NCBI GenBank assembly: GCA_963748625.1
Contig: CAVVJT010000010.1
Span: 288,001-352,000, forward strand
Direction: 5' to 3'
DNA: 64,000 nucleotides
From: an uncultured Chloroflexia bacterium
Lineage (GTDB): Bacteria > Chloroflexota > Limnocylindria > Limnocylindrales > CSP1-4
In this document: positions 1 to 64,000 of the stretch, piece after piece
How positions within the stretch are numbered: position 1 is the stretch's first letter
How the letters are laid out: every line of letters begins with the position of its first letter
The notes under the pieces: model-generated
Databases searched by the model: none
Seen by the model: the letters and a program-made list of their open reading frames with translations, nothing else
Told to the model about the DNA's origin: nothing
Made by a program: the position numbers and the translations under genes

Positions 1-427
1 CGGGCCGCTGGGCCAGGCCCACGTTCGTGAGCTGGACCCGGAAGTCCTCGTTCTCCCTGGCCCAGAACAGCGGGGCCGAGTGCTGGGCCTTGTTCTTGAG
101 GTTGAACTGGACGTCGTCCGCGAGTCCGCTCGCGTTCGCGAACCCGAAGATGTATGTCGAGAAGCCGTCGGGCGCGTAGGGGTCGGGGTGCGTCGTGACC
201 CCCAGGGAGCTCGAGAAGATCGACGGGGTGGGCGGCAGGGAGATCCAGCCGTCCGTGCCGACCAGCTTGAGGTTGGGCTCCTTGTCGGCGCCGCGGGCGC
301 GGCCCGGCTGGACGATGGTCCCGACCAGGCGTGGGCCGAACGACACGGCGGTGGCCGCGAGCGCGGTCAACCCTCCGTACTGGAGCAGCTGACGGCGGGT
401 CAGCATCAGTCGTCTCCGATCGGTCAT
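1..427 (-). CDS. Tat-exported protein, probable multicopper oxidase (5' part; runs off window edge)
   Basis: Not in the ORF track. Manual translation: MTDRRRLMLTRRQLLQYGGLTALAA...GTDGWISLP...YIFGF...KAQHSAPLFWARENEDFRVQLTNVGLAQRP. Twin-arginine TRRQLL, GGGAGA RBS. The last segment resembles the stretch preceding the first HxHG of cupredoxin domain 1; no copper ligands lie inside the window. Confidence 0.55.
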   Translation of the reverse strand, partial: MTDRRRLMLTRRQLLQYGGLTALAATAVSFGPRLVGTIVQPGRARGADKEPNLKLVGTDGWISLPPTPSIFSSSLGVTTHPDPYAPDGFSTYIFGFANASGLADDVQFNLKNKAQHSAPLFWARENEDFRVQLTNVGLAQRP

Positions 428-480
428 GGCAGGTTCTCCCTCGGCGACGGTGGGCGTGGGGGTCGGATCGGGATTGCGGG

Positions 481-3400
481 TCACGGCAGGGTCCCCCCGC
501 CGAAGTCGTCGAAGCGGGCGTCGCCGGGCGGGTTGCCGGTGCCGGCGATCCGGACGCCGACCTGGCCGCCGCCGGATGCGCCGGCCCAGGTGCCGGCAGG
601 GACGCTCACGCTGCCGACCTGGATGCCGTTGCGGAACACCGTGATCGTGCCGTCGGCGAGCGCCCTGGCCCCGAGCTGGTCGCCCGCGTAGAACACGGCC
701 GGGAATGAGGCCCGGTCGACGAGGACGCCGCCCGATGCCTTGGTCCTGACCTGCACGGCGCCGGCACCGCGGTTGTAGACGACCTCGATCAGCGACGCGG
801 TGGTCGCGGTCGTCCCGGTCCCGGTCCGCTTGAGGATCAGGCCCTGCTTGGTCGCGGCCGCAGGCCCGACCTGGGTGAAGGTGAGGTACGCCTCCTGGTT
901 GGCCCCGAACGCCGTCGCATTGCGATAGACGTCGCCGCCGAGGCGGACCTGGACCGCGCTGCCGTCGATCCGGAAGTTGTTCTGGTTGGTGGAACCGGTC
1001 CACGGGTTGCCGAGGGCCCCGTTGGCCCGGTTGAAGGCGTCGAGGAGGCCGGCCTGCGGGAAGGCGAGCGGGGCCGGCACAGCGGCCGGGGCCGGGACTC
1101 CGGCCCGCTCGTCCGCACCGATGTCGATGGCCCCGCCGTTCGGGCGGCCGTCGTTGTCGATGTCCCACGCAGGGGCGATGACGCCGGACTTTGAGGCCGC
1201 GCCTGCGTCAACCGCCGGTGACGTGGCGGGGACGTGGTAGTCCCCGAGCGTCCCTGCGGGTGCGTCGACCGCGACCAGGAGGGCCCCGACGAAGTTGGGA
1301 TTGGTCCGCCACGGGGAGAACGAGACCGACAGGTCGAACTCGCTCGCCACGGACGGGTCGGCGTCGACGACGTTCGTCGGGCTGGCGATCACGCCCGCGT
1401 GGCCCTGGGACTGCAGGATCGAGTTGGTCGGGCTCAGGAGCCCGGCGCCATCGGAGACGCCGAGGTCCCAGGTGTCGATCGGCGTCGCGTCGCCGGGGAG
1501 GCCGATGCCGACGACCGTCCCACCGGAGCGGGTGCCGGCCCGGTTGTCCCAGAAGACGTTGTTGAACAGGAGCGGCTCGCTGAAGGTCGGCGAACCACCC
1601 GGCAGCGTCGCCTGGAGCAGGTCGCTGTTGGCGCCCGTGGAGAGGCCGGCGGGCGCCGCCTCACCCGTGCTCGTCGCGGCGGTGGCCGTGGTGATGTTGT
1701 TCATGACCGTGTTGTTGATGACCCGGACAGCCGGGGCGTCGTCGATGGCGATGCCGCCGCCTTCGTGGGTCGACACGTTGTTCACGATCATGTTGTTGAC
1801 GACGTTCATCGGGTAGTTGCCGGCCATCAGGAACCGGATCCCGCCGCCGTCATCGTTGGCGATGTTGGCCTGGACCAGGTTCTCGCGGATGTCCACGGGC
1901 CCGGTTCCCGGCGAGAGGATCAGCGGGTCGGCCGGGAGCTCGCCGGCGATCATGATCCCCGCGCCCTCGTCGTAGGAGCTGTTGAACCAGATCCGGTTGT
2001 GGTCGATTGAGCCGTTCGGGCTGTACCCGTAGACGGACACGCCGCCGCCGTACTCGGCCGAGGAGTTGCCGCAGATGTCGTTGCCGGAGACGGTGTAGCC
2101 ATCGCTGCCGGCGAAGAGCCCGATCCCGCCGGCGAGGTTCGTCCCGCCGTTGGTGACCACGCGGTTGTTGGCGATCCGGACGTGGTCGTTGTGCTGGCTC
2201 GTGTCGGGCTCGGGCAGGTTCGGCGTGCCGATCCGGATGCCGCCCGCGTAGGAGCCGCTGTTGCTCTCGATCACGTTGTTCGTGATCTGCAGGTAGCGGG
2301 CGTAGGCATTGACGAAGACGCCGCCACCCTGGGTGATCGCGTTGGCCGGAAGCCCGGTCGGGCCGCCGCCGATCTGGTTGATGTTCGTGGGGAAGTTGGA
2401 CTGGTCGCCGCCGCGGACGTCGAAGCCGTCGATGCCGGCCCGGAACGCGGAGCCGTACTGGCTCGTCGTCGCCGCGAAGACAGAGACGACAGGACCCTCG
2501 TAGACCGTCTGGTTGCCGACGCGGGTGAGCGCGTCGATGGCGGTCCGCCAGTTGTCGGCCAGGGCGGTGTCGCCACCGAAGGCCGAGCCGTCGATGACGG
2601 AGCCCTGGACGGACCCGTCCGCGCTGCCCGGGCCCACGCCCTGCAGCTTGACCGGCGAGTGGACGATCAAGTTCTCGTAGTACGCGCCGCGCGGGTTGAG
2701 CCGCGGGTTGGACGGCGTGGCGAGGCCCGGGTAGACCACGATGAGGTCGTCACCTGGGCTCGCAGCCGCGGCGTCGAGCGCATCCTGGACCGGATGCGGC
2801 GGGTTGCCCTCGTCGTACTGGACGGCCGGGAACTGGTTCGGACCGCTGAGGCCGGGGCCGACCTCGTACAGGTTCGGCTCGTATCGGCTGTTCCCGATCG
2901 TGCCGCCGCCGAAGTTGTCGAAGCGGGCATCGTTGGCCGCCGTGGTGCCGGCGAAGCGGACCGCGATCCGGCCGCCACCGGTCACGAAGGCGGTCGCACC
3001 AGTCGTCGGGATGGCGACCGGGGCGCCGATCTGGGCGCCGTTCTTGAACACGCGGACGGTGCCGTCCGCGAACGCCCGTGCGCCGAGCTGGTCACCCGCC
3101 GCGAAAGTCGCCGCGATCGCGGGCCCACGGTTCGTGATCGTGCTCGAGCCGGCGTTCTTCGTCTTGACCTGGACGGCGTTGCTGGTGCCGTTGAACACGA
3201 CGCTGATCCAGGAGGACGCGTTCGCGTTGGGGCTCGCCGAGCTGCCGGTGAACTTGAGGAGCACACCCTGCTCGGCGGCTGTGGCGGTCTTGGTGAAGGT
3301 GAAGTAGGCCTCCTGGTTGGGACCGAAGCCCGTGCCCGGCAGCCAGGTCGCGTTGCCCTGGCTCGACGTCGAGTTCGTCAGCGCCTGGGCCTGGTTCGTG

Positions 3401-6400
3401 AAGCCGACGAGACTGGTCGGTGTGACCCGGAACCGGCTCGTGGTGTTGCCGTCGGCGCCCCAGCTCGCGCCGAGACCCTGCGCGGTGCTCGCAGTGCTGC
3501 GGTTGAAGTCGTCAAGCACGGCGGTGGCCGGGAACACGTCCTGACCGAGCACGTGGAAGGTGATCCCGTTCACGGTGCGGGCGCCCGACGTGGAGGTGAT
3601 GGCGAGCTGGTGCGGCCCGACCGGGGTGGTGGCCGGGACTGTGACGTCGATGTGGCTGGCACTCCACGACGTCGTCGGCAGGGCGACCCCGTCAAGCGCC
3701 ACGGTGCCGGCGGCCGCGCCGAAGCCCTGGCCGTCGATGCTGAACGACTTGGTGCCGGCCGTCCGCATGTCGACGTACGGCCTGGAGACTGCGTACAGCT
3801 CGGGCGCGGTCGGTGCCGCCGGGTCGTTCACGCGGCAGACGAGCGGCCCGTTGAACTGGGCGCCCGGCAGCTGCGCGTTGACGCCCAGCTGGGTCGGGGC
3901 CGTGTCGGCGGGCACGATGAGGCCGGCGAAGACCTCGAACTCGGCCGCGATCGTCCGGTATTGCGGGTTGTAGTTCAGGTTCAGCCGGCCCGGGACGCCC
4001 GGGTCGTTGCCGACCATCCGATAGAGGTTGGCGCAGACGCCCGATGGCGTCGGGCAGTTGATCCGGTTCGTGGACGGCAGGAGGACGTCCGCGAGGCCGT
4101 TGTAGTCGGTCTCGACGGTCGTCACGAGCCGGTTGGCCCAGTCGTAGACGCCCACCGGGTTGAAGGCCATGCCGGCCTTCTCGCCGTAGAGGATCGACTT
4201 CGGGTCGGTGGAGAAGTTGAGGTCGTCGACGTTGTAGAAGAAGAATCGGCCCGGGAGCGGCACGTCGGTGAAGACGTTGAACATCGGCACGATCGACTTG
4301 CCGTTCTGCAGGTCGACGAGCTTCGTGTCGCACAGCGGGCGTGCCGTGCCCTCGTAGGGCGAGGCACCGATGTCGACGAAGGTCGGGTTGGCGGTGGTCT
4401 CCGAAGCAGGGGCGCTGATCGGCGCGCCTCCGTTGCCCGACGGATCGTCCAGGCTCACGGGGCCGTAGCCGTCGGTGCCGAAGTCGGCCACGTCGACCTG
4501 GTGGAGGGGGCCCGCGCAGGCGGGCGGCGGAACCTGCGGCACGAACGTGTCGCCGTTCCCGATGTTGATGTCCTCCTCGCGGGTGACCTTGTAGACCGGG
4601 TCGCCGTTCTCGTCGGTCTTGCTGGCGAGGTCGAGGTGGACGAGGTAGCCGTCCGCCGGGAGGGCATCGAACGCGACCTCGCCCACGGCGTACACGTCGC
4701 CGACCGCGAAGGTGTTGGCCGTGCCACCGGTCAGGGCAGCCACGAGCGTGATCCGCGTCTCGGAGTTGACCGTGGCGACCGTGCCCGTGGAGCCGTCGGT
4801 CGCGTTGACGACGGGATCCCCGGCAACCACGCCATCCGTGATGAACGTCGCGGTGGCGTCGTTCATGACGGTCGCCGACGGCGTGGCCGTCGCCGCATGG
4901 ACCACGTAGGCGTCGCCGGCCTTGAAGATGTTCGGGTCGAAGTCCGTGCCGCCGGCAAGCGGCGCGACGAGGGTGATCGTCTGGCCGGTGCGGCTCGCGA
5001 CGATGCCGCTCGAGCCGTCGGTGGTGTTGAGCACGATGTCGCCCGCGGCCACGCCGTTCGCGATGAACGTCGCGGTCGGGTCGGTCAGGACGGTGGCGGA
5101 GTCGGGGGCGATGACCTGGTAGGCGTCGCCGGCCGCGAACACGTTCGGGGTGACAGCGTCCGTATTGCCCGTGAGCGGCGCGACGAGGGTGATCGTCTGG
5201 CCGGTGCGGCTCGCGACGATGCCGCTCGAGCCGTCGGTGGTGTTGAGCACGATGTCGCCCGCGGCCACGCCGTTCGCGATGAACGTCGCGGTCGGGTCGG
5301 TCAGGACGGTGGCGGAGTCGGGGGCGATGACCTGGTAGGCGTCGCCGGCCGCGAACACGTTCGGGGTGACAGCGTCCGTATTGCCCGTGAGCGGCGCGAC
5401 GAGGGTGATCGTCTGGCCGGTGCGGCTCGCGACGATGCCGCTCGAGCCGTCGGTGGTGTTGAGCACGATGTCGCCCGCGGCCACGCCGTTCGCGATGAAC
5501 GTCGCGGTCGGGTCGGTCAGGACGGTGGCGGAGTCGGGGGCGATGACCTGGTAGGCGTCGCCGGCCGCGAACACGTTCGGGGTGACAGCGTCCGTATTGC
5601 CCGTGAGCGGCGCGACGAGGGTGATCGTCTGGCCGGTGCGGCTCGCGACGATGCCGCGTCGAGCCGTCGGTGGTGTTGAGCACGATGTCGCCCGCGGCCA
5701 CGCCGTTCGCGATGAACGTCGCGGTCGGGTCGGTCAGGACGGTGGCGGAGTCGGGGGCGATGACCTGGTAGGCGTCGCCGGCCGCGAACACGTTCGGGGT
5801 GACAGCGTCCGTATTGCCCGTGAGCGGCGCGACGAGGGTGATCGTCTGGCCGGTGCGGCTCGCGACGATGCCGCTCGAGCCGTCGGTGGTGTTGAGCACG
5901 ATGTCGCCCGCGGCCACGCCGTTCGCGATGAACGTCGCGGTCGGGTCGGTCAGGACGGTGGCCGAGTCGGGTCCCGACGCGGTGCCGCTCGCGCGGACGA
6001 TCGGGGCCAGCGTGCCGCTCGCGCGGACGATCGGGGCCAGCGTGCCGCTCGCGCGGACGATCGGGGCCAGCGTGCCGCTCGCGCGGACGATCGGGGCCAG
6101 CGTGCCGCTCGCGCGGACGATCGTGGAGATCGTGCCACCGGCGCGGAACGCGCCCGTGACGGAGCCGCCGGAGACCGCGCAGATCGGGGCGGACGGGTCG
6201 GTCGCGACGAGCTCGCCGTTGAAGCAGCCGTCGCCGAAGCCGTAGTTGCCGTCCACCGCGGCGCCGAAGTTCGCGTCAGGGGTTCCCTGGTCCGAGGCGT
6301 AGGTACCGAACTGGACGCCCATCAGGGGGCCTTCGAGGCAGCCCTTGTTGGCGCCCACCGGCAGGACCTGCTGGTCGGTCGGGTAGACGAGCGCGTTGCC

Positions 6401-8623
6401 GTCCACGTCTCGGGCGAGGCAGTCGTTCCCGGACGGACCGGAGGTCGGGCGCTCCCAGGTCTCGGAGACGTAGGTGTTGAGGAGCGGTCCCTGGGCATAT
6501 GAGCCGTCAGGAGCGAGCTCGTAGTCACCGCGCGCATCGCACGGGGTGCCGGCATGCGTACCGCAGGGCACCGTGCCATGGAGCTCCACGGTCAGGCCGG
6601 AGACGCCCGGCTGCCAGTCCTCGGCGGCCGCGTACTGCGGGTCGAGCTCGTTCCGGGTGACGTCGTAGCTGACCGAGCCGACAATGCCGCCGTTCTGCGG
6701 GTCGACGCCGTTCGTGCCGTTGGCGTCGTAGTTGTGGACGCCCCAGTCGATCCGGCCGGCGAGGCCGATGATCGGCAGGACGCTGACGTCCACGCCGGCG
6801 CCGAGGATCGTGGTGGGCGTCGGCTGGTTGTCGGCCTGGTACGTGACGCCGGTCGTGTAGAAGCTGTCGTTGTAGGCTTCGAGGATGACCCACTCCGTCA
6901 GCGGGTAGGCGTTCTCGAAGACGTAGTAGCCCTTCGAGTCGGTGCTCACCGCGGTGGAGCCGCGGTCCATCAGCGAGTTCTCGCGCTTGCGGAGCGTGAG
7001 GCCGAAGTTCGGCACGCCCGCCTCGCCGGCGTCCTTCTTCCCGTTGCGGTTCGTGTCGTTGAAGACGTAGCCGTCGATCTTGGTGAACCATCCGGTCAGC
7101 GGCAGGATGCCGAGGTCCTGGTTCTCGCCGGCGGCGACCGTCACCTGGACCAGGTCCAGGATGTAGTTCTGGTTCTCGTCCCAGTAGGTGAGCGTGTAGC
7201 TGCCCACCGGCACGCCGGTGATCGTGAACGCACCCGTCGTCGAGTCCGCCCGGACGAGCTTGACGGCCTGGTCCTGGTTGCCGAGATCCGAGAGCGAGAT
7301 CCAGGCATCCTTGATCGGCGCGTCGATCTTGGCGCCGCACAGGCCGCCCCAGATCGTGCCGGGGAGGCAGGTGCCCCCCTTGGCCGGGACATAGACCTTG
7401 GCAGCCGCGACAACGCCCGTGATCGTCCCCGTCTGGACGCCGGGGCCTGTGGCGAAGGAGTGTGCCGGGAGCTGCCAGTACGTGGGGTACGTGGCGGTTG
7501 CCTGGTACTTGCTGGTGAGGCCCGGGACGTAGCCGAAGATCGTGAACGGGAACGGCTCGCCGGCGACCACGAACTCCGTGTCGTAACCGGTCGCGCCCTC
7601 CATCAGCCAGGTGTCCCAGTCGTGGTTGCCCTCGAGGGTGGTCGTCTGGACCCAGCTCTCGCCCGACGGGGGGACCGCGGTCATCGCGTAGCGGTTCGGC
7701 CCGAGGTTCGGGATCTGCAGGAGGCCCCGGGCGATCGCCGGGTCCGCGGATGCCTGCCAGAGGTTGTAGTCGTCACCTCCGACAGCGCCCTCGACGACGC
7801 CATCCATGTCCGCGTCGCCGCTGAGGCATTTGCCGCCCTGGCGCAGGACGACGGGCCCGCCGTCAACCCACTCGTACCCGTTGGGGCCCGTGCCGGACTT
7901 GTACGTCGTGCACAGCGGATTGCCGAAGACGTCCGTGTTGACCTGGCCGAGGTAGTCGGCAAGCCTGCCGGTGAAGCCGGGGATGCCGTCCTCGCCCGGG
8001 TCGTACTGGCCGTTCGCCGACGTCACGTCGGCGAAGACCTCCGCGGTCGCCGTTGCCGTGGGCAGCGGCAGGGGCTGGAGCGGGACCTCGATCATGCCGG
8101 GGTCAGCCGGGACACTGAACGGCGTGCCGTCCAGCTTGTACCCGTCGGCGAGCACGGAGATGAGGTAGCGGCCGTTCGGCAGGGTGATCCCGGTGTTGCC
8201 GTCCAGGGTTGACTGGTCGCCCTGGGCCACCACCGGCGCGGAGCTCCGCAGCCCCGCGATCGACGTCCAGCCGCAGGAATTGGGATAGCCCGCATCCGCG
8301 GGCGAGCAGCCGGACCCCGGGTTGGGGTTGCGCTGCGACGTCGTCCCGGTGTTGTCCTCGTTGATCATCCACCGGTACGTGGTGACCGCATCGCCTGCGG
8401 TCACCGGGCCGATGTCGGCGTCCGGCTCGGTCCGGGCGGCGTAGACGTGCACCTTGACCGTCGACGTCGGGGCCGACGCGGGCGCCGCCTGCGGTGTCGC
8501 GGGACGCGGCGCGGCGAGGGCCGCGGGCGCGGTGACCTGCGTCGCGATGAGCGCAAGCGTTGCCAGGAGGCTCCCCAGCCTGCCGGCACTTCTGCGCGCG
8601 GTACCGTTCCTCGGACGTGCCAT
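481..8623 (-). CDS. Giant secreted multidomain protein (~2,713 aa after removing a 1-bp insertion at ~5658): SdrD-B/Cna-like, nested repeats, IPT/TIG, two lectin-like domains, right-handed beta-helix
   Basis: Joins ORFs 3692..9382 and 481..5574. AAGGAG RBS before ATG 8623; signal-like N-terminus. GYVFNDTNRNGKKDAGEAGV (SdrD-B-like); IDGQGFG...SWSASHIDVTVP (IPT/TIG); NN...N...GGGI repeats; DYHVPATSPAVDAG...DIDNDGRP...DIGADE. One repeat copy reads atgccgcgtcgag versus atgccgctcgag in the others. Confidence 0.85.
4684..5971 (-). repeat. 216-bp (72-aa) coding tandem repeat: 5 near-identical copies plus 1 diverged
   Basis: Unit PDSATVLTDPTATFIANGVAAGDIVLNTTDGSSGIVASRTGQTITLVAPLTGNTDAVTPNVFAAGDAYQVIA starts at 5971, 5755, 5538, 5322, 5106; diverged copy 4881-4684. 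Confidence 0.95.
5972..6151 (-). repeat. 30-bp (10-aa) coding tandem repeat: IVRASGTLAP x4, IVRASGTASG, plus diverged AFRAGGTIST
   Basis: cgtgccgctcgcgcggacgatcggggccag repeats directly across 5982-6123. Confidence 0.95.
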
Positions 8624-8691
8624 CGCCTGGTGCTCCTTGCTGCGGGTGGGACGCGGGATGCGGGCGGCGTTCGGGGGGCGGGTGCCGCCGC

Positions 8692-9292
8692 TCACGCGTC
8701 GGTCCCGTCGGTGGCGGCATCCGGGGCGGACGCCGTGGGGATTGGCGCGACGGCTCTCGCGCGCCGGGTGTCCCGCCACGGGACTCCCACGAGCAGGGCG
8801 ATCGGCGTGATCACGAGCAGCGCGGCCTGGAGCGCCGCCAGCCCGTCGCCGAGGAGGTCGGCCAGGAGGTCGACATCGGCCTCCTCCTCCGCCCCGAACA
8901 GGAACCCGTGAAGCTCGTTCCCGGGCATGCTGAGGAGCGCGAAGAGCGCCGCCGCCAGCCCGGCCCAGGCGAGTGCGGTCAGGGGCGAGATCGTGCGGGG
9001 CTCCTGGCTCCATGCGCGGCTGACAAGCAACGCGGCCAGCATCACGGCGATCGCGGCGGCCGGGCACGGCGAGACCCGTGTCGCGCAGCCAGTGGAGGAT
9101 GGGCGGCGGCTCGTTGCGCTCGTGGAGGCCGGCGTGGACGAGCTGGAGCGCGGCGATCGGGATCCCGGCCAGCAGCCACGAGTAGGCGACGACGCGACCC
9201 GGCAGAAGGCGGACGCCGGGTCCCGCCTCGACCCCTGGGCGACGTTCGACCCGCATGCGCGTAGGCCGGTGGGCAGCGACCGCTCGACTCAT
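8692..9292 (-). CDS. His-containing integral membrane protein (frameshift at ~9062)
   Basis: AAGGAG RBS before ATG 9292. N-part ...QLVHAGLHERNEPPPILHWLRD... joins ORF 8692..9045 (...GNELHGFLFG...). About 4 hydrophobic segments. Confidence 0.6.
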
Positions 9293-9523
9293 GCATCCGC
9301 TCCTTCCCGAACACTCCGGGCCCGCGTGCGACCTCGCACGCAGATCTGCGGCCATGCCCGGTCCGGGCCTGACCTGATGCACGGATGCTGCGTCTGAGCG
9401 TCGGCGGCGCCCATCGGGCCGGGTCCGTGTTGGGGCACGGTCGCAACCGGGTTTCGGATGGGGGGGGAACCCTGACGGGCATCAGGTGGACACCCGATCC
9501 CGGCCACGCTGGGCCGGGCGGAC

Positions 9524-10195
9524 CTACATGTCGGCGGGGATCAGGCCGACGCGGATCGCGTAGCGGACGAGCCCGGCGACATCGCGGATGTTCAGGCGGT
9601 CCATGAGCTGGGCCCGGTGGGTCTCCACGGTCTTGATGCTCAGGTTCAGCCGGCTGGCCATCTGCAGGTTGGTGTGGCCTTCGGCGATCAGCTGGAGGAT
9701 CTCCCGCTGGCGCGAGGTCAACCCGTCCGCGACATCATCGTCGGATGCCGAGCGGCGCACGTAGTCCGAGACGACGTGGCGGGAGACCATCGGGCTGAGG
9801 TAGGAGCCGCCCTGGGCCACCGCGCGAACCGCAAGCTCAAGCTCTGCGGGGCTGGAGTCCTTGAGCAGATACGCGGCTGCGCCGGCGCGCAGCGCCTGGC
9901 GCACGTACTCCTCGTTGCGGTGCATCGTGAGAACCACGATCCGAACGCCCGGGTGGTCGCGGCGGGCTTCGGCGATCGCCTGGATGCCGCCAAGGCCCGG
10001 CATCGTCAGGTCCATGACGGCCACGTCCGGCTGGTGGGTGGCGATGCACGCGAGGGCCTCAAGCCCGTCCTCAGCCTCTGCGATGACCGTCACACCGGGG
10101 AACCCGTCGAGCAGGCTGCGGAACCCGGCCCGGACCAGGGCATGGTCCTCGGCGAGGACGACACGGATGGCGGACGGCGGCCCGTTCACCGCCAT
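9524..10195 (-). CDS. NarL/FixJ-family response regulator (REC + LuxR HTH)
   Basis: IRVVLAEDH...PDVAVMDLTMPG...YLLK; LTSRQREILQLIAEG...SIKTVETHR. Overlaps the kinase stop. Confidence 0.95.
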   Translation of the reverse strand: MAVNGPPSAIRVVLAEDHALVRAGFRSLLDGFPGVTVIAEAEDGLEALACIATHQPDVAVMDLTMPGLGGIQAIAEARRDHPGVRIVVLTMHRNEEYVRQALRAGAAAYLLKDSSPAELELAVRAVAQGGSYLSPMVSRHVVSDYVRRSASDDDVADGLTSRQREILQLIAEGHTNLQMASRLNLSIKTVETHRAQLMDRLNIRDVAGLVRYAIRVGLIPADM

Positions 10196-11031
10196 ACGCC
10201 ACCGGCGCCTGCGGGGAGGTGCGCCAGCACGGTGGTGCCGCGGCCCTGGGCCGAGGTCACCGCGATCGTGCCGCCGACGAACGAGGCCCGTTCGTGCATG
10301 CCCCGGATGCCGAGGCAGCGATCGCCGCTGCAGACGGACGGGTCGAATCCCGCGCCGTCGTCGACGACCTCCAGGACGAGCATCCGCGGCCGTCTTCGCG
10401 CGACGACTCGCACCGTGATGTGCCGTGCGCCTGCGTGGCGGATCGCGTTGGTGAGAGCTTCCTGCACGATCCGGAAGCACGTGGTCTCCACGTCCGGCGG
10501 AAGCCGCCACCTGCCCACGTCGGTCCGGCAGGAGATCCTGACACCCGAACGTCGCGCACTCGAGCGACACAGGGTCCTGAGCGCCGCGGGGAGGCCGAGA
10601 TCGTCCAGCACGCCAGGCCGCAGGTCGAACGCAACCGTCCGGACCTGGTTCAGCGCCGCGTCGACCACGGCAATGCTGCTCCAGATGCGGGCAGCGCGCT
10701 CCACGTCGGGCGCGGCTGCGGCACCGAGGGCGAGGAGGCTCAGGCGGACAGCCGTCAGCGCCTGGCCGACCACATCGTGGAGCTCCCGCGCGATATGCGC
10801 GCGCTCCTGCTCCACCGCGGCAACCAGGCGGGCGCGCACCAGGTGCTCGACCTCCGCGGGCATGTGGTCAAGGACGACCGGCATGCGTGCCGTGGCGGTT
10901 CGTGCCGTGGCGGTGCGTGCATCGCGACCGATCCCCGAAAGGTCGGTGCAGATGGGCTGCAGCCATGCCTGCTGTTCGAGGCCATGCACCTCTGCGACCA
11001 CGAAGAATCCCTCCCCTGTTGCAGGGTTCAT
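10186..11031 (-). CDS. HisKA_3 sensor histidine kinase, apparently soluble (start uncertain)
   Basis: ERAHIARELHDVVGQ H-box, QEALTNAIRHA N-box, DDGAGF, LGIRGMHERA. No TM or recognisable sensor domain. Confidence 0.85.
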   Translation of the reverse strand: MNPATGEGFFVVAEVHGLEQQAWLQPICTDLSGIGRDARTATARTATARMPVVLDHMPAEVEHLVRARLVAAVEQERAHIARELHDVVGQALTAVRLSLLALGAAAAPDVERAARIWSSIAVVDAALNQVRTVAFDLRPGVLDDLGLPAALRTLCRSSARRSGVRISCRTDVGRWRLPPDVETTCFRIVQEALTNAIRHAGARHITVRVVARRRPRMLVLEVVDDGAGFDPSVCSGDRCLGIRGMHERASFVGGTIAVTSAQGRGTTVLAHLPAGAGGVWR

Positions 11032-11216
11032 GCCATACGGACCGTGATGTCGAGCCGTTTGGCCCCTTGCGATAAGTGCACGATGGATGTCCAGAACTGT
11101 GCAGCGGGCTGGACACGGGTTATATAGTCGCCATTGACCATCCGGGTGGTCCGTCGCTGGCATCGGCTACACACCCTTGCCCGACCGGCCCCCCGCATGG
11201 ACAGGGGGACATCTCG

Positions 11217-12326
11217 ATGGCGTCGGGCCCAACGGGCAGTGACACTCTCGCCGCCCCGGGAGGTGGCTGGCTGATCACCAGACCATCGCGGATCCTGCTT
11301 GCACTCGATATGGCCGGGGTCGCGCTCATGGTCGCGGCCGTCGCCCAGCTCGCGGATCCCGACATCCTGCTCCACGTCGTCTGGATCGTGCTGGCGCTCG
11401 AGGCCTTCACCTTCGGCCTCCGCCCCGCCTCGATCCGGATCGCGGGCGCCACCATCTTCGTCCTCGCCTATGCGTTCTTCGCCAACGACGCGATGACGCC
11501 CGTCGGGCTGGCACTCGCCGACCTGGACCTCGAGGAGTGGCCCCTCATGGCCGTCATCGCACTGCTGGTGGCGATCATGGCCGACAAGGTGACGTCCACC
11601 GGCCGGCGCTATGCCGCCCTCTACCGCGAGGCGAGCGACCGCCTGCTCACGGCCCAGGAGGACGAGCGCCGGCGTCTGTCGGCGGACCTCCACGATGGCG
11701 TCGGCCAGACCATGACGGCCCTCTCCCTGGCCCTCGACGCGGCCGAGGCAGAGCTGGAGGCCGAAGGAGTCCCCGATGCGGCGGGCCGGCGGTCGGTGCG
11801 CAGGGCGCACGAGCTCGCCGGCATCGCGCTCGACGAGGCGCGTGGGGTCGCCTTCCGCTTGCGTCCCCCGCGCCTCCGGGAGGTGGGACTCGTGGCCGCC
11901 ATCGAGGAGCTCGCCGCCACGGCCGGCGTGCCCGTGGAGTTCTCCGCATCCCCGTCCCTGATGCGCCATGGCCTGCTCGCGGCCGACCGCGAGGTCGAAG
12001 CATTCCGGATCGTCCAGGAGGCACTCGGCAACGCGACCCGGCACGCCCATGCCGAGCGCATCCGGGTCGACGTGTCCCAGGTCGGGCAGACCCTGCGGGT
12101 CGAGGTCGCCGACGACGGGGACGGCTTCGAGCCGTCACGGGTCGGCGCCGGCGGCCTCGGGCTCGCGAGCATGGACGAGCGGGCCAAGGCGGTCCGGGGG
12201 ACGCTCCAGGTTCGGTCGCGCCTGGGCACAGGGACCATCGTCCGGCTGGACGTGCCGCTCGCCACCGGGCAGCCGGCCGGGGCAACCGGATCGCTCGGCG
12301 TGTCGCCTGGGGCAACGACGCCGTGA
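11217..12326 (+). CDS. Membrane-bound HisKA_3 sensor histidine kinase
   Basis: About 4 N-terminal TM segments; ERRRLSADLHDGVGQ, QEALGNATRHA, DDGDGF, GLGLASMDERA. Confidence 0.92.
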   Translation: MASGPTGSDTLAAPGGGWLITRPSRILLALDMAGVALMVAAVAQLADPDILLHVVWIVLALEAFTFGLRPASIRIAGATIFVLAYAFFANDAMTPVGLALADLDLEEWPLMAVIALLVAIMADKVTSTGRRYAALYREASDRLLTAQEDERRRLSADLHDGVGQTMTALSLALDAAEAELEAEGVPDAAGRRSVRRAHELAGIALDEARGVAFRLRPPRLREVGLVAAIEELAATAGVPVEFSASPSLMRHGLLAADREVEAFRIVQEALGNATRHAHAERIRVDVSQVGQTLRVEVADDGDGFEPSRVGAGGLGLASMDERAKAVRGTLQVRSRLGTGTIVRLDVPLATGQPAGATGSLGVSPGATTP

Positions 12327-13027
12327 ACGAGCGCCAGGGCACCCGCATCGCCGTCGCAGGTCCGGGCACGCGCCCCGAGGCCGTGGGTGAGTCCGTCATC
12401 CGCGTCGCGCTTGCCGACGACCACCATCTCGTGCGCGAGGGTCTGCGTCATGTCCTCGAGCGTGAGCCGGACATGCACGTGGTCGGCGAGGCGTGCGATC
12501 GTATCGGGGCCTTCGCGCTCGCCGAGCGGGAGCTGCCTGACGTCCTGGTGCTCGACATCACCTTCCCCGACGACGACGGGATCGCAATGCTGCGGGAGCT
12601 GGTCACGCGGTGGCCGCACATGCGGGTGGTCATGCTGACTATGCACCGCGACGCCGAGACGGTCCGCCAGGCGCTCCTCGCCGGAGCCGCCGGGTACGTG
12701 ATCAAGGGGGCGCATGCCAGCGAGCTCGCGGATGCGATCCGGGCCGTCAACCGGGGCGAGCGATACCTGCACAGCGCGGTCGCCGGCGCGATCATCGACG
12801 ACTCGCTGGCATGGATGACCGTCGCCAGTCCCCTCAGCGCCCGAGAGCGCGAGATCCTCGGGCACATCGCTGCGGGCGCCTCGGCGGTGGAGGTCGGGCG
12901 AGAGCTGGGGATCAGCCCGCACACGGTGCGCAGGCACGTGGCCAACCTGTCCGACAAGCTCGGACTGCGGGGTCCGAAGGCGCTGACCCGCTACGCCGTG
13001 GAGCACGGGCTCGTCCGCGATACCTGA
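12323..13027 (+). CDS. NarL/FixJ-family response regulator
   Basis: GTGA overlap with kinase stop; IRVALADDHHLVREG...PDVLVLD; LSAREREIL...ISPHTVRRH. Confidence 0.93.
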   Translation: MNERQGTRIAVAGPGTRPEAVGESVIRVALADDHHLVREGLRHVLEREPDMHVVGEACDRIGAFALAERELPDVLVLDITFPDDDGIAMLRELVTRWPHMRVVMLTMHRDAETVRQALLAGAAGYVIKGAHASELADAIRAVNRGERYLHSAVAGAIIDDSLAWMTVASPLSAREREILGHIAAGASAVEVGRELGISPHTVRRHVANLSDKLGLRGPKALTRYAVEHGLVRDT

Positions 13028-13490
13028 GGCCTGCGCCCGGATGCAGCCGTCCCGCGGCGCCCGGTGGTCACCGAATCGGCGGCGCGTGGTCGCGCGTGAT
13101 GGTTCCGGTCAGCCGCCGGCCCTGCCATAGTCAAGTGGCCCGAGACCATGCTTCGGGTCGCAGCGCCCCGGTCGGGCATCGATCGCCCGCCTGCTGCGTT
13201 CCACGCTCCGGGGCCCGGGTAACCACCCGCCCCACCTCGTGCCGCACGTCTATCTGGCGTCGGCCGTCGGCGGTGCTACCGCGGCGTCCGGGCCCGCTGG
13301 AGAGGCTTCGGCCTGCAGGAAGGGAGGGCGGATGGCCGCACACCGTTCGCTGGGTCTCAACCGGCGCGGGCAACTGCTCCGCGCAGCCGCGTCAGTTGGC
13401 GCGGTCGTGTCGCTCGCGGTGGCAGTCCTTGGCCTGTGCGTCGGCCGGCGACTGACTCGATGGGCCAGCGTGCAGAAGCAGCAGCGGGCC

Positions 13491-14969
13491 ATGGTGCCAC
13501 CCCTGGGCCACGAGGTGCGGGCCGACCCACTGCGGGTGATCACGCACACGGGTGACACGGCGGACGCGGGGCCGGCCACGGATCGTGCGCCCGCACCCAC
13601 ACCAACCACGCTGACGCGCCCGCATGTGCTGTCCTCCGGTACGGTCGCCCGGAACGCGCCGGGACGGACGATCCCCCGCCTGCTGTGGCTTGCGGCCTTC
13701 ACCGGTGCGATGGCCGTGCCGCTGCTGCTTGCCGCGCTTGATCCCGCCGGGCCGCCGCGGTCGTTCGTGCTCGAGCTGGGCTCGGCCCTGGGCATCGCCG
13801 CCCTCGGTCTCCTTGCCGTCCAGCTCGCCCTGCCGGCCCGCGTGCCGCTGCTGACCACGATCGGCGCCGAGGTCGCCGTACGGCTGCACCGCCACACCGC
13901 GGACATCCTGCTGGCGGTCGTCGTCGCGCACGTCGCGGCCGTCATGGTCGCCGATCCGGCGCGGGTCGAGCTCCTCCGCTTCTTCGGCCAGCCGTGGCGG
14001 GCGCAGGCGGCGCTCGGATCGGTTGCGGCGCTCGGCGTGATCTTCGTCACGTCACTTGCACGGCGCCGCATCCACCTGTCGTACGCCCGATGGCGGGGCA
14101 TCCACCTCGCGCTCGGAGCAGCGGCGCTCGTGCTGGGCATCGCCCACACCGTGGGCGTTGGGCGCTACCTTGTCCAACCGCCTGCCGTGTGGTCGCTCGT
14201 GGCACTGGCCGTTGTCGGGCTCGGGGCGCTGCTGATGACGCGCAGCCAGCGACTCCGCCACCGGACGCTGAGGCCGTACCGGGTGAGGTCTGTGCGCCCG
14301 GAGCAGGGTGGAGCGATCACCGTGGACCTCGAGGCCGACGGCCACGCGGGGCAGCCATTCCTGCCGGGCCAGTTCGCCTGGCTCAAGGAGCCGGGCTGGC
14401 GGCACCTGCTCGAGGAGCACCCGTTCTCCTACTCGTCGGGCGCGGGCAACCCGGCACATCCTGGCTTCACCCTGCAGCCGCGCTCCGGCTTCAGTGCGCG
14501 GGCGGCTCGTCTGCAGCCCGGCAGGAAATTGCTCGTGGACGGTCCGCATGGTGCATTCCGCCCGCAGCCTGACGCCCGGGGCACCGTTCTCGTGTCCGGC
14601 GGCATCGGCATCACGCCCTCGATGAGCATCCTGCGAACCGCCGCCCAGCGCAGGGACCCACGGCCGCACGTGCTGCTCTACGGCGGCCGGACCCTCGCCT
14701 CCCTGCCGTTCCTCGAGGAGCTCACGACCCTCGCGGGATCCATCGCTCTCACGACCACCATCTGCCTGTCCGCACCGGAGGAGGGCTGGACCGGCGAGCG
14801 GGGCCGCATCGATGCCGCGGTCCTCGACCGCCACCTGCCGCACGACCTGCGCGGCTGGCAGTTCATGACGTGCGGGGCGCCGTCGTTCGTCGACGCAATC
14901 CTCGACGCCTTCGAGGAGGTTGGGGTGCCCGGCGAGCGCGTCCACGCGGAGCGGTTCGTGGAGGTGTGA
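13491..14969 (+). CDS. Ferric-reductase-like TM domain plus FAD/NAD(P)H-binding flavocytochrome (start uncertain)
   Basis: TM helices with four His (RLHRH, AHV, GIHL, AHT); FLPGQF, EEHPFS, VDGPHG, SGGIGITP, MTCG, HAERF. Confidence 0.88.
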   Translation: MVPPLGHEVRADPLRVITHTGDTADAGPATDRAPAPTPTTLTRPHVLSSGTVARNAPGRTIPRLLWLAAFTGAMAVPLLLAALDPAGPPRSFVLELGSALGIAALGLLAVQLALPARVPLLTTIGAEVAVRLHRHTADILLAVVVAHVAAVMVADPARVELLRFFGQPWRAQAALGSVAALGVIFVTSLARRRIHLSYARWRGIHLALGAAALVLGIAHTVGVGRYLVQPPAVWSLVALAVVGLGALLMTRSQRLRHRTLRPYRVRSVRPEQGGAITVDLEADGHAGQPFLPGQFAWLKEPGWRHLLEEHPFSYSSGAGNPAHPGFTLQPRSGFSARAARLQPGRKLLVDGPHGAFRPQPDARGTVLVSGGIGITPSMSILRTAAQRRDPRPHVLLYGGRTLASLPFLEELTTLAGSIALTTTICLSAPEEGWTGERGRIDAAVLDRHLPHDLRGWQFMTCGAPSFVDAILDAFEEVGVPGERVHAERFVEV

Positions 14970-15095
14970 CCCCTGAGATCCGATGAGACCCGCTGGATGG
15001 CCGCCGTCATCGAGCTCTTGACCGTCATCGCCGTGATCGCGTTCGCGGCGATCCGCTCCGCCGGCTGACCCCGGCCACCACGAGGCACCTGCCAT

Positions 15096-15554
15096 ATGCG
15101 TCCCGCCCGACTCGTCCCACCCCGCTCCCGTGTCCATCTCGCCCAGCGCCACGTCGGCTCGATCCCGCGCGGCGCTCCAACCGCCATGACATTCATGATG
15201 GCCGTGGTCTCCCTGGCGATCGGCACATTCGTCGGGGCGGCAGCAATCCTCCCCGGCCGCCACCATCCCCACGTCCACCAGCCCGCGCGGGTCCCGGAGC
15301 CCACCCGAGGCGCCGGGCACGACATCCGCCATCGGCGGGTGCGCAAGGACCCGCAGACGAGCGGGGCACGGGACAGCGCCACGGGCACGACAACCCGGAC
15401 CCGCCCTTCAGGACAACCGGTGCTACGGCTCGAGGAAGCCGCGGACGATCGTCTGGCCGACGCCTCCCATCTGGGCGTTCGTCGACCGGGTCGCCGCGTC
15501 GGAGTCCTCGACCAGGTACGTCCCGGCCGCCAGGGACACGTTCGGTTCAGCTGA
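15096..15554 (+). CDS. Hypothetical single-TM protein (may be frameshifted)
   Basis: One hydrophobic stretch MTFMMAVVSLAIGTFVGAAAIL; remainder uninformative. Confidence 0.3.
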   Translation: MRPARLVPPRSRVHLAQRHVGSIPRGAPTAMTFMMAVVSLAIGTFVGAAAILPGRHHPHVHQPARVPEPTRGAGHDIRHRRVRKDPQTSGARDSATGTTTRTRPSGQPVLRLEEAADDRLADASHLGVRRPGRRVGVLDQVRPGRQGHVRFS

Positions 15555-15722
15555 CCCCCGGGCCGCCCTCTGCAAGGTGGTCACGGTCAACGTCGGGCGA
15601 CATGGCCCGTCGACGCGGTGCAAGTCGGACGGGCACGCAGGCCGGACGTGTGCCAATGTCATGGGGCGACAGGATGGCGCGCTCGCCCAGCGCGCCGGGG
15701 AACGCCACGACAGGGGTGCGGC

Positions 15723-17001
15723 ATGGACGTGCGAGCGGTGATCATGGCGGGCGGAGCCGGTGAACGCCTGTCCGTGCTCTCGGACCATCGGGCCAAGCCG
15801 GCGGTCCCGTTCGGCGGCAAGTGGCGGATCATCGACTTCGCGCTGTCCAACTGCGTCAACAGCGGCATCGAGGATCTCGTCGTCCTGACCCAGTACAGCC
15901 CGCGCAGCCTGATGGACCACATCGGCAGTGGCCGCCCCTGGGACCTGGACCGCCGCCACAAGGGAGGCATCCGGCTCCTCCAGCCGTACCTGTCGCGGAC
16001 AGACTCCAAGGGCTGGTACGAGGGCACGGCCGACGCGGTCCGGCGCAACATGAAGGATGTCGTCGAGGGGCCGCCGGATCTCGTGGTGATCCTCGCGGGC
16101 GACCACATCTACAAGATGGACTACCGCCCGTTCATCGAGACGCATCTGGCCAAGGAGGCGGCGCTCACGATCGCGGTCCTGGACGTGCCCGAGCGACGAG
16201 GCGACCCGGATGGGGATCGCCATCACCGACGAGGACGACCGGATCGTCGACTGGGAGGAGAAGCCCGAGAAGCCGCGCTCGACGCTGGCGTCGATGGGCA
16301 TCTACGTCTTCGACCCGGTTGCGCTCACGACGTACGTCACCCAGCAGCGGCGGGACTTCGGCAAGCACGTGATCCCGGCGATGCTCCGCGCCAACGAGCG
16401 GGTGTTCGCCCACCGGTTCGAGGGCTACTGGCGGGACGTGGGCACGGTGGAGGCGTATTGGGCCGCCAACCTCGACCTGGTCGGCCTGGTGCCCCCGATC
16501 GACCTGTTCGATCCCTCCTGGCGCATCCACTCCCGGTCCGAGTACCGGAGCCCGGCCAAGATGGGGCCGTATGCGGTTGCCCGCCACTCGCTGGTCTGCG
16601 ACGGCTGCATCGTCAATGGCAGCGTGGAGAACAGCGTCCTCTCGCCCGGCGTGCGCATCTTCGAGGGCGCCCACGTGCGCGACTCGGTGATCATGACCGA
16701 TGCGGTGATCGGATCCGGGGCGGTGATCGACAACGCGATCGTCGACAAGGGCGTCGTCGTGGGCGACGGCGCGGTGGTCGGCTGGGGCGAGGACCGCCAC
16801 ATCGTGAACGAGCTGGAGCCGGACCGGCTCACGACGGGCATCACCGTGGTGGGCAAGTACGCGAAGGTTCCCGCGGGCGTCCTGCTCGGCCGCAACGTGC
16901 GCGTGGATGCGCTGGCGACGGCTGAGGACTACGCGGGAGCGACCGTCGTGCCGTCCGGGCACACGATCGGCCACCCGGTCGCGCACGACGACGAGGACTG
17001 A
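15723..17001 (+). CDS. glgC: Glucose-1-phosphate adenylyltransferase (frameshift at ~16195)
   Basis: AGGAGERL...[44 protein letters not shown]; second frame [27 protein letters not shown] and beta-helix tail. Confidence 0.93.
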
Positions 17002-17163
17002 CGAGGCGTCAGGCGGGCGCCACCGGGTGGGGCAGCAGCGTCCGAAGGCGTGACAGCGCGCACCGGCGTGTGCGCAGGTTGGCGCAAGTGGACGATCCGC
17101 AATGCAGTCGGGTCCGTTACTCTGCCGACCTGTCATCGCGCCGCACCGAGGGATGCCCAACTG

Positions 17164-18183
17164 ATGCCCGACGCCTCGACGCTCCTTGCAGCCGTCGTCC
17201 TGGCGGTCGTCCCGTCGCTCATCTACCTGGCGATCCTGAACGCGATCGACCGGTACGAGAAGGAGCCGTGGACGATCCTGCTCGCCTGTCTCGGCGTGGG
17301 GGCCATCGTGGCGCCCGCCATCACGATCGCCATCCTGGTCCTGCTGGGCCGCCCGGCGGCGCTGCCACCTGCCTTCGCCCCGGGGCCGCAGGCGGACGCG
17401 CTCACACCGATTGTCGAAACGCTGGTCCTCGGCGTGCTCCTGCTGGTCCTGGTCCACACCGTCCGCGACGAGTTCGACGACGTCCTTGACGGCGTGATCT
17501 ACGGCGCAGCCCTCGGTGCGGGCTTCGGCGCAGCCGAGAGCTTCCTCTACGCGCTCGGCGGCACGGGCACGCTCAACCCCGAGACGATCGTCCTCCTCGT
17601 GATCGCGGGCCTCAATCAAGCGTTCTACATGGCGGTCTTCGGGGCCATCGTGGGCTGGGCACAGCGGCTCCCCCGGGGCCAGCGGTGGACGGCCACGATC
17701 CTGGGGCTCGCCACGGCCACCCTGCTCCACGCCCTCCACGACACGCTGCCCAACATCCTCGCCAACGTGCTCGGTGCCCGTGACGCGACGGCCGGCGTCG
17801 CGACCCGGCTCCTTGCCGAGGTCATCAACTGGCTCGGCATCCTGACCCTCGTGATCGTCGTGTTCGCCTCCTGGCGTCGCGAGGCGCGCATCCTGCGGAC
17901 CCAGCTCGCGGACGAGGTGGCCACGGGTGTCGTGCCCGAGGCCGACTTCGCGACAATCCTGTCCACGCGAGCCAGGGTTGGCCGCCAGTGGCGGCTGCTG
18001 CGCAGCGAGGGGATGGGTTCCGTCCGCCGCCTGCGTCGCCGCTACGCGCTGGAGGGCGAGCTCGCGTTCCACAAGTGGCGGCTCAGCCACCGGCACCGCC
18101 ATATGCCACCTGCCGAGCGCGGGGATGCCCTGCGCGCCGAGATCCGCAGCCTCACCGATGCGAACCCGGAGGGCGCCGCATGA
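17164..18183 (+). CDS. PrsW-family intramembrane metalloprotease-like protein with degenerate motifs
   Basis: DRYEKEPW, DEFDDVLDGVIYGAALGAGFGAAES, LLHALHD; multiple TMs. Confidence 0.85.
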   Translation: MPDASTLLAAVVLAVVPSLIYLAILNAIDRYEKEPWTILLACLGVGAIVAPAITIAILVLLGRPAALPPAFAPGPQADALTPIVETLVLGVLLLVLVHTVRDEFDDVLDGVIYGAALGAGFGAAESFLYALGGTGTLNPETIVLLVIAGLNQAFYMAVFGAIVGWAQRLPRGQRWTATILGLATATLLHALHDTLPNILANVLGARDATAGVATRLLAEVINWLGILTLVIVVFASWRREARILRTQLADEVATGVVPEADFATILSTRARVGRQWRLLRSEGMGSVRRLRRRYALEGELAFHKWRLSHRHRHMPPAERGDALRAEIRSLTDANPEGAA

Positions 18184-18215
18184 GCCGCATGAGCCGCATG
18201 AGCCGCATGAGCCGC
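18180..18215 (+). repeat. ATGAGCCGC x4 at a stop/start overlap (MSRMSRMSRMSR)
   Basis: Direct 9-bp tandem repeat in the sequence. Confidence 0.9.
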
Positions 18216-19841
18216 GCCCCTCGCCGCCTCCTCGCCGTCGCCCTGGCGCTCGTCCTGCTCTCGGGCGTGCCGGCCGCCACACCGGTTGCCGCCGCGCCGG
18301 AGCTGGGGCCGTCGGCAGGCCAGGCGATCCTGTTCCACCTCCAGCTGGCCGAAGGCATTGAGAACGGCCGCCCGGTGGGCCAGAGCGACAGCTTCCCCGT
18401 GGGCACCAAGGTCATCTTCGGACTGCTCGGCTGGCAGTACGTGCCCGCGGGCACGGAGCTGCGGGTGCGCCTGTTCCAGGGCGACCGGTTCGTCTACGAG
18501 GACGCGCACATCGTGGAGGATCCCCAGGGTCCAGCGGACTCCACGGGCGCGGGCTTCGTGTTCGCGTTCGCCACCGAGGACGGGTTCCCGGCCGGCGACT
18601 ACTACATCGAGGTCGACTACAACCGCGTCCCCGACGAGATCGTGCCCTTCACCGTCGGCGAGGGTGCCGGCTTCTCCGAGGTGCTTGGCTCCGGCGCCAA
18701 GACCGGCCCCATCCCCTACGCCAGCCCGGGCGATGTGCTCGTGGTCACGCGGGAGGCGGCCCTGCGCCAGAAGCTCGGGACGCAGACCGACCAGGTCCTC
18801 GCCGCCGCGCGGCGCGTAGGCGATCTCCACGACCTGGGCACCCGGGCCACGCCCGAGGACATCACCCCCGAGATCCACCGCCTGCTGCGGGCGAAGCCCT
18901 ACAAGTACCTGCTCATCGTGGGCAACGACGACGTCGTCCCCTACTGGCACGTGGAGAACCCGCTCGCCGACTCCGAGCAGGCGATCCTCGCCGATTGGGA
19001 GCTGCCGGCGGACTGGGTCCCCACCGACAACTTCTACACCGATCTCGACGCCGACCCGTACGGCGTGCCCGACATTGCCATCGCGCGGATCCCGTCGAGC
19101 GATGACGCGGACCTGCTCCTGACCCAGCTCGGCGAGAACCAGCCCCCCGACGGAGCCGGCTACGCGCTCATCAACCAGGAGCGGCGCAGCCAGGCCGGCG
19201 TCACCGCAGCGGCTATGGGCCTTGTCGCCCAGACCCGGCTGCGCTACGTGCCGCCGCTGTCCCCGGAGGACTTCGCGAGCGACCCGGATGCCACCAACGC
19301 CCGTTACCTGTACGTGCTGCTCCACGGGATCGGCGTGACCACCAACGAGTGGTCGGCCAACACCGTTGCGTGGGGGGCGTACAACTCCGACGACCCGCTC
19401 TCCGCCGAGTGGGCGATCTACGAGGACGACCAGGCGCCCGGTGTCACGGTGGAGACCAACCCCACCAACGGCGGTGTCGTCCAGATCGGCGCGTGCTACG
19501 GGGCGTGGACCCTGGACACCGTCCAGGCGCCCCAGCACAAGACCGCGGACAACAACCTCGCGCTGCACTACCTCAAGAACGGGACCCGCGCGTACATCGC
19601 GGACACCCACATCTCGTACAGCGCGGCCCTCGGGCCCGGCGACATCGCCCGCAACCGCACCGGCTTCGAGCTGCTGCTGTGGGAGGCGATCGCGGCGGGT
19701 CGGACGCCCATCGATGCCTTCCAGGAGGCGAAGGTGGGGATGGGCCAGTCGATCGACGCGCTCATCGAGGCGGGCGACATCGACAACGCCCTCGTCTCGC
19801 TCAAGACACTCCACTACATGGTCTACCTGGGGCGGCCCTGA
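18180..19841 (+). CDS. Secreted clan CD (C25/gingipain-like) cysteine peptidase
   Basis: Signal peptide; KYLLIVGNDDVVP, TDNFYTDLD..PDIAIARIP, LLHG (His), GACYGA (Cys), C-terminal YLGRP. ATGA overlap with the upstream gene. Confidence 0.72.
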   Translation: MSRMSRMSRMSRAPRRLLAVALALVLLSGVPAATPVAAAPELGPSAGQAILFHLQLAEGIENGRPVGQSDSFPVGTKVIFGLLGWQYVPAGTELRVRLFQGDRFVYEDAHIVEDPQGPADSTGAGFVFAFATEDGFPAGDYYIEVDYNRVPDEIVPFTVGEGAGFSEVLGSGAKTGPIPYASPGDVLVVTREAALRQKLGTQTDQVLAAARRVGDLHDLGTRATPEDITPEIHRLLRAKPYKYLLIVGNDDVVPYWHVENPLADSEQAILADWELPADWVPTDNFYTDLDADPYGVPDIAIARIPSSDDADLLLTQLGENQPPDGAGYALINQERRSQAGVTAAAMGLVAQTRLRYVPPLSPEDFASDPDATNARYLYVLLHGIGVTTNEWSANTVAWGAYNSDDPLSAEWAIYEDDQAPGVTVETNPTNGGVVQIGACYGAWTLDTVQAPQHKTADNNLALHYLKNGTRAYIADTHISYSAALGPGDIARNRTGFELLLWEAIAAGRTPIDAFQEAKVGMGQSIDALIEAGDIDNALVSLKTLHYMVYLGRP

Positions 19842-20191
19842 TGCAGCGCTTTCCGATGGTCGCGGCCGCCTGGGCCGCCGTTCTCGTCCTCGGCTTCGCC
19901 GTGGTCATCCTGCTCGGGGCGCCGCCGGCGACGGCCACCGACGAGCTCGACGCCGCGATGCACCCGGCCACGCCCGTGACCGAGGAGGCCGCCCGTGCCT
20001 CCGCGGCCACCATCGTGCGCCTCAGCTACCCCGAGCTCGCCGGGTTCGAGCCGTCCGTCCGCAGCCGGACGGACTTCGGCATCGAGCACTGGGTCATCGA
20101 GTACGTGGACGCCGATGCGACCACGCCGACCGGCGTCCGGATCTCGATCACGACCGAGAAGGGCAATGTCGAGGTGACGTCGTTCCCGTAG
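19841..20191 (+). CDS. Small exported/membrane-anchored protein, PepSY-like
   Basis: TGATG coupling; N-terminal TM; VTEEAARASA...HWVIEY...VRISITTEKGNV resembles the PepSY pattern. Confidence 0.55.
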   Translation: MQRFPMVAAAWAAVLVLGFAVVILLGAPPATATDELDAAMHPATPVTEEAARASAATIVRLSYPELAGFEPSVRSRTDFGIEHWVIEYVDADATTPTGVRISITTEKGNVEVTSFP

Positions 20192-20201
20192 GACGTCAGG
20201 A

Positions 20202-20295
20202 GCGCAAGGCCTCGGGCCGCGCTCCGGCGGGGCGTCGGGCGCGCAGGGGCGCAAGGCCTCGGGCCGCGCTCCGGCGGGGCGTCAGGCGCGCAGGC
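20202..20295. repeat. 47-bp intergenic tandem duplication
   Basis: gcgcaaggcctcgggccgcgctccggcggggcgtc at 20202 and 20249. Confidence 0.85.
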
Positions 20296-20311
20296 GGTGC
20301 ATCATGGCGGC

Positions 20312-20821
20312 ATGACGAACGATGAGAGCCTTGTCTCCCTGCGCACCACGGGCGAGGACCACCACGCCCGCCTGATGCCGCACGTTGACAGGCTGCTCCT
20401 CCTCGCGGAGGCCGTTGGCCACGTGGACTGCCAGGCACTCCACGCCCTGTTCGACGAGGAGTACCGCTTCGTTGCGGGCCAGCTCGTGCCGCACATGGAC
20501 AGCGTGGAGACGTCTCTCTACGGGCGCCTGGAGGAGCTGATGGGCGGCCGCCACACGATGGGGCCGATGCGCGAGGAGCACGCCACGATCCGCGCGCTCG
20601 TCGAGGAGCTGGGCACGTACCGCTCGCATGCGAACGACTGCTCCTGGAGCGGTCCCGAGGGGATGGCCCTGCGTCGCGCGCTGTACCGGCTCCATGCACT
20701 GCTCAAGATCCACCTTGCCGAGGAGGAGCTGTACCTGGGCGTGCTGGACCGGAATCTGACGCCCGAGGAGAAGGACCGCCTGGCCCGGGGCCTCGACCAC
20801 GCGATGGCGGAACCGCTCTAG
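20312..20821 (+). CDS. Hemerythrin-like (HHE) domain protein
   Basis: DHHARL, PHMDSVETSLY, MREEH, IHLAEEELY. Confidence 0.88.
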   Translation: MTNDESLVSLRTTGEDHHARLMPHVDRLLLLAEAVGHVDCQALHALFDEEYRFVAGQLVPHMDSVETSLYGRLEELMGGRHTMGPMREEHATIRALVEELGTYRSHANDCSWSGPEGMALRRALYRLHALLKIHLAEEELYLGVLDRNLTPEEKDRLARGLDHAMAEPL

Positions 20822-21345
20822 TGTCCCGATTCGCTGGTCGCTGGCGGCGTGCGGACCGCCGCTCCGGGTCCTGGCGCCGTCCGGGTCCTGGCGCTGTCCG
20901 GCTGCGCGCCGGACGGCCACACGGTGCGGCCGGAGCGCTCGATGCGCGGCTGGTGCGCAGGTCGTGCCCTCGGGACCCTGGCGGAGCGCACGGGCGGAGC
21001 CCGGGGCGCACATCCCGCGACGTCACCGCTCCGTGTGCGCGCCGGGTGCGCACGGCAGCAGCCGTCGTGGGCGACGCCCGGTGATGCCGCCTCCGATCAG
21101 CGGCACGGGCACGGAGGGGTATCCGCCAGGCATTGGCGGCACGCGACACTAGGCCCGGTGTCAGCCCCGCGGACCGTGCGCGGGACGTGTAGCAAACCTC
21201 GATTGGCAGCACGCCCACCGCACGGCGCATCACCCGGTGACCCACCGCGGAGTCAGCGAGCGCTGCACCGGGCATGCGGCTGGCGGCCGGCACTCGGCGT
21301 GCGACAGGGCGCCCGCCAGGACACCGGGTGCCCTGGGCCCTGCTG

Positions 21346-21831
21346 CTACCCGGCGACCGGGTGGGCCAGCGCCGCGGAGATCGCGTCCGTCATGTCGTCG
21401 TTCACGCCGTGGTCGATGAGGCGCAGGTAGGCCTCCTCCTCGGCCAGGTGGACCTTGAGCAGCGCGTACAGCTGGAACAGGACGCGCCGGATCGCGAGCG
21501 TCTTGCCCAGGGTGAGGTGGTCGCCCGCCTGGTCCACGAGCCGTCCGAAGTCCTTCGAGAGGCTGCGGATCGCATCGTGCTCGCGGCGCATGGGCGCCAT
21601 CGAGTGGCGGTTCTGGAACATGCGCTCGAGCTCAGGGTAGAGCGCGCGCTCGGCGGCATCGACGTGGGGCACGAGCGTCCCGTCGAGGAACGAGCGCATC
21701 TCCTTCACGCCGGCGTCGATGGCCGCCTTGTCGCTCCCGAGGAGCGAGTCGGCGACGGCCGGAATGCGGTCCACATTGACGAGCAGGCGCTCGTGGTGCT
21801 CGTGCGCGACCTGGGGCAGGCTCTGGCTCAT
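21346..21831 (-). CDS. Hemerythrin-like (HHE) domain protein, last gene of the Hdr/Qmo-like operon
   Basis: EHHERL, PHVDAAERALY, MRREH, VHLAEEEAY; ATGA overlap with the QmoC-like gene. Confidence 0.9.
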   Translation of the reverse strand: MSQSLPQVAHEHHERLLVNVDRIPAVADSLLGSDKAAIDAGVKEMRSFLDGTLVPHVDAAERALYPELERMFQNRHSMAPMRREHDAIRSLSKDFGRLVDQAGDHLTLGKTLAIRRVLFQLYALLKVHLAEEEAYLRLIDHGVNDDMTDAISAALAHPVAG

Positions 21832-23044
21832 GACGAGACCTCCTTCCGGGAGAGGGCCACGAAGAACAGCGCCACGGGCCGGTACACGGCATGGGCGAGC
21901 TTCATGAACGGGGCGAGGAGCACCAGCTCCATCGCGGTGGCGACGTGGACCAGGAAGATCCAGTAGCCCCACATGGGCGCGCTGGGCAGGTACAGGGCGA
22001 GCTCGATGGCGAAGCCGGTCGCGGCCACCACCCAGAGGAGGGCCAGCAGCATCCAGTCGGCCACGGTCGAGGTCAGGACGGACCGGTTGGCGGCCCGGTA
22101 GCGGTCGATGATCAGCACGGTGGTGCCGTACAGGAGCACGGCGCCGGCGACGGTGCCCAACAGGCGGACCGGGTACCAGAGAGGCACCGGGGTGCCGGTC
22201 TCCTTGATCCCCAGCAGCGCCAGGCCGTAGTCCAGGCCGGTGGCCGCGAGCAGGCCCAGGAAGCCCCACACGACCATCATGTGCACGAGCGCACGACGGC
22301 GGTACCACGGGACTGCGAGCGAGGCTCGGGGTCGGCTGCGCACTCCTTGCGGAACACGGCCTGGCCGAGCGACTCGCGGCCGATCGAGGCCCACAGCGCG
22401 CTCCCCGTGCGTCCCAGGGCGGCCCGCGAGCCGAGGACGGACGACCACGTCACGCCCTCACGGCGGCCGATCGCGCGGGCCATGGACGCGACGCCCACGA
22501 GCCCCGCGAGCACCACGAGGATCATCACGACGATGCCCATGTTGTGGATGATCTCGGCCGGGATCCACTCGAAGATGGCGAGGGTCTCGCCGTCCATGGG
22601 TCCGCGGGCCGCATACATGAACGCCGCGAAGAACAGCGCGAGAACCACGGCGATGATCGTGGCCACGATGGGCTGGGTGTACATCGCCCGGGCGAGCCGG
22701 GTCTTGTCGTACTGCCCGATCGCGTAGCGGCGCGTGGCCGCCATGAACTCGGACGGGTCGGCCTTGGTGGGGCAGGACTCGGAGCACTCGCCGCACTGGT
22801 AGCAGGCCCAGAGCTCCTTGGAACCCAGCAGCGCGTCCTTCATGCCCACCTGGGCGTAGCGGATGATGCGGCGCGGGAACGTCCCGTCGGTCTGCGCGAG
22901 CGGGCACGTGGCGGTGCAGGTGCCGCACGAGAAGCAGGCCGACACGTCGGCCGCGCCGTACTTGAGGATCTCCGGGTAGAGACCCATGTCCACGGGTGTG
23001 GCAGTGGTCGCCGGGGCGCCGGCGGGAGCAGTGGTCGCGGTCAT
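21828..23044 (-). CDS. QmoC-like protein: HdrC-type 2x[4Fe-4S] domain plus cytochrome-b-like membrane domain (frameshift at ~22320)
   Basis: CFSCGTCTATCP, FPRR, WACYQCGECSESCP; TM helices with His (IIHN, LVHMM, LVHV, PFMKLAHAVYRP). Confidence 0.82.
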
Positions 23045-23289
23045 CAGGACACCCGCCCGGTGGGCTCGTACTGGAAGTAGCCGTCGGCGTCGGAGCCCTT
23101 GATCTCGGCCAGCCACCCGTAGCGGCGCAGGCCCATGACCCAGAACACGGTCTCGTGGGTGGGGGCGCCGATGGCCTCGGCGATCTGGGGGACGGTCAGC
23201 GGGCCGCCGGCGAGGGCGGCGAGGATCCGGGGGCGCATGACGGGCTCCTCCCGGATCACCTCGCGGGGATCACGGTTGAGGGTGGACAT
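23044..23289 (-). CDS. Small winged-helix protein within the Hdr-like operon
   Basis: RILAALAGGPLTVPQIAEAIG...LRRYG...GYFQY; overlaps both neighbours. Confidence 0.75.
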   Translation of the reverse strand: MSTLNRDPREVIREEPVMRPRILAALAGGPLTVPQIAEAIGAPTHETVFWVMGLRRYGWLAEIKGSDADGYFQYEPTGRVS

Positions 23290-25061
23290 CAGACGGGCAC
23301 CTCAGCCAGGCTCTCGATCATCGCGGTGACTTGGGCGTCGGTGTAGCCCAGGAGGTCGATGGCGTTCTCGGGACAGATGGGGATGCAGCCTCCGCAGCCC
23401 TTGCAGCTGGTGGGGCTGATGACCGCGAAGTGGCGGTCCCCCTCCTCGGCCATGGAGATCGCGTCGTACGGGCAGGCCGTGAGGCAGTCGCCGCAGGCCG
23501 TGCACGTGTCGGGTTCCACGATCGCGACCAGCGGGTCGAGCTCCGTGAAGCCCTTCTTGAGGATCGCCGCACTCTGGGTGACCGCGGCCAGCGCCTGGAT
23601 CACCGACTCGGACGAGGTCTTGGGGCCCTGGCAGGCGCCGGCGATGAGCACGCCGTCCACCACGGTCTCCACGGGCCGGAGCTTCGGATGGATCTCGTTG
23701 AAGAACCCGTCGGCGCCCTTCGGCAGCTTGAGCACGTCGATCAGTGGCTGGTTCTCGCGCGGGACCATGCCCGTCACGAGCACCACCAGGTCCACCGGGA
23801 TCGCGAGCTCGGTACGCTCGGTGAGGAGGTCGCGGACGGTGACGGTCAGCCCGCCGCCGGCCCGCTCGGCCACCACCGGCGGCTCGTCGTTGTCGAACTT
23901 GAGGAAGACGGAGCCGAGATCGCGCGCCTCGGTGTAGAGCGGCTCGAACTTGCCGTACGTGCGCATGTCCCGGTAGAGGTGGAACTGGCGGATGGACGCG
24001 TCCAGCCCGGCGACCTGCACGGCCGTCTGCACGGTGGACGCACAGCAGAACCGCGCGCAGTACCCGTTGGAGCAGCCGGCGGTGTTGCGGCTGCCGACGC
24101 AGTACACGTAGGCCACGCTCCGGACCGGTCTCCCCTCCCAGGCCAGGCGGCCGCCGGCCGCGCCGTCCACGAGGCTCTTGAACTGCGACAGGCTGACGAC
24201 GCCGGGAAGGCCGAAGCCCAGCTCGCCGTCCCCGGGGGTGTACTCGTCGAAGCCCGTGGCCACGATGACCGAGCCGACGGCCACCTCGATGGTGCCCGCG
24301 CCCTCGCCGCCCACGCGGACGGTCATCCGGTAGTTGCCGAACGAGCCGGCCTTGCCCACGACCTCGGCGCCGGTGAGCACCGTGATCGACGGTCGGGCCT
24401 TCACCTTGGCCACGAGGTCGGCGATGAGCTCGCGCCCCTGGCGCCCCTGGGGGTACATGGTGCCGAAGTCACGGACCCAGCCCCCGAGCACCAGCTCGCG
24501 CTCGACCAGGGTGACCGCGAGGCCGATGTCGGCGAGGCCGACCGCGGCCCGGAGGCCCGCGATGCCGCCGCCGATGACCAGGGTGTGCGGGATCGTGTCC
24601 ACGACCATCGGGTCGAGCGGCACGGTGTTGCGCGTGCGCCCGATCCCCGCCTTGACGAGGGCGGTCGCCTTGGCCGTGGCTCCCTCGTGGTCGTCGGTGT
24701 GGACCCACGAGCACTGCTCGCGGATGTTGACCTGGGTGTACTCGTAGGGGTTCAGGCCGGCCCGCGCCGCCACGCCGCGGAACGTGTAGGTGTGGAGCTT
24801 GGGCGAGCACGAGGCGACGACGAGACCGTCGAGACCCTGGGCCCGGATGTCGGCCTCGATCTCCTGCTGGGAGGCGTCGGAGCAGGCGAACATCGTGGTC
24901 TTCGACACGACGACGTCGCCCGAGTCCCGGATGTCCTCGATGACCTTCTCGACATCGACGTAGTCGCTGATGTTGCCGCCGCAGTGGCACACGTACACGC
25001 CGATCCGGCGCTGTCCGTCCTCGCCCGCCTCGTCGACGGGGGTGAGGGTCACGTCGCTCAT
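23289..25061 (-). CDS. Heterodisulfide reductase subunit A-family flavoprotein (HdrA/QmoB-like)
   Basis: RIGVYVCHCGGNI, ASCSP, NIREQCSWVH, GGGIAG, CVGSR, YCARFCC, HPKLRP, GACQGPK, C-terminal 2x[4Fe-4S]. Confidence 0.93.
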   Translation of the reverse strand: MSDVTLTPVDEAGEDGQRRIGVYVCHCGGNISDYVDVEKVIEDIRDSGDVVVSKTTMFACSDASQQEIEADIRAQGLDGLVVASCSPKLHTYTFRGVAARAGLNPYEYTQVNIREQCSWVHTDDHEGATAKATALVKAGIGRTRNTVPLDPMVVDTIPHTLVIGGGIAGLRAAVGLADIGLAVTLVERELVLGGWVRDFGTMYPQGRQGRELIADLVAKVKARPSITVLTGAEVVGKAGSFGNYRMTVRVGGEGAGTIEVAVGSVIVATGFDEYTPGDGELGFGLPGVVSLSQFKSLVDGAAGGRLAWEGRPVRSVAYVYCVGSRNTAGCSNGYCARFCCASTVQTAVQVAGLDASIRQFHLYRDMRTYGKFEPLYTEARDLGSVFLKFDNDEPPVVAERAGGGLTVTVRDLLTERTELAIPVDLVVLVTGMVPRENQPLIDVLKLPKGADGFFNEIHPKLRPVETVVDGVLIAGACQGPKTSSESVIQALAAVTQSAAILKKGFTELDPLVAIVEPDTCTACGDCLTACPYDAISMAEEGDRHFAVISPTSCKGCGGCIPICPENAIDLLGYTDAQVTAMIESLAEVPV

Positions 25062-27847
25062 GCCGGCACCATCACGATCTGGGGCAGTGCGGTCTTCGTG
25101 CGCTCGAGGTGCGCGGCGACCTGGGAGGCCGCGGCGCCCGCGTGGACGATGGAGTCCGCGATGTCCTTGGCGCCCGACGCGGCACCAGCCACGAAGACGC
25201 CAGGGATGCTCGTCGCACCCGGGTTGACGTCCTCCTCTGGTTCCGCGACGTACTGCCACTCGTCCACGGCGAGCTCGCCCACGTTGAACAGGCGCTCCGC
25301 GTCATGGTTGGGCTGGACACCGACTGCGAGCACGACCAGGTCGTACTCGGCCTTGGTGACCGCCCCGCTGTTCTCGATGTCCTCGTAGGTGAGGACAAGG
25401 TCACCGTTCGGCTGCTCGGTGACAGCCGCGACACGACCCTTGATGTAGGTGGCGCCCATGGCCTTGGCCTGCTCGTAGAACTCGTCGTACCGCTTGCCTG
25501 GGGCCCGGATGTCCATGTAATGGACGGTGATCTCGGCCACGGGCAGGGCGCCCATGAGCAGCTGGTTCTGCTTGATGGAGTACATGCAGCAGAACCGCGA
25601 GCAGAGCGGGTTGCCCACCTGCTCGTCACGGGAGCCCGTGCACAGGATGTACGCGATCCGGTCCGGGACCTTGCCGTCCCCGGGGCGCAGGATCGTGTTG
25701 AACGGCCGCGTCGGCGCCAGGAGGCGGTCCATCTGCATGCCGGTGATGACGTTCTTGTAGGCGCCGTAGCCGTACTCGGGCTTGAGGTCGGCCGGGAAGA
25801 GCTTGAAGCCGGTGGACACCACGACCGAGCCCACCCGCAACTGGAGCTGCTCATCGCGGGCGCGGAGGTCGATGCAGCCGTCCACGGGACACGCGTGCAC
25901 GCACTCGTTGCACTCCGCGCACGTGGCGCAGTCGATGCAGCGGCCGGATGAGCGCCGGGCCTCCGCCTCCGTGAGCGGCGCCTCGATCTCGTGGAAGTCC
26001 GCGGGGTCCGGCTGGAGATCCATGCCGTCGGGCGTGGGCGCCGTGAAGGCGTACGAGGTCTGGCGCGCCAGCACCTGGGCCTTGTCCACCACCGGCAGGC
26101 GGTCGTCCCAGTCGCCGAACTCCCGGCCGTTGAGCCAGGCGTCGATCTGGTGGGCGGCCTTGCGCCCCTCCCCCACCGCCCGGGTGATGTCGGTGGGGCC
26201 GTTGACAGCGTCGCCGGCGGCGAACACGTGCGCGGCAGCGGTCTGGCAGGTCGCCTTGTCGGCGTCGAGCCGGCCGTTCTTGAGGACGGCCATCCGGCTG
26301 CCGAACATGCTGGTGTCGGCGGTCATGCCGATCGCGGCGATGATCACGTCGGCATCCAGGGTGGCGAACTTGCCGGGGACCGGGATCGCCTGGCGACGGC
26401 CCGATGCGTCGGGGTCGCTCAGCTGCATCTCGGCACAGCGCAGGCCCGCGACGGAGCCGTCTGCCTTGCCCATGACCTCGACCGGGGCGACGAGGAGGCG
26501 GAAGCGCACGCCCTCCTTCTCCGCATCGACCGACTCGACATGGTGGGCGGGCATCTCGGCCCGGGTCCGGCGGTAGGCCACGGTGACCGATGCAGCGCCC
26601 AGCCGCCGGGCGACCCGGGCGGCGTCCATCGCGACGTTGCCGCCACCCACGACGATGACCCGCTTGCCGGCCAGGTCCATCTGCTCGCCGAGGTTGACCT
26701 TGCGCAGGAACCCCGTGGCGCCCATCACGCCCAGGCGGTCCTCGCCCGGGACGCCCAGCGCGCTGTCGCGATGGGTGCCGGTGGCGACCAGGACCGCGTC
26801 GAAGCCATCGTCCTTGAGGGCGGCCGGATCGTCCACGCGGGTGCTGGTGACGATCTCGACGCCCAGGCCGGTCACGTTCTCGATGTCCCGCTCGACGACG
26901 GCGTCGGGCAGGCGGTAGGACGGGATGCCCAGGCGCAGGAACCCGCCCGCGACCGGTGCCGCCTCATGGACCTTGACCGCGTAGCCGAGCTTCGCGAGCT
27001 GCCAGGCAGCGGTGAGGCCGGTGGGCCCGGAGCCGACGATCGCGACGCGCTTGCCATTGGCGGCCGGGCGCTCGACGCCGTTGTCCGCGCCGGAGGCGTC
27101 GTGCTGGTCCGACGCGAAGCGCTTGATGCGCCGGATGGGCAGCGTGCCCTCGACCGAGCCGCGCGTGCACTCGCCCTCACAGGGGGCGTAGCAGGCGCGC
27201 CCGAGCGTGCCGACCAGCGGCGTCGCCTCGAGGACCAGCCGGAAGGCCTCCTCGTCGAGGCCGCTGCGGACCAGGCTCACGTAGCCGTGGGCGTTGATGC
27301 CGGCCGGGCAGGCGAACGAGCAGGGAGAGCTGCCCTGGCGGTCGATGACCGCCTTCTTCGGGACGGCCTGGGGGAACGTGATGTGGGCCGCGCGCCGGGC
27401 GACCAGGTCCGCATTGAACTGGTCGGGCACCGCGACCGTGCAGGCGGTCTCGCACTTCTGGCAGCCGGTGCACGAGTCGATGTCCACGAACCGCGCCTGC
27501 TTGGTCACAGTCGCGGTGAAGGTCCCGTCAGCCAGGGTCTTGATCTGGTCCACGTGGCTGTACGTGAGCGGCGTGATGTTCGGGTGGTGGATCGAGGACG
27601 CCATCTTGGGCGTCGAGATGCAGGAAGCGCAGTCAAGCGTGGGGAAGACCTTGGACAGCAGGATCATCTTCCCGCCGACGCTGGCCTCCTTCTCCACCAG
27701 CAGGACCTTGTAGCCCATGTCGCCGAGCTTGAGGGCGGATTCCATGCCGCCGATGCCGGCCCCGACCACGAGCACGTCGTAGTCGAGCGCGGCGGGAGCC
27801 TCGGGCAGGGTCGCGCAGGTGGCGATCGGATCGAGCGTGTCGGTCAT
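25058..27847 (-). CDS. HdrA-family protein with inserted GltD-like NAD(P)H oxidoreductase module (HdrL-like)
   Basis: GAGIGG, KVFPTLDCASC, CTGCQKCETAC; insert PCSFACP...GRACYAPCEGEC, GSGPTG, GGGNVAMD..YRR; then CTGSRD, CSRFCCMYS, GAKDI. Confidence 0.92.
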   Translation of the reverse strand: MTDTLDPIATCATLPEAPAALDYDVLVVGAGIGGMESALKLGDMGYKVLLVEKEASVGGKMILLSKVFPTLDCASCISTPKMASSIHHPNITPLTYSHVDQIKTLADGTFTATVTKQARFVDIDSCTGCQKCETACTVAVPDQFNADLVARRAAHITFPQAVPKKAVIDRQGSSPCSFACPAGINAHGYVSLVRSGLDEEAFRLVLEATPLVGTLGRACYAPCEGECTRGSVEGTLPIRRIKRFASDQHDASGADNGVERPAANGKRVAIVGSGPTGLTAAWQLAKLGYAVKVHEAAPVAGGFLRLGIPSYRLPDAVVERDIENVTGLGVEIVTSTRVDDPAALKDDGFDAVLVATGTHRDSALGVPGEDRLGVMGATGFLRKVNLGEQMDLAGKRVIVVGGGNVAMDAARVARRLGAASVTVAYRRTRAEMPAHHVESVDAEKEGVRFRLLVAPVEVMGKADGSVAGLRCAEMQLSDPDASGRRQAIPVPGKFATLDADVIIAAIGMTADTSMFGSRMAVLKNGRLDADKATCQTAAAHVFAAGDAVNGPTDITRAVGEGRKAAHQIDAWLNGREFGDWDDRLPVVDKAQVLARQTSYAFTAPTPDGMDLQPDPADFHEIEAPLTEAEARRSSGRCIDCATCAECNECVHACPVDGCIDLRARDEQLQLRVGSVVVSTGFKLFPADLKPEYGYGAYKNVITGMQMDRLLAPTRPFNTILRPGDGKVPDRIAYILCTGSRDEQVGNPLCSRFCCMYSIKQNQLLMGALPVAEITVHYMDIRAPGKRYDEFYEQAKAMGATYIKGRVAAVTEQPNGDLVLTYEDIENSGAVTKAEYDLVVLAVGVQPNHDAERLFNVGELAVDEWQYVAEPEEDVNPGATSIPGVFVAGAASGAKDIADSIVHAGAAASQVAAHLERTKTALPQIVMVPA

Positions 27848-28320
27848 GCCTGGGGCTCCTGGACGTCCTTGGGCTTCGCCGGGCCCATCGCGACCAGCGC
27901 CGCGGAGAAGGTGTTCATGTGCTTGGTGAAGGGTTCGGCGCAGACCGAGCAGATCGCCGCGACCCGGACTCGGCTCGCGTCCATCCCGCGCTCCTTGAGC
28001 GCCTTCTGGGCCGTCTGGACGACCTTGTTCGACCGCTTCGCGCAGTCGTGGAGGTAGGAGCACTCCTCGCCGTCGGTGGCGACGAACACACCATCGAACC
28101 CGGAGTCGAGCGCATGCAGGATCCAGGACGGGCGGATGCCGCTCGTGCACGGGAGCCCGATGACGTTCACGCCGGGCGAGTAGTGGAAGTGCGCCGACCC
28201 GGCCAGGTCGATGCCGGGATCGGAGATGGTGTTCGTCGAGAACACGAGGATCCGCGGGACGAAGGTCCCGGCGGAGCCTGCCGGCTCGGCGGCGACGGGT
28301 GCGGTCATCGGTGCGCTCAC
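27844..28320 (-). CDS. MvhD/FlpD-family iron-sulfur subunit (variant)
   Basis: GIDLAG...Y, LPCTS, GFDGVFV, ECSY...C, RVRVAAICSVCAEPF. Confidence 0.85.
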   Translation of the reverse strand: MSAPMTAPVAAEPAGSAGTFVPRILVFSTNTISDPGIDLAGSAHFHYSPGVNVIGLPCTSGIRPSWILHALDSGFDGVFVATDGEECSYLHDCAKRSNKVVQTAQKALKERGMDASRVRVAAICSVCAEPFTKHMNTFSAALVAMGPAKPKDVQEPQA

Positions 28321-28392
28321 TGGTGGTGGGAGGGGGCCATCGCGACGCTCCCCGAGGAGGGCGCCGCGACGGCCCGAGGGATGGATTCCGGG

Positions 28393-28653
28393 TTACTTGC
28401 CCTTGACCACGAAGACGCGGTCGTAGCCGTCGGACTCGAGGACGCCCAGGAAGTTGTGGCCGACCTTGGCGGACCAGGCGCTGATGTCGGCCTTGGTGCC
28501 CGGGTCCGTGGACCAGATCTCGATGGTGGTGCCGACCGGGACGCCGGCCATGCCCTTCTTGGCCTCGAGGAGGGGGCCGGGGCAGGCGGTGCCGCGGGCG
28601 TCCACGATGGTGGCGTCGGCGATGGTCTCGAGCTCTTCGATGGTTGCGGTCAT
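28393..28653 (-). CDS. tusA: TusA-family sulfur carrier
   Basis: VDARGTACPGPLLEAKK, STDPGTKADISAW. Confidence 0.9.
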   Translation of the reverse strand: MTATIEELETIADATIVDARGTACPGPLLEAKKGMAGVPVGTTIEIWSTDPGTKADISAWSAKVGHNFLGVLESDGYDRVFVVKGK

Positions 28654-28704
28654 GGGATCGGTTCCTCCAGGGAAGTCAGGGTGTGATTGGCTGCGGTGCA
28701 CGCA

Positions 28705-29112
28705 CTAGATGAAGACGAGCTGGCCCTCTTCGGCGAGCATCAGGAAGGTGGCGATGCCCCCCTCCGAGTCGATGATGGGATCCAGCTCGGAGAGCGGGAT
28801 CCCCAAGACGTCCATCGAGCCGGTGCAGGCGAGGATGCGCACCTCGCCCAGCTCCTTGGCCATCCGGAGCGACTCGAGCCAGTTGATGGACCGGGTGCCG
28901 CCGACGGGGCGGTTGGTGCCGACCACGGTGGCATCCCATGCGAGTCCCAGGTCCTGCTCGATCCGCTCGGTCCGGAACGCGTCGAGGGCCCAGTACTGGA
29001 CCAGGATGTTGACCGGCCGGTCCATGGCGGCAGCTCCGGCCGCGAGTGTCGCGGCCGCGTGCAGCTTGTCCGCGGTACCGGAGAACAGGACCATGTTGAG
29101 GGTGTCGCTCAT
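28705..29112 (-). CDS. DsrE/DsrF-like sulfurtransferase
   Basis: MVLFSGTADKL...GAAAM, AKELGEVRILACTGSMDVLG, GGIATFL...LVFI. Confidence 0.87.
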   Translation of the reverse strand: MSDTLNMVLFSGTADKLHAAATLAAGAAAMDRPVNILVQYWALDAFRTERIEQDLGLAWDATVVGTNRPVGGTRSINWLESLRMAKELGEVRILACTGSMDVLGIPLSELDPIIDSEGGIATFLMLAEEGQLVFI

Positions 29113-29537
29113 CGAGGGGTCACCTGATTGGCGCCGGTGACAGCCGGCATCGGGGTGGTAGGGATGGGGGTTCCCAGCGGGGTGGTGAACCCGGGTGCTT
29201 CGCGGTCACCGGCGGCCGCGGCCAGGCTGCCCATGGCGGAGAGCCTCCGGACGATCACGTCCCGCATCAGCGCGCAGGCCGCGAGGATCTCGGGGTCGGC
29301 CAGCCGGTAGCGGATCGCGCGGCCGTCCCTCGTGGCGTCCACGAGGCCTGCGGCCCGCATCGCGGCCAGGTTCTGGGACACGGCCGCCTGCGGCAGGTCG
29401 AGTGCGGCGCACAGCTCGCGGACCTCCATCGGCCGCACGCCCAGCAGGTGGACCATGCGCAGCCTGTGGCGTCCGGCGAGCGCGCGGATCAGCTCGATCT
29501 GGATGCGGTCGATCTCGGCGGTCGCGTCGTCATACAT
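29109..29537 (-). CDS. ArsR/SmtB-family transcriptional regulator
   Basis: RLRMVHLL...VRELC...VSQNLAAMRAAGLV..TRDGRAIRYRL; Cys in RELC and AACAL. Confidence 0.9.
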   Translation of the reverse strand: MYDDATAEIDRIQIELIRALAGRHRLRMVHLLGVRPMEVRELCAALDLPQAAVSQNLAAMRAAGLVDATRDGRAIRYRLADPEILAACALMRDVIVRRLSAMGSLAAAAGDREAPGFTTPLGTPIPTTPMPAVTGANQVTPR

Positions 29538-29549
29538 GATGTGACTATG

Positions 29550-29568
29550 TATATGCGTTTAGCATATA
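29550..29568. promoter_or_regulatory. Putative ArsR operator overlapping the promoter
   Basis: Perfect 7-5-7 inverted repeat TATATGC-GTTTA-GCATATA in an AT-rich island, 12 bp from the ArsR start codon. Confidence 0.7.
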
Positions 29569-29878
29569 TAAGGCGTGCGACAGTTGTCACGAGATTCGGG
29601 TGCCGTTGGGGGCGGGAAAGAGCGGGACCTTCGTCCCGGGCCAGGGGCCGGGAGCCCGCGGCGCCGAGCGCGGGGTCCACAGGTCTGGTGGGCCCTGGTG
29701 GGGGGCGGCCGGGCTCTGCGAGTGCGCGGTCGGGCGCCCGTGGGGCGACCCGGCCCCCGCGTGCAAGCGGACCGGCGCGCGTGGGGCGACCCGGTCCACG
29801 TATCGCGCAGTCCGGCCCCCTTCTCGCGCGGTCCGGCCCCCGTTACGCGCAGTCCGGCCGACGGTTCGCCCATTCCAG

Positions 29879-29985
29879 CCCACGTGGGGGGCGAATCCGG
29901 ACGGCTCACGCACGAACTGCGGGCCAAACCCCGACATTCGCACCCGCGGCACGCTCGGCGCGGCACGAAACGCCCCCCACGTGGG
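29879..29985. repeat. Dispersed 107-bp element, family A, copy 1
   Basis: CCCACGTGGG at both ends; CACGTG cores at 29881 and 29978 (97 bp apart). Confidence 0.8.
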
Positions 29986-30054
29986 CCAAGGCGCATCGGT
30001 GGGCGGATCAGGCGACGCGCGACAGGCCCCTGCGGGCGTGGACGTCTCCGGATG

Positions 30055-30675
30055 TCAGCGGGCGCTCCTGCATGCGACCAGCACCGCATCGACAGGCACC
30101 CGCTCCCCCGCCCCGGCGTCGCCTCGCCGGACGGTGTCCTGCCGGGCAACGTCGAACCCGGCAGGCAGCGCCGCGGCGATCTCGGCCGCGGTGAACAGGA
30201 CGTCAGGATCCTGCGGACCGCCCACGCCATCGGTCAGATTGGTCCGATCGTGGCCCACCACGAGCAGCGTGCCGCCGGGGGCAACTGCGGCGGCGGCAGC
30301 CGCATACACCGCGTCACGCTCGGTCGCGGGCAGGTGGATGAACATCAGCAGGACGAGGTCGAAGGCGACGGCGGGTGGCGCCCAGGTGAGCAGGTCGGCC
30401 TGGACCCAGTCGACGGTGAGGCCGTGAGCCTCCGCTCGCGTCGCCGCTCGAGCAAGTCCGACGGCGGAGAAGTCCACCCCGGTCGCCGTCCAGCCGGCCG
30501 ATGCAAGCCAGGTGGCGTTGCGGCCATCCCCGCAGCCGAGGTCGAGGGCGGTCCCCGGCACGAGGCCTGCCGCCACCTCGACGAGCGTGGGATCAGGGGC
30601 ATGGTCCTCGATGGGATCGCGCGCGCCATGGCGCTCGTCCCAGAGCTCCTGGCGGGTGCGCGGAACCTCGCTCAC
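30055..30675 (-). CDS. Class I SAM-dependent methyltransferase
   Basis: WDERH, ALDLGCGDGRNA, GVDFS, FDLV, APGGTLLVVGH. Confidence 0.9.
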   Translation of the reverse strand: MSEVPRTRQELWDERHGARDPIEDHAPDPTLVEVAAGLVPGTALDLGCGDGRNATWLASAGWTATGVDFSAVGLARAATRAEAHGLTVDWVQADLLTWAPPAVAFDLVLLMFIHLPATERDAVYAAAAAAVAPGGTLLVVGHDRTNLTDGVGGPQDPDVLFTAAEIAAALPAGFDVARQDTVRRGDAGAGERVPVDAVLVACRSAR

Positions 30676-31157
30676 GAGTGCGATCCCTGCTCGCGCTCCG
30701 CTCCAAGGCGATCCGCGCGTGCGCGAATCGAGCGCGGAAGCGTGACCCACTCCAGGTACAGCGCCTCGAACTCCGCGATCAGGCGCGCCCGCTCCTTCAT
30801 CACGGCGGCCCACTCGTCAAGCGCGGTCAGTCCGGCTTCGGTCATCGTGTAGTCACGGCGAGCGGGGCCGCTACCGGTCGCCCACTGCGAGCTGACCAGG
30901 CCCTGCTTCTCCAGGTCGCGCAGGGTCCGGTAGACCTGGCCGACATCGACCGACCCGTTGGTGATGCCCAGCTCCGCGAGCTGCCCGACGATCGCGTAGC
31001 CGTGCTCACTGCCGCTTGCGAGCAGCGTCAGCACGAAGGGCTCCATCCAACGGTGGTGGATGCCCACCTGCGCCCATCCACGGTGCACGGGCGTCCCGTG
31101 GGCATCGTGTGCGGACGCGATCTCGAAGCCGCGTTCGCGGGCGGGCTGGTCATCCAT
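30672..31157 (-). CDS. PadR-family transcriptional regulator
   Basis: HGYAI, GQVYRTLRDLEKQGLVSSQW, GPARRDY. Confidence 0.9.
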   Translation of the reverse strand: MDDQPARERGFEIASAHDAHGTPVHRGWAQVGIHHRWMEPFVLTLLASGSEHGYAIVGQLAELGITNGSVDVGQVYRTLRDLEKQGLVSSQWATGSGPARRDYTMTEAGLTALDEWAAVMKERARLIAEFEALYLEWVTLPRSIRARADRLGAEREQGSHS

Positions 31158-31263
31158 TGGCGCGGAGCATAGATGGTCAGGACACATGGGGCGAGGCGAT
31201 TCCCGGTGGCGTCGATGCCGGAACGACCCCCGCGACCATCGTGGCTTTCGGTAGCCTGCGGGA

Positions 31264-33153
31264 ATGCCTGCCGTCGATCAGACCCTTGCCGCCATCGTCG
31301 ATGCCTTCCTGCCGGCCGCGGACGGCCTGCCCTCGGCCAGCGAGATGGGAATCCACCGGCGTCTCCTCGAGGAGGTGGACGCGCTCGGCAAGCCCGCCCT
31401 GCGGCGGCAGCTCGACCTGCTCCTGTGGGCGGCCGACTCACGCCTGGGAAACCTCGCGGTCTCGGGGCGCCCCGTGCGGGTCTCGTCGCTCGACCTGGCC
31501 GCGCGCCAGGCCTGGCTCAAGCGTCTTGCGGACAGCCCGATCCCCTTGCGCCGGACGGCCTTCCAGGACCTCAAGCGCCTCACACTCCTGCTCGCCTATG
31601 GGATCGAGGACTCCCCATGGCGCGCCCAGACCGGCTTTGTGGCGCCGGTGCCCGACGCGCCGTCCCCGAGTGCAATCCGCGTGCGCACGCCGCGCGCGGG
31701 CGAGACGCTCGAGGCGGACGTGGTGGTGATCGGCTCGGGTGCCGGCGGCGGGGTGACCGCGGACGTCCTTGCGGCCGCGGGACGGAAGGTGCTCGTGCTC
31801 GAGCAGGCGGCGATGGTCAGCGAGGACCGGTTCGGCGGACCCGAGCTCGATGGGCTGGGCGCGCTGTTCCTGGACCGTGGGCTCGCGGCGACGAGCGACC
31901 GGTGGATCTCGATCCGCGCCGGCGCCGCGGTGGGCGGCGGGACCGTCGTCAACTGGAGCTCGTCGCTCCGCGCACCCGCCGCCGTGCGGGACGAGTGGCG
32001 CGCCGCAGGCGTCGGTGACGACCTCGACGCGCACTACGACGCGATCAGCGAATCGCTCGGCGTGACCACGGCCGAGAGCGCGCTCAACGGGCCCAACGGG
32101 CGGCTGGCCGCCGGCATGGACGCCCTGGGGATCCCGTGGGTGCCGATGCCCCGTTCGGTCCGCGGCTGCACCGACTGCGGGCCGTGCGCGGTGGGCTGCC
32201 GGAGCGGCGCCAAGCAGTCCGTCCTGCGCGTGTCGCTCGCCGCGGCGTGCGCGAACGGGACCGAGGTCCTCGACCGGACCCGGGTCAGCAGGGTGCTCCT
32301 CGAAGGTGGCAGGGCGGTCGGGGTCACGGCGGACGTCCCCGGTGGCACGATCACGGTCCGCGCGCGCCAGGTGGCGCTTGCGGGGGGCAGCATCCTCTCG
32401 CCCGCCGTCCTGCTCCGGTCGGGCATCGCGCCCAACACGGCCGGGCGGGGCCTGCACATCCACCCGGTCGCCGCGATCGGCGGCGTCTACGAGGAGAGCC
32501 TCTCCCCGTGGTCCGGGGCGCCGCAGACGGTGATGAGCGACCACTACGGCGAGGTCGACGGCCGGTGGGGCTTCCGCATGGAGGCGGCCCCCACCCACCC
32601 CGGCCTGATCGCCTCGGGGTTCCCGTGGTGGGGCCCGGAGCACCACCGGGAGTACATGCGCCGCAGCGACAACGTCGCGGCGTTCCTCGCGATCGTGCGC
32701 GATGAGAGCACCGGCCGGATCACGGCGGACAAGGGCGGCGGCGTGACGGTCCACTACGCGCCGGGTGCCCGGGAGCGCGAGCACCTGCGCCGCGCGCAGC
32801 TCGAGCTGGCGAGGATTCACCGGGCGGCGGGCGCGCGACGGATCGTGCCGCTGGTGACCCCGCCCCTGGACTGGGACGAGGGCCAGCCGTTCGAGCCCTT
32901 CCTCGAGCGCCTGGCAGCGCGCCCGATCGCATCGAACCGGGTGCTGCTGTTCACGGCCCACCAGATGTCGTCGTGCCGGATCGGCCACAGCCCCAAGGAC
33001 AGCGTCGCCAACCCCGACGGCCAGGTGCACGGCGTGCCGGGGCTGTGGGTCACGGATGCGTCGGCCATGCCGAGCGCGACCGGCGTCAACCCGCAGCTCT
33101 CGCTGATGGCCCTCTCGCGACGGACCGCGACGAGGATGGCCTCGGCGTCCTGA
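31264..33153 (+). CDS. GMC-family flavin oxidoreductase (long-chain alcohol oxidase-like)
   Basis: DVVVIGSGAGGG, GGGTVVNW, CTDCGPCAVGC, AHQMSSC, DASAMPSATGVNP. Confidence 0.9.
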   Translation: MPAVDQTLAAIVDAFLPAADGLPSASEMGIHRRLLEEVDALGKPALRRQLDLLLWAADSRLGNLAVSGRPVRVSSLDLAARQAWLKRLADSPIPLRRTAFQDLKRLTLLLAYGIEDSPWRAQTGFVAPVPDAPSPSAIRVRTPRAGETLEADVVVIGSGAGGGVTADVLAAAGRKVLVLEQAAMVSEDRFGGPELDGLGALFLDRGLAATSDRWISIRAGAAVGGGTVVNWSSSLRAPAAVRDEWRAAGVGDDLDAHYDAISESLGVTTAESALNGPNGRLAAGMDALGIPWVPMPRSVRGCTDCGPCAVGCRSGAKQSVLRVSLAAACANGTEVLDRTRVSRVLLEGGRAVGVTADVPGGTITVRARQVALAGGSILSPAVLLRSGIAPNTAGRGLHIHPVAAIGGVYEESLSPWSGAPQTVMSDHYGEVDGRWGFRMEAAPTHPGLIASGFPWWGPEHHREYMRRSDNVAAFLAIVRDESTGRITADKGGGVTVHYAPGAREREHLRRAQLELARIHRAAGARRIVPLVTPPLDWDEGQPFEPFLERLAARPIASNRVLLFTAHQMSSCRIGHSPKDSVANPDGQVHGVPGLWVTDASAMPSATGVNPQLSLMALSRRTATRMASAS

Positions 33154-33408
33154 GATCGGGCGGCCCTCGGCAGGGCCGTGCTCCCGCCGACGTCGGCAGG
33201 GCGCCCGCTCGGCAGGGCACGGCACAGGCACGACACTCACGCACGGCACGGCACGGCACACGCACGACACGGCAGGGCGCCAGCTCGACACCCGCGCACG
33301 ATTCCACTTGACGCGAGGGCCTGCCTACGTGACCCTGCGCGGAACACCCGCGCGGCGGCCGGCACCTGTCGGCCGGTCGAGGAGGCCGCGGGCACAGGAG
33401 GTCTGTCG

Positions 33409-33894
33409 ATGCGCCCTCTCCCTGCGACCCTTGCCATGGCCCTGGCCCTCTCCCTCGCCGTGTCGGCGTGCGGAGGCGGCTCCACCGGGGATGGCGGGGC
33501 CGGCACGGGAGCCGTGGCGCCTGAGAGCATCGAGGCGCCCGTCGTGGTCGGCGAGCTTCCCGGCGTGGGCAACCTGCTCTTCGGGGCCTCCTACGATCCC
33601 GCGACACTGGGGGTCGACGCACCTGTCACGAACGTCAAGCAGGGGACGTCACCACTCATCGTGGTGGGCCGGACCATGGCGCCGGTCGATCCCACGGGTG
33701 TGACCATCCAGATCGGCCAGGGCAGCGCCGCGAAGAAGGCGCGCCCGATCCTCGCCTCCGACAAGCCCGCCGATGCGCAGCTGCTCGCGGCCGACATCGC
33801 AGCCGACAACCTCAAGCCGGGGACCTGGATCGTCAACTTCATCTCGAAGCGGGGGCGGATCCTCGCGTCGGGGTACCTCGTCGTCGACAAGTGA
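33409..33894 (+). CDS. Hypothetical lipoprotein
   Basis: AGGAGG RBS; lipobox VSAC-GGG after a hydrophobic stretch. Confidence 0.75.
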   Translation: MRPLPATLAMALALSLAVSACGGGSTGDGGAGTGAVAPESIEAPVVVGELPGVGNLLFGASYDPATLGVDAPVTNVKQGTSPLIVVGRTMAPVDPTGVTIQIGQGSAAKKARPILASDKPADAQLLAADIAADNLKPGTWIVNFISKRGRILASGYLVVDK

Positions 33895-33903
33895 CGCGGC
33901 GGT

Positions 33904-33963
33904 CAGGCGCCGGGCGCTGACGCCGGGCGCCGGGCGCCGGGCGCCGGGCGCTGACGCTGGGCG
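33904..33963. repeat. Heptamer GGCGCCG-type tandem repeat after a stop codon
   Basis: gggcgcc units interspersed with gctgacg. Confidence 0.7.
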
Positions 33964-34239
33964 AGCGGCCATATCCTAGTCCGCTTGTCGGAATTTGACG
34001 GATCAAGCACGCGTGGGGCAGGATGCGTGACGTGAACCTGCATCGGTGCTCCTGCGCGTGTCCCTGGCGGCTGTGACGCCGCCGTCGCTCGCCGTGTCCC
34101 GCGTCCCCCGCGCCTGACAACCGCCCGAGCCACCGCACCGCCGACCGGCATCCCGCACGGGACCGCTGGCCCGCCGTCTCGCAGCCGCACCCCTTCGACC
34201 GCCCTCCGGTGGTCCGACCCTGCCCGCTACCGGTGCCCT

Positions 34240-35127
34240 ATGTCATCCCGTCGCTCCCCCAACCCGTCCGCCCTCGACGTTCCGCATCCCTCGGACCTCC
34301 TGTCCCTCGCCGCGCACATCGCCGAGGACGAGGAGGCCTTCCACGGCCTCCTCCCAGACCGCTCGCTCGTCGCGCACTTCGTGGACGGCGTGGTCTCCCT
34401 GCTCTTCCCTGACGGCCGCCAGGCGCCACGGACCCCGACCGGCATCCGTGCCGAGCTCGAGGCACGGTGCCGTGCCCTGACCCCCGTCCTCGCCCCGCTC
34501 CGCGACCGCATTCCGGCCTCGCCCGACGACCTCGCCGAGAAGTTCCTGGACATGCTCCCGGCCATCCACGAGGCACTGAGCCTTGACGCCGAGGCCATCG
34601 AGGCCGGCGACCCCGCAGCCCACGGCACTGCAGAGGTGGTCCTCGCCTACCCGGGCTTCCAGGCGCTCGCCTACTACCGGGTCGCCCATGCCCTGCATCT
34701 CGAGGGGATCCCGCTCGTCCCGCGGATGATCTCCGAGATCGCGCATGGCCGGACCGGCGTGGACATCCACCCGGCGGCCTCGATCGGGCGCAGCTGCTGC
34801 ATCGACCACGGGACCGGTGTCGTCATCGGTGAGACGGCGATCATCGGCAACGACGTCAAGCTCTACCAGGGCGTCACGCTGGGCGCGCTGTCGGTGAGCA
34901 AGCAGGCGTCCGGGACCAAGCGCCACCCGACCATCGAGGACCGCGTCGTCATCTACGCCAACGCGACCGTCCTGGGCGGCGACACCGTCGTCGGCTCCGA
35001 CTCGGTCATCGGCGGCAACGTCTGGCTGACCCACTCGGTGCCCCCCAACTCGCTCGTCTACCACCAGAGCCAGGTCAAGGTGCGAACCGTGACCGAGATG
35101 GCCGACCCCATCGACTTCGTGATCTGA
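34240..35127 (+). CDS. cysE: Serine O-acetyltransferase
   Basis: [46 protein letters not shown]. Confidence 0.93.
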
Positions 35128-35140
35128 GAGGGAGTCCAAC

Positions 35141-36055
35141 GTGCTCTACAACAGCGTCCTGGAGCTCATCGGCAACACGCCGCACGTCCGCATCAACAAG
35201 CTCTACGACCCCCGGGTGACCGTATACGCGAAGCTGGAGCGCCAGAACCCGGGCGGGTCGATCAAGGACCGCATCGGCCTCTCGATGATCGAGGACGCCG
35301 AGGCGGCAGGGATCCTGGGCCCGGACTCGGTGATCGTGGAGCCGACCTCGGGCAACACGGGTATCGGCCTCGCGCTCGTGGCGGCCGTGAAGGGCTACCG
35401 GCTGATCCTCGTGATGCCGGAGTCGATGTCAATCGAGCGCCGCAAGCTCATGCAGCTGTACGGCGCGGAGCTCGACCTCACGCCGCGCGAGCTGGGCATG
35501 AAGGGCGCGATCGCCCGCGCCAGGGAGATCGTCGAGGCAACGCCCGGGGCCTGGCTGCCGATGCAGTTCGAGAACCCGTCCAACCCCGCCGTCCACCGCC
35601 GGACCACCGCCGAGGAGATCGCGACCGACTTCCCCGACGGCCTGGACTACATCGTGACGGGCGTCGGCACAGGCGGCCACATCACCGGCGTCGCCGAGGT
35701 GCTCAAGGAGCGCTGGCCGAACCTGAAGGTGTACGCGGTGGAGCCGACGCTCTCGCCGGTGCTCTCCGGCGGCGCGCCGTCCCCGCACCCGATCCAGGGC
35801 ATCGGGGCCGGGTTCGTCCCCGCCGTCATGCGCACCGAGCTGCTGGACGGGATCATCCAGGTGGCCCCGCCCGACGCGTTCGCGTGGGCCCGCCGCTCGG
35901 CCGCCGAGGAAGGCATCCTGGTGGGGATCTCGTCGGGCGCGTCGCTCGCCGCGGTTGCCCAGCTGCTGCCCGAGGTCCCCGACGGCGCGCGGATCCTGGC
36001 CTTCACCTACGACACCGGCGAGCGCTACCTCTCGGTGGACGCGCTCTTCGCCTGA
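35141..36055 (+). CDS. cysK: Cysteine synthase A
   Basis: [44 protein letters not shown]. Confidence 0.95.
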
Positions 36056-36190
36056 TCCGCCGACACCGCCACCGGCACCCGCACCGGTACCTTCGTTCGG
36101 GGGTCCCGGCCTTCCGGGTCGTGTCGCCAAAACGCACCATGGACCACCATCGTCCTCGCCGGGGAGAGGCACCGCGTCGTCACTCGTGCG

Positions 36191-36697
36191 ATGCGCCAGC
36201 GTCAAGGAGTTGGAACCGTGGTGGGGAGCTTGCCCGTCCCCACGGGCTGGGATGATCCGCTCACCGGCCTCGAAGGGCCAGACTTCTGGCAGCGCGTGCT
36301 CGTGTCGGAGACCGCGCGCGCGTATCGCTACAAGCGGTCGCTGACCGTCGTCCTGATCGAGCTCGCCGGGCTCGAGCGCCTCGAGGAGGCATGGGGCATC
36401 GACCTCACCCGGCACGCCGTCCGCGAGGCGGCCCAGTGCCTGCGGCGGACCTCGCGCACAAGCGACTACTGCACCCGGATCGGCACGGGCCTGTTCGGCG
36501 TGATCCTGACCGAGACCGATGAGATCGCAGCGATCAACTTCGTGGAGCGCGTCCGCGAGGCCGGCCCCCAATCGATGCCGCGAGGTGGCGATCGGCTGCA
36601 GTTCCGGCTCGGCTGGGCGAGCCCCAGGTCGGGGGAGTCCGCCGATGCACTGGTCCGGCGGACACACGACCGCCTGGCCGCCGACGTGGCGGTCTGA
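36191..36697 (+). CDS. Stand-alone degenerate GGDEF-domain protein
   Basis: DPLTGL start; RTSD I-site; the GGDEF position reads GTGLF. Confidence 0.8.
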   Translation: MRQRQGVGTVVGSLPVPTGWDDPLTGLEGPDFWQRVLVSETARAYRYKRSLTVVLIELAGLERLEEAWGIDLTRHAVREAAQCLRRTSRTSDYCTRIGTGLFGVILTETDEIAAINFVERVREAGPQSMPRGGDRLQFRLGWASPRSGESADALVRRTHDRLAADVAV

Positions 36698-36748
36698 TCA
36701 TCGACGTGGCAGTCTGACCGGGCAACCCCGCCCAGCCCGGAGCCTCCC

Positions 36749-37327
36749 CTGGAAGCCTTCATCCTCTCGTTCGGCGTGATCTTCATCGCGGAGCTCGGCG
36801 ACAAGAGCCAGCTCATGGCGCTCGCGTTCGCCACGCGCTACCGGCCGCTGGTCGTGCTGGCCGCCGTGACCCTGGCGACCCTGCTCGTCCACCTGGGGTC
36901 GGTGGTGCTGGGCAAGGCCTTCGCGCTCGTGCTGCCGGTCGGGCTCATGAACGTGCTGGCCGGCATCGCGTTCCTGGTGTTCGCCGCGTGGACGATCCGC
37001 GGTGACAGCCTCGACGCCCGCGACGAGGACCGGGCGCGCCGGGGCGGACGCTGGGCGCTGCTCACGATCGGCACGGCGTTCTTCCTCGCGGAGCTCGGGG
37101 ACAAGACGATGCTCGCAACGATCACCCTCGCGACGACCAACGACGGGCTGGGCACGTGGCTCGGCTCCACGGCCGGCATGGTGGCTGCCGATGCGCTTGC
37201 CATCGGCATCGGTGCCGTGCTCGGCACGCGGCTCCCGGAGCGGACCATCAAGATCTTCGCCGCCGTGCTGTTCCTCCTGTTCGGCTTGCTGCTGATCGCG
37301 CAGGGTCTCGGATGGATACGGTTCTGA
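36749..37327 (+). CDS. TMEM165/GDT1 (UPF0016) Mn2+/Ca2+ exporter
   Basis: Two ELGDK[S/T] motifs; probable CTG start at 36749 after GGAG. Confidence 0.9.
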   Translation: MEAFILSFGVIFIAELGDKSQLMALAFATRYRPLVVLAAVTLATLLVHLGSVVLGKAFALVLPVGLMNVLAGIAFLVFAAWTIRGDSLDARDEDRARRGGRWALLTIGTAFFLAELGDKTMLATITLATTNDGLGTWLGSTAGMVAADALAIGIGAVLGTRLPERTIKIFAAVLFLLFGLLLIAQGLGWIRF

Positions 37328-37346
37328 GTCCCGGGCCGCAGCGGCC

Positions 37347-38147
37347 GTGATCCACCTCACCGAGGCGCGCCTCGTGCCGCCGCGTGACGCCACGGGCTTC
37401 CCGTTCGACCTGCCGGTCGTGCGCTCGATCGAGCGCCTGCGGTTCACGGCCCCGGTGACGATGCTCGTGGGCGAGAACGGCTCGGGCAAGAGCACGGTGC
37501 TCGAGGCCCTCGCAATCGCGGCGAAGGCGATCACCGCAGGCTCGGCCGAGGCGGCGGACGACGCCACGCTCGACCGGGTGCGTGCGCTCGCGGGGGCCTT
37601 CAAGCTTGCCTGGACCTCGCGCACCCACCGCGGGTTCTTCCTGCGCGCCGAGGACTTCTTCGGGTTCGCCAAGCGGACCACGGCGCTGCGGGCGGAGCTC
37701 GAGGCGGGGCTGGCGGCCGTGGACAAGGAGTACGAGGGTCGCCCGGGTCTCGCCCATGATCTCGCGCGCACGCCCTACCTGCGCGAGCTGGGCGACCTGG
37801 AGCGCCGCTACGGCGAGGGCCTCGACGCCGGCTCCCACGGCGAGGCGTTCCTGCGCTTCTTCGCCGCACGTCTCGTGCCAGGCGGCATCTACTTCCTCGA
37901 CGAGCCGGAAGCCCCGCTCTCGCCGGGCCGGCAGCTGGCGCTCCTGGTCCTGCTGCGCGAGATGGTCGACCAGGACTGCCAGCTGGTCGTGGCGACCCAC
38001 TCCCCCATCCTGCTCGCGCTGCCCGGCGCCGAGATCTGGTCGTTCGACAGCGCCCCGCCGCGGGTCGCGCGCTGGGAGGACCTGGAGCACGTGCGGCTCA
38101 CGCGGGACTTCCTGGCCAACCCGGAGGCGTTCCTGCGCCACCTGTAG
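37347..38147 (+). CDS. AAA/ABC-type ATPase (COG3910-like)
   Basis: GENGSGKST, GFFLRAE, SHGEAF, LDEPEAPLSP, ATHSPIL. Confidence 0.88.
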   Translation: MIHLTEARLVPPRDATGFPFDLPVVRSIERLRFTAPVTMLVGENGSGKSTVLEALAIAAKAITAGSAEAADDATLDRVRALAGAFKLAWTSRTHRGFFLRAEDFFGFAKRTTALRAELEAGLAAVDKEYEGRPGLAHDLARTPYLRELGDLERRYGEGLDAGSHGEAFLRFFAARLVPGGIYFLDEPEAPLSPGRQLALLVLLREMVDQDCQLVVATHSPILLALPGAEIWSFDSAPPRVARWEDLEHVRLTRDFLANPEAFLRHL

Positions 38148-38198
38148 CGAGGTACGCTGATCGCCGCCGGCGTCGCCGATTGCCGGACAGGACTGGAG

Positions 38199-39503
38199 GT
38201 GGCATCGGTGGTGCAGTCCGAGGACCCCGCGCCCGGGGCGCGCTTCGGCGTCCATTCCGAGGTGGGCCGCCTGCGGCGCGTCATGGTCCACCACCCGGAC
38301 CTCGAGCTCAAGCGTCTCACGCCCGCCAACCACGATGAGCTGCTGTTCGACGACGTGCTCTGGGTCCGCCGGGCGCGCCGCCAGCACGATGCCTTCGTGG
38401 AGATCCTGGAGGACCACGGCGTGGAGGTGCTCCACCTCGAGCAACTCCTGGCCGAGGCGCTTGCCGACGCGGAGGGCCGGGCCTGGGTGCTCGATCGCGC
38501 CGTCTCCGACTTCACGGTGGGCGCGGGCATGGCCGACGAGGTGCGCGCCTACCTCGACGAGGTGGCCCCCGCGACGCTGGCCGATCACCTGATCGGGGGT
38601 CTCACGGCGCGCGAGGCCTTCGCGCTCCTGCACGGGCGGGCGGGCGCCACCGGCGCTGAGGCGATCCGCCGCGGGTCCCTCGTCGTGTCCGCGATGGCTG
38701 ACGACGACTTCGTGCTGCGCCCGCTGCCCAACAGCTACTTCACGCGCGACCCGTCCGCCTGGATCTACGGCGGCGTGGTGGTCAACCCGATGTACTGGCC
38801 CGCGCGGCGTCTCGAGGCGCTCAACACCGAGGCGATCTACCGCTTCCACCCGGACTTCCGCGATGGCGACTTCTCGTTCTGGTACTCCCGCGAACAGGAG
38901 GGCGAGGACTTCGGCCGGGCCAGCGCCGAGGGCGGCGACATCATGCCCATCGGCAACCGCACGGTCGCCATCGGCATGAGCGAGCGGACGACGGGTCAGA
39001 TGATCGAGGAGATCGCGCTCTCGCTGTTCCGGGCCGGTGCCGCGGATCGCGTGATCGCAGCGGGCATGACCCGGAACCGGGGCCACATGCACCTCGACAC
39101 GGTGTTCACCTTCGTGGACCGCGACTGCGTCACGCTGTACCCCACGGTGGTGGACGCCATCGCCGCGTGGTCGCTGCGGCCGGCCGACCGGGAGGGCGAG
39201 CTCGACGTCCGTCGCGAGCCGTCCTTCCTGGGCGCGGTGCAGGACGCCCTCGGCCTCCCTGGGCTACGGGTCATCGGGACCGGCGGCAATTCCTGGCAGG
39301 CCGCCCGCGAGCAGTGGGATGACGGCAACAACCTGGTCGCGCTCGAGCCCGGCGTCGTGATCGCCTATGAGCGCAACGAGTACACCAACGACCTGCTCCA
39401 CCAGGCCGGCATCGAGGTGCTGGCCATCGACGGCTCGGAGCTGGGACGAGGCCGCGGGGGCGGCCACTGCATGACCTGTCCGATCCTGCGGGACCCGGCC
39501 TGA
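38199..39503 (+). CDS. arcA: Arginine deiminase
   Basis: [48 protein letters not shown]. Confidence 0.95.
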
Positions 39504-39569
39504 CGGGCGGGCGGTCGCTATCGAGCGACCGCCGGTAGGGATCCGGCGCGGGCGATGGGCGCCGGTCGT

Positions 39570-40963
39570 TCAGTGCGAGGCGATCCGCTCGGCCAGGCTC
39601 TTCCCGGTCGGCGGCTCGCCGGTGCGGGCGATCCTGTCGTCAAGGCGTCCGAGCGCCCACTGCGCGTACCGGATGCCGAGGGCACGGAACGGTTCCGGCT
39701 CCCAGCTCGTCGAGCGGTGGTTGACGACGGGCAGCGTGGTGAGCTCGCTTCGGGTGCCCGTGATCAGGTCGGTGAGCACCCGCCCGCCCAGGTTGGTGGT
39801 GGACACCCCGTGGCCGATGTAGCCGCGCGACGTCGCGATGCCGCTCACCGGGTCGTAGGCCATGGTCGGGTGCCAGTCGCGCGGCATGCCCAGCGGACCG
39901 CCCCAGGCGTGCGTGAAGCCGATGTCGCCCACCGCCGGGAACCACTCGCGCACGAAGCCGCGCAGCCGCTCGTGCGTGGCGTCATGGCGGTCGTACTCGG
40001 GCCTGATCCGGCCCCCCAGGCGGTACGGGGCACCGCGGCCGCCGAACAGGATGCGTCCATCCTCGGTCCGCGAGAGGTAGTCCACAGACAGACGCGTGGA
40101 CGCGACCAGCTCCCGGTTGCGCCAGCCGATCTCCGCCCAGGCGTCGTCCGGCACGGGCTCCGTCAGGACGATCAGCGAGTAGATCGGGCGTGAGCTGGCG
40201 GCGCATGCCGGGCAGCTCGGTGAGCCAGGCCTCGCCGGCCAGGACGACCACCGGGGCGCGCACCTCGCCGCGGTCCGTGACCAGGGCCGCACGCCCGGTG
40301 GCGTCCTTCGGGCGGACGCCGGTCACGCCGGTCCCCTCGTGCATCGTCACCCCCAGCCGCTCCACCGCCCGGGCGAGGCCGCGGGTGAGGCGCCCGGGAT
40401 GGACCACGGCCGCATCCTCGGTGACGAGGGCCTTCACGGCACCCGCGATGCGGACGCGCTCCGCGAGCTCCGACCCCTCCATGAGTCGGTAGCGGTCACC
40501 GAAGCCGAAGCGCCGGTACTCGGCAAGGCCCTCCTCGAGGGACGGCACCCCTTGCGGACCGCGCGCGACCAGCACCTCGCCACCACGGTGGAAGCCCGCG
40601 TCGATCCCAGCCTCCACACAGGCCCGGCCCACCTCGTCCACGGCGTCGTACGTGGCCTGCTGCATCCGGCGGGCGGCGTCCGTCCCGTGCAGTCGCTCGA
40701 GGCGCGACATGGAGATGTTGAGATCCGGGGCGCACCAGGCGCCGTTGCGGCCGGAGGCCCCGAATCCCGCGATCTCCCGCTCGACGACCACGATCCGCAG
40801 CGAGGGGTCGCGCTGGGCGAGGTAGTAGCGCCGTCCACAGCCCGGTCATGCCTGCACCCAGGATCGCCACGTCGGCGTCCACGGAGCCGTCGAGCGGCGG
40901 ACGCGGCGTCAGGTCGTCGCGGGAGGTCTCGAGCCAATAGGAGATGGCGGCCGCATCGGTCAT
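39570..40963 (-). CDS. FAD-dependent oxidoreductase, DAO/PuuB-like (frameshifts at ~40830 and ~40190)
   Basis: SYWL, GAGMTGLW, GFGASGRNG, VHPGRL, DGRILFGGRG, AWGGPLG, GYIGHGV over three frames. Confidence 0.85.
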
Positions 40964-41095
40964 GTCCGGATCGTACGGTGGCGCACGGCCGCCCGCCTGC
41001 CCGTTGCAGGTGGGGCAACCACCCGCGCGGCATCCTGAGCGCGTCCCGTCCGGCCACGGTAGGGTTGTCGCAATCAATCCGACCCCGAGGTACCG

Positions 41096-41444
41096 ATGAG
41101 CACCCCCACCACCTTCAGCGAGCTGTTCCGCTCGCTCGACCTGACCCTGACCATCCGCTCGCTCGCCGACGAGGACGAGGCCTGGGCCTGCACCCTCACC
41201 CGCCCTGACGGCAAGACCTACGAGATCGACTCGGTGTCGTTCTTCGACGTGGACCCGGACACGGGGACGAGTGGATCGTCGAGCCCACCCCGAGCCGCGT
41301 CCTGTCGGTGCTCGCCGGCGGCGACGTCGAAGACGAGGAGGGCGAGGACGCGGGGAACGATACCGAGGCCGCCGCGCGGGCAGTTCCTCGGTGATGCCGC
41401 GTACGAGCTGCTGCTGCAAGCTCGACGAGGAGGGCGCCGAGTAG
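41096..41444 (+). CDS. Small acidic hypothetical protein (apparently frameshifted)
   Basis: GAGG RBS; MSTPTTFSELFRSLDL...; continues across frames as EWIVEPTPSRVL...FLGDAAYELL...EEGAE*. Confidence 0.45.
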
Positions 41445-41589
41445 GCGTCGCACGCCGATCTCCACGATCGACGAGGCCGGGGCCCGCAGGGACTCCGGCC
41501 TCGTGATTCTGTGGGGATCCGGCGACGCCGGGCGACGGGCGTGCAGCCGCCGGAGACGTGCGACCGGCTCAGGAGACGGCGGCGGCGGC

Positions 41590-41869
41590 TCAGCCGACGG
41601 CGGCGATGCCAGTCGCGGCGGCCATCTCGGAGTGGCTCGGCTCCACCAGGATCGTCCCGTCCGGGAAGCACCACGATCGGGATCGCGAGGTAGCCGGCGT
41701 CGGCCAGACGGCGCTTGAGCTCGGGATCGGCGTCACGGTCGATCCAGCTGTAGGCACGCCCGTTCGCGTCGAGCCAGCGCTTGGTGCGCCGGCAGTCGCC
41801 GCACCAGTCGGCGCCGTACACGGTCAGGACATCGACGTTGAAGAGGTCATCGGGAGCAGCGGTGGTCAT
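41590..41869 (-). CDS. Glutaredoxin/mycoredoxin-like protein (frameshift at ~41665)
   Basis: TVYGADWCGDCRRTK, IPIVVL then PDGTILVEPS in the adjacent frame. Confidence 0.85.
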
Positions 41870-41897
41870 GGCATCGAGGATACCGGGAGCCCTGGAT

Positions 41898-41954
41898 GCG
41901 CATCGTGGTCGCGTCCCGGTGCACCGTGGCCGCGTCCCGGTGCACCGTGGCCGC
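41898..41954. repeat. 21-bp intergenic tandem repeat
   Basis: gcgtcccggtgcaccgtggcc at 41911 and 41932 plus a partial copy. Confidence 0.7.
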
Positions 41955-42080
41955 TGTCCCGTTGTGGCACCGCCGCCGCTTCGTTGCGCACCGCCGCCGT
42001 CGCTGTCACCGGCCCGCAACCCGCCTGGTTGTGTAGAGTCCATCTCGCGCCCCGCTATCTCCTCCTCCGAGGTCAGTCCC

Positions 42081-43290
42081 GTGTCGCTCCCGTCGCTCTC
42101 CCGCATTCCCGCCCCGCCCGACTCCATCCTCGGCCTCAACGAGGCCTTCAAGAAGGACCCCCGCCCGGGCAAGATCAGCCTCGCGGCCGGCGTGTTCGTC
42201 GATGAGACGGGCGCGACGCCCGTGCTCGACACGGTGATCGAGGCGGAGCGGCGCCTGGCCGCTGCGGCCGGCACGAAGCTCTATCGCCCCATCGACGGCG
42301 ATGCGGCGTACCGCAATCTCGTGCGCGACCTCGTCCTCGGCGCGGATCACGAGGCGGTCGTGTCCGGGCGCGCGATCGCGACCCAGACCCCCGGCGGTAC
42401 CGGCGGGCTGCGCGTGGCGGCCGACCTCCTGCGCCAGACCGGCAGCGGCGTGACCCTGTGGATGAGCGAGCCGACCTGGCCCAACCACCCGCAGATGTTC
42501 CTGGCCGCGGGCTTCCGCATCCGGACCTACCCGTACACCGACGCGACGGGCCGCACGATCGACGAGGCGGCCATGCTGGGCGCGCTCGAAGGCGCCTCCC
42601 CCGGCGATGTCGTGCTGCTCCACGGCGCCTGCCACAACCCCACGGGCGTCGATCCGTCACCCGATCTGTGGCGGCGCATCGGCGACCTGGTCGAGGCGAA
42701 GCATCTCCTGCCCATCGTGGACCTCGCCTACCAGGGCTTCGGCGACGGGCTGGTCGAGGACGCCGCCGGCCTGCGCGAGCTCGTGCGGCCGGGCATGGAG
42801 CTGCTTGTCTCCACGTCCTTCTCCAAGACCTTCTCGCTCTACTCCGAGCGGATCGGGGCGTTGCTCGTGATCGCGCGCTCCGCCGCGGATGCCGAGGCGG
42901 CACAGAGCCACGTGAAGGTCGCCATCCGCGTCAACTACTCCAACCCGCCCGCGCACGGTGCCGACGTCGTCAGGACCATCCTGTCCGATGCCGGGCTGCG
43001 CGCCCGCTGGGAGGTGGAGCTCGCCTCGATGCGCAACCGGATCAAGGACAACCGGCGCGCGCTCGTGGCAGCGCTCGATGCCCGTTCGATCCCGGGCGAC
43101 TGGGGCGGCATCGCCACCCAGCGCGGCATGTTCGCGCTGCTCGGCCTCTCGGCGCCCGCAGGTCGCGCGGCTCAAGGACGAGGACGGCGTGTACGTGGTG
43201 GGCCGCGGCCGCATCAACGTGGCCGGCCTCACGGCGGCCAACCTCGACCCGTTCGCGGACGCGCTCGCCCGGGTGATCGCCTCGTCGTAG
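42081..43290 (+). CDS. aspC: Aspartate/aromatic aminotransferase, class I (frameshift at ~43155)
   Basis: PPDSILGL, QTPGGTG, PTWPNH, HGACHNPTG, DLAYQGF, SFSKTFSLYSERIG, YSNPPAHGA, QRGMF, GRINVAG. Confidence 0.88.
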
Positions 43291-43306
43291 ATCCGCGGCG
43301 GCGCGA

Positions 43307-43399
43307 GGCGGGCGCCGCTTGCGCGCCGGGGCGGGCGCCGCTTGCGCGCCGGGGCGGGCGCCGCTTGCGCGCCGGGGCGGGCGCCGCTTGCGCGCCGGG
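43307..43399. repeat. 23-bp tandem repeat x4
   Basis: gcgggcgccgcttgcgcgccggg; cttg at 43318, 43341, 43364, 43387. Confidence 0.92.
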
Positions 43400-43536
43400 C
43401 ATTAAATTCCCAGTCTGATGCTGTCGGGTTGCCCGGGGTGCAACCCGACGACCGGTTAGCGGCCCGATCCGCCCCTGAATTGGTCGTCCTGATGCACCGC
43501 GGGCAATACGGCTTCACCGCACCCCGAAGGTATTGC
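43399..43536 (+). repeat. Dispersed 138-bp element, family B, copy 1
   Basis: GCATTA(43399), GCAAC(+41), GCAAT(+104), TATTGC(+132). Confidence 0.65.
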
Positions 43537-43608
43537 CGTTTCCGCAATCCACAGGGTGCACGAACCGACATAAGCCGTTGTGAAGTCGCGGGGCGTGTAC
43601 TTGGCGTC

Positions 43609-44352
43609 ATGGCACGCACGAGATCGGATCTCCAGATCGCCGCAGACCAGCATGCTGTGGACCTCCGAGAACACCTCGCCGACCGGCTCCGGGGCCTTCG
43701 ACGTGATGCCGGCCTCACGCAGCGCGCGGTCGCTGCAGCTGCGGGCGTGACGCCGTCTGTGCTGAGCCGGCTGGAGTCAGGCCGGTCCGAGCCCGCGCTC
43801 GAGACCTACGCTCGCATCGCGGCCGTGCTGGGCGCGGACCTCACCGCCCGCGTGTACCCGAACACCGGCCCGGCCATTCATGACCGCCACTCCGTGCCGA
43901 TGGCAGATCTGCTCCTCGGGGCGCTGCACCGCCGCTGGCGTCCCGCCCCAGAGGTCCGGGTCCGCGAGCCCGCGCAGGGCTGGGTCGATCTCGGCCTGCA
44001 CGACCCGGTGGCCCGGCTGGTCGTCGCCACGGAGCTCGAGGCGATGCTGTGGCGCATCGAGCAGCTCCTCCGGTGGAGCGCGGAGAAGGCTGCCTCGCTG
44101 CCCTCGTCCGACGCCTGGCCGACCTGGGCCGCCAGCGGCCAGCCGGACGTCAGTCGCCTGCTCGTCGTCCGCTGGACGCGCGCGAACCGGGAAGCGGCCG
44201 CAAGCGCCAGGCGCGTCCTGCTCGCCGCGTACCCGGGGGACCCGCGGGATGCCCTTGCGGCGCTGCTGGGATCGGCGGCATGGCCGGGCGCTGCAATCGT
44301 GTGGGCCCGCATCGACGGGGACCGGCCTGCACTCCTCGACGCGCGCTTGTAG
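43609..44352 (+). CDS. XRE-family HTH fused to a degenerate PD-(D/E)xK-like domain
   Basis: LRGLRRDAGLTQRAVAAAAGVTPSVLSRLESG; C-terminal WRPAPEV...GWVDLGL...VVATELE...EQLLRW. Confidence 0.75.
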   Translation: MARTRSDLQIAADQHAVDLREHLADRLRGLRRDAGLTQRAVAAAAGVTPSVLSRLESGRSEPALETYARIAAVLGADLTARVYPNTGPAIHDRHSVPMADLLLGALHRRWRPAPEVRVREPAQGWVDLGLHDPVARLVVATELEAMLWRIEQLLRWSAEKAASLPSSDAWPTWAASGQPDVSRLLVVRWTRANREAAASARRVLLAAYPGDPRDALAALLGSAAWPGAAIVWARIDGDRPALLDARL

Positions 44353-44392
44353 GACGGGCAACGGCGGCGGCGAGGTGGCGTGTGCGTGCGAG

Positions 44393-44530
44393 GCAATACT
44401 CAGGGGCCGGGGCGGCGTGCTCATGCCCGCCGGGCATCGACACAGCGCAATGGGGCTCCTCACGAAGGCAACCAGCGTCGCTGCGGTGCCCCGCAGGCAA
44501 CGTCGCGACACGGCGCGCGGGGACTATTGC
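44393..44530 (+). repeat. Dispersed 138-bp element, family B, copy 2
   Basis: GCAATA(44393), GCATC-GACACAGCG(+41), GCAAC(+104), GACAC, TATTGC(+132). Confidence 0.72.
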
Positions 44531-45415
44531 TCCGCCCGCACGGTCCCCGCCCTGATCCGGGCCCATACCCGGGCGCGCTCCTCGGGGGTCGTCAGCGGGA
44601 TCACGCCCAGCAGCATCGTCAGCGATCCGTACCACAGCGCCGGCAGGCAGAGCATGGCGCCAACCGGCACTGTCCAGCGCTGGTTGCGCAGCGCCCCCCA
44701 GGCGATCAGCGCCACGCCGATGGGCCCTCGTACGACCAGCGGAATCGGGATCGCCGCCCACGTCCCGCTCTTCCCGGTGTTGGCGCAGGAGCAGGTCGAT
44801 CCAGTCGAGCCAGGCCCGGGGGGACACAAGGAACGACACGGCCACCACAGCTGCCGTCGCCCCCAGCGCGATGGCGAGCGACCGCCACTCCCGGCGGATC
44901 GCGAACCAGAGCAGTCCGACCCCGGGCAGGATCTTGGTGAGCAGCACCAGCGACCAGGTCCAGGGTCGCCGAAACCCCTCGACGATCGCCACCGTGAGCA
45001 GCAGCGACACGTTGCCGCCCGCGATCTCCAGGGCTGCCGCGATGAGCCCCAGCCAGAACAGGTGCGGCCCGGTCAGCCGGTAGGCGGCCCAGATCAGGAT
45101 CGCCGTCCACGCCGCCACGAACAGCGGCCACGGCAGGAGGTTGAGCGGCCAGACCAGCTGGGCGAACGCGGGCGAGTACGGGTACGCACCGATCGCGTTC
45201 CAGTTGGTGCGGCCCGCGTAGATGTCCGCGTAGTCGAACCCGTAGTACGAGCGCGCGTCCTGGGCGGTCACCCACGAGCCGCTGAACGGCTCGGAGACGT
45301 CGATCGTGGGGTCCGAGAGCGCGATGACCATCACCCACAGCAGGACCGCCAGGACGAGTGCCACGGCGAAGCGCGGATCTGCGAGCCTGGCCCGAACGGA
45401 CGTCATGCGCTCCAT
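44524..45415 (-). CDS. GT87/DUF2029-like membrane glycosyltransferase (frameshift at ~44790)
   Basis: DARSYY, YPYSPAF, GNVSLL, LTKILP, RREWR; multiple TMs. Confidence 0.78.
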
Positions 45416-45483
45416 TGTCGGGCACACCCGACATCCAGACGGCACACGGCGACGCCGACTGTCCCCCCAAGATCGGCTGAACC

Positions 45484-46479
45484 CTACCGGAACGTCTTGA
45501 CCGCGACCCCTGACGCGCTGGCGACCTTCCCGTCGGCGGCGTTGAACACCGCCTGCGTCCCCGACGTGAACTTCGGCCCGAACATGGACTTCACGCCCGA
45601 GTAGCCGTACGAGTTCACCGACGACAGCTTCGCGTTGGCCCAGTTGGACGCGTCGCCCTGGACCCACGGGCCGCCCGATGAGCCACCGGTCATGTCGCAT
45701 CCCATCGACCAGGTCGCGCCGCCGGTGTTGGGGTCGGTGCCGAGCGGGCCCTTGCAGTACACGAGGTCCTTGCCCCGGTACTTGCCCGCGGCCGGGTAGC
45801 CGAAGGCGCCGAGCGTCTGGCCGAGGAGACCGCTCGAATACTGGATGTCGAAGCTGCCGCGAACACCAGCGTCCAGCTGCGAGCCGTCCTTGCCGCCTGC
45901 GGCGACGACCGCGAACGCCCAGTCATGCGTGACCGCCTGGTCATTGAAGGAGCCCGCCGAGGCGAACAGCGCATCCGCGTACAGCGCGTCGGCCACCCAG
46001 CATCCGTACGTCGCCTTCGCGCAGTCGTAGCTGGGGGACGTGTCGAACGACGGGATGAAGATCCAGTTGGTGGCGAAGGTGCCGTCGTTCTCCACCACAC
46101 AGTGGCCTGCCGTCAGCACGACCGACCGCCCCGTGCTCCCATCCTTCACGATCGATCCGGAGCAGATGTAGTCGACACCGGCCATCGTGAACAGGGCACG
46201 ACCGGTGGCCGTGAGCATCTTGCCGCCGCCGGTCCACGACGCCCCGGTGACCGTGCCCGTACCACCTCCGCCGCCGGGCTTGGCGAGCGGCTGGAAGCCG
46301 CGGGCCGGGTCGAACACGAAGTCGCGCGGGGTCGCGGCCTTCATCCGGGCCGGCGTCCAGTACGCGAGAACCTTGGCGTGGTGGCTGGCGACGCCCGCGG
46401 GTGAGGCGGCCGCGACTTGGCCGGGCAGCAAGCCGACCAGGAGCAGGGACGCGATCAGCAGGGCGAGACGACGGCGCAC
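45484..46479 (-). CDS. Secreted trypsin-like serine protease (S1)
   Basis: GGAGG RBS, signal peptide, YWTPARM, CSG, TAGHC, HDWAF, GYP, DMTGGSSGGPW. Confidence 0.9.
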   Translation of the reverse strand: MRRRLALLIASLLLVGLLPGQVAAASPAGVASHHAKVLAYWTPARMKAATPRDFVFDPARGFQPLAKPGGGGGTGTVTGASWTGGGKMLTATGRALFTMAGVDYICSGSIVKDGSTGRSVVLTAGHCVVENDGTFATNWIFIPSFDTSPSYDCAKATYGCWVADALYADALFASAGSFNDQAVTHDWAFAVVAAGGKDGSQLDAGVRGSFDIQYSSGLLGQTLGAFGYPAAGKYRGKDLVYCKGPLGTDPNTGGATWSMGCDMTGGSSGGPWVQGDASNWANAKLSSVNSYGYSGVKSMFGPKFTSGTQAVFNAADGKVASASGVAVKTFR

Positions 46480-46800
46480 GGTCAACCTCCTGGACGCGAG
46501 CAGGGCGCGTGGGCGGAGTATGGCGGCACCCGGGTGCCACGTGAAGGCCGGCTCGCCGCACGGGACGGCGCGTCAGCCTTGGACCCTGCGGCAGCGTCTC
46601 CCGTTCGGGCTCCCGACGTGGCGGCCGTGCGGCGCTCGCTGACACCACGGGGAGTCGCTTGGGCATGCGCCGTGCGGCGGGCGTGCAGCCTGGCCGAGTC
46701 CGCTGCACGTCCCGTGCACAGACGCCCGCTCCATGACTCCCGGCGGGTTCAAGGAGCGGTCGAGGCTCCCTCCCGGTGGCTCACAGCACCGGAACCACGC

Positions 46801-47223
46801 CTACGCCGCCACCTCGTCGGCGCCGTCGTTCGGCATGTCGGCGGACCCGTCCCCCATCGCGCCACGCGGCACGAGCCTGAACACGGGCCCGGTCCCGACG
46901 CGCGACGCGGGTGCCCCGTACTTCGCGTGGATTGCGGTCATCGCGGCCTCGCGCTCCTCGCCGTGCAGCTCGACCGCGGTGAAGTCCGAATCCACTGACC
47001 CGGCGCGGACGTGGCATGTGGCGTTGGCGAGCAGGTTCTTCGGCCAGTGCGACTCCAGCCGGCCGGCACCCACCCAGAGCGACCCGTCGGAGTTCTGCAC
47101 GTAGCCCACCGGCGTACGGAAACGACGGCCGCTCGAACGCCCAACCGTCTCGATCATCGCCATCCGGCCGGACGCGGCCATCCGCTCGCCGATCAACTTG
47201 TTGAATTGCTGCATCACGTTCAT
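46801..47223 (-). CDS. Deazaflavin (F420)-dependent nitroreductase family protein
   Basis: AGGAGG RBS; ETVGRSSGRRFRTPV, WPKNLLAN, PVFRL. Confidence 0.8.
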   Translation of the reverse strand: MNVMQQFNKLIGERMAASGRMAMIETVGRSSGRRFRTPVGYVQNSDGSLWVGAGRLESHWPKNLLANATCHVRAGSVDSDFTAVELHGEEREAAMTAIHAKYGAPASRVGTGPVFRLVPRGAMGDGSADMPNDGADEVAA

Positions 47224-47370
47224 GCGCGCCTCCTGTCGAGTTCCTGTTCGGGCGACCGCCGCCGTTGGATGCGCGCGCCGGTGCGACGGGTCGCTTCCGG
47301 CCGCATACCATGGCCCCCGCACGAGCGGCTGGACCGTCCGGCCGGAGCGCCCGAGGAGCAGGATCCCGAG

Positions 47371-48399
47371 ATGAGAGGCTGGCAGCGCCTGGCAGGCCTC
47401 GCGGTCGTCGCGGGCCTCCTTGTCGCCGCTTGCTCCGGGAACGCCAGTCCCACGCCCGCCGGACCTCCCGGTCTCGAGAAGGTCGCGGTCGCCTACGACA
47501 TCGCCGGCCGTGGCGACGGCGGCTTCAACGATCTCGCCTACAACGGCGCGAAGCAGGCGGCCGACGAGCTGGGCGCGGGGCTCACCGAGGTCACTGCCAA
47601 GCCCGACGACACGGACAGCGACCGGGCCGAGCGCCTCCGCCTGCTCGCCGAGTCTGGCCACAATCCAATCGTGGCGGTCGGCTTCAGCTACGCCGGTCCG
47701 CTCGCGACCGTGGCCGCCGAGTACCCGGCCACCTGGTTCGGCATCGTGGACGACGCCACCGTGGAGGCGCCCAACGTCGTCGGGATCACGTTCAAGGAGG
47801 AGCAGGGCTCCTTCCTGGTGGGCGTGGCGGCGGCCCTGACGTCGAAGACCGGCAAGGTCGGCTTCGTCGGGGCGCTGCCGATCCCCCTGCTCCAGCGTTT
47901 CGAGGCTGGCTTCGCCGCCGGCGCCCGTGCCGTCAACGCCGATGCGGAGGTGTTCACCGCATATCTCAGCCAGCCGCCCGACTTCAGCGGCTTCGACGAC
48001 CCGGCGAAGGCCAAGGAGGCGGCCTTCGGGATGTTCGACCAGGGTGCCGACGTGGTCTTCGCGGCTGCGGGCGCATCGGGCATGGGCGTGATCGATGCGG
48101 CCCACGATCGCGGCCTCTGGGCGATCGGCGTGGACAACGACCAGTACCTGACCACCGACGAGGCGCTGCGCGACTCGATCCTCACCTCGATGCTCAAGAA
48201 CGCCGACGTGGGCACCCACGCCTTCGTGCGCAGCGTCGCGGACGGCACGGCCGAGGGCGGCAACGCGGTGTTCGACCTCGCCTCGGGCGGCGTCGGCTAC
48301 GCGACCTCCGGCGGGTTCGTGGACGGGATCAGGAGCCAGATCGACGCGTGGGCGGCGAAGATCGTCGACGGCGAGATCACCGTCCCGTCGGTGCCCTGA
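47371..48399 (+). CDS. BMP-family ABC substrate-binding lipoprotein (nucleoside-type)
   Basis: Lipobox VAAC; GRGDGGFND, FKEEQGSFLVG, GADVVF, AIGVD, ILTSMLKN. Confidence 0.92.
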   Translation: MRGWQRLAGLAVVAGLLVAACSGNASPTPAGPPGLEKVAVAYDIAGRGDGGFNDLAYNGAKQAADELGAGLTEVTAKPDDTDSDRAERLRLLAESGHNPIVAVGFSYAGPLATVAAEYPATWFGIVDDATVEAPNVVGITFKEEQGSFLVGVAAALTSKTGKVGFVGALPIPLLQRFEAGFAAGARAVNADAEVFTAYLSQPPDFSGFDDPAKAKEAAFGMFDQGADVVFAAAGASGMGVIDAAHDRGLWAIGVDNDQYLTTDEALRDSILTSMLKNADVGTHAFVRSVADGTAEGGNAVFDLASGGVGYATSGGFVDGIRSQIDAWAAKIVDGEITVPSVP

Positions 48400-50044
48400 T
48401 GCCCGCACCGGCAGGCGGCGAGTCGGGCGGTCCGGACCCGGGGGACCGCGAGGACCTCGAAGACCTCGAGGATCGCGAGGACCCTGGTTGGGGGCCGACG
48501 CCCGCGTCGTCCCCGGAACCGGTCATCGAGCTGCGGGGCATCACCAAGCGGCTTCCCGGGTGTCGTCGCGAACGCGGATGTCGATCTCGACGTGCACCCG
48601 GGCGAGGTGCACGCGGTCGTCGGCGAGAACGGCGCCGGCAAGTCCACGCTCATGCGCATCCTGTACGGCCTGCGCCCAACCCGATGCCGGCGCAGTCATC
48701 CGCGTCGACGGGCGCGCCGGTCCACCTGCGCTCCCCGGCGGACGCGATCCGGCTGGGCATCGGGATGGTCCACCAGCACGCCCGCCTGGCCGACAACCTG
48801 ACCGTCGTCGAGAACGTGGTCATCGGCGCGGAGCCGGTGCGGGCCGGCCGGCTGGACCTCGCGCGGGCCGCGCGGGACATCGCGGCCATCGCCGTCCGCG
48901 CCGGACTCGCAATCGACCCCGGCGCACGGGTCGAGCGCCTGTCGGTCGGCGAGCGCCAGCGGGTCGAGATCCTCAAGGTCCTCTACCGCGGCGCGCGGAT
49001 CCTGGTCCTCGACGAGCCCACGGCGGTGCTCGCGCCTGCGCGAGGTGCGCGAGCTGGTGGCAGGTCTGCGCGCCCTTGCCGCCGGCGGCTTCGCGGTCGT
49101 GTTCATCAGCCACAAGCTCGACGAGGTGCTCGCGCGTCGCCGACCGGATCACGGTGATGCGCGGCGGTCGGGTGGTCGCCACCACCACCCCCGGCGAGAC
49201 CGACGGTCCCACGCTCGCCCGCCTCATGACCGGCACCACGCTGCCCGGAGGTCGTGCCCCGGACCACGCCGATCCGCGAGGACGAGGTGCGCGCTGGCGC
49301 TCGAGGATGTGGAGCTCGCCTCCGACGGGCACGGTCCCGGCCTGCACGACGATCGCCCTGCGCATCCGGCGCGGCGAGGTGGTGGGCGTCGCCGGGGTCG
49401 AGGGCAACGGGCAGGCCGAGCTGTTCGACGTGGTCCTGGGCCTGCGCCGGCCGGATGTCGGACGGGTGCTGCTCGAGGGCGAGGAGGCGACCGCCTGGTC
49501 CACGGCGGACCGCCGACGGGCCGGGCTCGCCTGCATCGCGGCCGACCGCCAGCGCGAGGGCCTGCTCCTCGATGCGCCACTGTGGGAGAACGGGATCCTG
49601 GGCCACCAGCACGACGCCGGCGTGAGCCGTGGGCCGTGGCTGCGGCCGGGCTGGGCGCGCGCGGACGCACGGACGCTCGTGTACATGGCGGACGTGCGCA
49701 CACCTTCCATCGACGTGCCGGCCGCTGCGCTCTCGGGGGGCAACCAGCAGAAGCTCATCGTGGGCCGGGAGCTGCGGTCCGTGCCGCGGGTGCTGCTTGC
49801 CGCGCACCCGACACGGGGCGTGGACGTGGGCGCGCAGGCGCTCATCTGGAAGCGCCTCGGGCGCGCCCGCGACAACGGCCTGGCCGTGCTGCTGCTCTCG
49901 TCGGACCTGGGCGAGCTCATGGCGCTCTCGGACAGGATCATCGTGCTGCTGCGCGGGCGGATCGTCGCGGAGATGCCCGCCGCTGAGGCCACGGCGGACC
50001 GCATCGGCGCCGCGATGACCGGCGTCGAGCCGGCGCCGCGATGA
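48399..50044 (+). CDS. Tandem-domain ABC ATPase of a nucleoside/sugar importer (several frameshifts)
   Basis: [54 protein letters not shown] spread over several frames. Confidence 0.82.
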
Positions 50045-50069
50045 CCGGCGTCGAGCCGGAGCCGGCCGC

Positions 50070-51217
50070 GTGACCCGCGAGCGCCTGGCCCGCGTCGCGC
50101 TGCTCCTCGCCGCGCCCGCGCTCGCCTTCGTGCTTGCCTCGGCGGTCGGGTTCCTCGTGCTGCTCGCCGCCGGCGCCGACCCGGCCGAGGTCATCCGCGA
50201 GACGGCCGCCTACCTCGCCCGCCCGTCCAGCGTCGTCGCCGTCCTCAACCGCGCCACCACCTACTACCTCGCGGGGATCGCCGCAGCCATCGGGTTCCGG
50301 ATGCTGCTGTTCAACATCGGCATCGACGGGCAGTACCGGCTGGCCGTCTTCGCTGCGGCCGTCGTGGGCGGGGCGGTCGCGCTGCCGCCGCCGCTCCACG
50401 TGGGCCTGCAGGTGGTGGTGGCGATGGTCGTCGGCGCCGTCGTGGGCGGCGATCGCGGGGCTGCTCAAGGCACGGCGCGGCGTCTCCGAGGTCATCAGCA
50501 CGATCATGCTCAACGGCGTCGCCACCGGGATCATCGCGTGGCTGCTCGGCCCGGGGCGGTTCGGCATCCTCGCGGAGGGCTCCAACAACGTGACCACCGC
50601 CCCGATCCCGCCGTCGGGACAGCTCCCCGGGATCGACACCGGCGCCGGCGTCCTGTACGGCTTCCTCGCGATCGCCGTGCTCGTCGGCATCGGCTACTGG
50701 GTGCTCCTCAACCGGACCGTGTTCGGGTTCGAGCTCCGGGCCAGCGGCTGGTCGCTCGCGTGCGGCGGCCATCGGCGGCGTGGACGCGCGGCGGATGATC
50801 GTGGTCACGATGCTGCTGTCGGGCGCGATCGCCGGGCTGGTCGGCCTGCCGCAGCTGCTGGGCGAGAGCCACCAGTACGGCCTGGACTTCCCGGCCGGCT
50901 ACGGGATCACCGGCCTCGCGATCGCGCTGCTGGGCCGGAACCACCCGATCGGCGTCGCGTTGGGCGCCGCTGGTCTGGGCGGCGATGGAGCGATCGGGCC
51001 AGATGCTGGACCTGGTCGGCGTCAGCTCCGAGATCGTCGTGATCATGCAGGCGGTCATCGTCCTGGCCATCGTGGTCGCCTACGAGCTCGTCCGGCGGGC
51101 GACGCTGCGGCGTCAGGCGCGCCTCGTGCGCAGGTCGGGGGGCACGGCCGGGGGCACGGCCGGGCCCCGAGCCGCTGGCAGGGGTGGCGTTGTGAGCACC
51201 CTGCGGACAGCGCGTGA
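50070..51217 (+). CDS. ABC permease, BMP-type importer (frameshifted; end approximate)
   Basis: LFNIGIDGQ, GVSEVISTIMLN, RTVFGFELRA, GYGITGLAIALLGRNHP. Confidence 0.78.
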
Positions 51218-52458
51218 CCGAGCCCGGGATCCGCGGCGAGTCGGTTCGCCGGCCTGCGCACGATCGTGTGGTTGGAGCTGCTGCTCGTCGTTCGCCGCGG
51301 TGTCGCTGCTCAAGGACCTGGCGGGCGCGCCGGACCTGCTCTCGCGAGGGTCGGTCGGGCGCGTCCCTGCGCTTCACGGCGCCCATCCTGCTGGCCGGCA
51401 TGGGCGCGCTCTGGGCGGAGCGGTCGGGCGTGATCAACATCGCGCTCGAGGGGGCGATGATCACCGGCACCTGGTTCGGCGCGTGGGCGGGAATCACGTT
51501 CGGCCCCGAGGCGGGCGTGGCTGCTGGGCCTCGCTGCCGGGGCGGTGTTCGGCCTGGTGCTCGGGGTGCTCACGGTCGGGTTCGGCGTGGACCAGGCGAT
51601 GGCGGGGCTCGCGCTCAACCTGCTCGCGGCGGGCGTGACCCGGTTCCTCTCGTCGCTGGCGTTCGAGGGCGTCGGGACCGGGTCGATCACCCGCTCGCCG
51701 CAGGTCCCCGGCCTGCCCGAGGTCTCCGTGCCCGGTGCGGCCGTCGCTGCTGGAGCCGGTCGCAGCGAGCGGCATCCCCGTCGTGTCGGACGCCGCGAAC
51801 GTGCTTCTCGGGCTCACCACCGACGTGTCGGTGCTCACGATCGTCGCCTTCGCCACCGTCCCGATCACCGCCTGGGTCCTGTGGCGCACGCGCCTGGGCC
51901 TGCGGATCAGGTTCGCAGGCGAGGCGCCCGACGCGGAGGACGCGCTGGGGGTGAGTCCCGAACCTCCACCGGTATGTCGCCCTGTCCGTGAGCGGGGCGC
52001 TGGGCGCACTCGGCGGGCGTGTACCTCGTGATGGTGGCCTCGAGCGCCTACACCGAGGGCCAGACCGCGGGGCGCGGCTTCATCGGGATGGCCACCGTCG
52101 TCTTCGGCAACTGGCAGGCCCTGCCGACAGCGCTCGGGCGCCTACCTCTTCGGCTTCACCGATGCCCTGCGGACGCGGCAGGAGGGCACGCTCGATGCCC
52201 TGCTGGTCGTCGGCGGGCTCGTGCTCCTGGGGCTCGCTGTGGTGCGTCTCCGCGACCGCAGGCGGCGGTCCTCGGCGGTCTACGCAGGGCTGGCCGCCGC
52301 GTGCTATCGCGTGGTTCACCCTCGTGGGGGCGGTGCCCACCGAGCTCGTGGCCTACGCCCCGCAGGTGACGACGCTCGTCGTGCTCGCGCTCGCCCGCCA
52401 GGACCTCCGGCCGCCGGCCGCCATCGGGCTCCCCTATCGTCGGGGCGAGCAGACCTGA
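51192..52458 (+). CDS. ABC permease, BMP-type importer (frameshifted; start approximate)
   Basis: ERSGVINIALEG, DQAMAGLALN, RTRLGLR..GE, GQTAGRGFIG, PPAAIGLPY. Confidence 0.78.
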
Positions 52459-52605
52459 CCCGGCCTCGCTTCGACCGCTGCCGGCTCCGCCTGTCGGGCT
52501 GGCTCCGCGCCTCCACCCCGCTCAGGCCGCGAAATGCATCTCACACGGCGCCGCCCGTTCGGCGACAATCCGGTGGCCTGCACGAGCCGAGGGAGAGAGC
52601 CACCG

Positions 52606-53325
52606 ATGTCCTACGTCACCGAGAACCTGCTGAACAACGAGAAGGTCCTGCTGGAGTCCCGGAAGCACTGGATCGCCCCGGTGCGGGATTCCTGGATCCC
52701 GGCCCTGATGATCCTGGGCGGGCTCTTCCTCTGGTACTGGAACCCGAGCGGCGATGGCATCCTCGGTTTCCTGTGGACCGCGATCGCCCTCCTGCGCTGG
52801 GCCCTGCTGATCGGCGGCATCCTGTGGATCGCCTACAACATCGTCGTCTGGCGGACGGCCGAGTTCGCGGTCACCAACCTGCGCGTCCTCCGCTCCGAGG
52901 GCTTCATCCAGAAGCGCACGTCGGAGACCCTGCTCAGCGCGGTGACGGACGTGAAGCTCAGCGTGGGTGTCATCGGCGGGCGCCTGGGCTATGGCGACGT
53001 GAAGGTCTTCACGCAGTCGGGCGATGCCGGCGCCGACAACTTCACGACCATCACGCAGCCCGCGACCTTCCGCACCACGATGATGGGCGTCAAGGTCGAG
53101 GAGCAGATGGCGATGCGGGCCCCGTACCAGGCGGCAGCGCCCGCGCCGGCGGCGGCTCCTGCGCCCGTCGCGGCGGCCGCACCCGTGGCGCCGGCGCCCA
53201 CGACCGCCGAGCAGTTGGACGACCAGGCCGATCGCCTCGTCAAGCTCGCCGAGCTGCGCGACCAGGGCGTGATCACGCCCGAGGAGTTCGAGGCGAAGAA
53301 GGCGGAGATCCTCTCCCGGATCTGA
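52606..53325 (+). CDS. Membrane protein with bacterial PH domain and C-terminal SHOCT domain
   Basis: 2 TMs, FAVTNLRV, LGYGDV, Ala/Pro linker, LVKLAELRDQGVITPEEFEAKKAEIL. Confidence 0.85.
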   Translation: MSYVTENLLNNEKVLLESRKHWIAPVRDSWIPALMILGGLFLWYWNPSGDGILGFLWTAIALLRWALLIGGILWIAYNIVVWRTAEFAVTNLRVLRSEGFIQKRTSETLLSAVTDVKLSVGVIGGRLGYGDVKVFTQSGDAGADNFTTITQPATFRTTMMGVKVEEQMAMRAPYQAAAPAPAAAPAPVAAAAPVAPAPTTAEQLDDQADRLVKLAELRDQGVITPEEFEAKKAEILSRI

Positions 53326-53410
53326 GCGGGGATCGAGCTGGCGGGGCGGCGCGCCGGAGCGCCATGGCGCGCGGCGTCCGGCTTCGCTCGCGGCGCAGCA
53401 GCAGCTCTGC

Positions 53411-53517
53411 CCCACGTGGGGGCCAGAACGGCATGCTCGCGTGCGTGGCCGGGTACGGAACCCGCGGTTCGTGACGCAGCCCGTGCGTGAGCCGCGCGGA
53501 TTCGCCCCCCACGTGGG
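53411..53517. repeat. Dispersed 107-bp element, family A, copy 2
   Basis: CACGTG cores at 53413 and 53510 (97 bp apart); right half matches the reverse complement of copy 1. Confidence 0.8.
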
Positions 53518-53673
53518 CCGGCGCGACGGTGGGCGGACCGAGCGACCCTCCGGGCGACCGGGCCGGACGCGACGGTGGGCGGACCGCGCGACCCTCGGCC
53601 GGGCGACCCTCCGGGTAACCGGGCCGGGCGCGACGGTGGGCAACCCGGGGCACCGGCGGCGTAGGATGCCCCG

Positions 53674-54615
53674 ATGAAGATCGGCATCGTCCTCCCCCAG
53701 GGGAGCTCCGACGGGCCGGGCGCGATCGCCTGGACCCGCATCCGCGACATCGCCCGCCACGCTGAGGCGGTGGGCCTCGACAGCGTCTGGGCGTACGACC
53801 ACCTCATCTTCCGCCTGCCCGACGAACAGGGCGTGGTGGCCGAGGACGGCATCCACGAGGCGTGGACGGTGCTCACGGCGGTCGCGGCGAGCACCGAGCG
53901 GATCGAGCTGGGGACGATCGTGCTGGGGACCGGCTTCCGGCCGCCGGCGCTCACCGCGAAGATGGCGGCCACGCTGGACGAGGTCGCCGGCGGCAGGCTC
54001 ACGCTGGGTCTGGGCACCGGCTGGCACGAACCCGAGTACCGCGCCTTCGGCTACCCCTTCGACCACCGCGCCGCCCGGTTCGACGAGGCACTCCGGATCA
54101 TCGTCCCGCTCCTGCGCGGCGAGCGTGTCACGTTCGCGGGCACCTATCACGACGTCGACGACGCCGTGCTGATCCCGGCCCCGCCGCGCCCCACCCGGAT
54201 CCCGGGGTCCGCCGCGATGCCGGGCCGCCTCCCGATCCTCATCGCCGCGAAGGGCGAGCGTGTCCTGCGCCTCACCGCCCGCTGGGCCGACGCCTGGAAC
54301 ACCGCCTGGTTCGGCCTGCCGGACGAGCGGTTCGCCGAGCGCGCCCGCGACCTCCGTGCCGCCTGCGAGGCCGAGGGCCGCGATCCGGCCACGCTCGAGG
54401 TGACGGTTGGGGTGACGGTGGCCGCCGGCGCCACGACGATCGAGCAGGGGGGCCAGGCCGCGCTGCCGGGCAGGAGCGTCGCCGAGGTCGCGCGCGGCTT
54501 CGACGCCTGGGCGGCCCTCGGCGTGGGTCACCTCCAGGTGAATCTCACGTCCGTTGACGAGCGCGCGATCGACGACCTCGCGGCGGCCCGCCGCCTCCAC
54601 CTCGGGGAGCAGTGA
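53674..54615 (+). CDS. Luciferase-like (LLM) flavin-dependent oxidoreductase, possibly F420-dependent
   Basis: GLDSVWAYDH, EAWTVL, RPPALTAKMAATLD, GRLTLGLGTGW. Confidence 0.9.
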   Translation: MKIGIVLPQGSSDGPGAIAWTRIRDIARHAEAVGLDSVWAYDHLIFRLPDEQGVVAEDGIHEAWTVLTAVAASTERIELGTIVLGTGFRPPALTAKMAATLDEVAGGRLTLGLGTGWHEPEYRAFGYPFDHRAARFDEALRIIVPLLRGERVTFAGTYHDVDDAVLIPAPPRPTRIPGSAAMPGRLPILIAAKGERVLRLTARWADAWNTAWFGLPDERFAERARDLRAACEAEGRDPATLEVTVGVTVAAGATTIEQGGQAALPGRSVAEVARGFDAWAALGVGHLQVNLTSVDERAIDDLAAARRLHLGEQ

Positions 54616-54617
54616 TC

Positions 54618-55436
54618 ATGGACCTGGAACGGGCTCCGGACCACGACGGGTCGCCCGTCGACGCCGAGGTCCTACCCGAGCACGTGGCCGCCAACCGGGC
54701 CGCCTGGGACACCTACGCGCCCGACTACATCGCTGCCGGCGAGCGGGAATGGGCCCGCCTGCCCGGCGAGGAGACCTGGGGCATCTTCGGCATCCCGGAG
54801 GCGGAGATCGGCATGCTCCCCAACGACCTCGCGGGCCTCGACGCGATCGAGCTCGGCTGCGGGACGGCGTACGTGTCCGCATGGCTGGCCAGGCGCGGCG
54901 CCCGGCCCGTGGGCATCGACAACTCGCCCAGGCAGCTCGAGACGGCGGCCAGGCTCCAGCGCGAGCACGGCCTCGAGTTCCCGCTGCACCTGGGCAACGC
55001 CGAGCGGGTCCCCTACCCCGACGCCTCCTTCGACTTCGCCATCAGCGAGTACGGCGCGGTGCTCTGGGCCGACCCGTACGCATGGGTTCCCGAGGCCGCG
55101 CGGCTCCTGCGGCCCGGCGGACGCCTCCACGTGCTCACGAACGGGCTGCTGGTGCGGCTGACCGCGCCGATGGACGCCGAGGCGCCGGTGGGCGAGACCC
55201 TCCTGCGGCCGCTGTTCGGGATGCACCGGATCCAGTGGGACGGCGAGACGTCGTACGAGTTCCACCTCTCGCACGGCGAGTGGATCCGGCTGTTCCGCGA
55301 GCACGGATTCGAGATCGAGGCGCTCCTGGAGCCCCAGGTGCCGGCGGACGCCACGAGCACCTACGCGTACGTGCCCCACGCGTGGGCGCGGCAGTGGCCG
55401 TGCGAGGAGATCTGGAAGGTGCGCAAGCGCCCCTGA
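54618..55436 (+). CDS. Class I SAM-dependent methyltransferase
   Basis: IELGCGTAY, GIDNS, GNAE, SFDFAISEYGA, LLRPGG. Confidence 0.9.
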   Translation: MDLERAPDHDGSPVDAEVLPEHVAANRAAWDTYAPDYIAAGEREWARLPGEETWGIFGIPEAEIGMLPNDLAGLDAIELGCGTAYVSAWLARRGARPVGIDNSPRQLETAARLQREHGLEFPLHLGNAERVPYPDASFDFAISEYGAVLWADPYAWVPEAARLLRPGGRLHVLTNGLLVRLTAPMDAEAPVGETLLRPLFGMHRIQWDGETSYEFHLSHGEWIRLFREHGFEIEALLEPQVPADATSTYAYVPHAWARQWPCEEIWKVRKRP

Positions 55437-55539
55437 TCGCGATTGCCGTCCGTCGTCGCGGTCGTGCCGTTCGGCCCTGCGGACCATGCATCGGAAAGGG
55501 CACCATGCGCACGAGCAACCCACCCCCAAGGAGGCCCGG

Positions 55540-56562
<1,023 letters not shown>

Positions 56563-56566
56563 CGGC

Positions 56567-57766
56567 GTGAGCTCCTCGTTGCGGGTCGCGCTCCTCGTCG
56601 CGGCGAAGGATCTCCGCCAGCGGCTGCGCGACCGCACCGCGATCCTCGTGGCGGTGGTCGCCCCGCTGGGCCTTGCGTTCATCTTCAGCCAGCTGCTGGG
56701 CGGCGCGGTGGACTTCCACGCGACCTACGTGGTGGCCGACGTGGATGGCGGCGAGCTTGGCCGCGTGCTGCGCGAGGACGTGATCGGCTCGCTCGAGGAC
56801 GCCGGCGTCGCCGACATCACCGTGGTCGCCACGGAGGAGGCGGCGCGGGCCGCCGTCGCGGATGGGGCCGCTGATGCCGCATTCATCATCCCGGCCGGGC
56901 TCACGATGGCGATCCAGGCGGGACAGGCCTCCACCGTCGAGGTGGTGGGCGCGAAGGACGCGTCCCTTGCCACCGAGGTCGCGCGGTCCGTTGCCCAGCG
57001 CTTCGCCGACGCCGTCGGGGCCGTCCAGCTCTCGATGGCGACCGTTCGCGATCTCGACGCGCCCCTGGCCCCGGCTCCGGATCGAATGGCCCAGGTGGCC
57101 GCCGCGGCCCAGGCATCCGTGGAGCCGGTGGTGCTCGTGGACCTCCAGGCGAACCTGCGCCAGCTTTCGATGCCGTCCTACTTCGCGGCCTCGATGGCGA
57201 TCCTGTTCCTCTTCTTCTCGGCGCAGGTGGGGTTCGTGAGCCTCTTCGAGGAGCGGCGCAACGGGACGCTCGCGCGGATCCTGGCCGGCCCGATCGCGCC
57301 CAACGCGGTGCTGCTGGGCAAGACGCTCGGCTCCTTCGTCCTGACGCTGGTGTCGCTGCTGATCCTGGTCATCGTCACGACCCTCACCATCAAGGCAGAC
57401 TGGGGGCCGGCGCCGGGGGTCGCGCTCATGATCGTCGCGGTCATCGTGGCCGCCATCGGGATCACGGCCCTGGTCACATCGTTCACCCGCTCCGCGGAGG
57501 CCGCTGGCGCCGCCAACTCCGCGGTCGCCATCACGCTGGGCGTCCTGGGCGGGACGTTCTCCCCCACCGCGCAGGCGCCGGAGGTCCTCGACACGGTGTC
57601 CCTGCTGACGCCCCACGGCTGGTTCCTGCGCGGCCTCGCGGACATGCACGGGGCGTCCGCCTCCTGGACCGACGCGCTGCCCGCGGTCGGCGTGCTGCTG
57701 GGCGTGGGCCTGGTCACCGGCGCCATCGGGTTCGCCCGGGCGCGCAGCCTGGTGAGCGCCCGATGA
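56567..57766 (+). CDS. ABC-2 type permease
   Basis: KDLRQRLRD, extracellular domain, EERRNGTLARI, LGGTF. Confidence 0.88.
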   Translation: MSSSLRVALLVAAKDLRQRLRDRTAILVAVVAPLGLAFIFSQLLGGAVDFHATYVVADVDGGELGRVLREDVIGSLEDAGVADITVVATEEAARAAVADGAADAAFIIPAGLTMAIQAGQASTVEVVGAKDASLATEVARSVAQRFADAVGAVQLSMATVRDLDAPLAPAPDRMAQVAAAAQASVEPVVLVDLQANLRQLSMPSYFAASMAILFLFFSAQVGFVSLFEERRNGTLARILAGPIAPNAVLLGKTLGSFVLTLVSLLILVIVTTLTIKADWGPAPGVALMIVAVIVAAIGITALVTSFTRSAEAAGAANSAVAITLGVLGGTFSPTAQAPEVLDTVSLLTPHGWFLRGLADMHGASASWTDALPAVGVLLGVGLVTGAIGFARARSLVSAR

Positions 57767-57785
57767 GCGGCGCGGTGGCCACCCG

Positions 57786-58961
57786 ATGAGCGGCGCGGTG
57801 AAGGCCCTCGACCTCGCGCGCATCAACCTGCTGCGCCAGGTCCGCGATCGTGCCGACCTGTTCTTCGTCTTCGTCCTGCCCACGATCATCATCGTGGCGC
57901 TGGGCCTGCAGTTCGGCGGAACCACGCGGGCGCGCCTGGGCGTGGTCGTCCCGCCCGGTGACACCGCCGCCGCAGCGCTCGTGGAGGTCCTGGCCACGGA
58001 CGGGGCGCGATTCGCCATCCGCGAGGTCGCCGACGAGGCGGCGCTCGCCTCCCAGGTGGAGCGCGGCCAGCTGGAAGCGGGCCTCATCATCCCGGCCGGG
58101 TTCGAGGCGGCACTCGCGGGTGAGGCGCCCGTGGAGATCCGCTACGTCGGCACCAGCGGCGGTCTCACACAGGGGTTGCGGGCACCGGTCGAGGCAGCGG
58201 TCGCCCGGCTCGCGGCGGCCACGACGGCCGCGCGGGTGGCGGTGAGCCTCGACGCTGGGACCTGGGACGAGGCGCAGGCCGCGGCCGCGGCCAACCTTGG
58301 CTCCGTGCCGGGCGTGGAGGTCAAGGTCGCCCAGGTGGGCGAGGAGGGCATGTTCGCGGGCTTCAGCCAGTTCACGTTCGGTGCCTCCACGCAGCTGGTC
58401 CTGTTCATGTTCCTGACCTCGATGACCGCGGCCGGCCGACTGGTGCATACCCGCCAGATCGGCGTGTCACGGCGGATGCTGTCCACGCCCACCAGCGCCT
58501 GGACGATCGTCACCGGGGAAGCGCTCGGGCGGTTCGGCGTGGCCATGCTCCAGGCCGGCTACATCGTGGCCGTCACAGCGATCGTGTTCGGCGTGTCCTG
58601 GGGCAACCCGGTGACCGCCGGCGTGCTGATCGTGCTGTTCGGGGTCGTGGCGGCGGGCGTCGCGATGCTCGTGGGGGCCATGTCGAGGAACCCGGACCAG
58701 GCGTCGTCGGTGGGCGTGTTCATCGGTCTCGCCCTGGGCGCGCTGGGCGGCTGCATGATCCCGATCCAGATCATGCCGGACGTGATGCAGTCGATCGCGA
58801 AGGTGATCCCCCACTCCTGGGCGCTGCTGGGCCTGCAGGAGACGATCAAGACCGGTGGCGGGCTCGACACCGTGCTCCTGAACGTCGCGGTGCTCGCGGT
58901 CTACGGCGCGGTCCTGATGGGCCTCGCCGCATGGCGGTTCCGCAAGGCGATCGCCGGCTGA
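57786..58961 (+). CDS. ABC-2 type permease
   Basis: RDRADLFF, RRMLSTP, LGGCMIP, PHSWA. Confidence 0.88.
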   Translation: MSGAVKALDLARINLLRQVRDRADLFFVFVLPTIIIVALGLQFGGTTRARLGVVVPPGDTAAAALVEVLATDGARFAIREVADEAALASQVERGQLEAGLIIPAGFEAALAGEAPVEIRYVGTSGGLTQGLRAPVEAAVARLAAATTAARVAVSLDAGTWDEAQAAAAANLGSVPGVEVKVAQVGEEGMFAGFSQFTFGASTQLVLFMFLTSMTAAGRLVHTRQIGVSRRMLSTPTSAWTIVTGEALGRFGVAMLQAGYIVAVTAIVFGVSWGNPVTAGVLIVLFGVVAAGVAMLVGAMSRNPDQASSVGVFIGLALGALGGCMIPIQIMPDVMQSIAKVIPHSWALLGLQETIKTGGGLDTVLLNVAVLAVYGAVLMGLAAWRFRKAIAG

Positions 58962-59007
58962 GGTCGGCTCCTCGGCTGAGGTCGGCTCCTCGGCTGAGGT
59001 CGGCTCC
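58955..59007. repeat. 18-bp tandem repeat x3 including the stop codon
   Basis: cggctgaggtcggctcct at 58955, 58973, 58991. Confidence 0.9.
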
Positions 59008-59029
59008 CGGCCTTGACTGACGCCGTCGC

Positions 59030-59136
59030 CCCACGTGGGGGCCAGAATCAGCAGTCGCGAGCGTGGTCTGCGCGCCAAACCTCGACATTCGCCCGCGGCG
59101 CACGCTCAGCAGGGCCTGAAACGCCCCACAGGTGGG
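59030..59136. repeat. Dispersed 107-bp element, family A, copy 3
   Basis: CACGTG at 59032 and CAGGTG at 59129 (97 bp apart); followed by degenerate ccgcacgg/ggaccg repeats to ~59370. Confidence 0.8.
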
Positions 59137-59500
59137 CCGGACCGCACGGTGGACCGAGGCCGCACGGCTGGACCGAGGGCCACACGGCGGAAGACCGCGG
59201 CCGCACGGATGGACCGAGGGCCGCACGGCTGGACCGCGGCCGCCCCCTACGGGCCGGACCGCACGGTGGGGCCGGACTCGGCCGCCCCCTGTGGGCCGGA
59301 CTCGGCCGCACGGCTGGGCCGGACTGCACGGTGGGGCCGCGGCCTGCGCGGACGACCGCGGCTGGACGGCACCCGGAACGTCGGACCGCCGCTTGCACAT
59401 CCTTCACGCCGCCTATATTCTTCACGCTGCATTGACCTTCTATCTGCCACGAAGTGAAGAGGATCCAGCCACGGATCGCGCGACCCTCCTGGACGAGCTC

Positions 59501-59986
59501 ATGGCCGAGCTCCCCTCCCCCAGCCCCGCCCAGGCCATGCGCTACTTGCGCCACTGGCCCGGCGGGCGCATCTCCCTCATCCACATCAACGTGATCAGCG
59601 TGCTCGAGGCGGACGGCCCGCAGCCGATGCGCGCCCTGGCCGAAGCGCTCGACGTGAGCCAGGCGAGCGCCACCGGGATCGTGGACCGCATGGAGCAGCG
59701 CGGCCTCGTGGAGCGGCAGCGCGACGAGGAGGACCGCCGGATCGTCCGGGTCGTCCTCACCGACGAGGGCCGCAAGCTGGTCGAGGGCGTGGCCCGGGAG
59801 CGCCAGGACCACATGCGCATCCTGCTCGACGACCTCACCGATGCCGAGTTGCAGGCCTTCCTGGTCGGCTCGCGCGCGATGCGCCGTGCCCGGGAACGCA
59901 TGCACGAACGCCTCCACGAACGGCTCCCGGAACGCCTCGCCACCTGCGCCCCCAGAGACCCCGACACCCAGGAGACCCCGCGATGA
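59501..59986 (+). CDS. MarR-family regulator (start uncertain; possibly TTG 59432)
   Basis: MRALAEALDVSQASATGIVDRMEQRGLVER..DEEDRR..V.LTDEG. Confidence 0.9.
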   Translation: MAELPSPSPAQAMRYLRHWPGGRISLIHINVISVLEADGPQPMRALAEALDVSQASATGIVDRMEQRGLVERQRDEEDRRIVRVVLTDEGRKLVEGVARERQDHMRILLDDLTDAELQAFLVGSRAMRRARERMHERLHERLPERLATCAPRDPDTQETPR

Positions 59987-61710
59987 TCCCCATCCTGCGG
60001 CAGTACCTGCGGCCGTACAGCGCCCCCATCGCCCTCGTGCTGGTGCTGCTCCTGGTCCAGGCCATCGCCAACCTGTACCTGCCCGAGCTCAACGCCGAGA
60101 TCATCAACAACGGTGTGGTGCCCGGCGACATCGACTTCATCATCAGCACCGGCGCCCTCATGCTGGGCGTGACCTTCCTGCTGATGCTGGCCGCGTTCGT
60201 GGCCGTGTTCTTCTCGGCCAAGATCGCGATGGGCTTCGGGCGCGACGTGCGCTCGGCCATCTTCCGCAAGGTGGAGACGTTCAGCCAGGTGGAGCTCAAC
60301 CACTTCGGCGCGGCCAGCCTGATCACCCGCAACACCAACGACGTCCAGCAGGTGCAGCAGGTGGTGCTGCTCGCGCTCACGATGATGATCAGCGCCCCGA
60401 TCCTCGCCATCGGCGGCGTGATCATGGCCTACCGCCAGGACGGCCCGCTGACCGCGATCCTCCTCGTGATCCTGCCGATCATGGCCCTGCTCATCGGCGT
60501 CGTCATGAAGCGCGCGATCCCGCTGTTCCAGGCGATGCAGGTCAAGATCGACCGCATCAACCTGGTGATGCGCGAGACGCTCACGGGCGTGCGCGTGATC
60601 CGCGCCTTCGTGCGCACCGAGCACGAGGAGGCCCGGTTCGACGAGGCCAGCCGCGACCTGATGGACGTGGGCCTGCGTGTCAACCGCCTGTTCGCGATCA
60701 CGATGCCCGCGCTCATGCTGATCATGAACCTGTCCACCGTGGCCGTCCTCTGGCTCGGCGCCTACCGCGTGGACAGCGGCGCCATGCCCATCGGCAACCT
60801 GACCGCCTTCATCCAGTACATCACCCAGATCCTGTTCGCGATCATGATGGCGGTGGTCATGTTCGTCATGGTCCCGCGGGCGGCGGTGTCGGGGAACCGG
60901 ATCGCCGAGGTGCTCGACACGGAACCCTCCATCTGGGACCCGCCCACGCCCATCTCGCCGGCCCGCACCGGCCAGGTCGAGTTCCGTGACGTCGAGTTCC
61001 GCTATCCGGGCGCAGAGGAGGCGGTCCTGCGGGGCATCAGCTTCCGGGCCAACCCGGGCGAGGTCACCGCGATCGTCGGCTCCACGGGCTCCGGCAAGAG
61101 CACGCTCATCAACCTGCTGCCGCGCTTCTACGACGCGACCTCGGGCGACGTGCTCATCGACGGCGTGGACGTGCGCACGCTCGACCGCCAGGACCTCTGG
61201 AAGCGGATCGGCATGATCCCCCAGAAGGCCTACCTGTTCGGCGGCACGGTGGCCAGCAACCTGCGCTACGGCGACCAGGACGCGACCGACGCCGACCTGT
61301 GGCGCGCGCTGGACATCGCCCAGGGCAAGGAGTTCGTGACCGAGCTCGCCGAACAGCTCGAGGCACCCATCAGCCAGGGCGGCACCAACGTGTCGGGCGG
61401 CCAGCGCCAGCGCCTGGCGATTGCGAGGGCCCTCGCGAAGAACCCCGACATCTACGTCTTCGACGACAGCTTCAGTGCGCTCGACTTCCGCACGGACGCC
61501 AGGCTGCGCGCGGCCCTGTCGCGGGAGCTCTCCAATGCGACCGTGATCATCGTCGCCCAGCGTGTGGGCACCATCCTCCACGCCGACCGGATCGTGGTGC
61601 TCGAGGACGGGGCGATCGCCGGCATCGGCACGCACGAGGAGCTCATGGGAAGTTGCGAGACCTACCGCGAGATCGTGCTGTCCCAGGTCACCGAGGAGGA
61701 GGTCGCATGA
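59983..61710 (+). CDS. Heterodimeric multidrug ABC exporter, subunit with degenerate Walker B
   Basis: TMD+NBD; GSTGSGKST, VSGGQRQR, VFDDSFSALD. Confidence 0.92.
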   Translation: MIPILRQYLRPYSAPIALVLVLLLVQAIANLYLPELNAEIINNGVVPGDIDFIISTGALMLGVTFLLMLAAFVAVFFSAKIAMGFGRDVRSAIFRKVETFSQVELNHFGAASLITRNTNDVQQVQQVVLLALTMMISAPILAIGGVIMAYRQDGPLTAILLVILPIMALLIGVVMKRAIPLFQAMQVKIDRINLVMRETLTGVRVIRAFVRTEHEEARFDEASRDLMDVGLRVNRLFAITMPALMLIMNLSTVAVLWLGAYRVDSGAMPIGNLTAFIQYITQILFAIMMAVVMFVMVPRAAVSGNRIAEVLDTEPSIWDPPTPISPARTGQVEFRDVEFRYPGAEEAVLRGISFRANPGEVTAIVGSTGSGKSTLINLLPRFYDATSGDVLIDGVDVRTLDRQDLWKRIGMIPQKAYLFGGTVASNLRYGDQDATDADLWRALDIAQGKEFVTELAEQLEAPISQGGTNVSGGQRQRLAIARALAKNPDIYVFDDSFSALDFRTDARLRAALSRELSNATVIIVAQRVGTILHADRIVVLEDGAIAGIGTHEELMGSCETYREIVLSQVTEEEVA

Positions 61711-63701
61711 GCGGCTCGAGGCAGCGCCCCGGCGGCCCCGGACGACCTGGTGGTCCGGGCGGCCCCGGCGGGGGTCCGGGCGGCCACATGTCGATGCTCG
61801 GCTCCACCGCCAAGGCGGCCAGCTTCGGGCCGTCCTTCCGGCGCCTCATGGGCGAGCTGCGCCCGGAGCGCGCCTGGGTGATCGGCGTCTTCGTGCTCGC
61901 GGTCGTGAGCGTCGTGCTCGCGATCCTGGGCCCCAAGATCCTGGCCAGCGCCACCAACGTCATCTTCGCGGGTGCCGTCGGCTCCCAGCTCCCGGCCGGG
62001 GTGTCCGTCGACCAGGTGGTCGCCGGCATGGAGGCCACGGGCCAGGGCGACCAGGCCGCGATGATCGCCAACATGCCCTACCTCGTCCCGGGCCAGGGCA
62101 TCGACTTCACGCTGCTCGCCCAGTTCCTCGTGGCGGCGTCGCTCGTGTACATCGCGAGCTCGCTGTTCAGCTGGGCGCAGAGCTACATCATGGCCGGCGT
62201 CACCCAGCGGACCGTCTACCGCCTGCGCGAGCGGGTCGACCAGAAGCTGGGCCGGCTGCCGCTGGCCTACTACGACCGGGAGTCCCGCGGTGACATCCTG
62301 TCGCGCGTCACCAATGACATCGACAACATCAGCCAGACGCTCCAGCAGAGCCTCACCCAGCTGATCACGTCGCTGCTCACGGTGGTCGGCGTGCTGATCA
62401 TGATGGTCACCATCAGCCCGCTGCTCGCCTTCTTCTCGGTGCTGGTCGTGCCCGCGTCGATGGTGGTCGCCATCGTGATCGCGAAGCGCAGCCAGGTGCA
62501 GTTCGCTGCCCAGTGGGAGCGGACCGGGTCGCTCAACGGCCACATCGAGGAGATGCACACCGGGCACTCGATCGTGAAGCTGTTCGGGCGCCAGGACGAG
62601 GCGATCGCCGAGTTCGACCGGCGCAACGAGGAGCTCTACCAGGCGAGCTACAAGGCGCAATTCCTGTCGGGCCTCATCCAGCCCGCGATGACGTTCATCT
62701 CCAACCTCAACTACGTCGCGATCGCGGTGATCGGCGGCATCCAGGTGGCGAACGGCCAGATGAGCCTCGGCGACGTCCAGGCGTTCATCCAGTACAGCCG
62801 CCAGTTCACGTTCCCCATCATCCAGGTGGCCTCGATCGCCAACGTGCTGCAGTCCGCGGTGGCGTCGGCCGAGCGGGTGTTCGAGCTGCTCGACGAGGCC
62901 GAGGAGATCCCGGACCCGGTGTCCCCGGCCGTGCTGGTGGAGCCGGTCGTGGGCCGCGTCACCTTCGAGGACATCTCGTTCCGCTACCTGCCGGACAAGC
63001 CGCTCATCGACAACGTGTCGCTGGCGGTCGAGCCGGGGCAGACCGTGGCGATCGTCGGCCCGACGGGCGCCGGCAAGACCACGCTCGTGAACCTGCTGAT
63101 GCGCTTCTACGATGTCCAGGGCGGCCGGATCACGGTCGACGGGATCGAGACGCGCGAGCTGACGCGGGACAACCTGCGCACGACCTTCGGGATGGTCCTC
63201 CAGGACGCGTGGCTGTTCAAGGGCACCATCCGCGAGAACATCCTCTACGGCGCCGACGCCGGGTCCGTCTCCGAGGAGGCGTTCCAGGCGGCAGCCGAGG
63301 CGGCCCACGTGAACCACTTCGTGCGCACGCTCGAGCACGGGTACGACACGGTCCTCGACGACGACGCGACCAACGTGTCGGCCGGCGAGAAGCAGCTGCT
63401 CACGATCGCCCGGGCGTTCCTCGCCGACCCGCCGATCCTCATCCTCGATGAGGCGACCTCGTCGGTGGACACCCGGACCGAGGTGCTGATCCAGCGCGCC
63501 ATGGCGAAGCTCATGGTGGGACGGACGTCGTTCGTGATCGCCCACCGGCTGTCCACGATCCGTGACGCGGACATCATCCTGGTGATGAACGAGGGCCGGA
63601 TCGTGGAGCAGGGCACGCATGCGGAGCTGCTGGCGCAGCGCGGGTTCTACCACGAGCTGTACGCGAGCCAGTTCGAGGAGGCGCTGGACGAGGTCGCCTA
63701 G
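61707..63701 (+). CDS. Heterodimeric multidrug ABC exporter, subunit with consensus Walker B
   Basis: ATGA overlap; GPTGAGKTT, VSAGEKQ, ILDEATSSVD, IAHRLST. Confidence 0.93.
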   Translation: MSGSRQRPGGPGRPGGPGGPGGGPGGHMSMLGSTAKAASFGPSFRRLMGELRPERAWVIGVFVLAVVSVVLAILGPKILASATNVIFAGAVGSQLPAGVSVDQVVAGMEATGQGDQAAMIANMPYLVPGQGIDFTLLAQFLVAASLVYIASSLFSWAQSYIMAGVTQRTVYRLRERVDQKLGRLPLAYYDRESRGDILSRVTNDIDNISQTLQQSLTQLITSLLTVVGVLIMMVTISPLLAFFSVLVVPASMVVAIVIAKRSQVQFAAQWERTGSLNGHIEEMHTGHSIVKLFGRQDEAIAEFDRRNEELYQASYKAQFLSGLIQPAMTFISNLNYVAIAVIGGIQVANGQMSLGDVQAFIQYSRQFTFPIIQVASIANVLQSAVASAERVFELLDEAEEIPDPVSPAVLVEPVVGRVTFEDISFRYLPDKPLIDNVSLAVEPGQTVAIVGPTGAGKTTLVNLLMRFYDVQGGRITVDGIETRELTRDNLRTTFGMVLQDAWLFKGTIRENILYGADAGSVSEEAFQAAAEAAHVNHFVRTLEHGYDTVLDDDATNVSAGEKQLLTIARAFLADPPILILDEATSSVDTRTEVLIQRAMAKLMVGRTSFVIAHRLSTIRDADIILVMNEGRIVEQGTHAELLAQRGFYHELYASQFEEALDEVA

Positions 63702-63736
63702 TCCGGGTCGGCTGGCGCCGGCGGCCATGCCCGGAT

Positions 63737-63806
63737 CGGCCGGTGCCGTGCGGCCGGTGCCGTGCGGCCGGTGCCGTGCGGCCGGTGCCGTGCGGCCGGT
63801 GCCGTG
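63737..63806. repeat. 14-bp tandem repeat x5
   Basis: cggccggtgccgtg at 63737, 63751, 63765, 63779, 63793. Confidence 0.92.
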
Positions 63807-63814
63807 CACGCGAG

Positions 63815-63951
63815 GCAATAGATCGGACTCCGCCTGCGCTCGCCTTTCGCGGTGGGCAACAGCACAGCGTCCATTGGTTCCTGGCGGGCCCGATCGCGCC
63901 GTCGGTGTTTCTTGCGGGCAACGGCAGGACACCACGTCCCCAAGGTATTGC
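63815..63951 (+). repeat. Dispersed 137-bp element, family B, copy 3
   Basis: GCAATA(63815), GCAAC-AGCACAGCG(+41), GCAAC(+103), GACAC, AAGG-TATTGC(+131). Confidence 0.72.
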
Positions 63952-64000
63952 TTCGGGTGCACGCCGCGCTGACGCACGGAGCGGCACCGTCGAAACGGGC

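Follow-up and report, generated by a model that had tools for sequence, protein, structure and literature searches.

The window, a 64,000-nucleotide stretch of a contig from an uncultured Chloroflexia bacterium, carries on its minus strand the gene of a giant secreted protein (481..8623), delimited by its open reading frames, start, ribosome-binding site and Pfam matches. The start codon, ATG at 8623, lies behind an AAGGAG, and the N-terminus that comes after it resembles a signal peptide. Two open reading frames (3692..9382 and 481..5574) derive from this one gene and are split by a single extra base in one of the repeats described below; when the break is bridged, a protein of about 2,713 aa (992 + 1721) is obtained, the remainder of which is open. 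Pfam matches in the N-terminal half included SdrD_B (PF17210, residues 515-582, 50.7 bits against a cutoff of 29.7), SpaA and fn3_3, and the C-terminal half gave a weak match to Beta_helix. A choice_anch_Q match scored 25.3 bits, and SdrD-B-like, IPT/TIG-type and beta-helix parts were also counted in the protein. A sortase-type tail or cell-wall anchor is absent from the translated C-terminus (…FDDFGGGTLP). The domain that hosts the insertion discussed here had no Pfam match; its motif pair G-x-Y-x-F … D-Y-L-V-H bears a likeness, by eye only, to SdrD B-like or Cna-B-type domains.

Within a hairpin loop of this host domain we found two tandem arrays, one of 30-nt (10-aa) units, termed A, and one of 216-nt (72-aa) units, termed B, both lying far beyond chance. 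Tandem Repeats Finder assigned the A array a period of 30 with 4.7 copies and 100% matches (score 284), and the B array a period of 216 with 4.7 copies and 99% matches (score 2012). All of the features are on the minus strand, so that the protein is read from high to low coordinates. The N-side of the loop (DGNYGFGDGC…DPSAPIC AVSGGSVTG, 6152..6253), recognized by the motif pair in homologs and by the unit alignment with P0336, leads into A1 (AFRAGGTIST, 6122..6151), the outermost and diverged unit, which is closely similar to AGGTITT, the strand preceding the barrel in single-copy homologs. Four DNA-identical units follow (A2-A5, IVRASGTLAP, 6002..6121), and then the innermost unit, A6 (IVRASGTASG, 5972..6001), which is contiguous with B1 and is the barrel's own first strand, or beta0. 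Each A unit has V/I, L/I and R at fixed positions. B1 (5756..5971) shows one synonymous difference from B2-B4. B2 (5539..5755) measures 217 nt, its frame being broken by the extra base near 5647 in a CTCGAG context, and B3 (5538-5323) and B4 (5322-5107), together 5107..5538, are identical 216-nt units. B5 (4891..5106; 89% identity to B1) equals B1-B4 over its first two thirds or so and diverges in the last third (…LAGGTDFDPNIFKAGDAYVVHA). The outermost unit, B6 (4675..4890), is diverged, with 60% identity to B1 and 58-68% identity to the barrel of single-copy homologs; it adjoins the host, and the chain re-enters the host domain on the C-side of the hairpin (AFDALPADGYLVHLDL…, 4624..4674).

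In the original prediction, made from the sequence before any search, six A units were followed by six B units. Both arrays, their order and the number of B units were upheld in the assembled sequence. The number of A units is six or seven against six B, depending on CAVSGGSVTG (6181-6152), a degenerate 10-residue unit which lies directly upstream of A1 in the same phase and may be a seventh A. It was also correctly predicted that the diverged units are outermost (A1 at the N-terminal and B6 at the C-terminal end), that only the innermost A joins a B directly (…SGTASG-PDSATVLTD), and that Ala-Pro is encoded over GCCCC at A/A and B/B junctions alike. An origin of A from an internal segment of B (IVASRTG…LVAP) was tried and rejected, the local DNA alignment score of 20 being reached by 6.5% of 2000 shuffles.

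Mis-assembly might have produced the copy numbers and the segregated order, and the frame break might reflect a decaying gene. The copy numbers and the extra base in B2 are given as assembled, the assembly is of metagenome type with 7.74% contamination, and frame breaks occur in or near the arrays of related assemblies too (P0337, P0338, P0188 and P0190). Nonetheless, we consider such an origin very improbable. The contig is long and belongs to a genome of 10 contigs, pointing to long reads that span the 1.5 kb, and six A units followed by barrels are likewise found in P0336, which comes from an independent assembly. Short contigs from four sequencing runs (X1-X4, 87-339 nt) end at the repeats, and those from three of the runs (X1, X2 and X4) match the array flanks with zero differences. 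Furthermore, outside B2 the 2,713-aa frame is intact, and the break, in a CTCGAG context that is common to every unit, looks like a consensus error. Bridging of the break by a four-letter codon was set aside, since all candidate words are also present in frame at other places.

The B unit is a 68-72-aa module belonging to an unnamed and widespread family of small beta-barrels. In a protein profile search at E<=1e-3, the profile of B1, B5 and B6 matched 926 representative proteins, of which 146 also passed E<=1e-10 and 18 passed E<=1e-30, and family members mostly carry 3-8 barrel copies. The B units found nothing above cutoffs in Pfam or NCBIfam; DUF5887 (PF19234) reached 20.7 bits with the C-terminal half and 15.6 with B5+B6, short of its gathering threshold of 32.7 bits. 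Among PDB sequences the B profile had no match better than E 0.85, Foldseek with the P0190 model returned no PDB structure at E<=0.001, and PHROGs gave for six small B-bearing proteins a single weak match, to a tail protein (E 0.0073). Scanning of genome contigs yielded a single distant locus (L008), a pilin-like protein whose units alternate in the canonical way, and scanning of metagenome contigs yielded 15 loci, with the host junction in 0 of them.

The canonical module begins with beta0 (G-T-A-T), a five-residue turn (x-G-S-x-G) and a strand L-x-L-x-D; among 85 canonical spacers, G was found at -9 in 46 and A at -7 in 49. A6 lies in the exact register of this beta0 motif and scored 8.0 bits on the first-strand matrix, and A1-A5 (SGTLA, GGTIS) scored below 4 bits. 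It had been proposed that an outgoing strand completes each returning barrel, a claim which the matrix sustains for A6 and not for A1-A5. In the array the canonical motif stands directly before L-x-L-x-D at A6+B1 only. In direct tandems, B2-B6 included, the last strand of the preceding barrel sits in the beta0 register, and it could substitute for beta0 in cis.

The DGNYGF … DYLVH pair is separated by 18-58 aa, free of any insert, in 146 of the 148 homologs having both motifs, and the other two, P0006 (the same as G320) and P0007, hold a single barrel in that loop. These two read C-x5-TITT-turn-TVLTD…, with beta0 and barrel contiguous, as had been predicted for single-copy homologs. Since the module is a loop insertion, the chain must run outward and then return. 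Measured from the loop Cys, the first barrel strand lies farther away the more barrels there are, at 14 aa in each of the two one-barrel homologs, 28 aa in P0190 (3 barrels), 52 aa in P0338 + P0003 (at least 5 barrels, read through frame breaks) and 73 aa in the window gene (6 barrels), a series of few and partly related genes. In the 28-aa linker of P0190 the matrix gives three hits at 6.6 bits or more, against a background of 0.28 per 100 aa. In three related genes (window, P0336 and P0337) the A array spans 72-73 aa from the Cys. In P0336 the six A units are diverged and the barrels come directly after; as these units differ among themselves, the A array is no fleeting product of slippage. 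Four related genes have 6, 6, 6 and 4 A units, and for the relatives the B counts are minimum values, as their contigs or frames are interrupted inside the arrays. The host gene itself was detected in 0 of 40 genomes of relatives, in 7 of 400 from the class, in 13 of 400 from the family and, at E<=1e-20, in 0 of 400 from the phylum; G320 was the only barrel-bearing match in the genome searches. Further multi-barrel relatives obtained by protein searches were found only N-terminally cut.

A second host family, unrelated to the first and with a jelly-roll-like split host, shows a similar relation: where 3 barrels are present its linkers measure 40, 44 and 46 aa, and where there are 5 the linker measures 58 aa. 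Compared with P0233, to which it is 60% identical, P0195 has exactly two 9-aa units more and two barrels more. Scans of viral contigs with this second host family found zero. Among 13 runs of abutting barrels with usable upstream sequence, the number of beta0 hits equalled that of barrels in 2, at a matrix threshold of 5 bits below which about half of the true canonical sites also fall. P0209 and P0253 have two abutting barrels behind a spacer of ordinary length.

Structure predictions were made with AlphaFold2 and alignments for P0190 and P0195. A pLDDT of 85-96 was obtained for barrels 2 and 3 in P0190 and for barrels 1, 2 and 4 in P0195, and the outer linkers (residues 12-27 of P0190 and 56-100 of P0195) were below 50 with no secondary structure. 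In both proteins most barrels devoid of their own beta0 reached these 85-96, which are confidence values and not contacts. The original prediction was to fail if B folded completely in the absence of A, and in these models, at least in silico, it did so. A complex prediction for the A array (69 aa) and B3-B6 (300 aa), from a 39-row alignment and with no controls, scored 0.31, 0.18 and 0.25 (median 0.25, mark 0.32) and speaks neither for nor against pairing.

These results bear on the question of whether the two arrays are coupled at all. If they are not, A would be a low-complexity linker repeat grown by slippage, B would have been expanded by independent unequal recombination, and the equal count would come from coincidence and the scoring of end units. 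Each array is a textbook tandem repeat whose inner copies are perfect, the linkers come out as disordered in AlphaFold2, and the outer A units fail the first-strand matrix. Moreover, the A and B counts, equal in the original prediction, are not strictly so: the window has 6 or 7 A against 6 B, and P0338 + P0003 has at least 5 B against 4 A units, or 5 if the upstream one is counted. However, barrel number and linker length rise together in four genes of the host family, and the step from P0233 to P0195, in the other family, is one of +2 units and +2 barrels. The length of the A array is constant in three related genes, one of which has diverged units; its fixed V/I, L/I and R positions are unlike typical disordered linkers; and the 4.7 perfect copies in each array also argue for coupling. 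We regard uncoupled arrays as unlikely, and a hairpin stalk whose limbs are coupled in length as likely.

Arrangements of a related kind appear at other loops of the barrel family. P0293 reads HMM columns 3-29, then a complete copy (3-70), then columns 30-70, that is, a complete copy inside a split copy. P0301 has three bodies, of which two are devoid of the last strand; two additional last-strand units come after the bodies, and the region is identical in P0346, P0347 and P0348, cluster members on three other contigs. As read from their sequences, P0293 and P0301 have arrays of split halves with equal counts at two further loops, which speaks in favor of coupling.

It was originally suggested that the arrays arose by serial self-insertion, with each new A+B entering whole at the beta0/beta1 loop of its predecessor, a route by which the mutation itself would keep the counts equal. 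Repeated insertion at the innermost junction would be expected to give A^6 B^6, A/A and B/B junctions both fall on GCCCC, and P0293 offers an example of a complete copy within a split one. On the other hand, no ordinary single event turns AB into AABB, tandem duplication giving ABAB instead, and two separate tandem duplications yield the same sequence and fit the data equally well, so that self-insertion is not needed. The innermost A6/B1 junction, furthermore, lacks GCCCC, a pentamer unremarkable at this G+C content, and the off-by-one counts in the relative, and perhaps in the window, are better accommodated by independent arrays. Serial self-insertion is in our judgment improbable.

The explanation that we favor, with slightly better than an even chance of being right as a whole, is that A and B are the limbs of a stalk inserted in a loop of a beta-rich host domain, which were duplicated separately and have been kept matched by folding and selection. 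It builds on four observations: the module is inserted in a loop, the single-copy form is contiguous, A6 lies in the beta0 register, and linkers are longer where barrels are more numerous. The ancestral insert would have been one module, beta0 plus barrel, a state in which two homologs still remain. An A unit would be a 30-nt duplicate of the segment bearing beta0, a B unit would be the barrel minus beta0, and each array would have grown by its own ordinary tandem duplication, through slippage or unequal crossing-over; separate duplication is suggested because each array holds four identical copies. The host hairpin would fix the two ends of the insert at a distance of a few angstroms from each other. 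One limb would be a rod of directly abutting barrels, probably a stiff one, with the A limb running back along it, so that the chain would go out along one limb and come back through the other. Each barrel would need about 10 residues, or about 33 angstroms when extended. With pinned ends and some 10 residues to each barrel, folding and selection could keep the arrays in step, and no special mutational mechanism would be called for.

Given such a stalk, chances are about even that every A unit takes the place of the first strand that one barrel is missing. A full strand-by-strand nesting, six deep, in which A and B units would be the two parts of one six-stranded barrel and A1 (or the unit upstream) would pair with B6 and so on inward to A6 with B1 to form a rigid hairpin stalk, is proposed tentatively, as we put its chances somewhat below even. 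Nesting would also mean that stalk length changes only when both arrays change, which we hold to be possible though a little doubtful. Likewise, a common N^k C^k grammar may operate at three loops, beta0/beta1 (window, P0190 and P0195), beta2/beta3 (P0293) and beta4/beta5 (P0301), a generalization to which we give not quite an even chance. The N part in the window amounts to only about 5 residues of strand. If nesting is real, it would represent multi-level self-insertion of a domain with a balanced-bracket fold grammar, a useful test case for structure predictors, and an undescribed general route to length-tunable projections on surface, pilus-like and phage-like proteins. Aside from nesting, the barrel is a widespread module with no family entry (926 representative clusters), and the matching of A and B is a simple rule which can be checked in long-read metagenomes.

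Literature searches on nested or self-inserted repeat domains returned nothing relevant, and in them neither this barrel family nor A^nB^n arrays came up. At the level of fold, barrel 1 of the P0195 model including beta0 (residues ~100-180) was aligned by VIA-align to the phage tailspike 24qj_A with a Z of 9.0 (rmsd 3.3 over 78 residues), to 8gtc_P and 9in6_M with a Z of 7.6, and to the phage P22 I-domain (2m5s) and F1 beta (4q4l) with a Z of 6.2 each, values in the range of 6-9 that the tool rates as common. The likeness is to small six-stranded beta-barrel insertion or accessory domains of phage tails and capsids, such as the I-domain of the P22 coat protein, and to the N-terminal barrel of F1/V1 ATPases. 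Several of these phage and ATPase barrels are themselves loop insertions, and none has sequence similarity to B. To our knowledge, none of them occurs as segregated arrays of half-domains.

Periscope proteins (e.g. Sgo_0707, SHIRT domains) are described as bacterial surface proteins with variable-length tandem-repeat stalks (PMC8201768). The window gene is like them in its near-identical DNA repeats (216 nt, 99%, 4.7 copies), its small tandem domains and its very large secreted product, and perhaps also in a copy number that differs among relatives, here 6, 6, 6 and 4 for A, the B counts of the relatives being lower bounds. The periscope stalk, however, is a single linear array running from anchor to tip, whereas the window has two unit sizes with apparently matched lengths inside a loop. 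A topological likeness may be found in the streptococcal antigen I/II adhesins (SspB, SpaP and AspA), in which alanine-rich A repeats and proline-rich P repeats associate as a stalk, the chain leaving via one array and coming back via the other; in the window such pairing would have to be supposed. The antigen I/II stalk joins an alpha-helix to a polyproline helix, while here one unit is a strand segment of 10 aa and the other a beta-barrel of 72 aa. In antigen I/II a head (V) domain lies between the arrays, whereas A6 joins B1 with no domain between them, and the arrays of the window, unlike those of antigen I/II, are inserted as a whole into a loop of another domain; the two systems are unrelated in sequence. 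In chaperone-usher pili, an incomplete beta-fold is completed by a non-contiguous strand through donor-strand complementation. There the strand comes from another subunit, whereas here it would come from the protein's own chain, in nested order. Tandem-repeat stalks are known as single linear arrays; in the window, arrays of 10-aa and 72-aa units lie side by side within a loop, seemingly held in step. If this coupling is real, it would be a natural co-variation of copy number imposed by protein topology, in which the expansion of one array would create selection for that of the other.

The two repeat arrays lie within a giant gene on the minus strand, which runs from an ATG at 8623 (with AAGGAG upstream and a signal-peptide-like N-terminus after it) to a stop at 481 and is open except for one extra base near 5647. 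This base, located in the second long repeat (B2), splits it between two ORFs, 3692..9382 and 481..5574; reading through it gives a product of ~2,713 aa (992 + 1721). In Pfam searches the N-terminal half of the protein matched SdrD_B (50.7 bits), SpaA and fn3_3 and the C-terminal half gave a weak beta-helix signal only, and NCBIfam placed a choice-of-anchor Q domain in the protein. Its homologs, which number in the hundreds, are ~2,000 aa long and annotated as SdrD B-like or IPT/TIG. The gene was found in none of 31 genomes of the same genus and in 13 of 400 of the family, and its closest relatives carry the labels of two different phyla, suggesting either horizontal spread or binning noise; contamination of the source genome is 7.74%. 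Neighboring genes code for LuxR-type response regulators (Response_reg + GerE) at 9524-10570 (minus) and 11537-13027 (plus), and a ferric-reductase-like membrane oxidoreductase is encoded at 13239-14969 (plus).

Tandem Repeats Finder reported two repeats, one of 30 nt at 5982-6123 (4.7 copies, 100% matches) and one of 216 nt at 4958-5971 (4.7 copies, 99% matches). Like the translation, these bear out the original prediction of six 10-aa units (A1-A6) followed by six long ones (B1-B6), and the direct A6-B1 junction and the GCCCC at A/A and B/B junctions that it described are also present. A1 reads AFRAGGTIST, A2-A5 read IVRASGTLAP with identical DNA in all four, and A6 reads IVRASGTASG. Apart from the extra base and a single synonymous change, B1-B4 are identical; B5 has a diverged last third, and B6 is 60% identical to B1. 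Immediately before A1, the 10-residue stretch CAVSGGSVTG forms a degenerate A-like unit in the same phase that is conserved in relatives, so that the A count is six or seven. At the frame break (5640-5655) B2 reads GCTCGA[C]GCGGC and the remaining B units read GCTCGAGCGGC, which includes the palindrome CTCGAG, a context found in all the B units. Four related assemblies (P0337, P0338, P0188 and P0190) likewise have frame breaks within or close to their arrays; the break in B2 looks more like a systematic consensus error than the sign of a dead or decaying gene. The A array measures 72-73 aa in the window and in the relatives P0336 and P0337, and in P0336 its six units differ from one another by conservative changes. 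The array is thus older than the perfect copies of the window, with its length conserved, and we consider it highly improbable that assembly artefact or gene decay lies behind the array pattern. Both arrays are intact in few genes, and several of the counts below were read through frame breaks. In other reading frames and on the plus strand (5950-6138, 5582-6502) the arrays also give rise to long spurious ORFs, such as PRSSARAARW repeats, that gene callers might pick up; out-of-frame text of this kind was found inside the database entries P0337 and P0338.

The B unit had no significant match in Pfam, NCBIfam or PDB sequences, and a profile of B1, B5 and B6 detected 926 representative proteins (E<=1e-3), mostly with 3-8 copies each. 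In this family the copies usually alternate with spacers of 12-18 residues, and the segment preceding the barrel is strongly conserved (n=85 spacers): G(-9) T(-8) A(-7) T(-6) x G S x G, then L/T-x-L-x-D. An AlphaFold2 model of the homolog P0195 (residues ~100-180), which includes this short first strand (beta0), resembles small six-stranded barrels (VIA Z 6-9), the matches being phage tail and capsid insertion domains, the P22 I-domain and the F1/V1 N-terminal barrel. A6 falls exactly in the beta0 register (S-G-T-A-S-G-P-D-S-A-T-V-L-T-D), scoring 8.0 bits on the 85-spacer matrix. B2-B6 lack a beta0 of their own; in them the register is taken by the strand with which the preceding barrel ends (AYQVIA). 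The ordinary alternating arrangement was seen at a locus of a gammaproteobacterial metagenome genome (L008, 4741-8103, plus), where a 1,120-aa protein with a pilin-like hydrophobic N-terminus has several B-type barrels, most with their own G-T-A-T strand ahead; masked residues interrupt its frame.

The motifs DGNYGF and DYLVH flank the arrays, and in 146 of the 148 homologs carrying both they are 18-58 residues apart, indicating that the module is an insertion in a hairpin loop of the host domain, where it enters after the second Cys. In the other two, P0006 (genome G320) and P0007, the motifs are separated by 119 residues, or one B-type domain, with a short strand and turn directly before the barrel (C-AVAGG-TITT-EDSGG-TVLTD). 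Contiguous A+B in single-copy homologs had been anticipated by the original prediction, which has every copy inserted into the one before it. Such serial self-insertion is unnecessary for the data and is left without a simple mechanism, and we regard it as very unlikely. Since the host hairpin holds both ends of the insert close to each other, a row of barrels that abut directly requires a way back, which on our reading the A array supplies; at roughly 33 angstroms extended, the ~ten residues of each A unit would, on the geometry that we infer, span one small barrel. Both arrays are ordinary tandem repeats, each free to change alone, and equal or near-equal counts would then be maintained by folding and selection. 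In two host-protein homologs, P0021 and P0026, this part of the host carries a different small domain of ~80 aa (TLEDT..AWTTD.WAGD.V.I..GTGAGQ) in another of its loops, some 60 residues further downstream than the A/B site; the host domain looks like a preferred site for barrel-like insertions.

Linker length was compared with barrel number. In the host family of the window, the stretch between the loop Cys and the strand that opens the first barrel is 14 aa in each of the two single-barrel proteins, 28 aa in P0190 with its three diverged barrels, 52 aa in P0338 + P0003 with five or more, and 73 aa in the window with six. P0338 and P0003 lie on contigs of equal length (33,910), and the value for the pair is inferred through frame breaks. 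The 28 residues of the P0190 linker hold three beta0-matrix matches of >=6.6 bits, compared with a background rate of 0.28 per 100 residues. In a second, unrelated host family (P0233, P0309, P0319 and P0195; 336-489 aa) the N- and C-terminal parts come together in the model as a single jelly-roll-like domain, with a linker and then directly abutting barrels inserted between them. Here three barrels go with linkers of 40, 44 and 46 aa and five barrels with one of 58 aa, and in an alignment of P0195 with P0233 (60% identity) the former has exactly two additional 9-aa linker units and two additional barrels. That the equal counts are pure coincidence is unlikely, and we lean slightly towards the arrays being two length-coupled limbs of the insert.

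Coupling also draws support from split-half arrays of the same barrel family at other loops. P0293 (residues 317-457) presents profile columns 3-29, a complete copy (3-70) and then columns 30-70. In P0301 (residues ~1760-2005) bodies 1 and 2 break off near column 57, short of the last strand, and body 3 is complete, with two more last-strand units of 13 residues behind it; this 245-aa region is identical in P0346, P0347 and P0348, further cluster members on three other contigs. The part counts are equal, 2 and 2 in P0293 and 3 and 3 in P0301, and neither kind of half can be complete without the other. Both proteins are unrelated to the host protein of the window, and as far as sequence tells, the barrel family is nesting itself at these loops.

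For the window insert, several results argue against strand-by-strand nesting. In AlphaFold2 models built with alignments the outer linker units had pLDDT <50 and no secondary structure (P0190 residues 12-27, P0195 56-100), and most barrels, including those without their own beta0, reached pLDDT 85-96. That B folds fully without A had been named as grounds for rejecting nesting; the P0190 and P0195 models point that way as weak evidence, the host domain in the P0190 sequence missing its N-terminal half. A1-A5 score below 4 bits on the beta0 matrix, and among 13 runs of abutting barrels whose upstream sequence was usable, only 2 had motif matches equal in number to the barrels, at a 5-bit threshold that also misses about half of the canonical beta0 sites. 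In P0209 and P0253 two abutting barrels stand behind a spacer of ordinary length, with two motif-like segments ahead of the preceding barrel. The counts are inexact: six against six in the window, 7 against 6 with the upstream unit, and in P0338 + P0003 4 or 5 A units for five barrels or more. Motif counts made by eye are generous and those by matrix strict. If the arrays are two limbs, the chances that each A unit docks as the missing first strand of a barrel appear evenly balanced. True strand-by-strand nesting overlaps with the mutational mechanism of self-insertion; with this taken into account it is possible, and we rate it as somewhat less probable than its absence.

A literature search found nothing relevant on nested or self-inserted repeat domains, and there is a substantial chance that the A/B insert is more unusual than a variation on known stalks. 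Like the window, Periscope proteins, as described in the available part of PMC8201768, have near-identical DNA repeats and variable length, but theirs are single linear arrays. The closest functional analogue, going by the available part of PMC3178794, is the antigen I/II stalk, in which two repeat regions of one chain associate and project a head domain, although there the partners are helices and the head lies between them.

Follow-up and report, generated by a model that had tools for sequence, protein, structure and literature searches.

The window, by which we mean the whole 64,000-nucleotide stretch of DNA analysed here, contains a conserved operon (21346-29537, minus strand) for a predicted membrane-anchored flavin/iron-sulfur/haem complex of the Qmo/Hdr kind, with TusA and DsrE as its constant genetic partners. 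We infer that the complex combines electron bifurcation with sulfur or persulfide chemistry. Our tentative reading, to which we give a probability of about 0.35, is that it links three redox couples, most likely in the oxidative direction, and is produced from an ArsR-controlled operon.

Operon layout and linkage to sulfur carriers

Domains were placed with Pfam and NCBIfam, and each was found where the original prediction had put it, in the order ArsR, DsrE-like, TusA, MvhD, HdrL-type HdrA, HdrA, winged helix (wHTH), QmoC-like and hemerythrin. As read from the sequence, six of the eight gene junctions are overlaps, of either 1 or 4 nt, which agrees with the mostly overlapping stops and starts described earlier; the DsrE/TusA and TusA/MvhD junctions have no overlap.

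The first gene (29109-29537) encodes a 142-aa ArsR/SmtB-family regulator (PF01022, ArsR/HTH_5, E 4.8e-10; NF033788, 71.3 bits), the nearest solved relatives of which are HlyU, Rv0081 and SqrR. Its Cys88 is kept in all 18 aligned orthologs and in a paralog, while Cys43 is found only in the window copy; with one Cys conserved in the alignment, the regulator lacks the conserved pair found in SqrR and BigR, which are persulfide sensors. Immediately ahead of the arsR start, in the upstream region (29538-29590, minus strand), is a palindrome rich in AT, TATATGC-N5-GCATATA. The strict pattern occurs once in the genome, at this site, and a similar ATATATG-N7-CATATA element precedes arsR in at least 12 of the 17 orthologous loci. 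The palindrome is a candidate ArsR operator, and the operon is predicted to be ArsR-controlled.

The start of the gene for the short DsrE-family protein (28705-29112, 135 aa; PF13686 DrsE_2, E 2.2e-13) overlaps the arsR stop by 4 nt, and its product has a conserved Cys in an A-C-(T/S/A)-G-S motif, as seen in the alignment. The TusA sulfur carrier (28393-28653; PF01206, E 3.7e-18) consists of 86 aa, or possibly 102 aa if the GTG at 28701 is used, and its Cys24-Pro-Gly-Pro motif is unchanged across all 30 sequences. Equally invariant (30/30) are five Cys in the MvhD-like [2Fe-2S] electron-transfer protein (27844-28320, 158 aa; PF02662 FlpD, E 1.5e-26). At the other end of the operon, the start of the gene for a 161-aa hemerythrin-domain protein (21346-21831; PF01814, E 2.8e-9) overlaps the qmoC-like stop, and a same-strand hemerythrin gene is located directly downstream in 18 of 19 other QmoC-type loci. 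A second, convergent hemerythrin-domain gene (20297-20821, plus strand, 174 aa; PF01814, E 4.5e-8) has counterparts near the operon in most loci of the genus.

The linkage to TusA and DsrE, on which the original prediction hinged, is conserved. In profile searches, TusA adjoined the HdrL clade in 32/32 fetched loci and DsrE in 26/32, as compared to none of the 13 outgroup loci for either protein, and the linked clade spans several families and another phylum. The same gene set was recovered in 15 of 16 loci from the genus, and QmoC-type loci were also identified in two further families within the class, but the distribution is patchy, with the operon present in 22 of the 151 genomes of the class. 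No association with SQR was seen within the family (9/15 operon-bearing genomes versus 24/34 others). No description of the TusA-linked operon was found in the literature searched. Contigs 85-99% alike were identified in two RNA libraries of one study (all 30 bins searched), which is a weak hint of relatives in the environment, with DNA carry-over as another possible source.

The outgroup loci contain HdrL-HdrA-MvhD sets without TusA. This is consistent with a role in sulfur-independent redox balancing, in which a Fix- or Nfn-like bifurcating enzyme would connect NAD(P)H to quinone (and ferredoxin), and TusA and DsrE would serve in regulation, maturation or protection only. All redox modules needed for such an enzyme are present without a sulfur-active site, and GltD/NfnB-like modules bifurcate in Nfn and Stn, two complexes that count among the nearest relatives of solved structure. 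However, the constancy of the carrier linkage is hard to square with an accessory role, and the nearest solved relatives of the ArsR protein include thiol-based sensors (HlyU, SqrR); we consider this role improbable.

Flavoproteins and membrane subunit

The HdrL-type flavoprotein (25058-27847, 929 aa; Pfam Fer4_20 and Pyr_redox_2), the homologs of which are 74-94% identical, aligns to HdrA in two segments, with residues 14-171 corresponding to HdrA 135-291 and residues 638-916 to HdrA 288-567, while residues 169-649 align to GltD-like modules. The GltD/NfnB-like NAD(P)H module is thereby nested inside the inserted ferredoxin domain of the HdrA part, and the HdrA N-terminal and C-terminal domains are missing. 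The insert had been recognized correctly in the original prediction, but it is not a new layout, as the HdrA+GltD fusion is already known from HdrL. The adjacent HdrA (23289-25061, 590 aa; NCBIfam HdrA2 model, 461 bits, below the cut-off) aligns over residues 17-248 to HdrA 11-242 and over residues 257-587 to HdrA 324-654. It contains the N-terminal Fe-S domain, the FAD domain and the C-terminal 2x[4Fe-4S] ferredoxin domain, and has neither the inserted ferredoxin domain nor the FPTLDCxxC motif. Judged by these alignments, the two incomplete HdrAs are complementary and together have one copy of each accessory HdrA domain.

The 81-aa protein encoded downstream (23044-23289) matched no Pfam or NCBIfam family, but is predicted to fold as a winged helix (AF2 pLDDT 90), with generic wHTH fold matches including SmtB, MarR and Z-alpha. 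It has no Cys, could be aligned over 29 sequences, and keeps its place after hdrA and before the HdrC-domain gene in operons of both types, that is, in the QmoC-type operons and in sister operons that carry HdrC and an HdrB-like protein with one CCG domain in place of QmoC. The QmoC-type operons form a single clade in a quick tree (19 rows, SH-aLRT 99). The description of the operon as HdrB-less thus holds for the operon and its branch, but not for the family.

The QmoC-like gene (21828-23044) combines an HdrC-like 2x[4Fe-4S] domain with a membrane domain of the di-haem type. The gene had been described as an HdrC-cytochrome b fusion, but in the assembly it is not one open frame, and its halves are in different frames: an N-terminal piece (22277-23044) with the Fer4 dicluster and a transmembrane segment, and a C-terminal piece (21828-22310) with the NarI-like part, which score 110.7 and 93.2 bits, respectively, against the qmoC model NF038018. 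The frameshift is located at about 22325-22335, where there is a run of four C (22328-22331). All 12 orthologs are encoded in a single frame (395-416 aa), and every one of the 13 alignment rows has the same four His. An intact ortholog covers positions 2-360 of the 360 in the model at 210.4 bits, below the cut-off of 300 bits.

Either the source genome carries an inactive copy or the assembly has a 1-nt error. That the frameshift is real and the operon is a decaying pseudogene cluster in this genome is quite possible, if short of probable. The gene is broken as sequenced whereas its orthologs are intact, the patchy distribution is consistent with frequent loss, and the HdrL ortholog of another genome (G013) is degenerate, with in-frame stops. 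Nevertheless, the remaining eight genes are unbroken and share 70-90% identity with their orthologs, a single-base break at a C4 run is typical of assembly errors, and two such breaks were observed in the operon of another metagenome-assembled genome of the genus (L013).

Genome content and proposed function

We searched the 4.6-Mb source genome, which is 98.3% complete, for partners of known Qmo and Hdr systems. The search for AprA gave one sub-threshold match only, outside the window, DsrA had no match, and neither a Sat-type ATP sulfurylase nor a NIR_SIR-domain sulfite reductase was found. There is no CCG domain in the window, all genome-wide matches being outside. No GcvH-like (LbpA) gene is located near the operon; a full match is on the same contig but 98 kb away from the window, and another contig has a second, weak match. 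No hydrogenase was identified among the 29 window ORFs scanned with Pfam, which include 22 of the 44 GC3-called ORFs. Within this coverage, the absences that had been noted for the window were upheld. HdrB, in contrast, is encoded in the genome: a protein with two CCG domains is part of a distinct hdrC-hdrB-hdrA-mvhD-[NiFe] hydrogenase cluster, located on a different contig.

These searches bear on whether the operon encodes a canonical QmoABC that serves APS reductase, or else an Hdr of the canonical or the sulfur-oxidising (sHdr) kind. The layout is QmoA/B/C-like, and the best family matches are to HdrA, HdrC and QmoC models. We rejected these systems given that AprA, DsrA and Sat were not found in the genome, that the QmoC score is below the cut-off, and that the operon has neither a CCG protein nor an LbpA-like gene nearby. 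A canonical identity is thus highly improbable, and the distinction from canonical Qmo made in the original prediction stands.

In the complex that we favour, the core would consist of the two complementary HdrA-type flavoproteins, the HdrL-type one with its built-in NAD(P)H module, partnered by the MvhD [2Fe-2S] protein and by the QmoC-like subunit, the two [4Fe-4S] sites and four-His membrane domain of which would provide the connection to menaquinone. The couples linked would be NAD(P)+/NAD(P)H, menaquinone/menaquinol and sulfur on TusA/DsrE. Electrons at the reduced-sulfur or thiol level may enter via MvhD and be split at the flavin, downhill to menaquinone and uphill to NAD(P)+, in a reaction that would be reversible. 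Since QmoC takes the place of the sister HdrC and CCG protein, quinone would replace a disulfide-type couple in the QmoC branch. MvhD is known solely as an electron carrier, and no catalytic site for sulfur chemistry, nor a CCG domain, is evident in the QmoC branch. The oxidative direction is suggested by the standard potentials (S0/HS- about -270 mV, NAD(P)H -320 mV, MK about -74 mV) and by the inserted ferredoxin domain, which is the low-potential exit in methanogen HdrA.

The genome has a paralogous ArsR-DsrE-TusA-DsrE-TusA cassette that adjoins a type III SQR, which connects cassettes of this kind with sulfide and sulfane sulfur. MenA (above the cut-off) and a haem-copper oxidase are also encoded, which counts for quinone and oxygen respiration. 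Counting against the proposal are the lack of a Cys pair in ArsR, of an SQR association and of an intact QmoC-like gene, and the patchiness of the operon.

The complex might instead work reductively, with NAD(P)H, possibly along with menaquinol, reducing TusA/DsrE-borne sulfane sulfur to sulfide; this could serve detoxification, the use of sulfur as an electron sink, or sulfide supply to CysK. With neither a NIR_SIR sulfite reductase nor Sat found, the source organism may need sulfur in reduced form. The HdrL-type protein has its own NAD(P)H module, and cysE (34240-35127) and cysK (35141-36055) are located about 5 kb from the operon, as had been noted. This proximity is, however, confined to close relatives (five loci for cysE, one for cysK). 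Moreover, quinol as a co-donor would be uphill at standard potentials, far simpler enzymes could reduce persulfides with NAD(P)H alone, and the SQR of the same genome would be opposed. We regard the reductive role as unlikely, though as a credible alternative to the oxidative one.

Comparison with known systems

Like the type I QmoABC of sulfate reducers and green sulfur bacteria, the operon encodes two HdrA-like flavoproteins, an MvhD-type module and a link to the quinone pool, through a membrane subunit composed of an HdrC-like di-cluster domain and a di-haem-type membrane domain. It differs in that AprA and Sat were not found in the source genome, QmoC scores 210 against a 300-bit cut-off, MvhD has a gene to itself and is not joined to QmoB as in canonical Qmo, one flavoprotein has an NAD(P)H module, and TusA/DsrE are the constant neighbours.

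In sHdr systems, TusA and DsrE-family carriers are likewise linked to Hdr-like proteins, in a cytoplasmic sulfur context. Those systems need HdrB1/B2 (CCG), HdrC1/C2 and the lipoate-binding LbpA, all of which the operon lacks, and are not known to contain a QmoC, MvhD or NAD(P)H module, all of which it has. The sHdrA structure (6tjr) is a weak match to the operon flavoproteins. With MvhADG-HdrABC of methanogens (PDB 5odc, 8rvu), the operon shares the HdrA fold and clusters, electron entry via MvhD and an HdrC-type di-cluster domain, but the homodimer gives way to a predicted heterodimer of two incomplete HdrAs, and a quinone-linked membrane domain is present while hydrogenase and HdrB are not. 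A genuine hdrCBA-mvhD-hydrogenase cluster is present elsewhere in the source genome.

The HdrL of Desulfobacterium autotrophicum was reportedly the subject of Strittmatter et al. 2009 (PMC2702500). In this species and its relatives, HdrL is an HdrA with a GltD/NfnB-type NAD(P)H module, encoded next to MvhD, as in our operon (PMC12142623). Many relatives of the HdrL-type protein have 1100-1500 aa, whereas ours has 929 aa and its missing terminal HdrA domains are supplied by the separate HdrA. In the available part of that source, TusA, DsrE and QmoC are not reported with hdrL genes (PMC12142623).

In QmoAB-HdrCB of Gram-positive sulfate reducers and some sulfur oxidisers, QmoC is exchanged for a soluble HdrC and a CCG protein according to the available text (PMC10504309), which is the same swap as between our QmoC-type and HdrCB-type operons; here the clade concerned has HdrL and a linked TusA but no Apr, and the sister HdrB-like protein has a single CCG domain. 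Neukirchen et al. 2023 (PMC10504309) describe a type II QmoABC, recognised by phylogeny, the qmoAB genes of which are nearer to hdrA than to their type I counterparts. The part of this description available mentions neither a TusA/DsrE linkage nor an NAD(P)H module. By likeness to the description, the operon fits a type II Qmo plus HdrL architecture.

Gene order and domain architecture of the operon

The raw ORF lists were crowded because the window has a G+C content of 70-74%, and a clean gene string was obtained with Pfam and NCBIfam on the minus strand, from 21346 to 29537. It starts with an ArsR/SmtB regulator (29109-29537), followed by a short DsrE-family protein (DrsE_2; 28705-29112), TusA (28393-28653), MvhD (FlpD; 27844-28320), a 929-aa HdrA with a GltD-like insert (25058-27847), a 590-aa HdrA (23289-25061), an 81-aa ORF assigned to no family (23044-23289), an HdrC-like di-cluster domain with membrane segments (22277-23044), a NarI-like membrane part (21828-22310) and a hemerythrin (21346-21831). 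A second, convergent hemerythrin gene is located on the plus strand (20297-20821). At six of the eight gene junctions, as read from the sequence, the neighbouring genes share 1 or 4 nt. The original prediction had described this same string, which was recovered in full, and the HdrC-cytochrome b fusion that it listed was found with its two halves in different frames. Elsewhere in the window, a 1697-aa open frame with a GC3 of 0.95 was observed at 481-5574 (minus strand), and two long ORFs with high GC3 on the plus strand (59983-61710 and 61299-63701) are in different frames and share about 400 nt, which could reflect a second assembly frameshift or merely an over-long upstream extension.

Alignment to solved HdrA chains placed residues 14-171 and 638-916 of the 929-aa protein on HdrA positions 135-291 and 288-567, respectively, and alignment to GltD-like modules identified residues 169-649 as a complete GltD/NfnB-type module, with Fer4_20 and Pyr_redox_2 as the Pfam matches. 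Because the HdrA-matching segments flank this module, the NAD(P)H module is nested within the inserted ferredoxin domain of HdrA. The N-terminal and C-terminal domains of HdrA are absent from the 929-aa protein. The 590-aa HdrA corresponds to HdrA positions 11-242 and 324-654, which cover the N-terminal, FAD and C-terminal ferredoxin domains, and neither the inserted ferredoxin domain nor the FPTLDCxxC motif was found in its alignment to solved HdrA. As judged from these alignments, the two proteins would form a heterodimer that holds one of each accessory domain. The 929-aa protein combines the FAD domain of HdrA with an NAD(P)H:FAD module of the GltD/NfnB type, a fusion already known as HdrL (PMC2702500; described in PMC12142623). 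Such proteins are common and were recovered by representative searches with lengths near 900, 1100 and 1500 aa. The best NCBIfam models for both flavoproteins are those of methanogen HdrA/HdrA2, and each protein falls short of the curated HdrA thresholds. In type II Qmo (PMC10504309), QmoA and QmoB are grouped with HdrA and not with type I QmoA/B, and the HdrA-like matches are an indirect hint that the operon may belong there.

The membrane subunit contains Fer4_8 and Nitrate_red_gam domains, that is, an HdrC-like 2x[4Fe-4S] part fused to a NarI/HdrE-like membrane domain, in which four His residues are invariant in all 13 aligned rows. This is the architecture of QmoC, even though the frame of the window copy is broken. 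With the QmoC model NF038018, for which the equivalog cut-off is 300 bits, the two pieces in the window reach 110.7 and 93.2 bits and an intact ortholog (locus L011) reaches 210.4 bits over model positions 2-360 of 360. All 12 orthologs examined are encoded in one frame of 395-416 aa, and alignment with them places the break between ...ECAADPE and ...SLAVPWYRRR, at about 22325-22335, beside a run of four C (22328-22331), where one missing base would explain the shift. In public sequencing runs, the largest share of window words was 0.15 and the DNA of the source organism was recovered from none; four read runs contained relatives only, and among the indels listed for them, with 86 further rows beyond these, none is at 22325-22335, which speaks neither for nor against an assembly error. 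In another assembly of the genus (L013), the qmoC-like and dsrE genes of the same operon are both split between frames, which favours an assembly error over a real mutation. The gene is damaged as sequenced, and the value of the source genome (G000) alone is lower for this reason. Another locus (L026) contains an HdrL ortholog with in-frame TGA stops that is 42-46% identical over most of its length, with neighbours that are 70-89% identical.

Taken together, the domains predict one site for NAD(P)H, a pair of flavins, a series of Fe-S clusters, an entry protein of the MvhD type and a membrane domain facing the quinone pool.

Conservation of the sulfur carriers and exchange of the terminal module

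Many homologs of the HdrL-type protein, 74-94% identical to it, come from MAGs named as Chloroflexota and 'Candidatus Limnocylindrales'. Within the genus, gene content and gene order are shared by 15 of the 16 fetched loci, and the sixteenth (L025) represents a sister form. Of 151 genomes of the class that are at least 85% complete, 22 have an HdrL-type protein at E <= 1e-150, and in the phylum the count is 51 of 401 genomes, distant forms included. A search for related loci with an HdrL alignment followed GltD-like patterns: plain GltD genes made up most of its 80 loci, and 10 contained a full HdrL-type match. Nine informative loci from this search and 20 further loci were added to the 16 of the genus.

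We defined a TusA-linked clade of 32 loci at an identity of at least 51%, 31 of which were included in the tree. Profile searches identified TusA in all 32 clade loci, as compared to none of 13 outgroup loci, and a DsrE-family ORF in 26 of the 32, again as compared to none of the 13; in three of the six clade loci with no DsrE match (L028, L111, L116), a contig end truncates the locus. The linkage to TusA and DsrE, on which the original prediction depended, is therefore conserved, and the two sulfur carriers are constant neighbours of the complex. TusA itself matched PF01206 at 65.6 bits and contains the conserved Cys of a Cys-Pro-x-Pro motif, C24-P25-G26-P27, which is invariant in 30 of 30 sequences. 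Alignments also revealed a conserved Cys in DsrE and five invariant Cys in MvhD. A docking prediction for TusA and MvhD returned a score of 0.00, which is no answer and speaks neither for nor against a contact. The 81-aa protein is predicted with confidence to adopt a winged-helix fold (pLDDT 90), and we rejected it as a sulfur carrier or known Hdr subunit since it has no Cys, no family and only generic winged-helix matches.

The end of the operon is exchanged between loci. In the QmoC-type, which ends in the QmoC-like membrane subunit, a hemerythrin gene follows in 18 of 19 other loci. In the sister form, here called HdrCB-type (12 loci), the winged-helix gene is followed by a 99-aa HdrC and a single-CCG protein about 320 aa long; one of these loci comes from a Thermoleophilia MAG, which belongs to another phylum, and two genomes of the window genus have the sister form as a second copy. 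A quick maximum-likelihood tree was built from 41 HdrL-type proteins. It separated the TusA-linked clade from the outgroup with an SH-aLRT support of 100 and placed the QmoC-type in one clade of 19 rows (SH-aLRT 99), which supports a single origin of the QmoC-type. The HdrCB-type fell into two clades in a three-way polytomy with the QmoC-type clade, which leaves the direction of the swap unordered. Since TusA stays while the QmoC and HdrCB modules alternate, it most likely works with the constant core of MvhD, HdrL and HdrA and not with the swappable module.

Several genomes contain more than one copy: two QmoC-type operons in G019 (L023, L024), an HdrL copy nearest the QmoC-type (84% identical; contig C26) along with an HdrCB-type operon (L119) in G119, and two HdrL-type matches at 71% and 62% identity in G508. 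Among the genes around the operon, a SAM methyltransferase with weak matches to the TehB/TPMT families adjoins it in the window (30055-30813, minus strand) and recurs in six fetched loci, two of them of the HdrCB-type (L117, L027). A PadR-family regulator (30672-31187, minus strand) is found near the operon in 18 fetched loci at variable positions, in many relatives between the two hemerythrin genes and in the window on the arsR side. The cysE and cysK genes, present in G000 and situated about 5 kb from the operon, were rejected as functional neighbours, as this arrangement was seen in close relatives only.

Regulation and genomic background

An AT-rich palindrome, TATATGC-N5-GCATATA, is located directly upstream of arsR (29545-29575) and occurs once in the genome under the strict pattern. 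Of 17 regions upstream of orthologous arsR genes, at least 12 contain a similar element. Among the solved structures closest to the regulator are those of HlyU and SqrR. Persulfide sensors of the SqrR/BigR type contain two conserved sensing Cys, in helix 2 and helix 5. In the ArsR protein, Cys88 is kept in 18 of 18 orthologs and in a paralog, Cys43 is confined to the window copy, and the match to the BigR model reaches 37.5 bits, for a cut-off of 155 bits. A dithiol sensor of the SqrR/BigR type was thus rejected, because Cys88 is the only conserved Cys.

The paralog is encoded on contig C4 of G000, at about 731.7-734.8 kb (L128:7692-10755), in a cassette with a short DsrE, TusA, a long DrsE_2 protein and a second TusA. 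The ArsR and DsrE paralogs are 49% and 48% identical to the operon copies, and the operator was not found at the paralogous ArsR. A type III sulfide:quinone reductase (SQR) directly adjoins this cassette. In a relative (G024), the operon and SQR are located on one contig, which shows that both belong to the lineage. SQR was rejected as an obligatory partner, with no association within the family (9 of 15 operon-bearing genomes versus 24 of 34 others); across the class it was found in 14 of 22 operon-bearing genomes versus 49 of 129 others, a tally of 63 in 151 that includes one genome flagged as unpublished (G486).

The G000 assembly is 98.3% complete with 7.7% contamination. As had been anticipated for a system independent of Apr, no AprA was identified in it above the cut-off (best score 21.4 versus 641.75 bits), and profile searches of the genome recovered neither DsrA nor an ATP-sulfurylase (Sat) domain. 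No NIR_SIR domain and no MqnA were found either. With neither a NIR_SIR protein nor Sat, and even with cysE and cysK present, the organism may lack the usual means of converting sulfate or sulfite to sulfide. The genome contains one PAPS_reduct gene, two Mo domains of the sulfite-oxidase family, a haem-copper oxidase and MenA. The proposed absence of HdrB holds for the window and the operon proteins and fails genome-wide: at about 111-118 kb (L127:3337-10330), contig C4 has consecutive genes for HdrC, an HdrB with two CCG matches, HdrA (789 aa), MvhD and the large subunit of a [NiFe] hydrogenase. This is a canonical-looking second, separate Hdr system, and because its hydrogenase-linked cluster includes hdrB, G000 as a whole is not HdrB-less.

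Candidate functions and comparison with known systems

We infer that the complex would couple NAD(P)(H), menaquinone and carrier-bound sulfur. In the 5odc work, the inserted ferredoxin domain of methanogen HdrA is reportedly the low-potential exit, and MvhD is said to bring the donor electrons. By analogy, NAD(P)+ would be placed at the low-potential exit and the quinone at the high-potential exit, with donor entry via MvhD. By standard potentials, the oxidative direction alone is downhill if all three sites are used, and for this reason we rank first a role in which sulfide- or thiol-level sulfur would reduce menaquinone and NAD(P)+, with a probability of roughly one in three. The opposite, reductive direction from persulfide to sulfide could be served by the same two carriers; it is not downhill with three sites in use, and we rank it second and consider it somewhat unlikely. 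Both sulfur-linked readings have as their main weakness that no sulfur-active site is recognisable in the QmoC-type branch, and SQR does not track the operon in the family. These points leave room for a sulfur-independent NAD(P)H:quinone(:ferredoxin) module, to which the domain content is also suited; with TusA present at every locus of the clade, this third reading appears distinctly improbable. Contigs 85-99% alike that cover the whole operon were recovered from two RNA libraries of one study, a weak hint at best of expression in relatives.

A broader version of the oxidative reading would be a widespread type of cytoplasmic sulfur-energy enzyme, in which a bifurcating Qmo/HdrL complex oxidises sulfur delivered by TusA and DsrE and passes electrons to menaquinone and uphill to NAD(P)+, with the quinone-linked QmoC and the disulfide-linked HdrCB as interchangeable outputs of one core. 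We regard this generalisation as unlikely; if true, sulfide-level sulfur would yield NAD(P)H with no need for reverse electron flow, Dsr, Sox, Apr or HdrB. In sulfate reduction, methanogenesis and sulfur oxidation alike, complexes of the Qmo and Hdr type have a central place. The operon is found in uncultured bacteria that are abundant in soil and freshwater. As a case for study it is defined, conserved and testable: its core has an NAD(P)H site of its own, its quinone or disulfide module can be swapped, and two sulfur carriers are its constant partners. If the carriers are substrates, it would represent an overlooked link of sulfur trafficking to the quinone and pyridine-nucleotide pools, and if they are not, a new NAD(P)H:quinone bifurcating module. 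The role of Qmo-like complexes outside sulfate reducers is presented as an open question in PMC10504309, and a full-text literature search returned no description of a TusA/DsrE-linked operon; the supplements of that paper may list such genes.

We compared the operon to known systems. It has in common with type I QmoABC the fused di-cluster/membrane architecture of QmoC, but its QmoC-like protein does not reach the equivalog score (NF038018, 300 bits), and the partnership with AprAB and Sat has no counterpart in G000, which is without AprA above the cut-off and without an ATP-sulfurylase domain. HdrABC includes an HdrB with two CCG domains and a complete HdrA in one chain, whereas neither the window nor the operon has a CCG match, the sister form has a protein with only one CCG domain, and the domains of HdrA are divided between two chains in the operon. 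The sHdr clusters contain HdrB1/B2, HdrC1/C2 and the lipoate-binding protein LbpA, whereas the operon has no CCG protein and no LbpA; of the two GcvH-family matches in G000, the full one shares a contig with the window, 98 kb beyond it, and the other, a weak one, is on another contig. The difference between QmoABC and QmoAB-HdrCB, as treated in PMC10504309, is an exchange of the same kind as that between the QmoC-type and the HdrCB-type. The operon thus falls outside QmoABC, HdrABC and sHdr and shares the architectures of HdrL and of QmoC-like proteins; it is real, and a new variant built on known HdrL and Qmo/Hdr architecture.
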